NCBI GenBank assembly: GCA_048939465.1
Contig: JBHLPL010000022.1
Coordinates: forward strand, 1 to 22,160
Direction of reading: 5' to 3'
DNA length: 22,160 nucleotides
From: Promethearchaeota archaeon
GTDB lineage: Archaea; Asgardarchaeota; Odinarchaeia; Odinarchaeales; JBHLKK01
Shown: in pieces, positions 1 to 22,160 of the stretch
Layout: every line of letters starts with the position of its first letter
How positions within the stretch are numbered: position 1 is the first letter of the stretch
Program-made: the position numbers and the translations under genes
The notes under the pieces: generated by a model
Databases searched by the model: none
What the model saw: the letters and a program-made list of their open reading frames with translations, nothing else
What the model was told of the DNA's origin: nothing

Positions 1-182
1 CTATCATCCTCACACCCCTCCGCCTTCTGCTGCTCTTTTGATGAGGTTGCTCTTTTCCCCTGGAGTCGCAACTCATCATGTTTGTGAGCTATTGTATTGT
101 TTGGCTTTCAGTTCTAATGACAGCAATCAGCACTGCTAGACTCATAACCTATTGAAGAATGATAGTAGTTGCTACCATAATA

Positions 183-190
183 TTTATATC
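183..190 (+). promoter_or_regulatory. Candidate archaeal TATA box for the ferritin-like gene
   Basis: TTTATATC in an AT-rich stretch about 105 nt upstream of the ATG at 295; SD-like GAGGTGA at 284-290. Confidence 0.45.
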
Positions 191-294
191 TAATTGAATA
201 AAATTGAGTTGGTCTAGAATGTTATCCTTCCACGGAAGCTGAGAGGAGTTCCCAGACCACGTGTGAAAGGATCTGTAATACATGAGGTGAGATT

Positions 295-711
295 ATGGCA
301 TCGAAAGAGTTAATGGATATGTTAAATGACGCAATAGCAAGAGAGCTTCAGGTATCGATACAGTACATGTGGCAGCATGTTCTTTGGAAAGGAGTGACCC
401 TGTTTACGGTGAAAGATGAACTGAAAGCCATAGCAATTACTGAGATGAAGCACGCCGAAGCCATCGCCGAGAGACTGGCCTACCTTGGAGGAACACCGAC
501 TACAAAGCCCAATCCAATATTTGTAGGGGACAACTTCGAAGAGATGATAAAAAGAGACATAAAAGACGAAGAGGGAGCTATTGAATTATACAAGAAGATA
601 ATCAACCAGGCAAGAAAAGAGGGCGACGAGACAACGAAAAAGCTATTGAGGCAGATTCTGGCTGATGAAGAAGGTCATCATGATACTTTCACAAGCTTAC
701 TTGAGGCTTGA
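295..711 (+). CDS. Ferritin-like / bacterioferritin-type di-iron protein
   Basis: Four-helix di-iron ligand pattern: E(ARELQ)...EMKH...DEEGA...DEEGHH; 138 aa; SD GAGGTGA upstream. Confidence 0.9.
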   Translation: MASKELMDMLNDAIARELQVSIQYMWQHVLWKGVTLFTVKDELKAIAITEMKHAEAIAERLAYLGGTPTTKPNPIFVGDNFEEMIKRDIKDEEGAIELYKKIINQARKEGDETTKKLLRQILADEEGHHDTFTSLLEA

Positions 712-988
712 GTCCAGAGAAAGGTTTGATATTCGCTAAAACAGTGCAGCAAAGGGGAATGATACGAGCAGTTCTGGCTAACAGAAACCTGAGCCGTTTG
801 CAGAAAAATACAAAGGCTCGAGCAACTTACTCTTCTTTATTTACATAAATTCTTTCTCTTCTTTGTTCAGAGAATAGAGAAGCAATCAACCATCCATTTT
901 GCTTTGTAAAAAGGCTTACATGACACTGTTATAACAGAAAGCTTATCTGTGAATGGGTTACAATAGACAGACCGTTGGGGAAGAGAGA

Positions 989-2191
989 ATGGGTGAAATA
1001 TCTGAGAATAAGAAGAGGATGCTGAAAGAGCTTATCAAAGCCTTACACGCAGGACTCAGCATAGACGAAGCCAAGGAGAGATTCAAAGGCATCCTGGAAG
1101 AAACAGGTCCCTCGGATATATCTAAAGTGGAAGAAGAACTCTTAAGCGAGGGCGTTCCTGCAGAAGATATTCGAAGACTCTGTGATGTTCATCTCGCAGT
1201 TTTCAAGGAGTCACTTGAGAAACAGGAGATGGTGGTTCCGCGGGGTCATCCTATTTACATATTGTTAGCGGAACACAAATACGTAAAAGGTGTTGTTGAA
1301 GAAATCTTGCTTCTTCTGCCCAGGATCAAAAAGGCCAGTAATACTTCTGAAATAGAGTTTGAAAGGATTGAGAAGGTGCTCGCAGACCTAAAGGAGTATG
1401 AAAAGCATAAGGTTAGAGAAGAAAACTCCCTGTTTCCGTATCTAGAAAAGCACGGTGTAACGCAACCGCCGGCCATTATGTGGGCAGAACACAACGAACA
1501 AAGAGAGCATATAAAGAGTACCAGCAAAATACTAAGAGAAAGAGAAAACACTAGTTTTGGGGAGCTGAAGAATAAGCTCTACCTGAACTTGCAGATATTG
1601 TCCCAACACATTCCGACACATTTCTATAAAGAAGAGAATATACTCTTCCCAACTTCATTGAGGCTCATAACTTCCGGAGAATGGGACGAAATAAAATCGT
1701 CGATGGACGATCTAGGATACTGCTACTTCACACCCATGGAAGCCGTAGGCAAAGAAATAGCGATAACTCGCGGGACTGGAGTGGATAAGGATACAATATC
1801 GTTTGAAACTGGAGACTTCTCTAAAATAGAGCTTGAAAGTGCCCTGAATACCCTACCTGCAGATCTGACCTTTGTAGATAAGGACGATACAGTCCGATAC
1901 TTCAGTAAATCAAAGGAGAGGATTTTTCCGAGGACAAAGGCAGTTATTGGTCGCAAAGTCCAGAACTGTCATCCTTCCAAAAGCGTCCATGTTGTCAACC
2001 AGATTCTGGATAGTTTCAGAAAAGGCAGTAAAGACGCAGCGGAGTTCTGGATAGAACTCAGTAAGCGACTCATCTACATTCGCTACTTAGCGGTCCGCGA
2101 CAACAATGGAGAATACCTTGGCTGTTTAGAGGTCACTCAGGACATAACGGATATCAAGAAGATTGAGGGAGAGAAGAGACTCCTGACTTGA
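989..2191 (+). CDS. DUF438 / hemerythrin-like / PAS-domain protein
   Basis: N-terminal LKELIKALHAG...RLCDVH (DUF438-like); HP...EH, HKVREENSLFP, MWAEH and HFYKEENILFP (hemerythrin-like); C-terminal LNTLPADLTFVDKDDTVRYFS...IFPRTKAVIGRKVQNCHP (PAS). Start moved from 953 to the ATG at 989 by inference. Confidence 0.88.
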   Translation: MGEISENKKRMLKELIKALHAGLSIDEAKERFKGILEETGPSDISKVEEELLSEGVPAEDIRRLCDVHLAVFKESLEKQEMVVPRGHPIYILLAEHKYVKGVVEEILLLLPRIKKASNTSEIEFERIEKVLADLKEYEKHKVREENSLFPYLEKHGVTQPPAIMWAEHNEQREHIKSTSKILRERENTSFGELKNKLYLNLQILSQHIPTHFYKEENILFPTSLRLITSGEWDEIKSSMDDLGYCYFTPMEAVGKEIAITRGTGVDKDTISFETGDFSKIELESALNTLPADLTFVDKDDTVRYFSKSKERIFPRTKAVIGRKVQNCHPSKSVHVVNQILDSFRKGSKDAAEFWIELSKRLIYIRYLAVRDNNGEYLGCLEVTQDITDIKKIEGEKRLLT

Positions 2192-2288
2192 GCTCTGCAA
2201 GAAACCTTGACAGCGTTCCTGAATAATGCAGAAATTCATATGCTATATTGCATCAGAAAGGACAATCCTTCGCTAGGATCCGCCTAGG

Positions 2289-2390
2289 TTCTGCAATCTG
2301 GTCTGCGCAACCCCAAAGAAGCCTTGAAGAGACCTTCTGAGGAGGTTTTTCCAAGGGGGGGTAGAGACTGATTCGCAGAGGATTGCAGAA
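2289..2390. repeat. Long imperfect inverted repeat between convergent genes
   Basis: TTCTGCAATC (2289-2298) pairs with GATTGCAGAA (2381-2390); TCTGCG (2302-2307) with CGCAGA (2374-2379); ACCCC with GGGGT internally. Confidence 0.7.
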
Positions 2391-2393
2391 GGA

Positions 2394-3518
2394 TTAGTCA
2401 GCCTCAGCAGCCAAGTCCATGATCTGCCTGATTTCTTGACTAAGAGACTCCGGCAATCCCATTATGCCGACGTCCATGAATCCTCGAATAATCATAGAAA
2501 TTGCTTGATCCCTTGATAGTCTTCTCGTCATAAGGTACACGATTTCCTTTTCAGAGATTCTGCCGACAGCAGCTTCATGAGTTATTTGAGCACCTTCTTT
2601 CCTTGCTATGAGCTCAGGTATAGATTGTATAAACGATTCCTTATCCAGAATGAGACCCTTGCATTCCAAGTGTCCTTTGCACTCTGGATTATTTCCTTCT
2701 ATCAAACCTCTCACGATAATCCTTGCATCTTGTCTAGCGATAGCACGGGTAGTTAGCTCTGCTCTGCTATTTCTCCCATTTAGAACAGCTTTTGATCCGA
2801 CATCCAGAAAGGAATCCTTGTGACCGTACAGAATGCTACTAAAACTAACTCTTGAGAAGTCGCCGTTGCAGAAGGCTACAGGAAACATTTGCACGTCTTT
2901 TACCGGCCTCGTACACACATAGTTTGATACAAAGGTTCCCTTATCTCCTATTAATGCTGCACTTCTAGGTCTTACTAAGGTTTCGGTGCTCCAATTATGC
3001 ACCATCGTAAAATTAAGTGTCGCCCCCTTCTTTACAAAGAATTCTGACACCCCAAGGTGCGAGGCCTTACCAACCACAGGATGTTGAACACAACTGCTTA
3101 TGATGTGAGCTTTCGACCCCTTTTCAGCAATAATTATGTTGTGTACTCTCTGTTCTAGGTTCTCTTTTGTAATCATCAGACATGATTGAAGTGGAAATGT
3201 GACCTCAGCATTCGGCAAGATTCTCATGAAATAGCCGCCACTAAATTCCTCATCGACTCTTCTGGTGAACTCGTCTTTCTCCTTGTCTATCAGCTGCCAC
3301 ATATAGTTGCCGAGCCAAGGATGTTTCTTAAGAGCCTCTTTTGTATCCATTAATTCGATTGTCCCCTCGAAATGCTCATTGATCTTCGAGTATACGGTGC
3401 TTTGGTCTACGTGTAACAGGGTGCCTGACTGGTTCTTCTTATTCGGATCAATACCTGACCTATGAACTTCTTCGAGTATTTTATGGGGTACTCGAGTCAG
3501 TGCAGTTTCCTTCGCCAA
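2394..3518 (-). CDS. sufB: Fe-S cluster assembly scaffold SufB/SufD family (archaeal minimal Suf, SmsB-like)
   Basis: FPLQSC, HLGVSEF, GHLECKGL, PEL...ITHEAAVGRI, YLMTR..IIRGF motifs. Probable TTG start at 3518 after GAGGGGTG; the ORF track start is 3533. Confidence 0.92.
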   Translation of the reverse strand: MAKETALTRVPHKILEEVHRSGIDPNKKNQSGTLLHVDQSTVYSKINEHFEGTIELMDTKEALKKHPWLGNYMWQLIDKEKDEFTRRVDEEFSGGYFMRILPNAEVTFPLQSCLMITKENLEQRVHNIIIAEKGSKAHIISSCVQHPVVGKASHLGVSEFFVKKGATLNFTMVHNWSTETLVRPRSAALIGDKGTFVSNYVCTRPVKDVQMFPVAFCNGDFSRVSFSSILYGHKDSFLDVGSKAVLNGRNSRAELTTRAIARQDARIIVRGLIEGNNPECKGHLECKGLILDKESFIQSIPELIARKEGAQITHEAAVGRISEKEIVYLMTRRLSRDQAISMIIRGFMDVGIMGLPESLSQEIRQIMDLAAEAD

Positions 3519-4269
3519 GACCCCACCCCTCAATAATCCTCGTTTGACAACCTACGCACTCTCTATATCCACATCTTTTTATCTTCTCGTAAGTGGCCTT
3601 AGGGTTCTGATGGCAGTAGATGTAACCATCGAACAGAATACATGCATATTTCGCCTTAATATATTCTAAAATCTCTCCTTTATGAGTGATAATCAGGGCT
3701 GAACTCCCAGTGTTCTCAAGGTAACGCTGAATCTCGTTTCCCATCAGAATTAAGCTCTCGACATCAACTCCAGAATCCGGCTCGTCGAGAAGGAGAAGTT
3801 TCGGTCTGAGAAAGATCATTTGAAGAATTTCGGCCCTCTTTCTTTCCCCTCCAGAGAAACCCACATTAATATCTCTATGTAGAAAGTCTGTGAGTCGGAA
3901 GACCTCTATTAATCTCTTCTCGTCTTCATTGAATTCTCTTCTCGACCCACCGTCCAGACACAGCTTCAGCAAATCAGATAATTTGACACCCGTGATTTCT
4001 GGAGGTTGTTGGAATCCCATGGATATGCCCAGTTTTGAACGTTCATCGACACTTTTCTTGGTAATATCCTTTCCTTCGAAGAGGATTCTCCCTGATACTA
4101 CTTGATATCTCGGAACCCCCATTATTGCACTAACCAGTGTTGTTTTTCCAGAGCCATTAGGTCCAAACATGATATAGCTTTCTCCACTTTTTAAGGCCAG
4201 ATTAACACCTTCAAGAATGGCTCTGTTTTCGACTCGGACTCCAAGGTTATTAACTTCCAATATATTCAT
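3481..4269 (-). CDS. sufC: Fe-S cluster assembly ATPase SufC (SmsC-like)
   Basis: Walker A GPNGSGKT, signature FSGGERKR, Walker B LLLLDEPDSGVD; C-terminal C...CxxC (CHQ...CGYRECVGC); overlaps the sufB start. Confidence 0.93.
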   Translation of the reverse strand: MNILEVNNLGVRVENRAILEGVNLALKSGESYIMFGPNGSGKTTLVSAIMGVPRYQVVSGRILFEGKDITKKSVDERSKLGISMGFQQPPEITGVKLSDLLKLCLDGGSRREFNEDEKRLIEVFRLTDFLHRDINVGFSGGERKRAEILQMIFLRPKLLLLDEPDSGVDVESLILMGNEIQRYLENTGSSALIITHKGEILEYIKAKYACILFDGYIYCHQNPKATYEKIKRCGYRECVGCQTRIIEGWGLGEGNCTDSSTP

Positions 4270-4347
4270 TGTGCTTCCCCACCTAAATCAGTAGTCAGGA
4301 ATAGAACAGCTTTCAAAGATAATAAGTCTGTTTATCCCTTTAAAATA

Positions 4348-5277
4348 TCATCTCTTGGTCCTCTTTGCATATTTGTACGTCTGCATCGCTGCTCTTGCCC
4401 CTTCCCCCACTGCAGTGACTATTTGCATACCGCCGCAAGTACAGTCTCCGGCCGCAAAAACACCTTCAATATTAGTAGATTGCCTTCTGTCAATCTTAAT
4501 ACACCCTCTTTCATCGATCACAATTCCGGCTTTCATAAAAAGTGACGTCATGGGGACGCCACCGATAGCAATAAAAACACCGTCAAGCGGAAACTCAATC
4601 TTCATTTTCCTATTCGGATCTAAGACTGTAGCAGATTTGACAAACCCATCTCCATTTATCGATTTGACTTCTCCTACGAGGATCTCAGTATTTTTGCTTT
4701 CCTTAGATCTTTCAACCAGGGATTTTTCGGCCTCAATCTCCTCTGAATGGGTTATTACGGTGACTTTCTTTGAAAAACTGGAAAGATACATCGCATCCTC
4801 AAAGGCCTCTTGCCCAGAACCTATCACCGCAACCTCTTTGCCCTTAAACAAAGGCCCATCACAGACAGCACAGTAGGAAACACCTGAACCCAAAAACTCA
4901 GTTTCACCTGGTACCATTAGCTTCTTTCTCTGAGTTCCAGTAGCAATTATTACTCCAACAGATTTGTGTCTGCCGGACCTCGTTGTTGTTGTTTTCACTC
5001 TACCGCTAAGAGCTAGATTGAGAACTTCCTCTGGGGATCTTATGTCAGTACCGAACTTCTTTGCCTGTTCAACCATCCTTTTTGTCAATTCAGCACCCTT
5101 GATTCCATCGGGAAATCCCGGAAAATTCTCAATCAAAGCGGCATAAACAGCCCTTCCTCCTACAATCAGACTTTCTAGAACCAGCGTCTTCATTCCCATT
5201 CTAGAGGCGTAGATTGCAGCGCTTAGACCGGCTGGTCCGCCACCAATAATTACAACATCAAAAAGATCTTCATCCAT
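4348..5277 (-). CDS. trxB: Thioredoxin reductase (low-MW TrxB family)
   Basis: FAD motif IIGGGPAGLSAA, redox CAVC in GVSYCAVCDG, C-terminal GVFAAGD. Start taken at MDEDLFD. Confidence 0.92.
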   Translation of the reverse strand: MDEDLFDVVIIGGGPAGLSAAIYASRMGMKTLVLESLIVGGRAVYAALIENFPGFPDGIKGAELTKRMVEQAKKFGTDIRSPEEVLNLALSGRVKTTTTRSGRHKSVGVIIATGTQRKKLMVPGETEFLGSGVSYCAVCDGPLFKGKEVAVIGSGQEAFEDAMYLSSFSKKVTVITHSEEIEAEKSLVERSKESKNTEILVGEVKSINGDGFVKSATVLDPNRKMKIEFPLDGVFIAIGGVPMTSLFMKAGIVIDERGCIKIDRRQSTNIEGVFAAGDCTCGGMQIVTAVGEGARAAMQTYKYAKRTKR

Positions 5278-5404
5278 TACATTCTTTCCTCCCAAATCAT
5301 GTCTACACCGCTTACGTAATCAAAATGTTTTGTTATTTAAATCCAGACGATTGAAACTGCTCGTTTGTGGGTTGACGACTTCCTATCTGGAAAAACAAGC
5401 TATA

Positions 5405-6568
5405 TCAAAGCGTTGGTCCAATCCTAAATATGGCTATTTCACCGATTCCAAGAATCTCTGCCTTGGTTATCTTACCGGATGCAACAGCTAACACTTCTTC
5501 AAACAGTTCTTTGCCCATATCTTCAATCGTTTTCTTTCCAAGGATAATTTGGGATGCATCAACATCCATGATTTCTTCGCTAATCTTTTGCGTCTGTGGG
5601 TTTCCCGTGAGTTTGATAGTTGGAGTCAAAGGAGTCCCTGTTGGAATGCCAATCCCGGTTGTACAGACAATCATCTGGGCTCCTGCTGCAAGCATACCGG
5701 TTACAGATTCAGGATCTCGCCCCGGAGTATCCATTATTATTAATCCCCTTTCGGTCGGTCGAGACGCATACTCCAAAACCTCTCGTACCGGCGAGCTTCC
5801 GGCTTTCTGTATTGCTCCTAGTGATTTCTCTTCAATGGATGTGAGGCCTCCCGCTATATTTCCTGGCGTTGGCTGGCCCCCTCTGATGTCTACCCCCATC
5901 TTCTTGGCGTTTTCCTCGAATCTCTTTACTATGCGAATTAGATCCTTACTTACCTTCTCATTTATGGCCCTTCGGGCTAAAATATGCTCAGCTCCGATCA
6001 TCTCGGGGGTTTCCGAAAGTATGACCGATCCACCCTCTCTGATTATCGCATCAGACATAACTCCCACCGCTGGGTTCGATGCAATGCCAGAAGTCGTGTC
6101 ACTTCCTCCACATTCTAGGGCAATTATTAGTTCACTAGTGTCCGTAGGTTCTCTCTTCAGTCTGGAGGCGTCGAATACCATTCTTTGAGCAATTGCGCTT
6201 CCTTTCTCTATGGCTTTTAGGAATCCCCCAGATTCTTGAACTACTAACCATTCAACCGGTTTCTTCAGCTCTTCTACCTGCTTTGCAAGATCTTTTGCAA
6301 GTATGTTTTCACAGCCCCATCCGACTATTAAGACACTAGCGAGGTTAGGATGCGTCGCCAGACCGACTAATGTTCTTACGGTCTGTTCATAATCCTCCCC
6401 AACTTGTGTGCACCCCTCTGTATGTGGTATTGCGACTGTACCCTCCACGTTCTGCTTAATCCTCTCAACTACCGCATTAGCACAGACAACCGAGGGTATG
6501 ATTCCGATATAATTTCTGACACCTACTCGCCCGTCCTGCCTCTTATACCCCAAGAATTTGCCTGCCAT
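5405..6568 (-). CDS. UxaA/GarD-family dehydratase catalytic subunit (altronate/galactarate dehydratase or sulfolactate sulfo-lyase SuyB-like)
   Basis: GYKRQDGRVGVRN, HTEGC, GWGCE, ECGGSD, SETPEMIGAE, PTPGNIAGGLTSIEEKSLG, MDTPGRD and CTTGIG motifs. Substrate cannot be determined from sequence. Confidence 0.88.
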   Translation of the reverse strand: MAGKFLGYKRQDGRVGVRNYIGIIPSVVCANAVVERIKQNVEGTVAIPHTEGCTQVGEDYEQTVRTLVGLATHPNLASVLIVGWGCENILAKDLAKQVEELKKPVEWLVVQESGGFLKAIEKGSAIAQRMVFDASRLKREPTDTSELIIALECGGSDTTSGIASNPAVGVMSDAIIREGGSVILSETPEMIGAEHILARRAINEKVSKDLIRIVKRFEENAKKMGVDIRGGQPTPGNIAGGLTSIEEKSLGAIQKAGSSPVREVLEYASRPTERGLIIMDTPGRDPESVTGMLAAGAQMIVCTTGIGIPTGTPLTPTIKLTGNPQTQKISEEIMDVDASQIILGKKTIEDMGKELFEEVLAVASGKITKAEILGIGEIAIFRIGPTL

Positions 6569-6570
6569 GG

Positions 6571-6864
6571 TTAACCCTCCTTTAAGTCTCCCCTTCCTCG
6601 AAGGCTTTCAACATTATGAATGTGAGCATGTTCTCCAACTCCGATAGGAGCTGTGGCTCTTCCAATGACCTCTCCGTACTTAATTACGTTTTCTTTAGCA
6701 GCTATTGGTTTGATTGCAAACTTGTGACCGAACTTGATATCTTGAGTCACTTTTATAGGTTCATCGTGCTTGCCAACTCTTATGTGTACTACATCTCCTT
6801 TTGAAACATCTGCAATAAGAGTAGCAACATTATCCTTTTCATTGACAACGATGGCACGCTTCAT
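6571..6864 (-). CDS. SAF-domain subunit of a split UxaA-family dehydratase (SuyA-like)
   Basis: DNVAT...IKFGHKFA...VIKYGEVIG..T..I..GEHAHIHNVES. Ends 2 nt before the catalytic subunit. Start inferred at MKRAIV. Confidence 0.87.
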   Translation of the reverse strand: MKRAIVVNEKDNVATLIADVSKGDVVHIRVGKHDEPIKVTQDIKFGHKFAIKPIAAKENVIKYGEVIGRATAPIGVGEHAHIHNVESLRGRGDLKEG

Positions 6865-7026
6865 CTTCAGCATCCTTCTTTCTATCTTACAGGAAAACCC
6901 GGCTAGGCAGACTCTGAATTCTTCTGAACCAAGATCCATATAAAGATTAGCACTCTCTCTTTTCGCTCAAAAGAATCAGACGGTAGTCTTATATCCGTCT
7001 GGTTTTCATTAATGGTCTGATGCAAG

Positions 7027-7323
7027 ATGAAATTCCTTATCATTCAAACAATCAAGAAAGAAGTTCCCACTGAGACACTAGCTACATTATTGCCGGCTCA
7101 ATTCAAGTATCTGGACGACTTGGAGAAGAGAGGCAAGATCGAGGTATCATATCACTTGATAGGCCACCAGGGAAATCTGCTGATTGTAGAAGTGACCTCA
7201 GACGAAGAACTATCCAGGATAATAAGCGAGGATCCACTGTTTTTTCACATGGAAAGAGAGGTTTATCCCTTGACGACTCGTGAAACGCACAAGAAGTATC
7301 TAAGGCAGCTTTTTGGACCATAA
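7027..7323 (+). CDS. Muconolactone isomerase/YciI-like dimeric alpha-beta barrel protein
   Basis: 98 aa with G..G.LLIVEV.SDEEL..II..DPLF...EVYPL pattern. Confidence 0.7.
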   Translation: MKFLIIQTIKKEVPTETLATLLPAQFKYLDDLEKRGKIEVSYHLIGHQGNLLIVEVTSDEELSRIISEDPLFFHMEREVYPLTTRETHKKYLRQLFGP

Positions 7324-7352
7324 GCAAAAAAGAAAGAGGGTGTACGGCATTC

Positions 7353-7571
7353 TTATGCCAGGGATCTAAGTCTTTCAACCAACTCATTTCTCATTTTCAT
7401 GTTGGCTTCGATTTCCTTTCGAGCTTTTCTCCAGTCTGCTGAGCAACGACCATAAGCAGATTGCTCGCCGATATATTTGTGGATTATGCCTTCGACTGCT
7501 TCTTCATTCTTCTTACTGACTTCAATCCCCGCCTCCTTTAAGACGCTGTCAAACCACTTCCAGCAGCCCAT
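7353..7571 (-). CDS. Small hypothetical protein
   Basis: MGCWKWFDSVLKEAGI...HKYIGEQSAYGRCSADW...; helical charge pattern, SD-like GGGGGATGGAG upstream and own AT-rich promoter region. Confidence 0.65.
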   Translation of the reverse strand: MGCWKWFDSVLKEAGIEVSKKNEEAVEGIIHKYIGEQSAYGRCSADWRKARKEIEANMKMRNELVERLRSLA

Positions 7572-7710
7572 TCTCCATCCCCCCATCTGGATCTTCTATC
7601 TATAAAGTCTCATATAAGTTTTAAGAAGAATTTACGGTATTGAAGCCTGCTATTCACAAAGAGTATGTTTTTTATAGTTGCGGTCTTGTTTCTGATTTGG
7701 TGACTCATAT

Positions 7711-9462
7711 ATGAAGGTTAATGATATTTCGATTTTGATCGGAGGAGAAGCTGGCGCAGGAATCACTCGTTCAGGTTATCTTTTGGCTAAAGCCTGTATC
7801 CGAGGCGGTCTCAACGTCTTTGGTGCCAATGACTACCAATCTCTCATAAGAGGCGGGCACAATTTCTACGTTCTTAACATAAAAGCTGAAGAAGTATATT
7901 CACAAGCAGGCCGTACAGATCTGCTCGTTGCACTGAACGATGAGACTATTACTCGTCATAGGGATCGAATGATTTCAGGAGGCGCAATTATCTACGACGG
8001 AGACAATGCCAACTTGAGCCCTAAAATACTGAACAGGAAGGATGTCAGGCTGTACGGAGTTCCTCTGAAAAAGATTGCCAAAGAAGAATTAGAAGGGCAA
8101 ATACTGATGAGAAATACTGTTGCCATTGGAGCTGTATTCGCTCTTGTTAACTACGATTTGGAGCTACTAGAAGGAGTCCTAAAAGACACATTTAAGCCAA
8201 AAATAGCTGAGGCAAACATAAAGGCAGCAAACAAAGGATATGATTATCTAAAAAGCAGTTTTGAGGATGATTTTGGGTATAGGCTTAGAAGAATAGAGAA
8301 GGATCCCAAACAGAAGATCTTTCCTACGGGAAACGAAGCTGTTGGGCTAGGTGCGATTAGTGCTGGATGCAAGTTTTATGTAGCTTACCCGATGACCCCC
8401 TCAACCGGAGTTCTCCATTTTATGGCAGCCAACCAAAGGAAATATGACATGCTTGTTCTGCAACCAGAGGGAGAGATTGCCGCAATGAATATGGCTGCTG
8501 GAGCAGCTTTTGCCGGCGTCAGAGCCATGACTTCAACTTCAGGTGGGGGTTTCTGCCTTATGAGTGAGGCTCTCGGGATGGCAGCTATGACAGAGACGCC
8601 CGTTGTTGTTATGGTATCCCAGAGAACCGGACCAAGCACAGGACTCCCCACTTACACTGCCCAGGGAGATCTAAGGTTTGTCATTCACGCTTCGCAAGGT
8701 GAGTTTCCAAGAGTCGTCATTGCTCCAGGAGACGCTGAGGAGTGTTACTATGAGACCATGAGAGCATTTAACTGGGCTGAAAAGTATCAGATTCCAGTCA
8801 TTCTTCTAATGGATAAATACCTTTCTGAGAGTCAGATGTCAGTTCAGCCATTCAATTCAAATGAGGTAGAGGTTGAAAGGGGCGAACTGATCACTGACGA
8901 GTATAACGGTGATGAGGAGTACAAGAGACACAGAATAACAGAGACAGGGATATCCCCAAGAGCTATTCCGCTCACCAGAGGCGCAATCGTTCGAACTAAT
9001 GCTGATGAGCACGGGGAATATGGCCTTACAACCGAGGATCCTGAGATGACGACAAAAATGATTGACAAGAGGATGAGGAAACTCACTTACTTGGCTAAAG
9101 AGCTTGAAGAAAGGGACATAAAAACGACAAAGCTGTATGGCCCAAGAGACTCTCAAGCAACAGTAATCTCTTGGGGGTCTACAAAGGGCCCGATAAGGGA
9201 AACACTGAAACTCCTAGGCAAAGAAAGAATCAATGTAGACTTCTTGCAGATTCTCTACATACTGCCGTTCCCAGCCGCAAAAGTTGATGAAATCCTCAAT
9301 CAGGCCAAGAAGACCATCGTAATCGAAAATAACAAGACCTCTCAGCTGTCGACCCTCATCAGAGAACATCTTCTCCGAGACGTAGATCATAGAATCCTGA
9401 AATATGACGGAAGACCCTTTGACCCAGATTACCTATCCCAGAAGATTAAGGAGGTTCTGTGA
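7711..9462 (+). CDS. korA: 2-oxoacid:ferredoxin oxidoreductase subunit alpha (gamma-alpha fusion)
   Basis: GGEAGAG, YQSLIRGGHN, GNEA, YPMTPST, EGEIAA, TSTSGGGF, QRTGPSTGLPT and WGSTKG motifs. Substrate specificity not assignable. Confidence 0.95.
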   Translation: MKVNDISILIGGEAGAGITRSGYLLAKACIRGGLNVFGANDYQSLIRGGHNFYVLNIKAEEVYSQAGRTDLLVALNDETITRHRDRMISGGAIIYDGDNANLSPKILNRKDVRLYGVPLKKIAKEELEGQILMRNTVAIGAVFALVNYDLELLEGVLKDTFKPKIAEANIKAANKGYDYLKSSFEDDFGYRLRRIEKDPKQKIFPTGNEAVGLGAISAGCKFYVAYPMTPSTGVLHFMAANQRKYDMLVLQPEGEIAAMNMAAGAAFAGVRAMTSTSGGGFCLMSEALGMAAMTETPVVVMVSQRTGPSTGLPTYTAQGDLRFVIHASQGEFPRVVIAPGDAEECYYETMRAFNWAEKYQIPVILLMDKYLSESQMSVQPFNSNEVEVERGELITDEYNGDEEYKRHRITETGISPRAIPLTRGAIVRTNADEHGEYGLTTEDPEMTTKMIDKRMRKLTYLAKELEERDIKTTKLYGPRDSQATVISWGSTKGPIRETLKLLGKERINVDFLQILYILPFPAAKVDEILNQAKKTIVIENNKTSQLSTLIREHLLRDVDHRILKYDGRPFDPDYLSQKIKEVL

Positions 9463-10322
9463 TGACTATTGAAGTTAAAGATCTTGAAACTCACAAGAAG
9501 AATACCTGGTGTCCGGGGTGTGGAAACTTCGGAATACTAATCGCTTTTAAGAAGGCCCTAGTAGAGATGGGTCTCGAAAGAGAAGAAGTAGTCGTCGTAT
9601 CCGGAATAGGTTGCCATGGAAAGATGGTTAACTACGTGAACGTGAACGGCTTCCACGGCATTCATGGGAGAGTAATACCTCTGGCATCGGGCATAAAACT
9701 GGCTAATCCCGAATTGACTGTAATTGGCTTTGCTGGAGATGCAGATTGCTACGATGAGGGGTGGGATCACTTCAGTCACGCTATCCGTCGAAACATAGAC
9801 ATGACGCTAATAGTTCACAACAACATGGTCCTCGGCTTAACTACCGGTCAGACAACCTCGACCAGTCAGGTAGGATTTAGAACCAAGTCTACGCCTTTTG
9901 GTTCAGTGAATCCCCCTCTGAATCCTATCGCAAACGCTCTTGTCAGCCGAGCTACTTTTGTCGCGCGTGGATTTGTGGGAGAACCGAAACATCTTCAGCG
10001 TCTGATCGTGGAGGCCGTCAAGCACAGAGGATTCAGTTACATCGACGTCTTTCAAGTCTGTGTGTCCTTCAACTATCTGAATACATATGATTGGTTCCGT
10101 CAAAGAGTTTACAAGCTTGAGGACGAAGGTCATGATTGTACCGATAGACAAAAAGCGTTGGAAAAGAGCTTTGAATGGGGAAATCGAATTCCAATTGGCA
10201 TCTTCTATAAAGAAGAAAAACCCACATACCGCGACCATCTTGTACACTTACAAGACAGACCGCTTACGAGACTACCGATAAAAAACGTAGATATTACTCC
10301 CCTACTCGATGAAATGAAGTAA
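9462..10322 (+). CDS. korB: 2-oxoacid:ferredoxin oxidoreductase subunit beta
   Basis: WCPGCGNFG, SGIGCHG, HGIHGR, TPP-binding GDAD...HNN, GLTTGQTTST, QVC; TGATG overlap with korA. Confidence 0.95.
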   Translation: MTIEVKDLETHKKNTWCPGCGNFGILIAFKKALVEMGLEREEVVVVSGIGCHGKMVNYVNVNGFHGIHGRVIPLASGIKLANPELTVIGFAGDADCYDEGWDHFSHAIRRNIDMTLIVHNNMVLGLTTGQTTSTSQVGFRTKSTPFGSVNPPLNPIANALVSRATFVARGFVGEPKHLQRLIVEAVKHRGFSYIDVFQVCVSFNYLNTYDWFRQRVYKLEDEGHDCTDRQKALEKSFEWGNRIPIGIFYKEEKPTYRDHLVHLQDRPLTRLPIKNVDITPLLDEMK

Positions 10323-10334
10323 GAACAATCATCC

Positions 10335-10348
10335 ACTCTTCTTTTTGC
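10335..10348 (+). terminator. Pyrimidine/oligo-T tract after korB
   Basis: ACTCTTCTTTTTG about 13 nt after the korB stop, between convergent genes; typical archaeal terminator. Confidence 0.45.
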
Positions 10349-10381
10349 TGGGTACCAGATATCAAGTTAGCTAACTCAATC

Positions 10382-11755
10382 TTACTCCTCTTTTAAGGGA
10401 TAGCCTAGGCTTTTCCACGCCTTGATGCCACCGAGAACATTGTAAACCTCTTTGAACCCTAGACTCTTCAGGATACTAGCTCCCAGGCCTCCCCTTCCGC
10501 CCCACCCGCACGTAGTTGCGATAGGTTTTTCATGAGCTATACGGTTGGCCTTCTCAATCAGATGTCCTACGTATATCATCCTAGCTCCATCAATGTGTTC
10601 CTTCTTCCACTCGTGACTATCTCTAACATCAACCAATGTGATCTCATTATTGTCCAATCTCTCTTTTAATTGCGGGGCAGACAGTATACCCAAATGATCT
10701 ATAGGCTTTCCAGCATTTCTCCATTCTTTGATACCAGGGCAGAGATAGCCTATGATGTTGTCAAAGCCGAGCCTACAGAGATAACTCTTCGCTATTTCAA
10801 CATCTTCTTCTCGCTCAGTTACCAGCAGAATTCTCTCATCGTAGGTTATCACCCACCCTGGGAAGTAGCTCATCCCGTCAAGCCAAATATTCAGGGAGGA
10901 AGGTATGTGAGAGCCAGCAAAGCTCTCAGGCTGTCTTGTGTCAATCATGACTGAGTGAGGCCGCTTAATCTCTATTTCAAACTCATCAACGCTTAATGAT
11001 CGGACTGCGGGAGCTTCGTTCAAAAGCGCAGCTCCTTCCAGGTTGTATTGCTCCATTTTGCTGAAATAGGGCGGTCTTAACATTTCCTGTGCGGTCAGAT
11101 GATGCACAAATTCCTCCTTACTTGAGTGCAATAAAGGATTGGTCTTAAGCTCATAGCCTATTGTGCTGAACTCCCTGTCACTAATGTCGCGGCCACAAAT
11201 GCTGCCCGCACCATGGCCCGGATAAACCATAACGTGATCGCCCAAGGGTAGAACTTTACTATGAAGGCTCTCATAGAGCTTCTCGGATTGGTCTTGCCAT
11301 ACATCGATTCCCAGGAGATCCGTCCTTCCAACATCTCCGGCAAACAGTGTATCCCCCGTGAATACAGCTATGGGATCTTTGGTCTTTGTAGATTCAAAAA
11401 CAAGATAGCAAATACTGTCGTTGGTGTGTCCCGGGGTGCCCAAAGCTTCTATTCTTAAGTTACCGATGTCAAAGATGTCACCATCGCTGATCCTGTGTTC
11501 TCCATACTTAAAGGATGTTTCTTTGCTATGGGCAATTTCGGCTCCTGTGGTGTTCTGCAATTCAAGTGAGCCTATTACATAATCCTCGTTTCGATGAGTC
11601 TCAAATATGTACTTGATCTTGGCACATTCCCGCCTCGAGAGTTCCACATAGATTGAACAGTCCCGTCGCGGGTCAACCACCAAGGCCTCTCCCCCATCGG
11701 AGAGGAAGTAGCTGTTGTGTGCAAGCCCCCTTGACTTTATGATCTCGATCTGCAT
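10382..11755 (-). CDS. MBL-fold hydrolase with two rhodanese domains (persulfide dioxygenase/CstB-like architecture)
   Basis: ETHRNEDY, TPGHT, FTGDTLF, YPGHGAGS.CG; rhodanese 1 IDTR..ESF..SHIP; rhodanese 2 VDVRD..EW...HIDGA with active-site CGWGGRG. Confidence 0.88.
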   Translation of the reverse strand: MQIEIIKSRGLAHNSYFLSDGGEALVVDPRRDCSIYVELSRRECAKIKYIFETHRNEDYVIGSLELQNTTGAEIAHSKETSFKYGEHRISDGDIFDIGNLRIEALGTPGHTNDSICYLVFESTKTKDPIAVFTGDTLFAGDVGRTDLLGIDVWQDQSEKLYESLHSKVLPLGDHVMVYPGHGAGSICGRDISDREFSTIGYELKTNPLLHSSKEEFVHHLTAQEMLRPPYFSKMEQYNLEGAALLNEAPAVRSLSVDEFEIEIKRPHSVMIDTRQPESFAGSHIPSSLNIWLDGMSYFPGWVITYDERILLVTEREEDVEIAKSYLCRLGFDNIIGYLCPGIKEWRNAGKPIDHLGILSAPQLKERLDNNEITLVDVRDSHEWKKEHIDGARMIYVGHLIEKANRIAHEKPIATTCGWGGRGGLGASILKSLGFKEVYNVLGGIKAWKSLGYPLKEE

Positions 11756-12012
11756 TTATATGACACCCTTGTCAGGAATTGACTTCTGGTAGTTTTCCAG
11801 AATCGCTCTTTCTACTCTGAAGAACCCGAGCTAATTTAAAGTTCATAATATGCACATTCTTATTAATACCTTCAGGATAATACTTCCAATCTACTTGGGC
11901 ATTCCGCTCCGACGCAGTGGTCCGTGATCTCGTTCAGAGAATACTCATCCAAAAAAAGGGTTAGATGGAGAGGCATGAAATGAATCCCCGGAGGCAGTCA
12001 GAACCTACCGAA

Positions 12013-12732
12013 ATGGGTAGCAAGACTAGAGTCTTAAGGATACTTGAGCTTTTGGAGAAAGAGTACCCGGACGCCAAGACAGCTCTTCATTATTCTAACA
12101 GCTTGGAGTTACTGATCGCCACCATTCTGTCGGCTCAATGCACGGACAGAAGGGTGAACTTAGTCACAAAGAAACTCTTCAAAAAGTATAGAAGGGCAAA
12201 AGATTATGCTCAAGCTGATCTTAAGGAGCTTGAAGAAGACGTAAGACCAACCGGTTTTTATAGAAACAAGGCTAAGAACATCAAAATGTGCTGTCAGCTC
12301 CTGGTCGAAAAGTTCAATTCTAAGGTTCCGAAAACAATGAAGGAGATTCTTGAACTTCCAGGTGTCGCCAGAAAAACAGCGAATATTGTGCTATCCAACG
12401 CTTATGGTGTTATTGAAGGAATAGCAGTGGATACTCATGTTCGTAGACTTGCCAAGAGGTTGGGACTCACAAAGCATGGAGAACCAAACAAAATCGAGAG
12501 AGATTTGATGGAGGCAGTCCCCAGAGACAGATGGATGAGAATCACAGACCTCTTAATCTTTCACGGTAGAAGAATATGCAGCGCAAGGAAACCACAGTGT
12601 AAGATATGTGTTTTAAACCTGCTTTGTCCTTCTGCCTTCACATTCGACAAGGTTAAGCAAGGAACCAATTTACCTTCTTCTCCGCAAGGAGACCCCGTCC
12701 GAAAGGGTGGAGACGAATTACGAGGAGTTTAA
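12013..12732 (+). CDS. nth: Endonuclease III (Nth), with a 17-aa C-terminal extension read into an inserted element
   Basis: LLIATILSAQCTD, HhH LPGVARKTAN, AVDTHV, FeS loop C..RKPQC..C.L...C. Start inferred at MGSKT. Confidence 0.95.
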   Translation: MGSKTRVLRILELLEKEYPDAKTALHYSNSLELLIATILSAQCTDRRVNLVTKKLFKKYRRAKDYAQADLKELEEDVRPTGFYRNKAKNIKMCCQLLVEKFNSKVPKTMKEILELPGVARKTANIVLSNAYGVIEGIAVDTHVRRLAKRLGLTKHGEPNKIERDLMEAVPRDRWMRITDLLIFHGRRICSARKPQCKICVLNLLCPSAFTFDKVKQGTNLPSSPQGDPVRKGGDELRGV

Positions 12733-12893
12733 ATACTTGTTTTCCAGATAGCCTCAAGGAATTGAGCTGAGGTAACACTCGCCAATTCACAAACAAAGTT
12801 TCAGGGCAGGAACTGCCCGCAGAGCCTGTAAGACATATCCCATTGGGGAATGGATGAAACAGGAAGCTCCATCCGAAGGGTGGGGTAGTTCAC
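12680..12893 (+). mobile_element. Miniature non-autonomous IS200/IS605-family (tnpB-type) element, copy A (214 bp)
   Basis: The left end matches 18561-18615 at 43/55 nt ungapped. Related subterminal hairpins at both ends: CCCCGTCC-GAAA-GGGTGGAG and CTCCATCC-GAA-GGGTGGGG. The right end GGAAG...GGGGTAGTTCAC is typical of tnpB-element right ends. Residual TnpB-tail peptides GQELPAEPV and MKQEAPS. No tnpA or intact tnpB. In silico excision restores the nth stop codon. Confidence 0.78.
12728..12735 (+). promoter_or_regulatory. TATA box inside the left end of element A
   Basis: TTTAAATA, conserved at the same offset in copy B (18609-18615). Confidence 0.6.
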
Positions 12894-12913
12894 AAACAAT
12901 ATCACTCTCAGTT
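12757..12913 (+). ncRNA. Candidate TnpB omegaRNA (scaffold to 12893 plus about 20-nt flank-derived guide AAACAATATCACTCTCAGTT)
   Basis: Lies about 25 nt downstream of the TATA box. Dense pairing: CTCAA-GGAA-TTGAG, GAATTG/CAATTC, GGGCAG-GAA-CTGCCC, GAACTGCCC (12810-12818) with GGGTAGTTC (12883-12891), and the right-end hairpin. omegaRNAs are known to derive from the tnpB 3' end/right end. The 5' boundary is inferred. Confidence 0.5.
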
Positions 12914-12917
12914 TCAG
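12786..12917 (+). repeat. Direct repeat TTCACAAACAA...AGTTTCAG, internal versus right-end junction
   Basis: TTCACAAACAA at 12786-12796 and 12889-12899; AGTTTCAG at 12797-12804 and 12910-12917 (10 extra nt in the downstream copy). Confidence 0.8.
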
Positions 12918-12937
12918 TAAAACAGGGTGAGTAAATA

Positions 12938-13414
12938 ATGACCCAATTGCAGATCGGCCAGAAAGCACCTGATTTCACTCTAACGGACATGAATTTGAAG
13001 CAAAGGAAACTGAAAGACTTTCTCAGTAAGACCGTGGTTCTTGCGTTTTATCCCGGAGCTTTTACTTCAGTTTGCACAAAGGAGATGTGCACATTTAGAG
13101 ACTCAATGACACTGCTGAATAACTTGAACGCCCTAGTAGTAGGAATAAGTGTCAATGATCCATTTACGAATAAGGCTTTCGCTGAAGCCAACAGTTTGAA
13201 CTTCCCCTTGTTAAGCGATTACAACAGGGAAGTAGCTGAAGCTTATGGAATAGCAGATACTGATTTTGCAGGTCTGAAGGGTTACACGGTTGCAAAGCGC
13301 TCGATATTCATTATTGACGATGAAGGTACTATTCGTTATGTGTGGGTATCAGATGATCCCCGTGTAGAACCAGACTACGGAGAGATTGAAGAAATCTTGA
13401 AAAAGATTGGTTAA
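12938..13414 (+). CDS. bcp: Peroxiredoxin, BCP/PrxQ type
   Basis: APDFTL, FYPGAFTSVCTKEMC (PxxxTxxC plus CxxxxC), GISVND, FPLLSD, KRSIFIID. Confidence 0.93.
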   Translation: MTQLQIGQKAPDFTLTDMNLKQRKLKDFLSKTVVLAFYPGAFTSVCTKEMCTFRDSMTLLNNLNALVVGISVNDPFTNKAFAEANSLNFPLLSDYNREVAEAYGIADTDFAGLKGYTVAKRSIFIIDDEGTIRYVWVSDDPRVEPDYGEIEEILKKIG

Positions 13415-13555
13415 GATCAGCCTCTGCAAACTGAAGTCTTTTCCGTTTTTTTCTTGCTGCTATCAAGACCCGAGGACTGTGACATAGGGTCAGAATGTTT
13501 ATAAAACTAAAAGAAAATCCAATCCACAAAAGCTTAAGAAAGCGAGAAAAAGCAT

Positions 13556-13957
13556 ATGGAGGAGGCAGATGGTTTGAGTCCTGAAAAGGAGTTTTCGTTG
13601 GATGAGCTTAATAAACCTAAGGATTGGGAAAGCCTGCCCGATATGGCGAAGAAGCACTTACCTATCATCGAAGCACCAGGAAAAGCAAAAGCCAAAGAAC
13701 CCTTTACGGTCAAGATAAAAGTTGGCGGAATAGATGGCGTGGAACATCCAAATATGTTGGGACACTGGATCAACTGGGTTGCACTTTACGATGGGGATCG
13801 ATTAATATCTCGGATTGAATTTGGCCCAGGAATGTGTGACGGGTATGTTGTGAATATCAGCGTGGCACTGGACAAGACTGCAAAACTTAGGGCGCAGGAG
13901 TTCTGCAACCTACATGGCGTATGGGAAGGAAAAGAAAAGAAGGTCATAATCGAATAG
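13556..13957 (+). CDS. sor: 1Fe superoxide reductase (neelaredoxin type)
   Basis: KHLP, EHPN...HWINW, FCNLHGVW iron ligands; no N-terminal desulforedoxin domain. Confidence 0.9.
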   Translation: MEEADGLSPEKEFSLDELNKPKDWESLPDMAKKHLPIIEAPGKAKAKEPFTVKIKVGGIDGVEHPNMLGHWINWVALYDGDRLISRIEFGPGMCDGYVVNISVALDKTAKLRAQEFCNLHGVWEGKEKKVIIE

Positions 13958-14034
13958 AATCTCGTCATCCGCTGAAGCCGAGGGCTTATGCTAGCTAGGC
14001 ATTGAAAAGAAAACGCGTTTTTTGAGGGAAGGCT

Positions 14035-14547
14035 ATGAGTAAAGTATTGATCTTGATTGATGAAGGGTTCGAGGACTCCGAATTCCTGTATCCCTATTAT
14101 CGGTTTCAGGAAGAAGATTACGAGGTAGATGTTGTGGGTTCAGAAGCCAATCAGATCTACACAGGAAAGCGAGGCGTGCCGATGAAGTCGAACCTTTCGC
14201 CGGATCGTGTAAAAATAGAGGACTACGATGCAGTAATAATACCTGGAGGAAGGGCACCAGATCGAATGCGTTTGAACAAGGCCCTGGTCAGAATTGTCAA
14301 AATGGCTCATGAGAAGGGTAAGGTAATTGCAGCAATATGTCATGGTGCCCAAATGTTGATAGAAGCGGATATCGTGCGTGGAAAGAAGGCAACATGCTGG
14401 TATTCCGTGGCAACGGACCTCAAGAATGCTGGAGCTACATATATCGATGCACCGGTTGTGGTTGATGGGAACTTTGTGACTTCACGCTTCCCTGCAGACC
14501 TACCGAGGTTCTGTCAAGAGACAATAAAGTTGCTGAAAAAGCGATGA
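14035..14547 (+). CDS. pfpI: PfpI/DJ-1 family protein (type 1 glutamine amidotransferase-like)
   Basis: FEDSE, DAVIIPGG.APD.MR, AAICHG, VVVDGNFVTSR.P.DL. Confidence 0.92.
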   Translation: MSKVLILIDEGFEDSEFLYPYYRFQEEDYEVDVVGSEANQIYTGKRGVPMKSNLSPDRVKIEDYDAVIIPGGRAPDRMRLNKALVRIVKMAHEKGKVIAAICHGAQMLIEADIVRGKKATCWYSVATDLKNAGATYIDAPVVVDGNFVTSRFPADLPRFCQETIKLLKKR

Positions 14548-14559
14548 TTCTGCAATTAA

Positions 14560-14582
14560 CTGAACTTTCCTCTTCTTTTTTG
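14560..14582 (+). terminator. Oligo-T terminator after pfpI
   Basis: CTGAACTTTCCTCTTCTTTTTT directly after the stop; a similar tract follows the prx stop (13431-13452). Confidence 0.55.
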
Positions 14583-14781
14583 GGTTTTCTGATTAATGGC
14601 AGGAAGGACCCCTTGCTTCAAGCCAGAAAGTGAAAATCTTCCAACCCTCGATTTGATAATTGCGCCAAAAAAAGAAAGATATTCTGGGACTCCGGTGCGG
14701 TGGTAGTAGGCAAAACAGCTGACTCAGGCTGACAAGAGTGGAAAGCCTTCCGAAGATTCTGTGCCCCTCCAAAGGTGGCGT

Positions 14782-15165
14782 CTATTTCTTCCAGAGTCTA
14801 TGTATATTGCAGTATTCTCTTGCCTTTATCTCTTCGTATTTGCCTGCTTTGAACTCAGCCTCTGGTTTTTGTCCCGGCTTTAACCAAACTCGCTGTACAT
14901 CCCCGTCTGTAATGAGCTCTACGAACTCTATATAGTGCTTTTCCTCCATTGGATGTGGTACACTTCCGACTTTGACCTTAATTACATCTCCAGATTTCTC
15001 GATTACCGGAACATGTTTCTCGTATCCTTTTTCTTCAGTCTGTTCTGCAAGAAGTTCCATCGGCTGCCCGCAACAAACGAGTGTTCCTATTCCAGAATGT
15101 AGCACTTCGACGATATTTCCACAAATGTTGCATCTATAGATTTGTCTCACTGCAGTTTTAGTCAT
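14782..15165 (-). CDS. dfx: Desulfoferrodoxin (2Fe superoxide reductase)
   Basis: [12 protein letters not shown]...LVCCGQPM (desulforedoxin domain), [19 protein letters not shown]. Confidence 0.95.
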
Positions 15166-15183
15166 TCATTCACCCTCCTTTTT

Positions 15184-16365
15184 TCATTTTTTTACAGTCT
15201 CTCCAAGGTTACGCCCCAATCCTCTCAATCTGTCAAGATCGTTCTCATCAGGCACATACCTAACTCTCACACCCTCATACGGTATCTCCCAGCCTAATCC
15301 CCTAAAGATTTCCTCGATCTCATTAACTACCTTTCCTCCCCAGCCATAAGATCCAAAGGCAAAACCGATGCGTTTTCGTGGCCTCAGCCCTTTAAGGTAG
15401 GTTAAGAAAGCACTGACCTTTGGAAATATTCCGTTGTTTAGTGTAGGGGAGCCGACTAAGATGGCCCTAGAGAATAACACGTCAGTCATGACATCCGATA
15501 TATCTGTGGTCTTCAGGCACCTCACGACAACCGGAATTCCAGACTCCTCCAGCCCTTCTCCTAAAGCGTATGCCATTTTTTCTGTTGATCCCCACATTGT
15601 ATCATAGACAATTACTGCCCTCTTCTCGCTCTCAAATGCTGCCCATTTCGTGTAAGCCTCCATTATCTTAGACAAATATGATCTCCAGATTAACCCGTGA
15701 CTTGGGGCTACCATTTCTATGTCTAACGTGGAAAGAGCATCCAAAGCTTTTCTTACTTGGTCCCCGTAAGGAAGAACGATATTTCCGTAATACTTGGCTG
15801 CCTCCTCATGAAGAATATCCCATCCTAACTCATCATCAAAACGCTCAGATGATGCAATATGTTGTCCGAAGGCGTCATTTGGCAGAAGCAGCTTCTCCTC
15901 GGGTATATAGGTTGCCATTGAGTCGGGCCAGTGAACCATCGGGGTAAGGTAAAACTGAAGAGTCCTCTTTCCAATCTTTATTGAATCTCCAGTCTTGACG
16001 ACCCAGAAATTCCAGTCCTTTTTGAAATGATAACGGAGGCCATTCTCACCCTGGGGTGATACAATTACTTTGGCTTGGGGTACTAACTCCAGAATTCTGG
16101 GAAGAGAGCCGGAATGGTCCATTTCTACGTGGTTTGTAACAACGTAATCTATGGTTGAAGGATCGATGAGTTTCTTGATACGAGACAGCATCTCATCAAA
16201 AAGGTAGTGCTTCACCGTGTCTACAAGAACTTTCTTTTCATCCAGAATCAAGTACGCATTGTAGGTGCTGCCGCGCGGAGTAACGTATCCATGAAAACTC
16301 CTCAAATTCCAGTCAATACCCCCTACCCAATGAATATCCGGTTTAACCTGAACAGGATTTGCCAT
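15184..16365 (-). CDS. fprA: Flavodiiron protein (O2/NO reductase)
   Basis: GSTYNAY, NHVEMDHSG, HWPDSM, NDAFGQH, APSHG; flavodoxin domain YDTMWGSTEKMA...GSPTLN...FGSYGW. Confidence 0.95.
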   Translation of the reverse strand: MANPVQVKPDIHWVGGIDWNLRSFHGYVTPRGSTYNAYLILDEKKVLVDTVKHYLFDEMLSRIKKLIDPSTIDYVVTNHVEMDHSGSLPRILELVPQAKVIVSPQGENGLRYHFKKDWNFWVVKTGDSIKIGKRTLQFYLTPMVHWPDSMATYIPEEKLLLPNDAFGQHIASSERFDDELGWDILHEEAAKYYGNIVLPYGDQVRKALDALSTLDIEMVAPSHGLIWRSYLSKIMEAYTKWAAFESEKRAVIVYDTMWGSTEKMAYALGEGLEESGIPVVVRCLKTTDISDVMTDVLFSRAILVGSPTLNNGIFPKVSAFLTYLKGLRPRKRIGFAFGSYGWGGKVVNEIEEIFRGLGWEIPYEGVRVRYVPDENDLDRLRGLGRNLGETVKK

Positions 16366-16541
16366 TACTCTTCGACCTTTTCAAACTCTTCTTTACTTGC
16401 CCCACACTCTGGACATACCCAGTCATCCGGCAACTTCTCAAATGGAGTTCCTGGTGGTATGTCGGCATCGGGATCTCCCTTTGCAGGGTCATAAACATAG
16501 CCACAAACAATACATTGGTATTTTGCCATTTTCTCTGACAT
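16365..16541 (-). CDS. rub: Rubredoxin (58 aa; not in the ORF track)
   Basis: Manual translation [58 protein letters not shown]; CxxC...CxxC; SD GGAGGTGG upstream; TAATG overlap with fprA. Confidence 0.97.
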
Positions 16542-16713
16542 CTTTCGAAACCACCTCCTCTAAAGTGGCATGAATTTATCCCTATCATTTGGACTTTATT
16601 TAAGCTTATCTTACGGATATTTTGAACCGTTTCTTACAGGACTATTCTGGATCTGGCTGTAAACCTACCGTTATTGTCAGGATGCCAATTCTTTTTCCTT
16701 TGAATCCTGTACC

Positions 16714-17163
16714 CTACTCGATTTGTTTCAAAAAGATCTTATATTGCTCTTCGTGGTGCTTTTCTGCCTTAGCAATCGCTCTGAATCTTCGGGCAACCTC
16801 CGGAAAGCCTTCCCTTTCGGCAACTTCGGCAAACTCAGGGTACATTTTTGTGTTTTCATAATTTTCACCGTTAATTGCAGCCTTGAGATTCTGTTTCGTG
16901 CCACCGAGTATTAACGGGGCTTCAACCTTAATCTGGATTACGTTTACGTCATCCTTTGTTGCTTTCTTCACATCATTTATCATTCTGAATAATGCTTTTG
17001 CGTGAGACCTCTCATGTTTTGCGGTCTTAAGGAATCTCTCCGCAACATGCTCGTATCCTTCTGAGTCTGCGACTTCAGCGTATACCGCATATCTGTTTCT
17101 TGCTTGGCTTTCTCCAATGAATGCCTTCACCAGATTCTTAATTGTCTCAGTTTTGTTTGACAT
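16714..17163 (-). CDS. rbr: Rubrerythrin di-iron domain lacking the C-terminal rubredoxin-like domain
   Basis: [50 protein letters not shown]; stops at TAG before the usual CxxC domain. Start inferred at MSNKT. Confidence 0.88.
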
Positions 17164-17185
17164 TCTATATCGCCTTGACTTGCAT

Positions 17186-17239
17186 TTCGGTTCGAATAAT
17201 AGCATTTTGTGGGAAAGGTTTTTAAATGTTTGGTTCGAA
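17186..17239. promoter_or_regulatory. Divergent rbr/lrp promoter: shared TATA flanked by two TTCG-N3-CGAA-like operators
   Basis: TTCGGTTCGAA (17186-17196) and TTTGGTTCGAA (17229-17239) flank TTTTTAAAT (about 17219-17227), which reads as a TATA box on both strands. Confidence 0.55.
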
Positions 17240-17248
17240 ATTAGTACC

Positions 17249-17665
17249 ATGGATGACAGAGACATAATGATAGTGGACACACTGTTGGAGAATGCACGGA
17301 TCCCTAGGGTCAAGATCGCTCAGAAGCTTCACATAAGTGAAGCTGCAGTCCGTAAGAGGATAGCAAGACTAGAGAAAGAGGGAGCTATCTTTGGCTACAG
17401 AGCTATTGTGGACCAAAAGAAAATCGGTTATTTGACTTCTCTCACTGGTGTTGATGTTGCTCCTGAGCATCTGTGGAGAGCCGTTGACAAGCTCAAGAAA
17501 AAGAAGGAAATCAAGTCTATCTTTCTGTCCAGCGGAGATCATACGATAATGATTGAAATCTGGGGCAAGACCGCAGAAGAGCTTGCCAAGATCCACAAAG
17601 ACCTTGAAAGAATTGAGGGAATAGAAAGGATATGTCCCGCCATCATAACTGAAAGGATAAGGTAA
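17249..17665 (+). CDS. lrpA: Lrp/AsnC-family regulator, LrpA/Ptr2-like
   Basis: MDDRD..I...L.ENAR....[20 protein letters not shown]; C-terminal [32 protein letters not shown], recalled as characteristic of Pyrococcus LrpA and Methanocaldococcus Ptr2. Confidence 0.88.
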
Positions 17666-17722
17666 TCGGAAACCTACCTCCGAAGCTGTGCCTCTCCCCG
17701 GGGAAGGGTTGTGAGCAGAGTT

Positions 17723-18025
17723 CTATTTTGTCTCAAAAAACCTTTTGACAGCCTTTATGAAATCGTCTAAGTCATCGACGAAAACTGGAATGCCCATGAA
17801 ACTCAGGAATATTCCAGTGTCCTCAATTCGCTGATCTAGATTGAGTCTTGACAATACAGCGCCAGCAATCATCATAAGCAGCCCGGCCGGATAGTGGTGT
17901 ATTCTCATGCCACCTACGTATATTTTAGGCTTCTTGGGGATGCTATTCCATATTTCGGTCAAAGCAGTACCTGTGAGTAGCCCAAGAATGGCCATCCTTC
18001 TCTTTTTGTTTTCATTCTTACTCAT
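17723..18025 (-). CDS. Small hypothetical membrane protein
   Basis: 100 aa, two to three hydrophobic segments, G.RIHHY..G motif and DDLDD tail. Confidence 0.6.
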   Translation of the reverse strand: MSKNENKKRRMAILGLLTGTALTEIWNSIPKKPKIYVGGMRIHHYPAGLLMMIAGAVLSRLNLDQRIEDTGIFLSFMGIPVFVDDLDDFIKAVKRFFETK

Positions 18026-18066
18026 ACGGATTTATCCTTCATGTTTTCAGCTGCATGAAGATCTGT

Positions 18067-18510
18067 CTATCCACATTTAAAGAACAACCAGGATTTTTCT
18101 TCCTTCTTAAATCTGATTAAGCAATACCTTCCTTTGAGTCTTTTCCCTTCTATGTGAACTATGATCTCGTCCTCTTTCCATTTCTCGGGACGATATCTTC
18201 CGCTGTCCCAAGTCTCCACAGTTCCAGATCCGTATTCGCCCTTAGGTATGATTCCCTGGAAGGACGCATAGTCTATTGGGTGATCTTCTGTCTGTACTGC
18301 CAGTCTCTTGATTCCTTTTACAGTTGGGGGTTCCTTTGGCACTGCCCAGCTCTTCAAAACGCCTTCTCTTTCAAGCCTTAAGTCGTAATGAAGACGTGTA
18401 GCGTCGTGCTTCTGTATGACATAAATATGCCCACTACTCTTTCTCAGCTCCCCTTTGGGCTCCTTGGTCTTCCCAAAATTCCTTTTCTTCCAATACTCTT
18501 CCAAGCTCAT
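18067..18510 (-). CDS. Stand-alone LigD-type DNA 3'-phosphoesterase (PE) domain protein
   Basis: [62 protein letters not shown]. Confidence 0.92.
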
Positions 18511-18560
18511 TACCGAGACTCCTCCTCACTCAAAGCTGAAATATCTTACTGTGTCTTTTT

Positions 18561-18919
18561 CTCCGCAAAAAGACTCCATCCGGGAGGATGGAGATGAATT
18601 GCGTTGTGTTTAAATGATTTTCCAGTAACTTAAACTTTGGGTAAGATGCTCGTAGGAGGAGGGTTGTTCAACGCGTGAGCGCAAAACCTAGTCTGAGAGC
18701 ATAGGTCTTTCGGGCACATCCTGCTCGACATGGCAGCTGGGTATTTGTGGCGCAAATAACAGAGTCAATCAGCCCCAAGGGCGGAAGAGACCTTGCTGTG
18801 CGGCCCTGAACTCGGAGCACAGAGATCTCCCCCTAGGAATCTGAGAAGCCAAAGTGCCCTCAGACGTATGAAACAGGTAGAGCGAGGAAAGCCCCTTTCG
18901 AAAGCTGGGGTAAGTTCGC
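18561..18919 (+). mobile_element. Degenerate IS200/IS605-family (tnpB-type) element, copy B (about 359 bp)
   Basis: Left end homologous to copy A with a perfect hairpin CTCCATCC-GGGA-GGATGGAG (18574-18593) and TATA at 18609-18615. ATGAAACAGG (18868-18877) is shared with copy A. Decayed right end GGAAAGCCCC...GGGGTAAGTTCGC; the right boundary is less certain. Confidence 0.68.
18680..18880 (+). pseudogene. tnpB: Possible heavily decayed tnpB fragments
   Basis: Fragments NLV*EHRSFGHILLD (compare NMVKNHRL..I.D) and CGPELGAQRSPPRNLR (same spacing as CG.ELDRD.NAARNL). Similarity is weak and judged by eye. Confidence 0.35.
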
Positions 18920-19121
18920 TGGTCAAGCTGTCTTCGTATAAAAATCCTTGCTCTTCTGTTTCGGCCAGTGTAGACCAAGGAGCTTGGCAAGGATCGGTGC
19001 TCCAACCAGTTTGCCAAAAAGGATAGATATTTATAATTTTGATGCCGAAAATATATACGTAGAGTAAAGAAAATTGAGGAATTCCCAATCATCTAAAAGG
19101 GCCATTGAGAGGAATTATACG

Positions 19122-22100
19122 TTGAAGATTCCGATTAGAAAATTAACATTTGTGTTTCTCATTTCACTGGTTGTTATGCTGGGCCAGTTCGTAGTTTTCT
19201 CAGAGTCTGCGACTCAACCCCCTCCCCAAAAATGGTCAGATCTGTATCTTCCACAGTACCCGGAAGTCAATGAAACCCTTGCATATAGCTCTTCTCTTCA
19301 CGAGGCTGGATTCCCCGTAGTTATGTATGACTTAAGTGGTGACGGAGTTCCAGAGATCTTATTTGGCTCCGATGACGGTGAATTCTATGTTTGGAATGCC
19401 AGTAACAACAACTATGCTCCAATCTGGAACGACAACATTGCATCATTAAATCCAACTGTGGCCAGTAAGTATGAGATATTCTCAGTAGCAGTGGGTGACA
19501 TGGATACGAACACTTCTTCCTTGGAGATTTTGGTCGGCACAGTCAACTATATTACTGTCCTAACCTGGAATGGCACAAGTTGCGTATATAATCGGACCGT
19601 ACAGTTGGCTGTCGGAGGAAGTGATATGATAGTGTCGAGTTTAATTGTGGAAGACATAGATAATGACTCCTATAATGAAATAATCGCAGCTATTGGAAGA
19701 AAAACGAACTATGCTGACAATGTTACATCTCATTCTGGAAAGATGTTTGTCTGGAAGGCAACCGATTTTCGGGACAATCCTGGTGACTGGAAACAAATCG
19801 ACGCCACGGATCTTAATAGGATTAAAACAAATTGGTATACCAACAGGGGATGCTATTCTCTGATTACGGGCGATCCCGATAACGATAATAAGACTGAGAT
19901 CATAGCGCATCTGGAATACTTGGGGGTTGGATGCACGGTCATTATAAATTCATCCACATACATTGATGAGTCGATTATTTCAGCTCCAGAAGGAAGGGGA
20001 TATGGACTGGCATGCGGCGATATTGACAATGACGGAGATAACGAATTGGCGATTGGAGACGGAGACGGAACCGTTTATATTATGTCTGGGGCTGGCAGCT
20101 CCTATTCCACTTCTAAGCCCATATTGATTCCAGGGGCCTCGTTGGTCTGGGGTCTAAAGATTGCCGATTCAGATAATGACACGCGTAATGAACTTATCGC
20201 CACGACGCTCCAAGGAGATCTCAGGATATTTCAGTGGGATAGTAGTTTCAACGAGCTTAAAGAAGAAGATACGAGTATCGAGTGGATTGGTGCGCAAGTT
20301 GGAGCTTTCAATTTCATTTGTGTGGGAGATCCAGATAACGATAGCTGGACCGAGCTTGCGTTGGGAAAAGCTGGACCGAATTCAGGCTTTGGTGTTTCCG
20401 ACTATGATTCAAAAGGGCATTTGCACGTCTTCGGTTATATTCCGACCTGGGCTAACGTGACAGCCCCGCCGCCATCCACGATTCAAGCGGCAACCCCCAT
20501 TATATTCAACGCACAGTATAACCGAACTGATTCTTCGGAGGGAATACCAGGCCTCCAACAAGTTGTTGGTATAGACAATGACACCCAGACACTGTGGGAA
20601 GGAGGATCACCCAGCTTCATAGATGAAGGTTCAGGAAACTATACTATCGAACTCCCCACGACTGGAGTGGAACCGGGATATCATGCCGTTAGAGTTATTC
20701 TGTTTGAGGTGGAATTTGAGCCTGGCGAGGTCTTTGTGAATTTCACTGTTTCGGGAGCAGATACAAACGTAACAGTACTCTGGGGGGCGGCAAATCTATC
20801 TGGATACTGGGAAACATACGGTGCCTTTAGCCCGTATGTTAACAGCACAGACAAGGGAATCGCGATTTTTTACTCTTATAATTCATCAGGAACACCAACT
20901 GGAATAATCGGCGCAAGGGGTCGAGCCTCACTGCTCGACCTTAATGGAACCATGATAGGGGGCAAAGAGCAACTGCCGTGGTATGACTTATTCGAATTAT
21001 ATGGAGGTAATGTCTCATACAGGGGAATCTACTATATTCAGCTAGATACTTACGGCCTGCACGTAGCAGATTTTAATTTGACCATTACTGTATGGAAGGA
21101 GAAATACAATCCCGCTGAACTATGGGTTATCGTTCACGTTGAACCTATTCCATCTAGCCTTGTAGCTGTTGGTGAGGAGATATCTATCTACGAAGGCGGG
21201 GATTTTGAAGTATCCGTATTCTTCAGGGACGATTACCATCTTAAGGATGTGAGTAACGGAGCTGTATCTCTCACAATAACAAATGGTACTTGGAACTGGG
21301 GCAACTATGTTTATCTCAGCTACGAGACATTCGGTCTATACAAGAGTGAAGAAATAAAACTGGAAGACATAGGTATCACCTCCGGAACCTATAGTATCAT
21401 CATAAATGGTAGTGCCCCTGACTACGAAGATTGTCAAACCAGCCTTCCCTTTGCGGTCAATCTGAAGGCAAATGTTGTACTGATTCTTTCTCAGCTTCCG
21501 TCCGAAATCATGGCCGGAGAATCACTGCCTGTAGAAGCAACACTGACTTTCGAAAACGGAACGGCCGTTATAAACCAGGACGTGAAATTCACATACACAT
21601 ATGATGGTCTGCCGCACGACGGTCCAACTGTAGTCACAGATGAAAATGGAAAGGCAAGCATAACGATTACTCCACCTGCGGGAACTACAAGAGTCGAAAT
21701 CAGCGTAAGATACGACGGCTCGGAAGAGACAAACCCGATTACGAGCGTAGCTTCTACTGCTGCTGGAGGAACTTTTGTACGGATTGTTACGATCTGGGAC
21801 AGAATGATAGAAATGCTGCCTTTTGCAGGAATCGGTGCAGCGGTGGTTGGAGGTTCGGCATTTTCATTTCATCGATTTGTAAGAGTACCCAAGAGAAGAC
21901 GCAAACTTGAAGAATTGAATAGGATAGCTGAGACTTTCGACAACTTCGAAAATCTGAGGCACATAATAGTCTTGGAAAAGAATAGTGGTTTGACTATCTA
22001 TGATCAATCATTTACAGGTACAAACCTTGACCCGTCTCTAGTAAGCGGATTTATCCAAGCGATTTCCTCATTTGGAGCTGAGCTTACCAAGAAGGCTGAT

Positions 22101-22160
22101 GGAAAGCTCAGAGAGTTAACCTATGAGGGTTTCCGACTGCTGTTAGACGAAGGTGACTAT
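19122..22160 (+). CDS. Large cell-surface protein, partial (runs off the window): signal peptide, 7 FG-GAP/VCBS-like repeats, about 4 Ig-like domains, TM helix, cytoplasmic longin-like domain
   Basis: Stop-free frame of 1013 codons from TTG 19122 (SD GAGAGG; upstream in-frame TAA at 19065). Signal peptide MKIPIRKLTFVFLISLVVMLGQFVVFSESA. Seven D-x-[DS]-x-[DN]-x-x-x-E loops. About 25 N-x-S/T sequons by manual count. TM at about 21813-21869 then HRFVRVPKRRRK. Tail LRHIIVLEKNSGLTIYDQSF...LDPSLVSGFIQAISSFGAEL...LRELTYEGFRLLLDEG. Confidence 0.9.
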   Translation, partial: MKIPIRKLTFVFLISLVVMLGQFVVFSESATQPPPQKWSDLYLPQYPEVNETLAYSSSLHEAGFPVVMYDLSGDGVPEILFGSDDGEFYVWNASNNNYAPIWNDNIASLNPTVASKYEIFSVAVGDMDTNTSSLEILVGTVNYITVLTWNGTSCVYNRTVQLAVGGSDMIVSSLIVEDIDNDSYNEIIAAIGRKTNYADNVTSHSGKMFVWKATDFRDNPGDWKQIDATDLNRIKTNWYTNRGCYSLITGDPDNDNKTEIIAHLEYLGVGCTVIINSSTYIDESIISAPEGRGYGLACGDIDNDGDNELAIGDGDGTVYIMSGAGSSYSTSKPILIPGASLVWGLKIADSDNDTRNELIATTLQGDLRIFQWDSSFNELKEEDTSIEWIGAQVGAFNFICVGDPDNDSWTELALGKAGPNSGFGVSDYDSKGHLHVFGYIPTWANVTAPPPSTIQAATPIIFNAQYNRTDSSEGIPGLQQVVGIDNDTQTLWEGGSPSFIDEGSGNYTIELPTTGVEPGYHAVRVILFEVEFEPGEVFVNFTVSGADTNVTVLWGAANLSGYWETYGAFSPYVNSTDKGIAIFYSYNSSGTPTGIIGARGRASLLDLNGTMIGGKEQLPWYDLFELYGGNVSYRGIYYIQLDTYGLHVADFNLTITVWKEKYNPAELWVIVHVEPIPSSLVAVGEEISIYEGGDFEVSVFFRDDYHLKDVSNGAVSLTITNGTWNWGNYVYLSYETFGLYKSEEIKLEDIGITSGTYSIIINGSAPDYEDCQTSLPFAVNLKANVVLILSQLPSEIMAGESLPVEATLTFENGTAVINQDVKFTYTYDGLPHDGPTVVTDENGKASITITPPAGTTRVEISVRYDGSEETNPITSVASTAAGGTFVRIVTIWDRMIEMLPFAGIGAAVVGGSAFSFHRFVRVPKRRRKLEELNRIAETFDNFENLRHIIVLEKNSGLTIYDQSFTGTNLDPSLVSGFIQAISSFGAELTKKADGKLRELTYEGFRLLLDEGDY

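Follow-up and report, generated by a model that had tools for sequence, protein, structure and literature searches.

Two repeat copies in the window (the whole stretch of 22,160 nt that was analysed), here called copy A and copy B, are very probably old, non-autonomous (PATE/MITE-like) derivatives of IS200/IS605 elements in an Asgard (Odinarchaeia-type) archaeon; their left target site is T(T/C)AT, 19 nt from the hairpin foot, and a change of one guide base retargets the family. Both loci that the earlier note had singled out are left ends of such protein-less mini-elements.

Mini-elements in the window and in the host genome

The two copies comprise the following features.

12674..12893, + strand: copy A, a type A protein-less mini-element of 220 nt (14-copy alignment; precisely missing from the genome G001)
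12669..12673, + strand: target/TAM position of copy A, now TTTAC (empty site; the 19-nt spacing to the hairpin foot matches that of IS608)
12674..12692, + strand: left-end linker of copy A, 19 nt, with the guide GAGA at 12689-12692 and, further 5', TCTT at 12676-12679
12693..12712, + strand: left subterminal hairpin of copy A, CCCCGTCC GAAA GGGTGGAG, weakened, with two G-T pairs
12863..12866, + strand: right-end guide of copy A, GAAG
12867..12885, + strand: right subterminal hairpin of copy A, CTCCATCC GAA GGGTGGGG
12889..12893, + strand: right cleavage motif (TEM) of copy A, TTCAC; 12893 is the last base of the element, 8 nt beyond the hairpin foot
18555..18919, + strand: copy B, a type B protein-less mini-element of 365 nt (type-B alignment; missing from the syntenic G001 locus)
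18550..18554, + strand: TAM position of copy B, TGTGT (decayed; type-B consensus TTTAT)
18555..18573, + strand: left-end linker of copy B, with the guide AAGA at 18570-18573 and, further 5', TTTT at 18557-18560; folds into the stem TCTTTTT/AAAAAGA
18574..18593, + strand: left subterminal hairpin of copy B, CTCCATCC GGGA GGATGGAG
18888..18919, + strand: decayed right end of copy B, with guide AAAG, a weak hairpin and TEM TTCGC in place of TTCAC (type-B alignment)

No ORF of at least 80 aa was found inside either copy. Only three listed frames enter the elements: copy A is reached by an extended nth frame, and the 3' portion of copy B by two frames of 107 aa on the reverse strand, both of which start in the flank. 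About 78 left ends of the family were collected from the 1.96-Mb genome (assembly completeness, 91%) by iterated nhmmer, whereas blastn-short recovered too few ends. Type A is present in at least 14 copies, and its homology in the 14-copy alignment begins with CTTCTTCTCC and finishes with GTTCAC; its 3' 95 nt share 94% identity with the right end that follows a tnpB gene on contig C2. Type B is present in about 12 copies, and copy B appears to be old because it shares only 69-74% identity with the others. The left ends of copies A and B are homologous (61 nt aligned, 79% identity). Both ends of the elements carry imperfect subterminal hairpins of the form CTCCRTCC-loop-GGRYGGAG, terminal inverted repeats are absent, and across the family 93% of the hairpin cells are paired, including one compensatory change from G-C to A-T. 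The genome also contains about 18 single-hairpin derivatives of 47 nt; with regard to a RAYT-type reading of these copies, the single Y1 gene in the genome is an IS200-type tnpA. Presence and absence between species suggest that the family has been mobile.

Left boundary and target site

Empty sites in two same-genus genomes, G001 and G002, together with all-copy alignments, placed the left boundary 6 nt 5' of the tetranucleotides that the earlier note had regarded as flanking cleavage sites, directly after T(T/C)AT, with a linker of exactly 19 nt up to the hairpin foot. The left cleavage sites are thus 12670-12673 in copy A and 18551-18554 in copy B, and TCTT and TTTT, which had been placed at 13 nt from the foot, are internal to the elements. 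The orthologous empty site of copy A in G001 reads ...GAGTTTAT/AAAATATATC..., the slash marking the junction; it has TTTAT where copy A has TTTAC, and cleavage and insertion occurred after 12673. Copy A accordingly spans 12674-12893, and its TCTT corresponds to element positions 3-6. For copy B, the comparison with G001 establishes absence only, since divergence of the intergenic flanks prevents placing its ends to the base.

At least seven empty sites were recovered in G001 and G002, all of them exactly 3' of TTAT or TCAT and joined directly to the right flank, and none had a target-site duplication. On sequence alone, each boundary is ambiguous by 1-2 nt (TTTAC versus GTTCAC). The flank profile of the insertions is TT(T/C)AT, with T at position -5 in 32/36 and 19/26 copies. 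The family TAM read from these flanks is TT(T/C)AT, rather than the T(C/T)TT predicted earlier. At the right end, the cleavage site T(C/T)AC lies 8 nt 3' of the hairpin, and the guide-site pairs are GAAG-TCAC (14 copies) and AAAG-TTAC (4 copies). Copy A follows the pairing rule here (GAAG/TCAC), as had been claimed. The class 2 right end, with guide TAAG and site TTAC, is an exception to the IS608 rule, g1-c2 being a T-T combination and not a Watson-Crick pair.

Guide-target covariation

Among the left ends of the genome, the first guide base (g1) tracks the base at position -22: A/T was found 34 times, A/C 6, G/T 8 and G/C 23 (Fisher p = 5.5e-7), so that guide AAGA pairs with TTTAT sites and guide GAGA with TTCAT sites. 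The association was replicated in G001 and G002 (19/3/2/12, p = 2.6e-5). It was weaker in three more distant genomes, where it was significant only with indel-aware registration (14/3/0/5, p = 0.002) and not at a fixed offset (p = 0.17). No association between g1 and any base 5' of position -22 was detected. A left guide shifted by one base (GAAG followed by A) was rejected because it is position -4 that covaries, and not -5. These patterns indicate that a single guide base retargets the family, with AAGA directing insertion to TTTAT and GAGA to TTCAT. About one fifth of the copies break the rule (8 G/T and 6 A/C), which could be due to decay or to tolerance.

The natural retargeting within one family that had been proposed from copies A and B therefore holds genome-wide, but not between these two copies. 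At the true sites they do not covary: copy A has TTAC with GAGA (ancestrally TTAT), and copy B has GTGT with AAGA. The family consensus guide is AAGA, and the GAGA of copy A, an element inserted at TTTAT, is a derived state; either a G-T pair is tolerated there or the guide changed after insertion.

Alternative readings of the two left ends

The earlier note quoted its bases correctly (GAGA 12689-12692, TCTT 12676-12679, AAGA 18570-18573, TTTT 18557-18560, GAAG 12863-12866 and TCAC, which lies at 12890-12893), and its recognition of IS608-type ends and its pairing rule (g1-c2, g2-c1, g4-c4) agree with the literature. It took TCTT and TTTT, 9 nt 5' of the guide, as flanking left cleavage sites, with a C-to-T target change mirroring the G-to-A guide change and a TAM of T(C/T)TT. 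Both window copies do satisfy all three pairs at this offset. However, the empty site in G001 puts these tetranucleotides inside the element, almost every copy has a conserved TTTATC that carries on upstream of them, and the left end preceding the sole tnpA gene, on contig C105, reads TCCT with AAGA at this offset. When guide and flank were tabulated at this offset for all 78 copies, g1-c2 was Watson-Crick in 19% and all three pairs were present in 10/78; the consensus AAGA/TCTT itself fails. With the boundaries lying elsewhere and the further copies lacking the correlation, this specific claim is refuted on the criteria of the earlier note. The tetranucleotides instead sit in a 7-bp stem, TCTTCTT/AAGAAGA, which is within the element and includes the guide. 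In all 28 copies that share one linker type, linker position 4, the c2 of the earlier note, is matched to position 15 (20 C-G, 3 T-A and 5 T-G), whereas it is unpaired with position 16 (g1) in 17/28. Copy B is one of the three T-A cases, and the C-to-T change in it is compensated by G-to-A at the stem partner, position 15, which is not a guide base. Because position 4 tracks position 15 and not g1, the apparently mirrored difference between copies A and B is interpreted as a stem change within the element plus a separate A-to-G in copy A, and not as guide-target covariation. The DNA fold of 18551-18601, at the left end of copy B, has a free energy of -11.1 kcal/mol (z = -3.3).

The differences between the two copies might also be chance substitutions between two fossils of 79% identity, with no structural meaning. 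In this respect, 13/61 aligned bases differ, both changes are transitions, and decay is visible in the left hairpin of copy A and in the TAM and right end of copy B. On the other hand, C-to-T at position 4 is matched by G-to-A at position 15 in 3/3 carriers, and a maintained stem is suggested because this pair is never broken in the 28 copies; chance substitution is consequently considered improbable. Least credible of all is a family of structured non-coding RNAs with no connection to transposition, in which the G-U pairs of copy A would reflect selection at the RNA level. The G-T pairs in the copy A hairpin, the GNRA-like loops and the strongly conserved interior are in line with such a family, but an Rfam scan of the whole window returned no match, the same ends flank tnpA-tnpB and tnpB genes, the copies are precisely present or absent at TT(T/C)AT sites with no duplications, and the covariation of guide and target takes in bases outside the element. 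An omegaRNA role for the interior would be compatible with the mini-transposon explanation and is not a rival of it.

Transposase genes and possible mechanism

The Y1 HUH transposase TnpA (PF01797) has one match in the genome, at C105:1180-1545 (E = 7.5e-37); a TnpB of 427 aa comes next, and after it a right end of the family type. A tnpB-only IS on contig C2 has the same ends as the family. The C105 tnpA is adjoined by a second, divergent hairpin, so that any left end assigned to this element is tentative. In the tnpA loci of Borrarchaeum and Thermoproteota, with which C105 was compared, GAAGT/AAAGT precedes the foot of the tnpA-proximal hairpin; the spacing between site and linker was not consistent across the loci.

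By analogy with IS608 biochemistry, the elements would move as single strands, Y1 (HUH) TnpA would bind the subterminal hairpins, and the tetranucleotide that precedes each hairpin would read the cleavage sites through g1-c2, g2-c1 and g4-c4. A wider scheme is doubtful: that one TnpA services both the TTTAT and TTCAT guide classes, that the 47-nt single-hairpin elements are discrete insertions and an archaeal analogue of REPs, that the left-end stem sequesters the guide and could brake transposition, and that the dichotomy shared by Geobacillus and the Asgard family is a constrained recurrent switch in which only g1/c2 is free.

Comparison with known systems

The pairing rule and geometry were established for IS608 of Helicobacter pylori, in which mutation of the guide resets the target (Barabas 2008; Guynet 2009; He 2011, PMC3201880; Morero 2018, PMC5934647). 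As in IS608, the left cleavage site of the Asgard family is external to the element and precedes the hairpin foot by exactly 19 nt, the guide consists of the last 4 nt before the foot and pairs as g1-c2, g2-c1 and g4-c4 with c3 being A, the target is not duplicated, and it would be resettable via the guide. The two systems differ in their motifs (TTAT/TCAT and TCAC/TTAC in the Asgard family, TTAC and TCAA in IS608), in the distance of the right site from the hairpin foot (8 nt versus 10 nt), in g3 of the left guide (G versus A) and in the hairpin, which has a conserved T-G pair in the Asgard family and an extrahelical T in IS608. The copies also resemble PATEs and stand-alone omegaRNA mini-elements of Haloquadratum and Halanaerobium (PMC3119063, PMC7290912), which are likewise protein-less and multicopy with both subterminal hairpins kept; nothing essential differs.

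The closest parallel is provided by ISGst1-5 and PATEs of Geobacillus stearothermophilus, in which one tnpA serves several IS605 subfamilies and the TAM and TEM covary with left- and right-end DNA guides (TAMs TTTAT and TTCAT, TEM TTCAC; Meers et al. 2023, PMC10055086). The Asgard family has the same TAM pair, the same TEM, the same covariation of guides with these motifs, and protein-less copies. It differs in its host, in its higher number of copies per megabase (about 78 left ends in 2 Mb), in also having the single-hairpin 47-nt derivatives, and in being known here from sequence alone. The mechanism and the TAM pair were thus already published for Geobacillus, and the Asgard case brings no new principle. 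It provides a natural archaeal replicate of guide-directed target choice in IS200/IS605 elements, in which guide A/G tracks target T/C over some 150 insertions in several genomes, and TT(T/C)AT is the TAM expected for any TnpB/omegaRNA of these elements, which helps the annotation of Asgard genomes and the mining of TnpB editors.

Identity of the repeats

The assembly that contains the window as contig C39 (1.96 Mb in 152 contigs, 43% GC) was searched for repeat copies with blastn and iterated nhmmer. At a completeness of 91%, this assembly contained at least 14 full copies of the type of copy A (~220 nt each), ~12 copies of the type of copy B (~345-365 nt), and ~15 copies of a third repeat type (roughly 330 nt), with a total of 78 left-end hairpin loci. 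Copies A and B have a common 61-nt left end (79% identity), and an Rfam scan of the window returned no match. The genome harbored a single Y1 tnpA gene, on contig C105 and followed by a 427-aa tnpB, as well as a tnpB-only element on C2 with the same ends as the repeats, and contigs C55 and C70 terminate in TnpB fragments. Type A and the right end downstream of the C2 tnpB share 94% identity over the final 95 nt of type A. These matching ends, together with the tnpA/tnpB elements, identify the repeats as protein-less IS200/IS605 derivatives (PATE/MITE).

The closest named relatives of TnpA were found in Candidatus Borrarchaeum (86% identity; contigs L077 and L078), and one TnpA in a Thermoproteota MAG was 71% identical, which suggests an IS family that is common to, or exchanged between, archaeal lineages. 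In the sole tnpA element (C105:993-2845, locus L004), TAGTTTAC comes after a left hairpin of the family type, and a degenerate hairpin (GGGAAGT-CCCCCTCC...) occurs ~60 nt further downstream. The hairpin next to tnpA at the Borrarchaeum and Thermoproteota tnpA loci is a homolog of this degenerate one, and with two hairpins the left end of the C105 element is ambiguous.

Element boundaries

In the alignment of 14 type A copies, homology starts at TTTAT / CTTCTTCTCCGCAAGAAGA / CTCCATCC-GAAA-GGRTGGAG and stops after GGAAG / hairpin / TAGTTCAC. The orthologous site in the same-genus genome G001, which lacks copy A, reads ...GGAACGAGTTTAT / AAAATATATCGC..., and these two results therefore define copy A. 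The ends of copy B, also missing from G001, were set by alignment of 12 type B copies.

12674-12893: copy A, inserted 3' of TTTAT (now TTTAC in this genome)
18555-18919: copy B

At least six more empty sites in G001 and G002, another same-genus genome, agreed with the pattern of copy A:

C137:8618: empty after TTAT
C137:2652: empty after TTAT
C23:2364: empty after TCAT
C69:24632: empty after TCAT
Three 47-nt copies: empty sites

T(T/C)AT was retained, and no target duplication was found, at every empty site examined in G001/G002. The cleavage point lies 19 nt from the hairpin foot. Copy A sits within the stop codon of an endonuclease III gene (nth, HhH-GPD; window 12670-12732); the gene ends in TTA TAA in G001, whereas here copy A splits T/AA and the ORF reads 19 extra codons into the element, ending at TAA 12730-12732. 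Near C23:2384, a class 2 element begins with CTAAACCACC, which is similar to the sequence immediately 3' of the site where it inserted (ACAACCACC; TCTTAACCACC in G001), a likeness that is probably due to chance because it is absent from other copies.

Approximately 18 loci were 47-nt single-hairpin elements with a 19-nt left linker containing the guide, one hairpin, and then TAGTTCAC or TAGTTTAC; examples are:

C73:16331-16377
C23:1999-2045
C69:17421-17467
C23:14123-14169

Three of the ~18 loci were precisely missing from relatives, so these elements act as discrete insertions. Alternatively, they may be collapsed copies that arose by recombination between the left and right hairpins, which are near-identical.

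Guide and target covariation

The earlier note had paired the guides of copies A and B with TCTT (12676-12679) and TTTT (18557-18560) as flanking cleavage sites. The bases are as quoted, but the boundaries place both tetranucleotides at element positions 3-6. When all 78 left ends were tabulated at that offset, g1-c2 was Watson-Crick in 19%, and all three proposed pairs held in only 10. The true site/guide combinations are TTAC/GAGA (copy A) and GTGT/AAGA (copy B), and the two copies therefore show no covariation. GAGA in copy A is a derived A-to-G change; most type A copies in the 14-copy alignment have AAGA.

Across the family, every upstream position was compared with g1. The base at -22, which is c2 of the true site, was associated with g1, as were subfamily-marking linker positions; no association was seen 5' of -22. 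Copies from relatives were gathered by a covariance model with the flank excluded.

Table. Guide base g1 against target base c2 at left ends (Fisher p)
This genome, fixed offset -22: A/T 34, A/C 6, G/T 8, G/C 23; 5.5e-7
G001 + G002, fixed offset: A/T 19, A/C 3, G/T 2, G/C 12; 2.6e-5
More distant genomes G014 + G024 + G018, indel-aware: A/T 14, A/C 3, G/T 0, G/C 5; 0.002
G014 + G024 + G018, fixed offset: A/T 15, A/C 1, G/T 4, G/C 2; 0.17, not significant

Because the element does not include the site, every insertion samples a target independently, and the association thus appears to reflect target choice rather than descent. The ~20% of copies that violate the rule represent either decay or G-T tolerance. 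T precedes the tetranucleotide in 32/36 and 19/26 copies; therefore, the motif is TTTAT or TTCAT. Natural retargeting, as previously proposed, is thus upheld as a concept by the family-wide association, but its coordinates and predicted T(C/T)TT TAM are wrong.

Right ends (GAAG-TCAC, n = 14; AAAG-TTAC, n = 4) follow the same logic, with a class 2 exception (TAAG-TTAC, n = 7; e.g., C66, C38, and C25) in which g1-c2 is a non-Watson-Crick T-T. A third subfamily (C10:25653, C144, and C138:96217) had AAAG/TTAC, identical to the IS608 left-end pair.

Internal stem of the linker

In the 28 class 1 copies, which have a pyrimidine-rich 19-nt linker, position 4 (c2 of the earlier note) was unpaired with position 16 (g1) in 17, and it paired with position 15 in all 28 (20 C-G, 3 T-A including copy B, and 5 T-G). 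This pair belongs to a 7-bp stem, T0-A19 through T6-A13 (TCTTCTT/AAGAAGA), conserved in these copies:

12673-12692: linker stem, copy A
18554-18573: linker stem TCTTTTT/AAAAAGA, copy B

The stem takes in the guide and base-pairs it, including c4 with g4, and possibly functions as a guide-sequestering structure. The left-end DNA fold of copy B (linker stem and subterminal hairpin) had an energy of -11.1 kcal/mol (z = -3.3). Other linker classes lacked the stem, which is therefore not family-defining.

Comparison with known systems

In IS608, the guide comprises the 4 nt 5' of the hairpin foot, its first base paired with C-3 and its second with T-4, and the cleavage-to-foot spacing is exactly 19 nt, as in the archaeal family (PMC3201880). 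Site choice in IS608 is established to be guide-directed and is reset by guide mutation. In Geobacillus stearothermophilus, the TAM and TEM covary with DNA guides among ISGst1-5, a system with one tnpA and PATEs, with the TAMs TTTAT (ISGst2) and TTCAT (ISGst5) and the TEM TTCAC (Meers et al., 2023). The motifs of the archaeal family are those of this ISGst system. Guide/target retargeting is thus an already known phenomenon, and the archaeal family adds to the guide-covarying IS605 kind of Geobacillus.

What the first reader, a model, noticed from the sequence alone, without database searches (positions are those of the whole stretch)
12680..12913. Minimal promoter plus omegaRNA cassette: a TnpB guide-RNA gene without its nuclease
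Copy A has lost essentially all coding sequence but keeps the left-end hairpin, a TATA box and, about 25 nt later, roughly 135 nt of highly paired sequence ending in the right end. That is the part of tnpB elements that forms the omegaRNA. A 9-bp long-range helix (12810-12818 with 12883-12891) is intact. It could express a guide RNA in trans for a TnpB, or a nuclease-dead TnpB regulator, encoded elsewhere, with guide AAACAATATCACTCTCAGTT. TnpB is the ancestor of Cas12 and Fanzor, so stand-alone omegaRNA units in a probable Asgard archaeon merit attention. Activity is inferred, not shown.
Basis: partly seen in the sequence, partly recalled or inferred. Interest (0 to 1): 0.75.

Follow-up and report, generated by a model that had tools for sequence, protein, structure and literature searches.

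The report
Gene-less TnpB guide-RNA mini-transposon
The stretch is one of about 16 copies of a 220-base, protein-less offshoot of an IS200/IS605 transposon in an Asgard archaeon; it keeps the transposon ends, a promoter and the guide-RNA scaffold of a TnpB nuclease encoded elsewhere in the genome, which is a real and well-supported element of a kind already described.

Summary
Window 12674-12893 is a 220-bp non-coding IS200/IS605 derivative (a PATE or MITE). It sits 3' of TTTAC with no target duplication, and a congener has a colinear empty site. It carries a left-end hairpin, a TATA box and a 5' stem-loop that starts 31 nt after the TATA. A 94-nt core follows, 94% identical to the 3' end of the genome's one intact tnpB-only element (contig C2, ISDra2-like, RuvC D-E-D present). 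The genome holds about 16 such copies, one cognate tnpB and one tnpA.

The TATA, 5' stem-loop and core are far better conserved than the spacers. Stems 3 and 4 show compensatory changes. The same cassette occurs in three Asgard families.

The likeliest working is that TnpA moves the element in trans. Its omegaRNA then loads TnpB in trans to cut the vacated TTTAY+flank site and restore the copy. Expression is not shown.

The 9-bp helix is better read as the ISDra2-type pseudoknot plus a local hairpin. No nuclease-dead partner is needed.

PATEs carrying omegaRNAs and standalone omegaRNAs acting in trans are published. This scan has already reported the same family in this genome and similar ones elsewhere.

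The parts
12669..12673 (+). Target/transposon-adjacent motif TTTAC, directly 5' of the left end
   Evidence: TTTAT or TTTAC precedes the left end in most copies of three element classes and in both full-length elements. The empty site in a congener reads TTTAT|AAAATATATCGC.
12674..12893 (+). Whole 220-bp gene-less IS200/IS605 derivative (PATE/MITE, family 1)
   Evidence: About 16 copies with the same boundaries and unrelated flanks. No target duplication and a colinear empty site.
12693..12712 (+). Left-end subterminal hairpin (CCCCGTCC-GAAA-GGGTGGAG), the presumed TnpA recognition hairpin
   Evidence: Same hairpin type as the right end and as both ends of the tnpA+tnpB element on C105. The left and right hairpins change together between genomes.
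12714..12735 (+). Promoter region: conserved upstream block plus TATA box TTTAAATA (12728-12735)
   Evidence: Mean pairwise identity 0.83 against 0.62 for the spacer that follows. The same TATA lies upstream of tnpB in the C2 element. The 31-nt spacing from TATA to stem-loop is kept in other genomes and metagenomes.
12736..12757 (+). Variable spacer between the TATA box and the inferred transcription start (about 12758)
   Evidence: Identity 0.62, length constant.
12759..12788 (+). SL1: 5'-terminal stem-loop (GAATTG...CAATTC, 11 pairs) found only in gene-less elements
   Evidence: Identity 0.83. 96.8% of cells paired in 23 copies, but covariation is not significant. Absent from all 13 tnpB-linked 3' ends compared. 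Present in gene-less elements of three Asgard families and in 17 of 17 metagenome hits.
12800..12893 (+). omegaRNA core scaffold (94 nt), homologous to the 3' end of tnpB-only elements
   Evidence: 94% identical to C2:27187-27282. Conserved in tnpB-linked copies of 6 genomes. Proposed structure is 93.5% paired with 10 compensatory pairs; 0 of 500 shuffles reach the paired fraction or the covariation score, 2 of 500 reach the count of compensatory pairs.
12804..12818 (+). Stem 1 hairpin GGGCAG-GAA-CTGCCC; the loop GAA (12810-12812) is the candidate pseudoknot partner of UUC at 12889-12891
   Evidence: 97.8% paired for the hairpin and 97.4% for the 3-bp pseudoknot. Same GAA/UUC pairing next to the guide as in the solved ISDra2 omegaRNA (PMC10097598).
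12825..12863 (+). Stem 2 (12825-12829 with 12859-12863) enclosing stem 3 (12834-12852)
   Evidence: Stem 3 has three pairs with changes on both sides, for example UA to CG and CG to UA. This part is not a transposase hairpin.
12867..12885 (+). Right-end hairpin, equal to omegaRNA stem 4 (CTCCATCC-GAA-GGGTGGGG)
   Evidence: 6 of 8 pairs show compensatory changes. The loop position -19 to -17 matches the ISDra2 stem 4 loop at -20 to -17.
12886..12893 (+). Right-end tip TAGTTCAC (transposon-encoded motif, cleavage site)
   Evidence: Identity 0.94 across copies. Shared by all element classes.
12894..12913 (+). Guide segment taken from the flank (AAACAATATCACTCTCAGTT)
   Evidence: The position follows from homology to tnpB-linked omegaRNAs. 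Flanks differ between copies. In the genome it matches only its own site.
11965..12732 (+). Endonuclease III-like gene (HhH-GPD) whose last 20 codons now run into the element
   Evidence: Pfam HhH-GPD match, E 1.8e-27. The element lies 14 codons after the last Cys of the Fe-S motif.
12938..13414 (+). Co-oriented peroxiredoxin (AhpC/TSA) gene 45 nt past the right end, possibly read from the element's promoter
   Evidence: Pfam AhpC-TSA match, E 2e-39. The congener's empty site has TTTATAAAA about 46 nt upstream of the ATG, and the insertion splits it.

Best explanation
Window 12674-12893 is a non-autonomous IS200/IS605 element (a PATE). It arose from a tnpB-carrying element by loss of the coding region. 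It keeps four things: both TnpA-recognised end hairpins, the element's TATA promoter, a 5' stem-loop of its own, and the complete 94-nt omegaRNA scaffold.

Inferred mechanism:
1. A Y1 TnpA supplied in trans excises and inserts it as single-stranded DNA 3' of TTTAY.
2. The internal promoter starts an RNA at about 12758. This RNA runs through the scaffold into the flank, so each copy makes an omegaRNA whose 16-20-nt guide equals its own right flank.
3. The single ISDra2-like TnpB encoded on contig C2 binds these RNAs in trans.
4. When a copy is excised, the rejoined site (TTTAY plus the flank) is cut by the loaded TnpB.
5. Recombination with a sister chromosome then restores the copy. The gene-less element thus borrows both the transposase and the homing nuclease.
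6. The occupied site is safe, because the guide match is preceded there by GTTCAC and not by the TAM.

A likely side effect is that the outward-reading promoter replaces the promoter of the downstream peroxiredoxin gene, whose TATA-like box the insertion split.

Shown by sequence: identity, boundaries, mobility, homology to the tnpB 3' end, and the conservation pattern. Inferred: transcription, TnpB loading, cleavage and homing.
For: - Copy family with fixed ends and a TTTAY left flank.
- Precise empty sites in two congeners for three copies.
- The last 94 nt are 94% identical to the 3' end of the intact tnpB-only element C2:25971-27282.
- That TnpB matches ISDra2 TnpB at E 1e-60 with D, E and D aligned.
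- A tnpA+tnpB element with the same end hairpins lies on C105.
- Region-specific conservation: TATA 0.83, SL1 0.83 and core 0.84-0.91, against spacer 0.62 and linker 0.64.
- The structure is 93.5% paired with 10 compensatory pairs, and 0 of 500 shuffles reach the paired fraction or the covariation score.
- The architecture matches the solved ISDra2 omegaRNA: GAA/UUC pseudoknot at -5 to -3 and the stem 4 loop near -20 to -17.
- 47-nt terminal-only elements with the same ends exist in 12 or more copies. Mobilisation therefore probably does not need the promoter or the core.
- The cassette is kept in three Asgard families whose TnpB proteins are only 67-71% identical.
- Published precedent: PATEs often encode omegaRNAs used in trans (PMC10055086). 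Standalone omegaRNAs were shown to work in trans (PMC10691335).
Against: - No transcript, TnpB binding or cleavage is shown.
- Conservation among copies may reflect selection on a master lineage, not on each copy. No orthologous copy shared with a congener was found that could test decay in place.
- Most covariation lies in the right-end hairpin, which TnpA also needs as DNA. Support outside it rests on stem 3 only.
- The only TnpA in the assembly has Y-F-H where ISDra2 TnpA has H-V-H, so present mobility is uncertain.
- Copies differ by 14-22%, so there has been no recent burst.
- The genome bin is 91% complete and has 152 contigs, so copy counts are approximate.
Confidence: 0.7

Rival explanations
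1. Passive relic. The element is only a deletion derivative moved by TnpA. The promoter and scaffold are carried along from the founder and make no functional RNA.
For: All copies descend from one founder, so shared content alone proves nothing. SL1 covariation is not significant. No RNA data exist.
Against: The TATA, SL1 and core are much better conserved than the spacer and linker, with constant spacing. The cassette persists in three families and in 17 metagenome loci at 80-90% identity. 47-nt versions that lack these parts exist, so the parts could be lost without ending mobility. Stem 3 shows compensatory changes.
Confidence: 0.12
2. Portable promoter or 5' leader. The main retained effect of this copy is on the host: it landed in the TATA-like box of the peroxiredoxin gene and now supplies that gene's promoter, with the structured RNA as leader. 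Guide function would be secondary or lost.
For: The right end lies 45 nt before the co-oriented ATG. 6 of 16 copies have a co-oriented start 11-45 nt past the right end. The empty sites of three copies read TTTTATA(A/G) about 40 nt upstream of the ATG. There is no strong T-run terminator after the right end.
Against: Ten copies lack such a gene, and four of them face a convergent gene end. This reading does not explain the conservation of the core scaffold and its likeness to the tnpB-linked copies. TTTAT before A-rich sequence is common in AT-rich intergenic DNA, so the TATA-box reading is not proven.
Confidence: 0.15
3. Guide for a nuclease-dead TnpB-like repressor (TldR type) that regulates a host gene.
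For: Such repressors are published (titles listed).
Against: The cognate TnpB has the aligned D, E and D. The guide matches only its own flank, where no TAM precedes it. No inactivated TnpB with matching ends was seen.
Confidence: 0.03

Closest known systems
PATEs (palindrome-associated transposable elements) of IS200/IS605, defined in Haloquadratum walsbyi (Dyall-Smith et al. 2011, PMC3119063)
   Same: No terminal inverted repeats, subterminal palindromes like those of IS605-type elements, no target duplication, too short to encode a transposase, many copies, derived by core deletion. Terminal-only versions of about 50 bp also occur.
   Different: The host here is an Asgard archaeon. This family keeps a promoter plus a full omegaRNA scaffold and has a 5' stem-loop of its own. 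The 2011 paper predates the omegaRNA concept.
Standalone omegaRNAs of OMEGA systems (Altae-Tran et al. 2021, as summarised in PMC10691335) and the PATE-like elements of Geobacillus stearothermophilus (Meers et al. 2023, PMC10055086)
   Same: Mobilised omegaRNA loci that lack effector and transposase, in genomes that also hold effector-containing loci. They are expected, or shown, to work in trans.
   Different: Function was tested in those bacterial systems and not here. This is an archaeal ISDra2-like lineage with about 16 guide cassettes per cognate tnpB.
ISDra2 TnpB-omegaRNA (Deinococcus radiodurans; structures 8H1J and 8EXA; PMC10097598)
   Same: The partner TnpB is a clear homologue (E 1e-60) with the catalytic triad. 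The scaffold ends at the right end. A GAA/UUC pseudoknot lies next to the guide, and the terminal hairpin has its loop near -20 to -17.
   Different: The core is 94 nt against 116 nt. The TAM is TTTAY against TTGAT. Here the scaffold stands behind its own promoter without the gene.
omegaRNAs (sotRNAs) of Halobacterium salinarum (PMC12558985)
   Same: [quoted passage not shown]
   Different: Those are linked to tnpB genes and have expression data. No circular forms can be assessed here.

Membership tests
PATE / gene-less IS200/IS605 element | Subterminal palindromes at both ends, no terminal inverted repeats | tested here: met
   Left hairpin 12693-12712 and right hairpin 12867-12885 are direct look-alikes (CCNTCC-GAAA-GGGTGG).
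PATE / gene-less IS200/IS605 element | Insertion 3' of a short conserved motif without target duplication | tested here: met
   TTTAT/TTTAC precedes the left end in most copies. Joining the window flanks gives a sequence colinear with the congener's locus. The same holds for two other copies.
PATE / gene-less IS200/IS605 element | Too short to encode a transposase; no gene of its own | tested here: met
   The element is 220 bp. The only frame touching it is the tail of the neighbouring nth gene.
PATE / gene-less IS200/IS605 element | Ends shared with an element encoding a Y1 (HUH) TnpA in the same genome | tested here: inconclusive
   C105:995-2845 carries tnpA+tnpB with the same hairpins and the GTAGTTCAC tip. 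Its TnpA reads Y-F-H at the HUH motif, although the catalytic Tyr is present.
TnpB omegaRNA | Homology to the 3' end of a tnpB gene, ending at the right end, with the guide taken from the flank | tested here: met
   94% identity to C2:27187-27282, and the same in tnpB-linked copies of five other genomes.
TnpB omegaRNA | Cognate TnpB with an intact RuvC triad in the genome | tested here: met
   383-aa ORF at C2:26093-27241 with Pfam OrfB_IS605, TNB and HTH domains. D, E and D align with ISDra2.
TnpB omegaRNA | Conserved fold with a pseudoknot to the transposon-encoded motif and a right-end hairpin | tested here: inconclusive
   The fold is kept (93.5% paired) with compensatory changes in stems 3 and 4. 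The pseudoknot bases hardly vary, so it is compatible but unproven. No Rfam family matches.
TnpB omegaRNA | Transcribed and bound by TnpB | not testable with these tools
   Needs RNA sequencing or biochemistry.
TldR-type nuclease-dead TnpB guide | Partner protein lacks RuvC catalytic residues; the guide matches a TAM-flanked host promoter | tested here: not met
   The triad is intact. The guide matches only its own flank, which has no TAM.

The most novel reading that the evidence does not exclude
The gene-less cassette is an old lineage of its own and not a recent deletion product. Its 5'-terminal stem-loop (SL1) sits exactly at the inferred transcription start. It was found only in gene-less elements: 27 copies in six genomes and 17 of 17 metagenome loci, and never at a tnpB 3' end. 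SL1 would then be an adaptation that lets a guide RNA be made and stabilised without the tnpB mRNA. Because the TAM TTTAT is the first half of an archaeal TATA box, these cassettes would land preferentially in promoters and replace them. Host genes would then be transcribed as 3' extensions of omegaRNAs.
Probability: 0.3. Interest if true: 0.5.

Novelty: new member of a known kind. Interest (0 to 1): 0.3.

Why it matters
The biological role of standalone omegaRNAs is still called unknown in the literature (PMC10691335). This genome offers a clean natural case for studying it. It has one intact ISDra2-like tnpB and about 16 promoter-equipped guide cassettes. It also has a built-in comparison class of 47-nt elements with the same ends but no guide RNA.

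If the guide cassettes are retained better than the guide-less ones, that would support the homing model for non-autonomous elements. It also adds Asgard archaea to the hosts of such cassettes and provides a compact 94-nt scaffold for an ISDra2-like TnpB. None of this changes current understanding; it extends it.

Tried and rejected
- RNA evidence: no RNA holder was listed for window 11965-13414, so expression could not be examined.
- Rfam: no family at gathering score in the window, and nothing meaningful at E up to 10 in 12600-13000.
- Second targets of the guides: the 16-nt guides of 19 elements, allowing up to 2 mismatches, match only chance sites without a TAM.
- Donor joint TTTAY+guide in metagenome contigs: none found.
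- Same pattern in viral contigs: one hit in a 32% GC contig (TTTAT plus 15 nt, then mismatches, inside what reads as an open frame). By my own estimate a chance match is plausible for so AT-rich a pattern.
- SL1 at the 3' end of any tnpB: not found in the 13 tnpB-linked 3' ends compared or in 17 metagenome loci.
- SL1 covariation: not significant.
- C16:11630-11812, a 182-bp copy, was considered as an independent deletion derivative. It is more likely a family-1 copy with an internal deletion, so it is not used as evidence.
- Orthologous copies shared with congeners, to test decay in place: the three sites examined are empty in both congeners.
- A TnpB partner for the second repeat family: none found.

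Full report
**What is there.**
- TTTAC at 12669-12673.
- A left end starting CTTCTTCTCC at 12674, with a hairpin at 12693-12712.
- TTTAAATA at 12728-12735.
- A structured segment running to ...GTAGTTCAC at 12893.
- The flank AAACAATATCACTCTCAGTT.

As RNA, 12755-12893 folds at -48.4 kcal/mol against -34.3 for shuffles (z -3.9).

**It is a repeat family.** The window lies on contig C39 of a 1.96-Mb, 152-contig genome bin that is 91% complete. BLAST and nhmmer against that genome find about 16 full-length copies of the 220-bp unit at 78-86% identity. Aligned with flanks, the copies share exact boundaries. TTTAT or TTTAC lies just left of the element...GTAGTTCAC is the last element sequence, and unrelated DNA follows.

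**It is mobile and inserts precisely.** Joining the two window flanks without the element gives a sequence that aligns colinearly with the same nth-peroxiredoxin locus of a same-genus genome (G001). That locus reads ...GAGTTTAT|AAAATATATCGCTCTCAATT.... Two other copies on contig C137 are likewise absent from the syntenic sites of both congeners. There is no target duplication.

**The partners are in the genome.**
- *The nuclease.* C2:25971-27282 is a tnpB-only element. It has the same left end and TATA box and a 383-codon ORF (Pfam OrfB_IS605, Cas12f1-like TNB and HTH_OrfB_IS605). Its last 95 nt are 94% identical to window 12800-12893. The protein matches the solved ISDra2 TnpB at E 1e-60, and the three RuvC acidic residues align.
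- *The transposase.* C105:995-2845 is a tnpA+tnpB element preceded by TTTAC, with the same end hairpins and tip. Its TnpA is the only Y1 transposase found in the assembly.
- *A caveat.* That TnpA aligns with ISDra2 TnpA and keeps the catalytic tyrosine, but it has Y-F-H where H-V-H is expected. Relatives in another Asgard genome have D-H-I-H.
- *Other tnpB.* tblastn finds no second C2-type tnpB, only a decayed remnant on C73.

**How much is guide-RNA scaffold.** I compared the 3' ends of 13 tnpB-linked elements of this lineage. They come from this genome, two congeners, a Sifarchaeum genome and Borrarchaeum-type genomes, named from the record titles of the matching contigs. In all of them, homology to the gene-less element begins at window 12800. 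Upstream of that point the tnpB-linked sequences are coding and vary in length. The conserved scaffold is therefore the 94 nt at 12800-12893, and the gene-less element keeps all of it.

**Structure of the core.** On an alignment of 38 cores (A3) I tested the following structure:
- stem 1: 12804-12818;
- a 3-bp pseudoknot: GAA 12810-12812 with UUC 12889-12891;
- stem 2: 12825-12829 with 12859-12863;
- stem 3: 12834-12852;
- stem 4: 12867-12885.

The results were:
- 93.5% of cells are paired, against 35-49% when partners are slid.
- Ten pairs show changes on both sides (87 cells).
- The covariation score is 0.266 against 0.135, and 0 of 500 shuffles reach it.
- Most compensatory changes lie in stem 4, which TnpA also reads as a DNA hairpin.
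- Stem 3 is not an end hairpin, and it too has UA to CG and CG to UA exchanges.

The layout fits the solved ISDra2 omegaRNA. There, -5U to -3C pair with -103A to -105G next to the guide, and a terminal stem has its loop at -20 to -17 (PMC10097598). Here UUC is at -5 to -3 and the stem 4 loop is at -19 to -17. It also fits the description of archaeal omegaRNAs in PMC12558985.

As a 9-bp helix, however, it loses its two outer pairs in 13 and 18 of 38 sequences, and it has no covariation support.

**Signs of a working promoter and RNA.** Among 14 full copies the mean pairwise identities are:

| Region | Identity |
|---|---|
| TATA block | 0.83 |
| 21-nt spacer after the TATA | 0.62 |
| 12758-12790 (SL1) | 0.83 |
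| Linker | 0.64 |
| Core | 0.84-0.91 |
| Right-end tip | 0.94 |

The distance from the first T of the TATA box to the first G of the stem-loop is 31 nt here. It is the same in gene-less copies from other genomes and metagenomes, although the spacer sequence differs. That places the start of the RNA at about 12758, by the usual archaeal spacing (general knowledge).

**The 5' stem-loop.** SL1 (12759-12788) is paired in 96.8% of cells in 23 copies. Its changes are mostly one-sided and wobble-compatible, and they are not statistically distinguishable from shuffles. SL1 is absent from every tnpB-linked 3' end examined. It is present in gene-less copies of three Asgard families. All 17 metagenome loci that contain it are gene-less elements.

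**A guide-less comparison class.** The genome also holds at least 12 terminal-only elements of 47 nt: TTTAT|left tip, one hairpin, GTAGTTCAC. This suggests that mobilisation does not need the promoter or the scaffold.

**Mechanism.** The best reading follows the published model for IS200/IS605 (PMC10055086):
1. TnpA excises the element and reseals the donor.
2. TnpB, loaded with the element's omegaRNA, cuts the resealed TAM-plus-flank site.
3. Recombination restores the element.

For this gene-less element both proteins must act in trans. The guides of 19 elements match only their own flanks in the genome. At the occupied site the match is preceded by GTTCAC and not by TTTAY, so self-cutting is avoided. 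None of the RNA or protein steps is shown here.

**Side effect on neighbours.** The element sits 14 codons after the last cysteine of the endonuclease III-like gene and rewrites its tail. Its right end lies 45 nt before the co-oriented peroxiredoxin ATG. In the congener the empty site reads TTTATAAAA about 46 nt before that ATG. The two C137 sites read TTTTATA(A/G) about 40 nt before co-oriented genes. Six of 16 copies have a co-oriented start 11-45 nt past the right end. The insertions may therefore split TATA-like boxes and supply a replacement promoter. This is an inference and not a general rule: four copies face the 3' end of a convergent gene.

**Comparison with the known.** The element meets the definition of a PATE (PMC3119063). 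[quoted passage not shown] Altae-Tran et al. state that standalone omegaRNAs lacking effector and transposase occur beside effector loci and were shown to work in trans, with their role unknown. This scan's earlier notes describe the same family in this genome and like elements in other archaea, with the same verdict. My results agree with them.

**What this analysis adds:**
- the boundary of the core scaffold;
- the mapping onto the ISDra2 pseudoknot;
- the finding that the 5' stem-loop occurs only in gene-less elements;
- the empty sites in congeners;
- the 47-nt comparison class;
- the odd HUH motif of the only TnpA.

**Verdict.** This is a real, well-supported gene-less IS200/IS605 element carrying a promoter and a complete TnpB guide-RNA scaffold. 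It is a new member of a known kind. Confidence is about 0.95 for identity and about 0.7 for a working guide RNA used in trans.

Noticed in passing
window 18548-18917 (+): Copy of a second, longer gene-less family of about 360 nt. It has the same type of left end, a TATA box and a GTAGTTCAC-like right end, but a different structured body of about 290 nt. The genome holds 12 to 20 or more copies at only 67-75% identity. The family was seen only in this genus among 41 relatives. No tnpB with a matching 3' end was found. Its first 90 nt or so resemble the left end and 5' UTR of the C2 tnpB element.
   Followed up: partly
G000 contigs, e.g. C23:1999-2044, C73:16332-16377, C77:37742-37787: At least 12 terminal-only elements of about 47 nt (TTTAT|CTTCTTCTCCGCAAGAAGACTCCATCCGAAAGGGTGGAGTAGTTCAC). 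They have both tips, one hairpin, no promoter and no scaffold, like the 52-bp PATEs of Haloquadratum.
   Followed up: partly
G000:C105:1150-1554 (L037:1150-1554): The only Y1 TnpA found in the assembly has D-Y-F-H where ISDra2 TnpA has D-H-V-H (the HUH motif). The catalytic Tyr is kept. TnpA was not found with this query in four related genomes that carry the same repeat family.
   Followed up: partly
window 12669-12732: The insertion lies inside the 3' end of the endonuclease III-like gene. The last 20 codons (PSSPQGDPVRKGGDELRGV plus stop) are read from the element. The reconstructed empty site would give a different 14-codon tail.
   Followed up: partly
window 12669-12937; G000:C137:2633-2888 and 8599-8861: The empty sites of three copies read TTTAT|A within TTTTATA(A/G)-like boxes about 40 nt upstream of co-oriented start codons. 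The TAM resembles the first half of an archaeal TATA box, so promoters may be favoured landing sites.
   Followed up: partly
L199:2415-2434 (IMGVR_UViG_3300009183_008372): A viral contig carries TTTAT plus the first 15 nt of this copy's guide. The contig is 32% GC and the match lies in what reads as an open frame, so I take it as chance.
   Followed up: partly
genome level: The congener G001 corresponds to a record titled 'Candidatus Hodarchaeota archaeon DZ1B.307' (same contig coordinates). Earlier notes of this scan call the genome Odinarchaeia. I did not resolve the class-level label. Asgard membership is consistent.
   Followed up: no
G000:C16:11630-11812: A 182-bp copy that lacks most of the 5' stem-loop but keeps the left end, the TATA box and the core. 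It is probably an internally deleted family-1 copy.
   Followed up: no

Follow-up and report, generated by a model that had tools for sequence, protein, structure and literature searches.

What kind of surface protein is encoded by the last gene of an Odinarchaeia contig, which appears to combine the outward layout of an integrin alpha chain with a cytoplasmic longin domain, where does this layout come from, and what could such a protein do for the cell? The window analysed here is the whole stretch of 22,160 nucleotides of contig JBHLPL010000022.1, assigned to a Promethearchaeota archaeon; the gene in question lies at its 3' edge.

Gene and domain layout

The coding sequence occupies positions 19122..22160 (+) and its frame runs without a stop up to the end of the window. 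Because the window is the complete contig and the frame is still open at its edge, the gene is cut at the 3' side by the assembly. The reading frame is open from 19074, where an in-frame TTG provides an alternative start; the likelier start is the TTG at 19122, which has GAGAGGA 9 nt upstream and is also the beginning of the database gene call of 1013 aa. Compared with orthologues of 1143 aa and 1158 aa, the 1013 codons present leave about 115-130 residues missing, and a search for the lost 3' end on the other contigs of the genome retrieved only paralogues. Each of the three known receptor genes of this kind stops at a contig break. A single-protein scan of genome contigs returned a Hodarchaeota MAG alone. 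As a side observation, the closest named relative of the host is likewise labelled a 'Hodarchaeota' MAG.

Because the window copy is truncated, the structure models were made on an orthologue with 73% identity, for which the full-length AlphaFold model has a mean pLDDT of 78.4. The features are as follows.

19122..22160 (+): receptor coding sequence, 3'-truncated (open frame, gene call, orthologue lengths, GAGAGGA upstream)
19122..19211 (+): signal peptide or N-terminal anchor, with basic n-region KIPIRK, hydrophobic run and SES-A (sequence)
19257..20465 (+): seven-bladed FG-GAP beta-propeller head (Pfam, orthologue model; coordinates mapped via the orthologue alignment)
19329..20354 (+): seven acidic loops, D-x-[DN]-x-[DNST]-x2-3-E, one per blade (exact positions, model, orthologue)
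19329-19355, 19497-19526, 19653-19679, 19872-19898, 20019-20045, 20166-20192, 20328-20354 (+): the acidic loops individually
20478..21797 (+): stalk of four Ig-like beta-sandwiches, the last of which (21528-21740) is Big_1-like (model, Pfam)
21813..21869 (+): single transmembrane (TM) helix (hydrophobic 19-mer; part of helix 912-942 in the orthologue model)
21882..21956 (+): polybasic stop-transfer RVPKRRRK (21882-21905) and juxtamembrane helix leading into the longin domain (sequence, model)
21957..22160 (+): first 68 residues of a longin module of about 125 residues, comprising strands 1-2, helix 1 and strands 3-4 (profile, orthologue model)

Sequence, Pfam and AlphaFold agree on a layout of signal peptide, seven-bladed FG-GAP propeller, four beta-sandwiches, TM helix, polybasic stretch, longin domain and helical end domain. 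The model places these elements in the order of 28 propeller strands, four sandwiches, the TM helix, a beta-beta-alpha-beta-beta-beta-alpha-alpha domain and a last domain of three helices and a short strand; its N-terminus is a helix followed by a low-confidence linker. Most of what the first-pass annotation had read from the letters is borne out by these results, namely, a real gene that is absent from the track of open reading frames, exactly seven acidic loops in a seven-bladed FG-GAP propeller, some four Ig-like sandwiches, a single TM helix with a polybasic stop-transfer, a longin pattern in the tail and the domain order of integrin alpha chains.

The head is matched by the Pfam families FG-GAP_3 (E = 1.2e-16, in 6 stretches) and FG-GAP (E = 5e-6), with further matches to BBS2_Mid and Beta-prop_CGLA. 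Residues 46-447 of the orthologue model form 28 strands (7 x 4), mostly at pLDDT 80-91. The acidic loops, each of which occurs once in the sequence, start at residues 86, 142, 194, 267, 316, 365 and 419 (translation from 19074) with a spacing of 49-73 residues; all 7 are kept in the orthologue, and in its model every one connects two strands within a single blade. By motif and by modelled position, they are of the calcium type, one per blade. An additional match to the loose pattern, at residue 389, does not belong to the blade loops; it sits on a surface loop modelled with low confidence.

The strands of the stalk correspond to orthologue residues 452-890 (pLDDT 82-93 in the model). Its last domain has weak Pfam matches to Big_1, Invasin_D3 and MG4, of which the one to Big_1 (E = 2.8e-6) is under the Pfam cut-off. 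In the model, the juxtamembrane helix runs on from the TM segment without a break. The ectodomain carries 26 N-x-S/T sequons vs 8.7 +/- 2.6 in shuffled sequences, and the cytoplasmic part has 0; this bias offers independent support for a topology with the ectodomain outside and the tail inside. The best explanation of the sequence is that the product is a type I, presumably N-glycosylated surface protein.

Likeness to integrin alpha chains and the Asgard chassis family

The likeness to integrin alpha chains consists of a seven-bladed FG-GAP propeller with calcium-type loops, a string of beta-sandwiches, a single TM helix and, next to the membrane, a basic stretch. Consistent with an inherited architecture, and with a product that would form a heterodimer with a beta-like subunit, the Foldseek search with the full-length model is topped by integrins alphaV, alphaIIb, alpha5, alphaX and alphaM (E = 5e-18 to 1e-13); among solved structures, these match the whole model best, with alignments that are collinear across about 1,000 columns. 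However, identity in these alignments is 9-12% and the TM score is 0.22-0.27, and ROS1, plexin, SorCS2 and complement C5, which also combine a propeller with sandwiches, score almost equally. The collinear alignment to the integrin legs reflects a likeness of layout only. The legs themselves differ, with four sandwiches in place of thigh, calf-1 and calf-2, a Big_1-like membrane-proximal domain and no Pfam match to integrin leg families at E <= 1. The tail is not short either: the TM helix is followed by HRFVRVPKRRRK, which lacks GFFKR, and then by about 225 folded residues. In integrins, acidic loops are known from the final three or four blades only; here, they occupy all seven, as in prokaryotic FG-GAP/VCBS propellers. 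The integrin-beta-like partner that had been suggested as a check did not turn up, with 0 matches to PF00362 (Integrin_beta) in the 91%-complete genome, a weak argument given that the control genomes also have 0.

The distribution of the parts bears on the same question. Outside its orthogroup, the head has its closest sequence relatives among metagenomic and bacterial FG-GAP proteins (24-32% identity), one of them a Bacteroidota protein sorted by T9SS, and integrin-type propellers have already been reported in bacteria (PMC3192720; PMC8023676). A seven-bladed FG-GAP propeller with calcium-type loops is common to many prokaryotic proteins and is not diagnostic of an integrin. Within the phylum, the stalk-TM-tail chassis occurs under other heads in dozens of Asgard proteins (25-33% identity), and the FG-GAP head was found in this genus only, among 151 sampled genomes. 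Because the head is thus swappable, unlike in integrins, and confined to one genus, integrin homology is disfavoured and domain shuffling within Asgard archaea is the favoured source of the combination. We consider common descent with integrin alpha very unlikely; most likely, the integrin alpha-like layout was assembled independently, by convergent domain assembly, a reading that guards against over-reading the protein as a pointer to the origin of integrins.

Nor do the results support the combination, which had stood out in the first-pass annotation, as special to this protein. The longin module is found in 148 of the 151 sampled genomes and matches 8,367 representative clusters; the ESM Atlas gave Asgard clusters only, with scores < 0.9. 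The genome studied here has 11 module-bearing open reading frames. Of the 149 best representatives of the family, 47 combine a large ectodomain, one TM helix and the module, and the module is also attached to proteins with 12-13 TM segments and to a KaiC-type ATPase. These sequence relationships are best explained if the protein is a variant, with a head specific to its lineage, within a large Asgard family whose variable ectodomains are mounted on a common chassis of stalk, TM helix, longin module and end domain.

The cytoplasmic tail

The part of the tail that is present in the window matches a 60-sequence profile of the module with E = 1.7e-21; what remains of the longin module, and the C-terminal helical domain after it, fall past the contig end. 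In the orthologue of 1143 aa, the cytoplasmic tail spans residues 925-1143. The hairpin IIVLEK / GLTIYDQSF makes up strands 1-2, and LVSGFIQAISSFGAEL is helix 1 of the modelled domain. In the module model (DSSP) and at residues 943-1066 of the full-length model, the topology is beta-beta-alpha-beta-beta-beta-alpha-alpha, with no helix ahead of strand 1; the module of free paralogues opens with strand 1, starting at residues 1-9. The stand-alone model of the orthologue module is of moderate confidence (pLDDT 68.6). Searched against the PDB with Foldseek, it matches zeta-COP (E = 1.9e-5) as well as AP sigma and Sec22b (TM 0.65-0.68) and, among Swiss-Prot models, Sec22 (TM 0.69-0.71) and SR-alpha (0.70). 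The best structural match is the SNARE longin domain of Sec22b, and adaptor subunits rank high. The solved Lokiarchaeota longin 8yqg belongs to the same domain class and the same phylum.

At the sequence level, the tail, module and end domain of the target and the orthologue give nothing in Pfam at E <= 10, and a profile search of PDB sequences with the module yields nothing significant, the matches to AP-4 sigma (E = 0.6) and MON1 (E = 0.83) being suggestive only. With the tail as the sole query, a word-seeded search for homologues found one fragment, and in a composite alignment seven rows of FG-GAP fragments have their ends wrongly aligned by MAFFT to columns of the tail. Two paralogous modules from outside the 60-sequence profile match it (E = 5e-24 and 9e-16) and pass the curated Pfam cut-offs for Fuz_longin_1 (27.1 vs 26.1 bits) and Clat_adaptor_s (22.7 vs 22.5). 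The sequence families closest to paralogous modules are those of the first longin domain in the Fuzzy, Mon1 and HPS1 Rab exchange factors. For an NPRL2-like longin, an idea taken from a preprint (10.1101/2020.10.19.343400), there is no NPR2/NPR3 Pfam match among the 60 module members. The predicted homodimer of two longin modules (60-row alignment) scores 0.35 vs a mark of 0.42, with controls at 0.00.

The roadblock and longin folds are related (PMC10933270), and roadblock, LAMTOR and MglB chains are among the Foldseek matches (E = 1e-4 to 8e-4), which could suggest that the tail is a roadblock/MglB-type domain instead. These matches, however, have TM scores of 0.42-0.54 vs 0.58-0.71 and extend no further than about residue 104-108, whereas the likeness to solved longins spans the whole domain and exceeds that to roadblock; no roadblock chain is in the top 50 by VIA, and the module lacks an N-terminal helix, as seen in the free paralogues, and carries at its C-terminus the additional helices that longins typically have. 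The probability of a roadblock-type tail is accordingly negligible in our estimate, and a longin fold of the tail is supported by the models.

The orthologues reveal a further conserved helical domain of about 75 residues after the longin module, past the window end. It was overlooked in the first-pass annotation: the tail is more than a longin domain alone. Across the chassis family, in which it is kept throughout, the end domain has a mean column identity of 45%, and it is modelled as three helices with a short strand. A resemblance of this model to a winged helix raises the prospect of signalling through the end domain and not through a GTPase, with the tail acting as a tethered nucleic-acid binder or a proteolytically released regulator. 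Winged-helix-like segments also accompany the module in soluble paralogues, look-alike clusters in the ESM Atlas have TrmB or HTH_47 on some members (a lead only), and the gene for a Peptidase_M48 membrane metalloprotease lies convergently downstream in two close relatives. Against this, the peptidase gene is missing from the context of the Odinarchaeia homologue, the winged-helix class derives from the order of elements in the model, and a profile search finds no match to the end domain among Pfam or PDB sequence families, Pfam giving scattered chance matches only on its members. We regard such signalling as improbable.

A possible link to small GTPases, and known systems

Asgard genomes encode dozens of small GTPases along with longin and roadblock domains, and most of these GTPases have no obvious lipid anchors. 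The genome studied here has about 18 small GTPase genes (Arf/Rag-like), and in 2 of its 11 module-bearing open reading frames an Arf-like GTPase is joined directly to the module. The tail module shares only 22-26% identity with the GTPase-fused modules, and, among the 149 best representatives of the family, just 1 has a GTPase fusion. As had been proposed, the gene neighbourhood was checked for downstream GTPase or roadblock genes. No neighbouring GTPase, roadblock or longin gene is conserved across the three orthologous contexts compared: in both close relatives the receptor gene has genes on the opposite strand to either side, and the Odinarchaeia homologue has other neighbours. Because there is no such conserved neighbour, we infer the coupling between the outside and a GTPase from the fold class of the tail and, by analogy, from the fusions in paralogues. 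Longin-GTPase fusions in Asgards and longin dimers as platforms have been described (PMC10933270; bioRxiv 10.1101/2020.10.19.343400).

The best explanation, which we hold at roughly even chances, is an FG-GAP-headed surface protein whose propeller engages an external ligand and whose longin domain serves as a half-platform for a small GTPase. The propeller would bind a ligand or surface outside the cell, such as a glycan, the matrix or a partner cell. The membrane-held longin, as one half of a longin platform, would recruit or regulate one of the approximately 18 Arf/Rag-like GTPases and may pair with a soluble longin paralogue, of which the genome has four, one of them 235 aa long, by analogy with Mon1-Ccz1, Fuzzy-Inturned, TRAPP Bet5-Trs23 and SR-alpha/SR-beta.

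A less probable, although by no means negligible, reading is that the longin tail and end domain form a structural or sorting device with no GTPase role, the protein being an adhesin or envelope component; the tail might then dimerise or cluster, anchor the protein to a scaffold or cytoskeleton, or, like the longin domains of SNAREs and adaptor subunits, be a tag for recognition. Many longin domains, including those of SNAREs and of adaptor sigma and mu subunits, are not GTPase regulators, and the closeness to Sec22b and adaptors favours this reading, as do the lack of a conserved GTPase neighbour and the presence of the module on proteins as different as those with 12-13 TM segments and the KaiC-type ATPase. 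Asgard cells, furthermore, have no ordered S-layer and many complex surface proteins (PMC9834061). Yet a structural anchor would need no domain conserved across the phylum, and the fusions of the module to Arf-like GTPases in the same genome, together with the proximity of paralogous modules to Rab exchange factor longins, speak for a GTPase role.

More broadly, and only tentatively, we propose that Asgards use a large family of single-pass receptors whose longin tails recruit or switch Arf/Rag-like GTPases that lack lipid anchors. If true, cell-surface events, such as adhesion to a partner cell or ligand binding, would be coupled to GTPase signalling at the plasma membrane, as a prokaryotic precursor of the receptor-platform-GTPase scheme by which Ragulator-Rag, SR-alpha/beta and the tri-longin Rab exchange factors work, and the FG-GAP-headed protein would be the adhesion-type member of the family. 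The membrane-held longin would then give a concrete, testable answer to the question of where some Asgard GTPases act and what controls them, and would link them to the S-layer-free, protein-studded Asgard surface that is thought to mediate syntrophic contacts.

We found no published description of a surface receptor-longin fusion: the literature on Asgards with integrin or FG-GAP, and on longin with TM or receptor, yielded no combination of a large glycosylated ectodomain, a TM helix and a longin domain. Among known systems, prokaryotic FG-GAP/VCBS surface proteins (PMC3192720; PMC8023676) have a head in the same superfamily by Pfam; unlike the protein described here, they are without the TM helix and longin tail, and the domains that Pfam places at their ends are T9SS sorting, PKD or others related to secretion. 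The nearest known longin domains are the first ones of the tri-longin Rab exchange factors (Fuzzy-Inturned/CPLANE, Mon1-Ccz1, HPS1-HPS4; Fuz_longin_1, PF19036), from which the target differs in having one longin and not three, in carrying it on a TM surface protein and in a module that reaches no Pfam model. In the SRP receptor, the longin-like SRX domain of SR-alpha binds the membrane-anchored Arf-like GTPase SR-beta; there, the GTPase is anchored and the longin soluble, whereas here the longin is anchored, no SRP-type domains follow and there is no sequence relationship. Asgard longin-domain proteins (Klinger 2016, as cited in PMC4917890) have been described as soluble, GTPase-fused, TRAPPC3-fused or two-component-fused (Liu et al. 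10.1101/2020.10.19.343400; Tran et al. PMC10933270); these belong to the same domain class and phylum and are likewise present in many copies per genome, and the paralogues identified here show the same fusion of a longin domain to an Arf-like GTPase.

The receptor gene and its surroundings

The receptor gene (19122-22160, +) had been described as stop-less, and indeed, when open ends are allowed in the ORF listing, a single frame runs from 19074 to the last base of the window (1029 residues). Because the window is the whole of contig C39, one of 152 in a 1.96-Mb, 91% complete genome, the truncation is due to the assembly; a pseudogene reading was rejected, the open frame being stopped by the contig end. 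The database gene call (1013 aa) starts at TTG 19122, which aligns with the Met of an orthologue and is preceded, 9 nt upstream, by GAGAGGA. TTG 19074 is a possible alternative start, because the second orthologue begins further upstream. Two orthologues are available in full length, P0003 with 1143 aa (73% identity across 1015 residues) and P0004 with 1158 aa, the latter from a Candidatus Hodarchaeota-labelled MAG. They place the final ~115-130 residues outside the window; a search for this 3' end in the rest of the genome returned paralogues only. Every gene for such a receptor in this genome is located at a contig break, including a pair labelled locus L002:

C55:2-1759 (-), a further FG-GAP head of 586 aa with 45-51% identity to the orthologues, running off the start of the contig
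C142:1-2040 (+), 5'-cut stalk-TM-longin-end-domain ORF, starting the contig

On the reference, these two share an overlap of ~108 residues, in which they are nearly but not fully identical, and hence represent two recent paralogues or strain variants.

In both close relatives (L008, a contig of a Hodarchaeota MAG, and the L009 locus), the receptor gene is flanked by opposite-strand genes, namely, a LigD_N-like gene upstream and, directly downstream and convergent, a Peptidase_M48 gene (HtpX-like membrane metalloprotease; L008:13503-14246 (-), L009:3968-4567 (-)) that probably lies just past the end of the window here too. A GPN-loop GTPase gene ~2.6 kb off the receptor gene is not part of a co-oriented operon with it. 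Around the Odinarchaeia homologue the genes are quite different, and Peptidase_M48 is absent. None of these three neighbourhoods points to a partner gene. The upstream block (7711-18510) is syntenic with L008:1-9782 as far as the receptor gene and consists of oxidative-stress genes: pyruvate:ferredoxin oxidoreductase subunits, an MBL-rhodanese protein, Nth, peroxiredoxin, PfpI, desulfoferrodoxin, flavodiiron protein, rubredoxin, rubrerythrin and the LigD_N-like gene.

Ectodomain and cytoplasmic tail

The domain series proposed in the first-pass annotation, that is, a 7-bladed propeller with seven acidic loops, about four Ig-like sandwiches, one TM helix with a polybasic stop-transfer and a longin-like tail, was recovered throughout. 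Each quoted loop occurs once, at a spacing of 49-73 residues, and Pfam detects FG-GAP_3 in six stretches (E = 1.2e-16) as well as FG-GAP, BBS2_Mid and Beta-prop_CGLA. The full-length model (mean pLDDT 78.4; ectodomain mostly 80-93) is that of orthologue P0003, from a composite 55-row alignment in which seven rows of FG-GAP fragments had their ends set against tail columns by MAFFT. In this model, residues 46-447 form 28 strands (7 blades of 4), with every acidic loop joining two strands within one blade, and residues 452-890 form four beta-sandwich domains, the last of which is Big_1-like, under Pfam's cut-off. The ectodomain contains 26 N-x-S/T sequons, where shuffles give 8.7 +/- 2.6; none occurs in the cytoplasmic part encoded in the window, and this distribution fits a glycosylated, outward-facing head.

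A single hydrophobic helix is followed by RVPKRRRK and a juxtamembrane helix continuous with a module of ~125 residues, modelled as beta-beta-alpha-beta-beta-beta-alpha-alpha (pLDDT 68.6, moderate, when folded alone; 83-92 within the full-length model except for one loop). No Pfam family matches the tail. Nevertheless, the module is a longin domain, given its fold matches and its sequence links to Pfam longin families. Foldseek against the PDB ranks zeta-COP, AP sigma subunits and Sec22b on top (TM 0.58-0.68), and among reviewed AlphaFold models, Sec22 (0.69-0.71), AP sigma and SR-alpha (0.70) span the entire module. A roadblock-type tail is most improbable: Roadblock, LAMTOR and MglB are matched in the PDB, but at lower TM (0.42-0.54), and the alignments to the LAMTOR2/3 models end near residue 105. 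At the sequence level, 3 of 60 modules from the family have a hit to Fuz_longin_1, and further ones to Clat_adaptor_s, Sybindin or Intu_longin_1; two paralogues from the same genome, absent from the module profile, score E = 5e-24 and 9e-16 against it and exceed Pfam's curated thresholds for Fuz_longin_1 and Clat_adaptor_s. The end domain beyond the module (~75 residues, three helices and a short strand) is conserved among relatives, belongs to no sequence family that we could find, and may be winged-helix-like, a label taken from element order alone.

The longin-module family and a possible GTPase platform

An exhaustive profile search with the module yielded 8,367 representative clusters at E <= 0.001, of which 2,516 remain at E <= 1e-10.

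Architectures of the 149 best family representatives
Ectodomain >200 aa and one TM helix ~50 residues before the module: 47
Multi-TM and module: 30
Tandem modules, no TM: 13
Short N-terminus, TM and module: 8
GTPase-fused module: 1
Soluble or other: 50

The multi-TM class includes 10-13-TM proteins of ~720-760 aa with a winged-helix-like segment and a C-terminal module (e.g., L004:1498-3291 (-)), which recur in nearly every sampled Asgard genome and in which Pfam finds nothing. P0026 (Logan assembly, 2171 aa) carries three tandem modules ~500 residues apart, and no TM helix is predicted in it; two copies occur in several relatives.

In BLASTP searches, dozens of family proteins with differing heads align, at 25-33% identity, to the stalk, TM helix and whole tail of the receptor (the chassis, ~residues 500-1142); named members of the family come from Hodarchaeota, Odinarchaeia and Lokiarchaeota MAGs. 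Of the 151 genomes sampled from the phylum, 148 contain the module, with copy numbers from ~5 to at least 29. The FG-GAP head, across the same genomes, was found only in the genus of the receptor, plus a 175-aa fragment in one genome of the same order; the whole architecture recurs, at 40-41% identity, in a protein labelled Odinarchaeia and in one from JGI of ~1135 aa. Thus, the receptor is one head variant of a widespread chassis.

Eleven ORFs of the genome bear the module:

Window 19122-22160 (+), the receptor
C142, the 5'-cut receptor paralogue
A 12-13-TM protein
C31 and C138, two module-Arf-like GTPase fusions
A KaiC-type ATPase fusion
Five soluble proteins

The KaiC-type fusion (L011, C10:20909-22405; 499 aa) joins PF06745 (E = 4.7e-35) to a module at residues 273-397, a combination for which we found no literature description. 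Longin-Arf-like GTPase fusions are L012 (C138:81431-82318; 296 aa), whose module passes the Fuz_longin_1 cut-off (27.1 vs 26.1 bits), and L007:925-1899 (-) (325 aa); ~18 small-GTPase genes of the genome match the Arf model.

For the receptor, the analysis establishes the architecture and the fold classes. Mechanistically, the propeller would bind something outside the cell, and the anchored longin domain, perhaps paired with a soluble longin paralogue, would be a platform for a small GTPase. We consider the platform reading evenly poised. It is suggested by the nearest relatives of the fold, namely, the first longin domains of Fuzzy and Mon1, which bind GTPases, by the fusion of paralogous modules to Arf-like GTPases, and by the published view of longin and roadblock dimers as GTPase platforms (PMC10933270). 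Against it, the receptor's module is only 22-26% identical to the GTPase-fused modules, and the three orthologous or homologous gene contexts offer no neighbour support. Furthermore, many longins are not regulators of GTPases, and a non-GTPase scaffold is a possible, if less probable, role for the tail; signalling via the end domain appears unlikely.

The component domains themselves are known, and both longins and longin-GTPase fusions have been published for Asgards. We found no literature, Klinger et al. 2016 being outside the scope, on a longin tail joined through a TM helix to a large surface ectodomain. What is new is the FG-GAP-headed variant, the demonstration that the chassis is conserved while its heads are interchangeable, the link in sequence between the module and Pfam longin families, and the lack of any partner gene conserved at this locus.

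Comparison with integrins

The integrin-alpha-like domain order noted in the first-pass annotation stands insofar as, among solved structures, integrin alpha chains match the whole model best (E = 5e-18, ~1,000 collinear columns). It does not extend to ancestry: the likeness is read as convergent assembly. True homology to integrins is very unlikely, despite that top rank, considering that identity is just 9-12% and TM 0.22-0.27, with ROS1, plexin, SorCS2 and complement C5 close behind; that the loops occupy all seven blades; that the nearest relatives of the head outside the orthogroup are prokaryotic FG-GAP proteins; and that this head is very narrow in range on a chassis bearing other heads. 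An Integrin_beta search of the genome gave no match, a weak argument in the same direction. Integrin-type propellers have already been published in bacteria (PMC3192720; PMC8023676). Integrin ancestry is further opposed by the lack of the GFFKR motif and of matches to the Pfam integrin leg families, and by the long, folded tail.

Follow-up and report, generated by a model that had tools for sequence, protein, structure and literature searches.

An open reading frame at the end of the window (the whole stretch of DNA analysed, 22,160 nt, which is the whole of contig C39) encodes a protein of a large family of receptor-like Asgard proteins that is apparently undescribed; within this family, it is a member with FG-GAP repeats that is restricted to one lineage. 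The Asgard origin itself is supported, a same-genus MAG being labelled Candidatus Hodarchaeota. Its architecture, comprising a signal peptide, FG-GAP repeats, a stalk, a transmembrane (TM) helix, a stop-transfer sequence and a tail made of a longin domain and a winged helix (WH), is well supported (Table 1). Across this very large Asgard family, the longin-WH tail stays constant and the ectodomains vary, a relationship that the original prediction had missed. From its sequence features, the protein is predicted to be an N-glycosylated type I cell-surface protein.

Table 1. Features of the surface-protein gene and its upstream region, in window coordinates.
Feature	Position (nt)	Strand	Basis and remarks
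Conserved upstream leader/promoter region	19001..19121	+	TTTATAA-like box near 19031, GAGG; putative promoter
Surface-protein coding sequence, 3'-truncated	19122..22160	+	1013 codons present, ~132 missing
N-terminal signal peptide	19122..19211	+	Basic n-region, hydrophobic core, ...FSESA; hydrophobicity scan and orthologue alignment; putative cleavage site
Seven FG-GAP repeats, putative 7-bladed Ca-binding beta-propeller	19287..20477	+	Pfam FG-GAP_3, conserved acidic loops
Extracellular stalk, ~440 aa, sequon-rich	20478..21788	+	Probably Ig-like beta-sandwiches; sub-threshold Pfam matches, look-alikes
Single Gly/Ala-rich TM helix MLPFAGIGAAVVGGSAFSF	21813..21869	+	Residues 914-932; Kyte-Doolittle average ~1.55
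Juxtamembrane Pro-polybasic stop-transfer HRFVRVPKRRRK	21870..21905	+	Read directly from sequence
Cytoplasmic longin + winged-helix module, first 85 of ~217 residues	21906..22160	+	Helix 0, strands 1-2, helix 1, strands 3-4

The gene and its extracellular part

The reading frame (19074-22160, forward strand) runs open to the contig end, in agreement with the earlier description of a gene without a stop in the window. Its likely start is the TTG codon at 19122, with GAGG ~10 nt upstream. This codon aligns with Met1 of the full-length orthologue P0006 (1143 aa, 73% identical over 1015 residues), and a public record has the same start. The missing 3' end is absent from the rest of the assembly, a search of which gave only a 40%-identical paralogue on contig C142. 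The conserved leader is the sole part of a 611-nt intergenic region that is common to the orthologous locus (82% identity, 120 nt; L004), and Rfam and tRNA scans across the window returned no matches.

The head had been predicted to carry seven FG-GAP repeats with exactly seven acidic loops (DLSGDGVPE, DMDTNTSSLE, DIDNDSYNE, DPDNDNKTE, DIDNDGDNE, DSDNDTRNE and DPDNDSWTE), and all seven were found. These DxDxDxxxE loops begin at residues 86, 142, 194, 267, 316, 365 and 419 (nt 19329, 19497, 19653, 19872, 20019, 20166 and 20328), with a loop-to-loop spacing of 49-73 residues, and all are kept in position in five orthologues and paralogues (six sequences). The repeats matched Pfam FG-GAP_3 over three stretches with 48.4 bits (cut-off 26.9, E=1.4e-12); the score for Pfam FG-GAP was 20.3 bits, below its cut-off of 22.1, and that for BBS2_Mid was 36.1 bits, against a cut-off of 27. 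The acidic loops are the sequence signature of a Ca-binding seven-bladed propeller and place the predicted head in the FG-GAP/VCBS superfamily.

Behind the head, the stalk probably consists of Ig-like beta-sandwiches, as judged from sequence matches. Its membrane-proximal segment (residues 819-893, nt 21528-21752) is Big_1/Invasin_D3-like (27.8 bits, under the cut-off of 34.9), with Pfam matches to Big_1, Invasin_D3 and MG4 that are all sub-threshold. Of the roughly four Ig-like domains proposed originally, this segment was the only one with a Pfam match. The look-alikes found with a language model (Atlas) are archaeal Big_3_5/MG4/Big_1 surface proteins, with scores of 0.93-0.94. The ectodomain contains 26 N-x-S/T sequons versus 8.8 expected, exceeding the maximum of 18 reached in 1000 shuffles, and the part of the tail present in the window protein contains none. 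Both the single TM helix and the polybasic stop-transfer that had been proposed were located, and together with the signal peptide and the ectodomain they point to a type I topology. The (V/I)-P-basic motif of the stop-transfer recurs throughout the tail family, as read from the sequences.

The original prediction further likened the domain order to that of integrin alpha chains. Seven FG-GAP repeats, an integrin-alpha trait, are present here at the sequence level and are common to many non-integrin families; integrin alpha likewise has acidic Ca-type loops, a beta-sandwich leg and a single TM helix. In integrin alpha structures, acidic loops are known only in the last three or four blades, whereas all seven blades here carry one, as in prokaryotic FG-GAP_3/VCBS propellers. 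A head profile searched against the PDB matched CRTAC1 (9.6e-8) and ITFG2 (1.2e-5) far better than integrin alpha5 (0.068) and alphaIIb (0.075-0.8), neither of which was significant. A Pfam scan at E<=1 gave no match to the Integrin_alpha2 thigh/calf families. The GFFKR motif is absent, the sequence past the TM helix being HRFVRVPKRRRK and then a folded module, and the short tail of integrin alpha is replaced here by a longin-WH tail of 217 residues. There was no match to Integrin_beta (PF00362) in the 91%-complete genome, a weak test in which the control genomes were likewise silent. FG-GAP propellers are common across prokaryotes (PMC3192720, PMC8023676). The integrin-like order stood with respect to the FG-GAP repeats and the single TM helix, with no family match for the thigh and calf; as the propeller is nearer to CRTAC1 and ITFG2 and no legs, GFFKR or beta-subunit were found, specific homology to integrin alpha is unsupported. 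CRTAC1, ITFG2 (of KICSTOR) and BBS2/BBS7 are the best sequence matches of the head, and all of them lack a longin tail. Whereas ITFG2 and BBS2/7 reside in the cytosol, the predicted location of the head here is outside the cell, in glycosylated form.

A longin domain followed by a winged helix

The fold of the tail was taken from an AlphaFold2 (AF2) model of the tail of the full-length orthologue; the coding sequence in the window reaches only as far as strand 4. This model, built on a 104-sequence alignment (pLDDT 92.2, pTM 0.85), replaced an earlier single-sequence model of a paralogue tail that was unusable (pLDDT 41.5). It contains the elements E17-24, E30-35, H43-60, E70-73, E76-82, E86-92 and H98-114 onward, and the modelled topology is that of a longin domain: a five-stranded antiparallel sheet in the order beta-beta-alpha-beta-beta-beta-alpha-alpha, flanked by a single helix on one side and a pair of helices on the opposite side. 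IIVLEK, GLTIYDQSF and DPSLVSGFIQAISSFGAEL map onto strands 1-2 and helix 1 of this model. In the model, a canonical winged helix (helix-strand-helix-helix-strand) closes the orthologue tail; this domain, encoded past the contig end, was out of sight of the original prediction.

Structural comparison bears out the cytoplasmic longin domain that had been proposed, by the AlphaFold and Foldseek check suggested for it. The top VIA match was the first longin domain (LD1) of Fuzzy (7q3d_C; Z 12.3, 123 aligned residues, rmsd 2.9), and TRAPP Bet5 (3cue_C) and a Lokiarchaeal Roadblock-Longin protein (8yqg_B) reached Z 11.7 and 11.5, respectively. The best matches (Z 11-12) also included adaptor sigma chains and Sec22/VAMP7. 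Overall, longins scored Z 10-12.3 over 114-132 residues and Asgard roadblocks Z 9-11 over ~100 residues, and rows 1-49 of the 50 VIA matches listed belong to the longin or roadblock superfamily. Foldseek (E ~1e-4) returned TRAPP, Mon1-Ccz1, Fuzzy, adaptor sigma chains, Rag C-terminal domains, MglB and Asgard roadblocks. Most of the structural neighbours listed belong to complexes linked to small GTPases, to which the longin SNAREs Sec22 and VAMP7 do not belong. At the sequence level, a scan of 104 members gave no Pfam family match to the tail, curated longin families included, and a search of PDB sequences gave nothing significant. The best-conserved part of the tail family is the helix 1 motif LxSGFLxAIxSFG, and R87 of the tail is a nearly invariant Arg.

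Several known systems share this fold. The tri-longin Rab guanine nucleotide exchange factors (GEFs) Fuzzy/Inturned, Mon1-Ccz1 and HPS1-HPS4 and the TRAPP subunits Bet5/Trs23 have the same longin fold; the tri-longin GEFs are soluble heterodimers, whereas the tail here has a single longin, tethered directly to a TM helix, with a winged helix after it. Asgard longin and roadblock proteins (longin-Arf fusions, 8yqg) come from the same phylum and share the fold of the tail, but they are soluble, and here a glycosylated ectodomain and a TM helix are predicted to precede the longin, with a winged helix after it. The GAP-type longins (FLCN, SMCR8, NPRL2) resemble the tail in having a longin followed by a small C-terminal domain, and the nearly invariant R87 is a further resemblance; Asgards have been reported to have NPRL2-like architectures (bioRxiv 10.1101/2020.10.19.343400). 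This type is marked by an arginine finger and by a GP motif in the loop between strands 1 and 2 (motif as given in PMC12290439); in the tail, that loop has a conserved Gly followed by variable residues, with no Pro, and we reject the GAP-type reading because of this missing motif. The tail also had no match to the Pfam folliculin and NPR2/3 families.

A large tail family and its link to small GTPases

Among 1.84 billion representatives, the tail matches 1032 protein clusters at E<=1e-3. The number is 516 at the stricter E<=1e-10, and at the latter threshold it was matched in 185 of the 201 genomes sampled from the phylum. The ectodomain, in contrast to the >1000 clusters of the tail, found only 3 close relatives. 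A hydrophobic/TM segment lies ahead of the tail in 137 of 151 members, with a median length before the tail of 888 aa, and the family follows a common pattern of hydrophobic segment, Pro-polybasic stop-transfer and longin plus winged helix. The window protein conforms to this pattern and fits tail-profile positions 2-88 (E 2.7e-27) up to the contig end; the whole module (~215 aa) is present in both orthologue and paralogue. About 40% of members carry additional helical/TPR-like extensions past the tail, ~200 or ~400 aa long and without a Pfam match, and none of the 150 best members has a GTPase domain fused to the tail. In seven long members, the ectodomain matched no Pfam family at E<=1e-4. 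The database names encountered are all 'hypothetical protein', save for one short member named 'predicted DNA-binding protein', and full-text literature searches yielded no description of this membrane tail family; an earlier mention may exist.

The tail profile matches eight other open reading frames of the same genome, two of which are fusions of an N-terminal longin to a C-terminal Arf-family GTPase (Arf E ~1e-18). These fusion longins exceed the Pfam Fuz_longin_1 cut-off (27.2-28.7 versus 26.1 bits), whereas the tail, to which they are homologous, has no Pfam longin match. An hhalign comparison of the tail profile with one longin-Arf fusion gave 97.8% probability and E 8.5e-13 over 120 columns, and the helix 1 motif is found in these longins as well. 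By sequence comparison, the longin part of the tail is homologous to the longins that this genome also encodes as fusions with Arf-like GTPases. A third longin-GTPase fusion, on contig C148, has Pfam matches to Fuz_longin_1 and Ras and none to the tail profile. The genome has 18 Ras-superfamily and 8 roadblock matches, and longin-Arf fusions have been reported in Asgards (PMC4917890, PMC11914678).

In the window and the orthologous locus, neither the gene nor its orthologue is flanked by a GTPase, roadblock or vWA gene, and no longin gene lies beside the gene itself. Upstream in the window lies a redox and oxidative-stress gene cluster, and downstream of the orthologue are genes for an M48 peptidase, an unknown protein, a Zn-ribbon protein, a GPN-loop GTPase and an ADP-ribosylglycohydrolase. 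In a Lokiarchaeal branch (L028; also L027), a Ras-family GTPase gene lies 56 bp 3' of the tail-family gene on the same strand. Across 40 sampled family loci from other Asgard genomes, a small GTPase occurs within ~7 kb downstream in 9, 7 of which form one syntenic, convergently oriented group in one family, and a roadblock gene lies near 2; this GTPase frequency is not clearly above chance in such GTPase-rich genomes. Complex prediction with two copies of the L028 tail and the downstream Ras-like GTPase gave 0.54, 0.03 and 0.13 in three runs (mark 0.32), which speaks neither for nor against binding. Of the proposed coupling to GTPase signalling, the homology to longin-Arf fusions was found and the expected GTPase, roadblock or vWA neighbours of the gene or its orthologue were not. 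We regard GTPase coupling of the tail as plausible but unproven.

Possible functions and their meaning

The reading that we favour, at roughly even chances, is a surface receptor with an FG-GAP head and a longin-WH platform whose most likely client is a small GTPase. The head would bind an external ligand or surface, in adhesion or sensing, and the tail, held against the cytoplasmic side of the membrane, would offer a platform for docking or regulation. By analogy with Mon1-Ccz1, Fuzzy-Inturned, TRAPP and SRX-SRbeta, the most likely client would be a small Arf-like or Rab/Ras-like GTPase, so that binding or clustering outside could switch a GTPase inside. The identity of the cytoplasmic partner is not well supported, and longin and roadblock folds also fill non-GTPase roles.

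The protein may instead be a structural or adhesive component of the envelope, its tail serving only in anchoring, oligomerisation or sorting through cytoskeletal, ESCRT or PCI-like winged-helix partners, without a GTPase switch. We consider this somewhat unlikely. Archaeal surface proteins typically have heavy sequon enrichment and a large, variable ectodomain, as seen here. The Gly/Ala-rich TM helix would permit helix-helix packing, and a GTPase neighbour is not conserved. The frequent extensions past the tail also fit such a role, as do related soluble proteins that pair the longin with PCI/winged-helix repeats (L024), a KaiC-like ATPase or coiled coils, varied combinations that suggest a general protein-protein adaptor. 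However, the most conserved element of the tail, the helix 1 motif, is the one in common with longins fused to Arf-like GTPases, and most of the listed structural neighbours occur in small-GTPase-linked complexes (GEFs, GAPs, Arf-recruited coats, SR alpha/beta).

It is improbable that the protein is a membrane-tethered one-component regulator with ToxR/CadC-like logic, in which the ectodomain would sense, the longin dimerise or sense, and the winged helix bind DNA at the membrane or after proteolytic release. The modelled winged helix is canonical, the name of one short member mentions DNA binding, Atlas look-alikes include TrmB or HTH_47 clusters at low scores (0.78), and the M48 peptidase gene adjoins the orthologue; but the winged helix has a median net charge of only ~+1.5, with ~0 for the presumed recognition helix, its conserved positions are hydrophobic or acidic and none is basic, and 104 members gave no Pfam DNA-binding HTH match at E<=1. 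Finally, a true homologue or precursor of integrin alpha, pairing with a beta-like partner to form a heterodimeric adhesion receptor, is already disfavoured and very improbable: the shared domain order and weak head-profile matches to alpha5/alphaIIb (E 0.07-0.8) are set against the better-scoring CRTAC1 and ITFG2, the seven acidic loops and the folded tail.

Returning to the receptor with a GTPase client, a broader form of it holds that the longin-WH tail marks pan-Asgard single-pass surface receptors whose variable ectodomains relay binding events to Arf-/Rab-like GTPases via a membrane-tethered Fuzzy/Mon1-type longin platform. This broader form is speculative and rather unlikely as it stands; if true, these proteins would be a prokaryotic forerunner of the receptor- or cargo-driven GTPase recruitment of eukaryotic membrane traffic and adhesion signalling.

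Asgard archaea carry many longin, roadblock and small-GTPase genes. The protein described here has a predicted longin module fixed at the inner membrane face behind a large, putatively glycosylated ectodomain. If the tail recruits or regulates a GTPase, the family would provide the input to a GTPase system in archaea. The 217-residue tail in recombinant form, a defined set of candidate GTPases and Asgard strains in culture that have family members would then be experimental handles on the question of how receptor-coupled trafficking and adhesion originated ahead of eukaryotes. If it has no GTPase role, the family would still be a major part of the Asgard cell surface that awaits characterisation.

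Gene, surroundings and ectodomain

The original prediction of a receptor gene that runs off the sequence without a stop was borne out: the reading frame stays open from 19074 to the final base of the 22,160-bp contig, which is part of a 1.96-Mb MAG (91% complete). A TTG at 19122, with GAGG ~10 nt 5' of it, aligns with Met1 of the full-length orthologue P0006 (1143 aa; 73% identity over 1015 residues) and encodes the first residue of the public record of the protein. Because the frame that starts there is still open at the last base, alignment with the longer orthologue indicates that ~132 codons are absent from the 3' end of the gene; a sequence search of the assembly did not find them elsewhere. 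A further orthologue, P0152, is 80% identical to P0006 and comes from a same-genus MAG labelled Candidatus Hodarchaeota, while remoter relatives of the cytoplasmic tail lie in MAGs labelled Hermod-, Hel-, Prometheo- and Odinarchaeia. The host therefore belongs to the Asgard archaea, and its genome is small. Parts of one or more paralogues lie at the ends of two other contigs of the MAG, C55 and C142 (Table). Over the 328 nt that these contigs share, identity is only 90%; two or more close copies or strain variants exist and break the assembly.

A dense, anaerobe-type cluster of redox and oxidative-stress genes fills most of the contig (Table), and the orthologous locus keeps the order rubrerythrin-Lrp-small TM protein-LigD_N-receptor. 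Directly upstream of the gene is a ~350-nt non-coding element with 24 matches in the genome, ~10 of them near full length at 68-74% identity; many further copies comprise only the first ~60 nt, which contain a hairpin (CTCCATCC-GGGA-GGATGGAG) and a TTTAAAT box. Two same-genus MAGs hold 14 and 3 matches, and the element is not present at the orthologous locus. The structure predicted by RNAalifold is closed, has several stems and contains 10 compensatory pairs; no Rfam family matched even at E<=1, and the copies have no flanking protein gene in common. The element is a candidate for a structured RNA or a MITE specific to the genus, and two 107-aa minus-strand ORFs within it are probably spurious.

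The protein begins with a typical signal peptide followed by seven repeats, each of which has a hydrophobic strand as well as a DxDxDxxxE loop. The seven acidic loops predicted earlier are regularly placed, starting at residues 86, 142, 194, 267, 316, 365 and 419 (spacing 49-73 residues), and at the sequence level all seven positions are kept in the alignment of orthologues and 41-45%-identical paralogues. Pfam detects FG-GAP_3 in three stretches (E 1.4e-12), with FG-GAP slightly below its cut-off and BBS2_Mid above its own. Against solved structures, the head profile finds CRTAC1 (9.6e-8) and ITFG2 (1.2e-5), and integrin alpha5 and alphaIIb only at E 0.07-0.8. The Pfam matches, and the ranking of CRTAC1 and ITFG2 ahead of the integrins, place the head in the FG-GAP/VCBS propeller superfamily and show no particular link to integrins.

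The 440-residue stalk yields a single, sub-threshold Pfam match (Big_1/Invasin_D3-like), close to the membrane; a language model likens it to archaeal surface proteins that carry Big_3_5, MG4 or Big_1 domains. The ectodomain contains 26 N-x-S/T sequons (8.8 expected; maximum 18 among 1000 shuffles) and the tail part in the window none, a pattern that fits an ectodomain outside the cell and N-glycosylated. Residues 914-932 form a hydrophobic segment rich in Gly and Ala. HRFVRVPKRRRK comes next, and the window then ends after 85 residues of the cytoplasmic domain. A (V/I)-P-basic motif is recurrent among relatives.

Fold and family of the cytoplasmic tail

The complete tail (~217 residues) was taken from P0006, where it spans residues 927-1143, and from P0002, the paralogue on C142. 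It matched no Pfam family and no PDB sequence. With 104 homologues as input, AF2 gave a confident model (pLDDT 92.2, pTM 0.85) of two domains: helix 0 followed by beta-beta-alpha-beta-beta-beta-alpha-alpha at residues 17-145, and a winged helix (helix-strand-helix-helix-strand) at ~158-217. Foldseek neighbours of the first domain are TRAPP, Mon1-Ccz1, Fuzzy, adaptor sigma chains and zeta-COP, together with Rag C-terminal domains, MglB and Asgard roadblocks. An independent fold search, VIA, gave Z 12.3 for Fuzzy LD1, 11.7 for Bet5, 11.6 for AP-4 sigma and Sec22, and 11.5 for a Lokiarchaeal longin; roadblock proteins reached Z 9-11 over shorter alignments. Since both searches place the first domain of the model with longins, the longin-like reading of the tail holds at the fold level, and the predicted winged helix adds new information to it.

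A phmmer search of 1.84 billion representatives with the tail returned 1032 clusters at E<=1e-3 (516 at E<=1e-10), with proteins 140-3000 aa long. A hydrophobic segment directly precedes the tail in 137 of 151 family members, with a median of 888 aa ahead of it. In 61 of 104 full-length matches the protein ends with the tail; the others carry a helical/TPR-like extension of ~200 or 400 aa after it. Of 201 genomes sampled from the phylum, 185 contain matches to the tail profile at E<=1e-10, mostly several each, a count that takes in longin-only matches. The ectodomain of the studied protein has three close relatives only, no extracellular Pfam domain was found in seven other long family members, and the only FG-GAP_3 matches in the host genome are the gene studied here and the C55 paralogue. 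Among the database names seen, all members are 'hypothetical protein' save one 'predicted DNA-binding protein', and Atlas neighbours are Asgard clusters without names. The family combines a cytoplasmic module that stays constant with outer parts that vary greatly, and the FG-GAP head is one variant of the latter, restricted to a lineage.

At three loci in Promethearchaeota MAGs (L029, L030, L031), up to three tail-family genes (~765 aa) stand in tandem on one strand, which suggests local duplication of receptor-like genes. A 736-aa protein from a MAG labelled as bacterial (Candidatus Deferrimicrobium sp., L023) belongs to the Asgard-type longin family and shares its architecture with Helarchaeota proteins at L022, L024 and L025 (PCI/winged-helix repeats in L024); this is probably a mis-binned Asgard contig and not a bacterial homologue.

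Possible links to small GTPases

Eight other ORFs of the genome are matched by the tail profile through its longin part. Among them are longin proteins with a winged helix, a fusion of a KaiC-like ATPase to these two domains, a polytopic membrane protein with longin at its end, a longin plus coiled-coil protein, and two proteins that join an N-terminal longin to a C-terminal Arf-family GTPase. In both fusions the longin exceeds the Pfam Fuz_longin_1 cut-off, and hhalign aligns the tail with a fusion longin over 120 columns (97.8% probability, E 8.5e-13). A third fusion, on C148, is matched by Fuz_longin_1 and Ras but not by the tail profile. In total the genome has 18 matches to Ras-superfamily GTPases and 8 to roadblock proteins. 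Domain order in these fusions is the reverse of that in Rag GTPases; longin-Arf fusions have already been reported in Asgards (PMC4917890, PMC11914678).

Coordinates of features in the window, in other contigs of the MAG (C) and in loci from other Asgard MAGs (L)
Feature	Location	Strand	Content
Redox and oxidative-stress cluster	window 295-18510		ferritin-like; DUF438-hemerythrin-PAS; SufBD plus ABC ATPase; thioredoxin-reductase-like; SAF/altronate-dehydratase-like; 2-oxoacid:ferredoxin oxidoreductase alpha/beta; MBL-rhodanese; HhH-GPD glycosylase; peroxiredoxin; two desulfoferrodoxin-type proteins; DJ-1/PfpI; flavodiiron protein; rubrerythrin; Lrp/AsnC; LigD 3'-phosphoesterase domain
Upstream repeat element	window 18554-18925	+	non-coding
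Paralogue part	C55:1-400	-	N-terminal part, at contig end
Paralogue part	C142:1-328		C-terminal part, at contig start
Longin-GTPase fusion	C138:81431-82318	+	N-terminal Fuz_longin_1-type longin, C-terminal Arf-like or Ras-superfamily GTPase
Longin-GTPase fusion	C31:19784-20761	-	same domains and order
Longin-GTPase fusion	C148:7155-7895	+	same domains and order
Ras-family GTPase	L028:6753-7322	+	directly after tail-family gene
Ras-family GTPase	L027:1475-2023	+	directly after tail-family gene
Convergent unit	L043:2692-5786	-	DUF2070 membrane protein, Arf-like GTPase, 184-aa protein with weak winged-helix match

A tail-family gene of one Lokiarchaeal branch is followed, after 56 bp and on the same strand, by a gene for a Ras-family GTPase (L028; also L027, in a related MAG). 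In this GTPase, Glu replaces the usual catalytic Gln: switch II reads WDFAGEE and not the ...AGQE/GGQE of most Ras-like GTPases in the genome studied here. Most of the listed structural neighbours of the tail belong to small-GTPase-linked complexes. The fusions and the Lokiarchaeal gene pair hint, as Rosetta-stone-type links, that longins of this kind act together with small GTPases. Other results speak against this reading: no GTPase, roadblock or vWA neighbour was seen around the gene or its orthologue, small-GTPase neighbours showed no clear enrichment at 40 sampled family loci, and the GP motif, a feature of GAP-type longins (PMC12290439), is not present in the tail alignment. Some tail-family genes of one Asgard family, a subgroup, have a convergent unit encoding an Arf-like GTPase (Table) 1.5-3.5 kb downstream; L040-L042, L055, L057 and L059 are syntenic loci, and the arrangement is kept across several genera.

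Integrin likeness and alternative readings

By analogy, the protein may work as a single-pass adhesion or sensing receptor. In outline it is similar to integrin alpha. Judged by descent, the head appears to be an FG-GAP propeller of a generic kind; the tail is an Asgard longin of the Fuzzy/Mon1-LD1 type joined to a predicted winged helix. The main rival to a receptor is a purely structural or adhesive surface protein, with the tail as anchor or oligomeriser. A ToxR-like membrane-tethered regulator is possible given the predicted winged helix, but the winged helix lacks both a basic character and conserved basic residues. Four features of membership in the integrin alpha chains did not hold, so true descent from them is disfavoured.

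Asgard longin expansions and domain shuffling are already known (bioRxiv 10.1101/2020.10.19.343400; PMC10933270; PMC11188069); a limited literature search found no description of the membrane-anchored longin-winged-helix family or its FG-GAP member. The main interest of the putative receptor lies in the family-level pattern and in the testable hypothesis that its tail may work with small GTPases.
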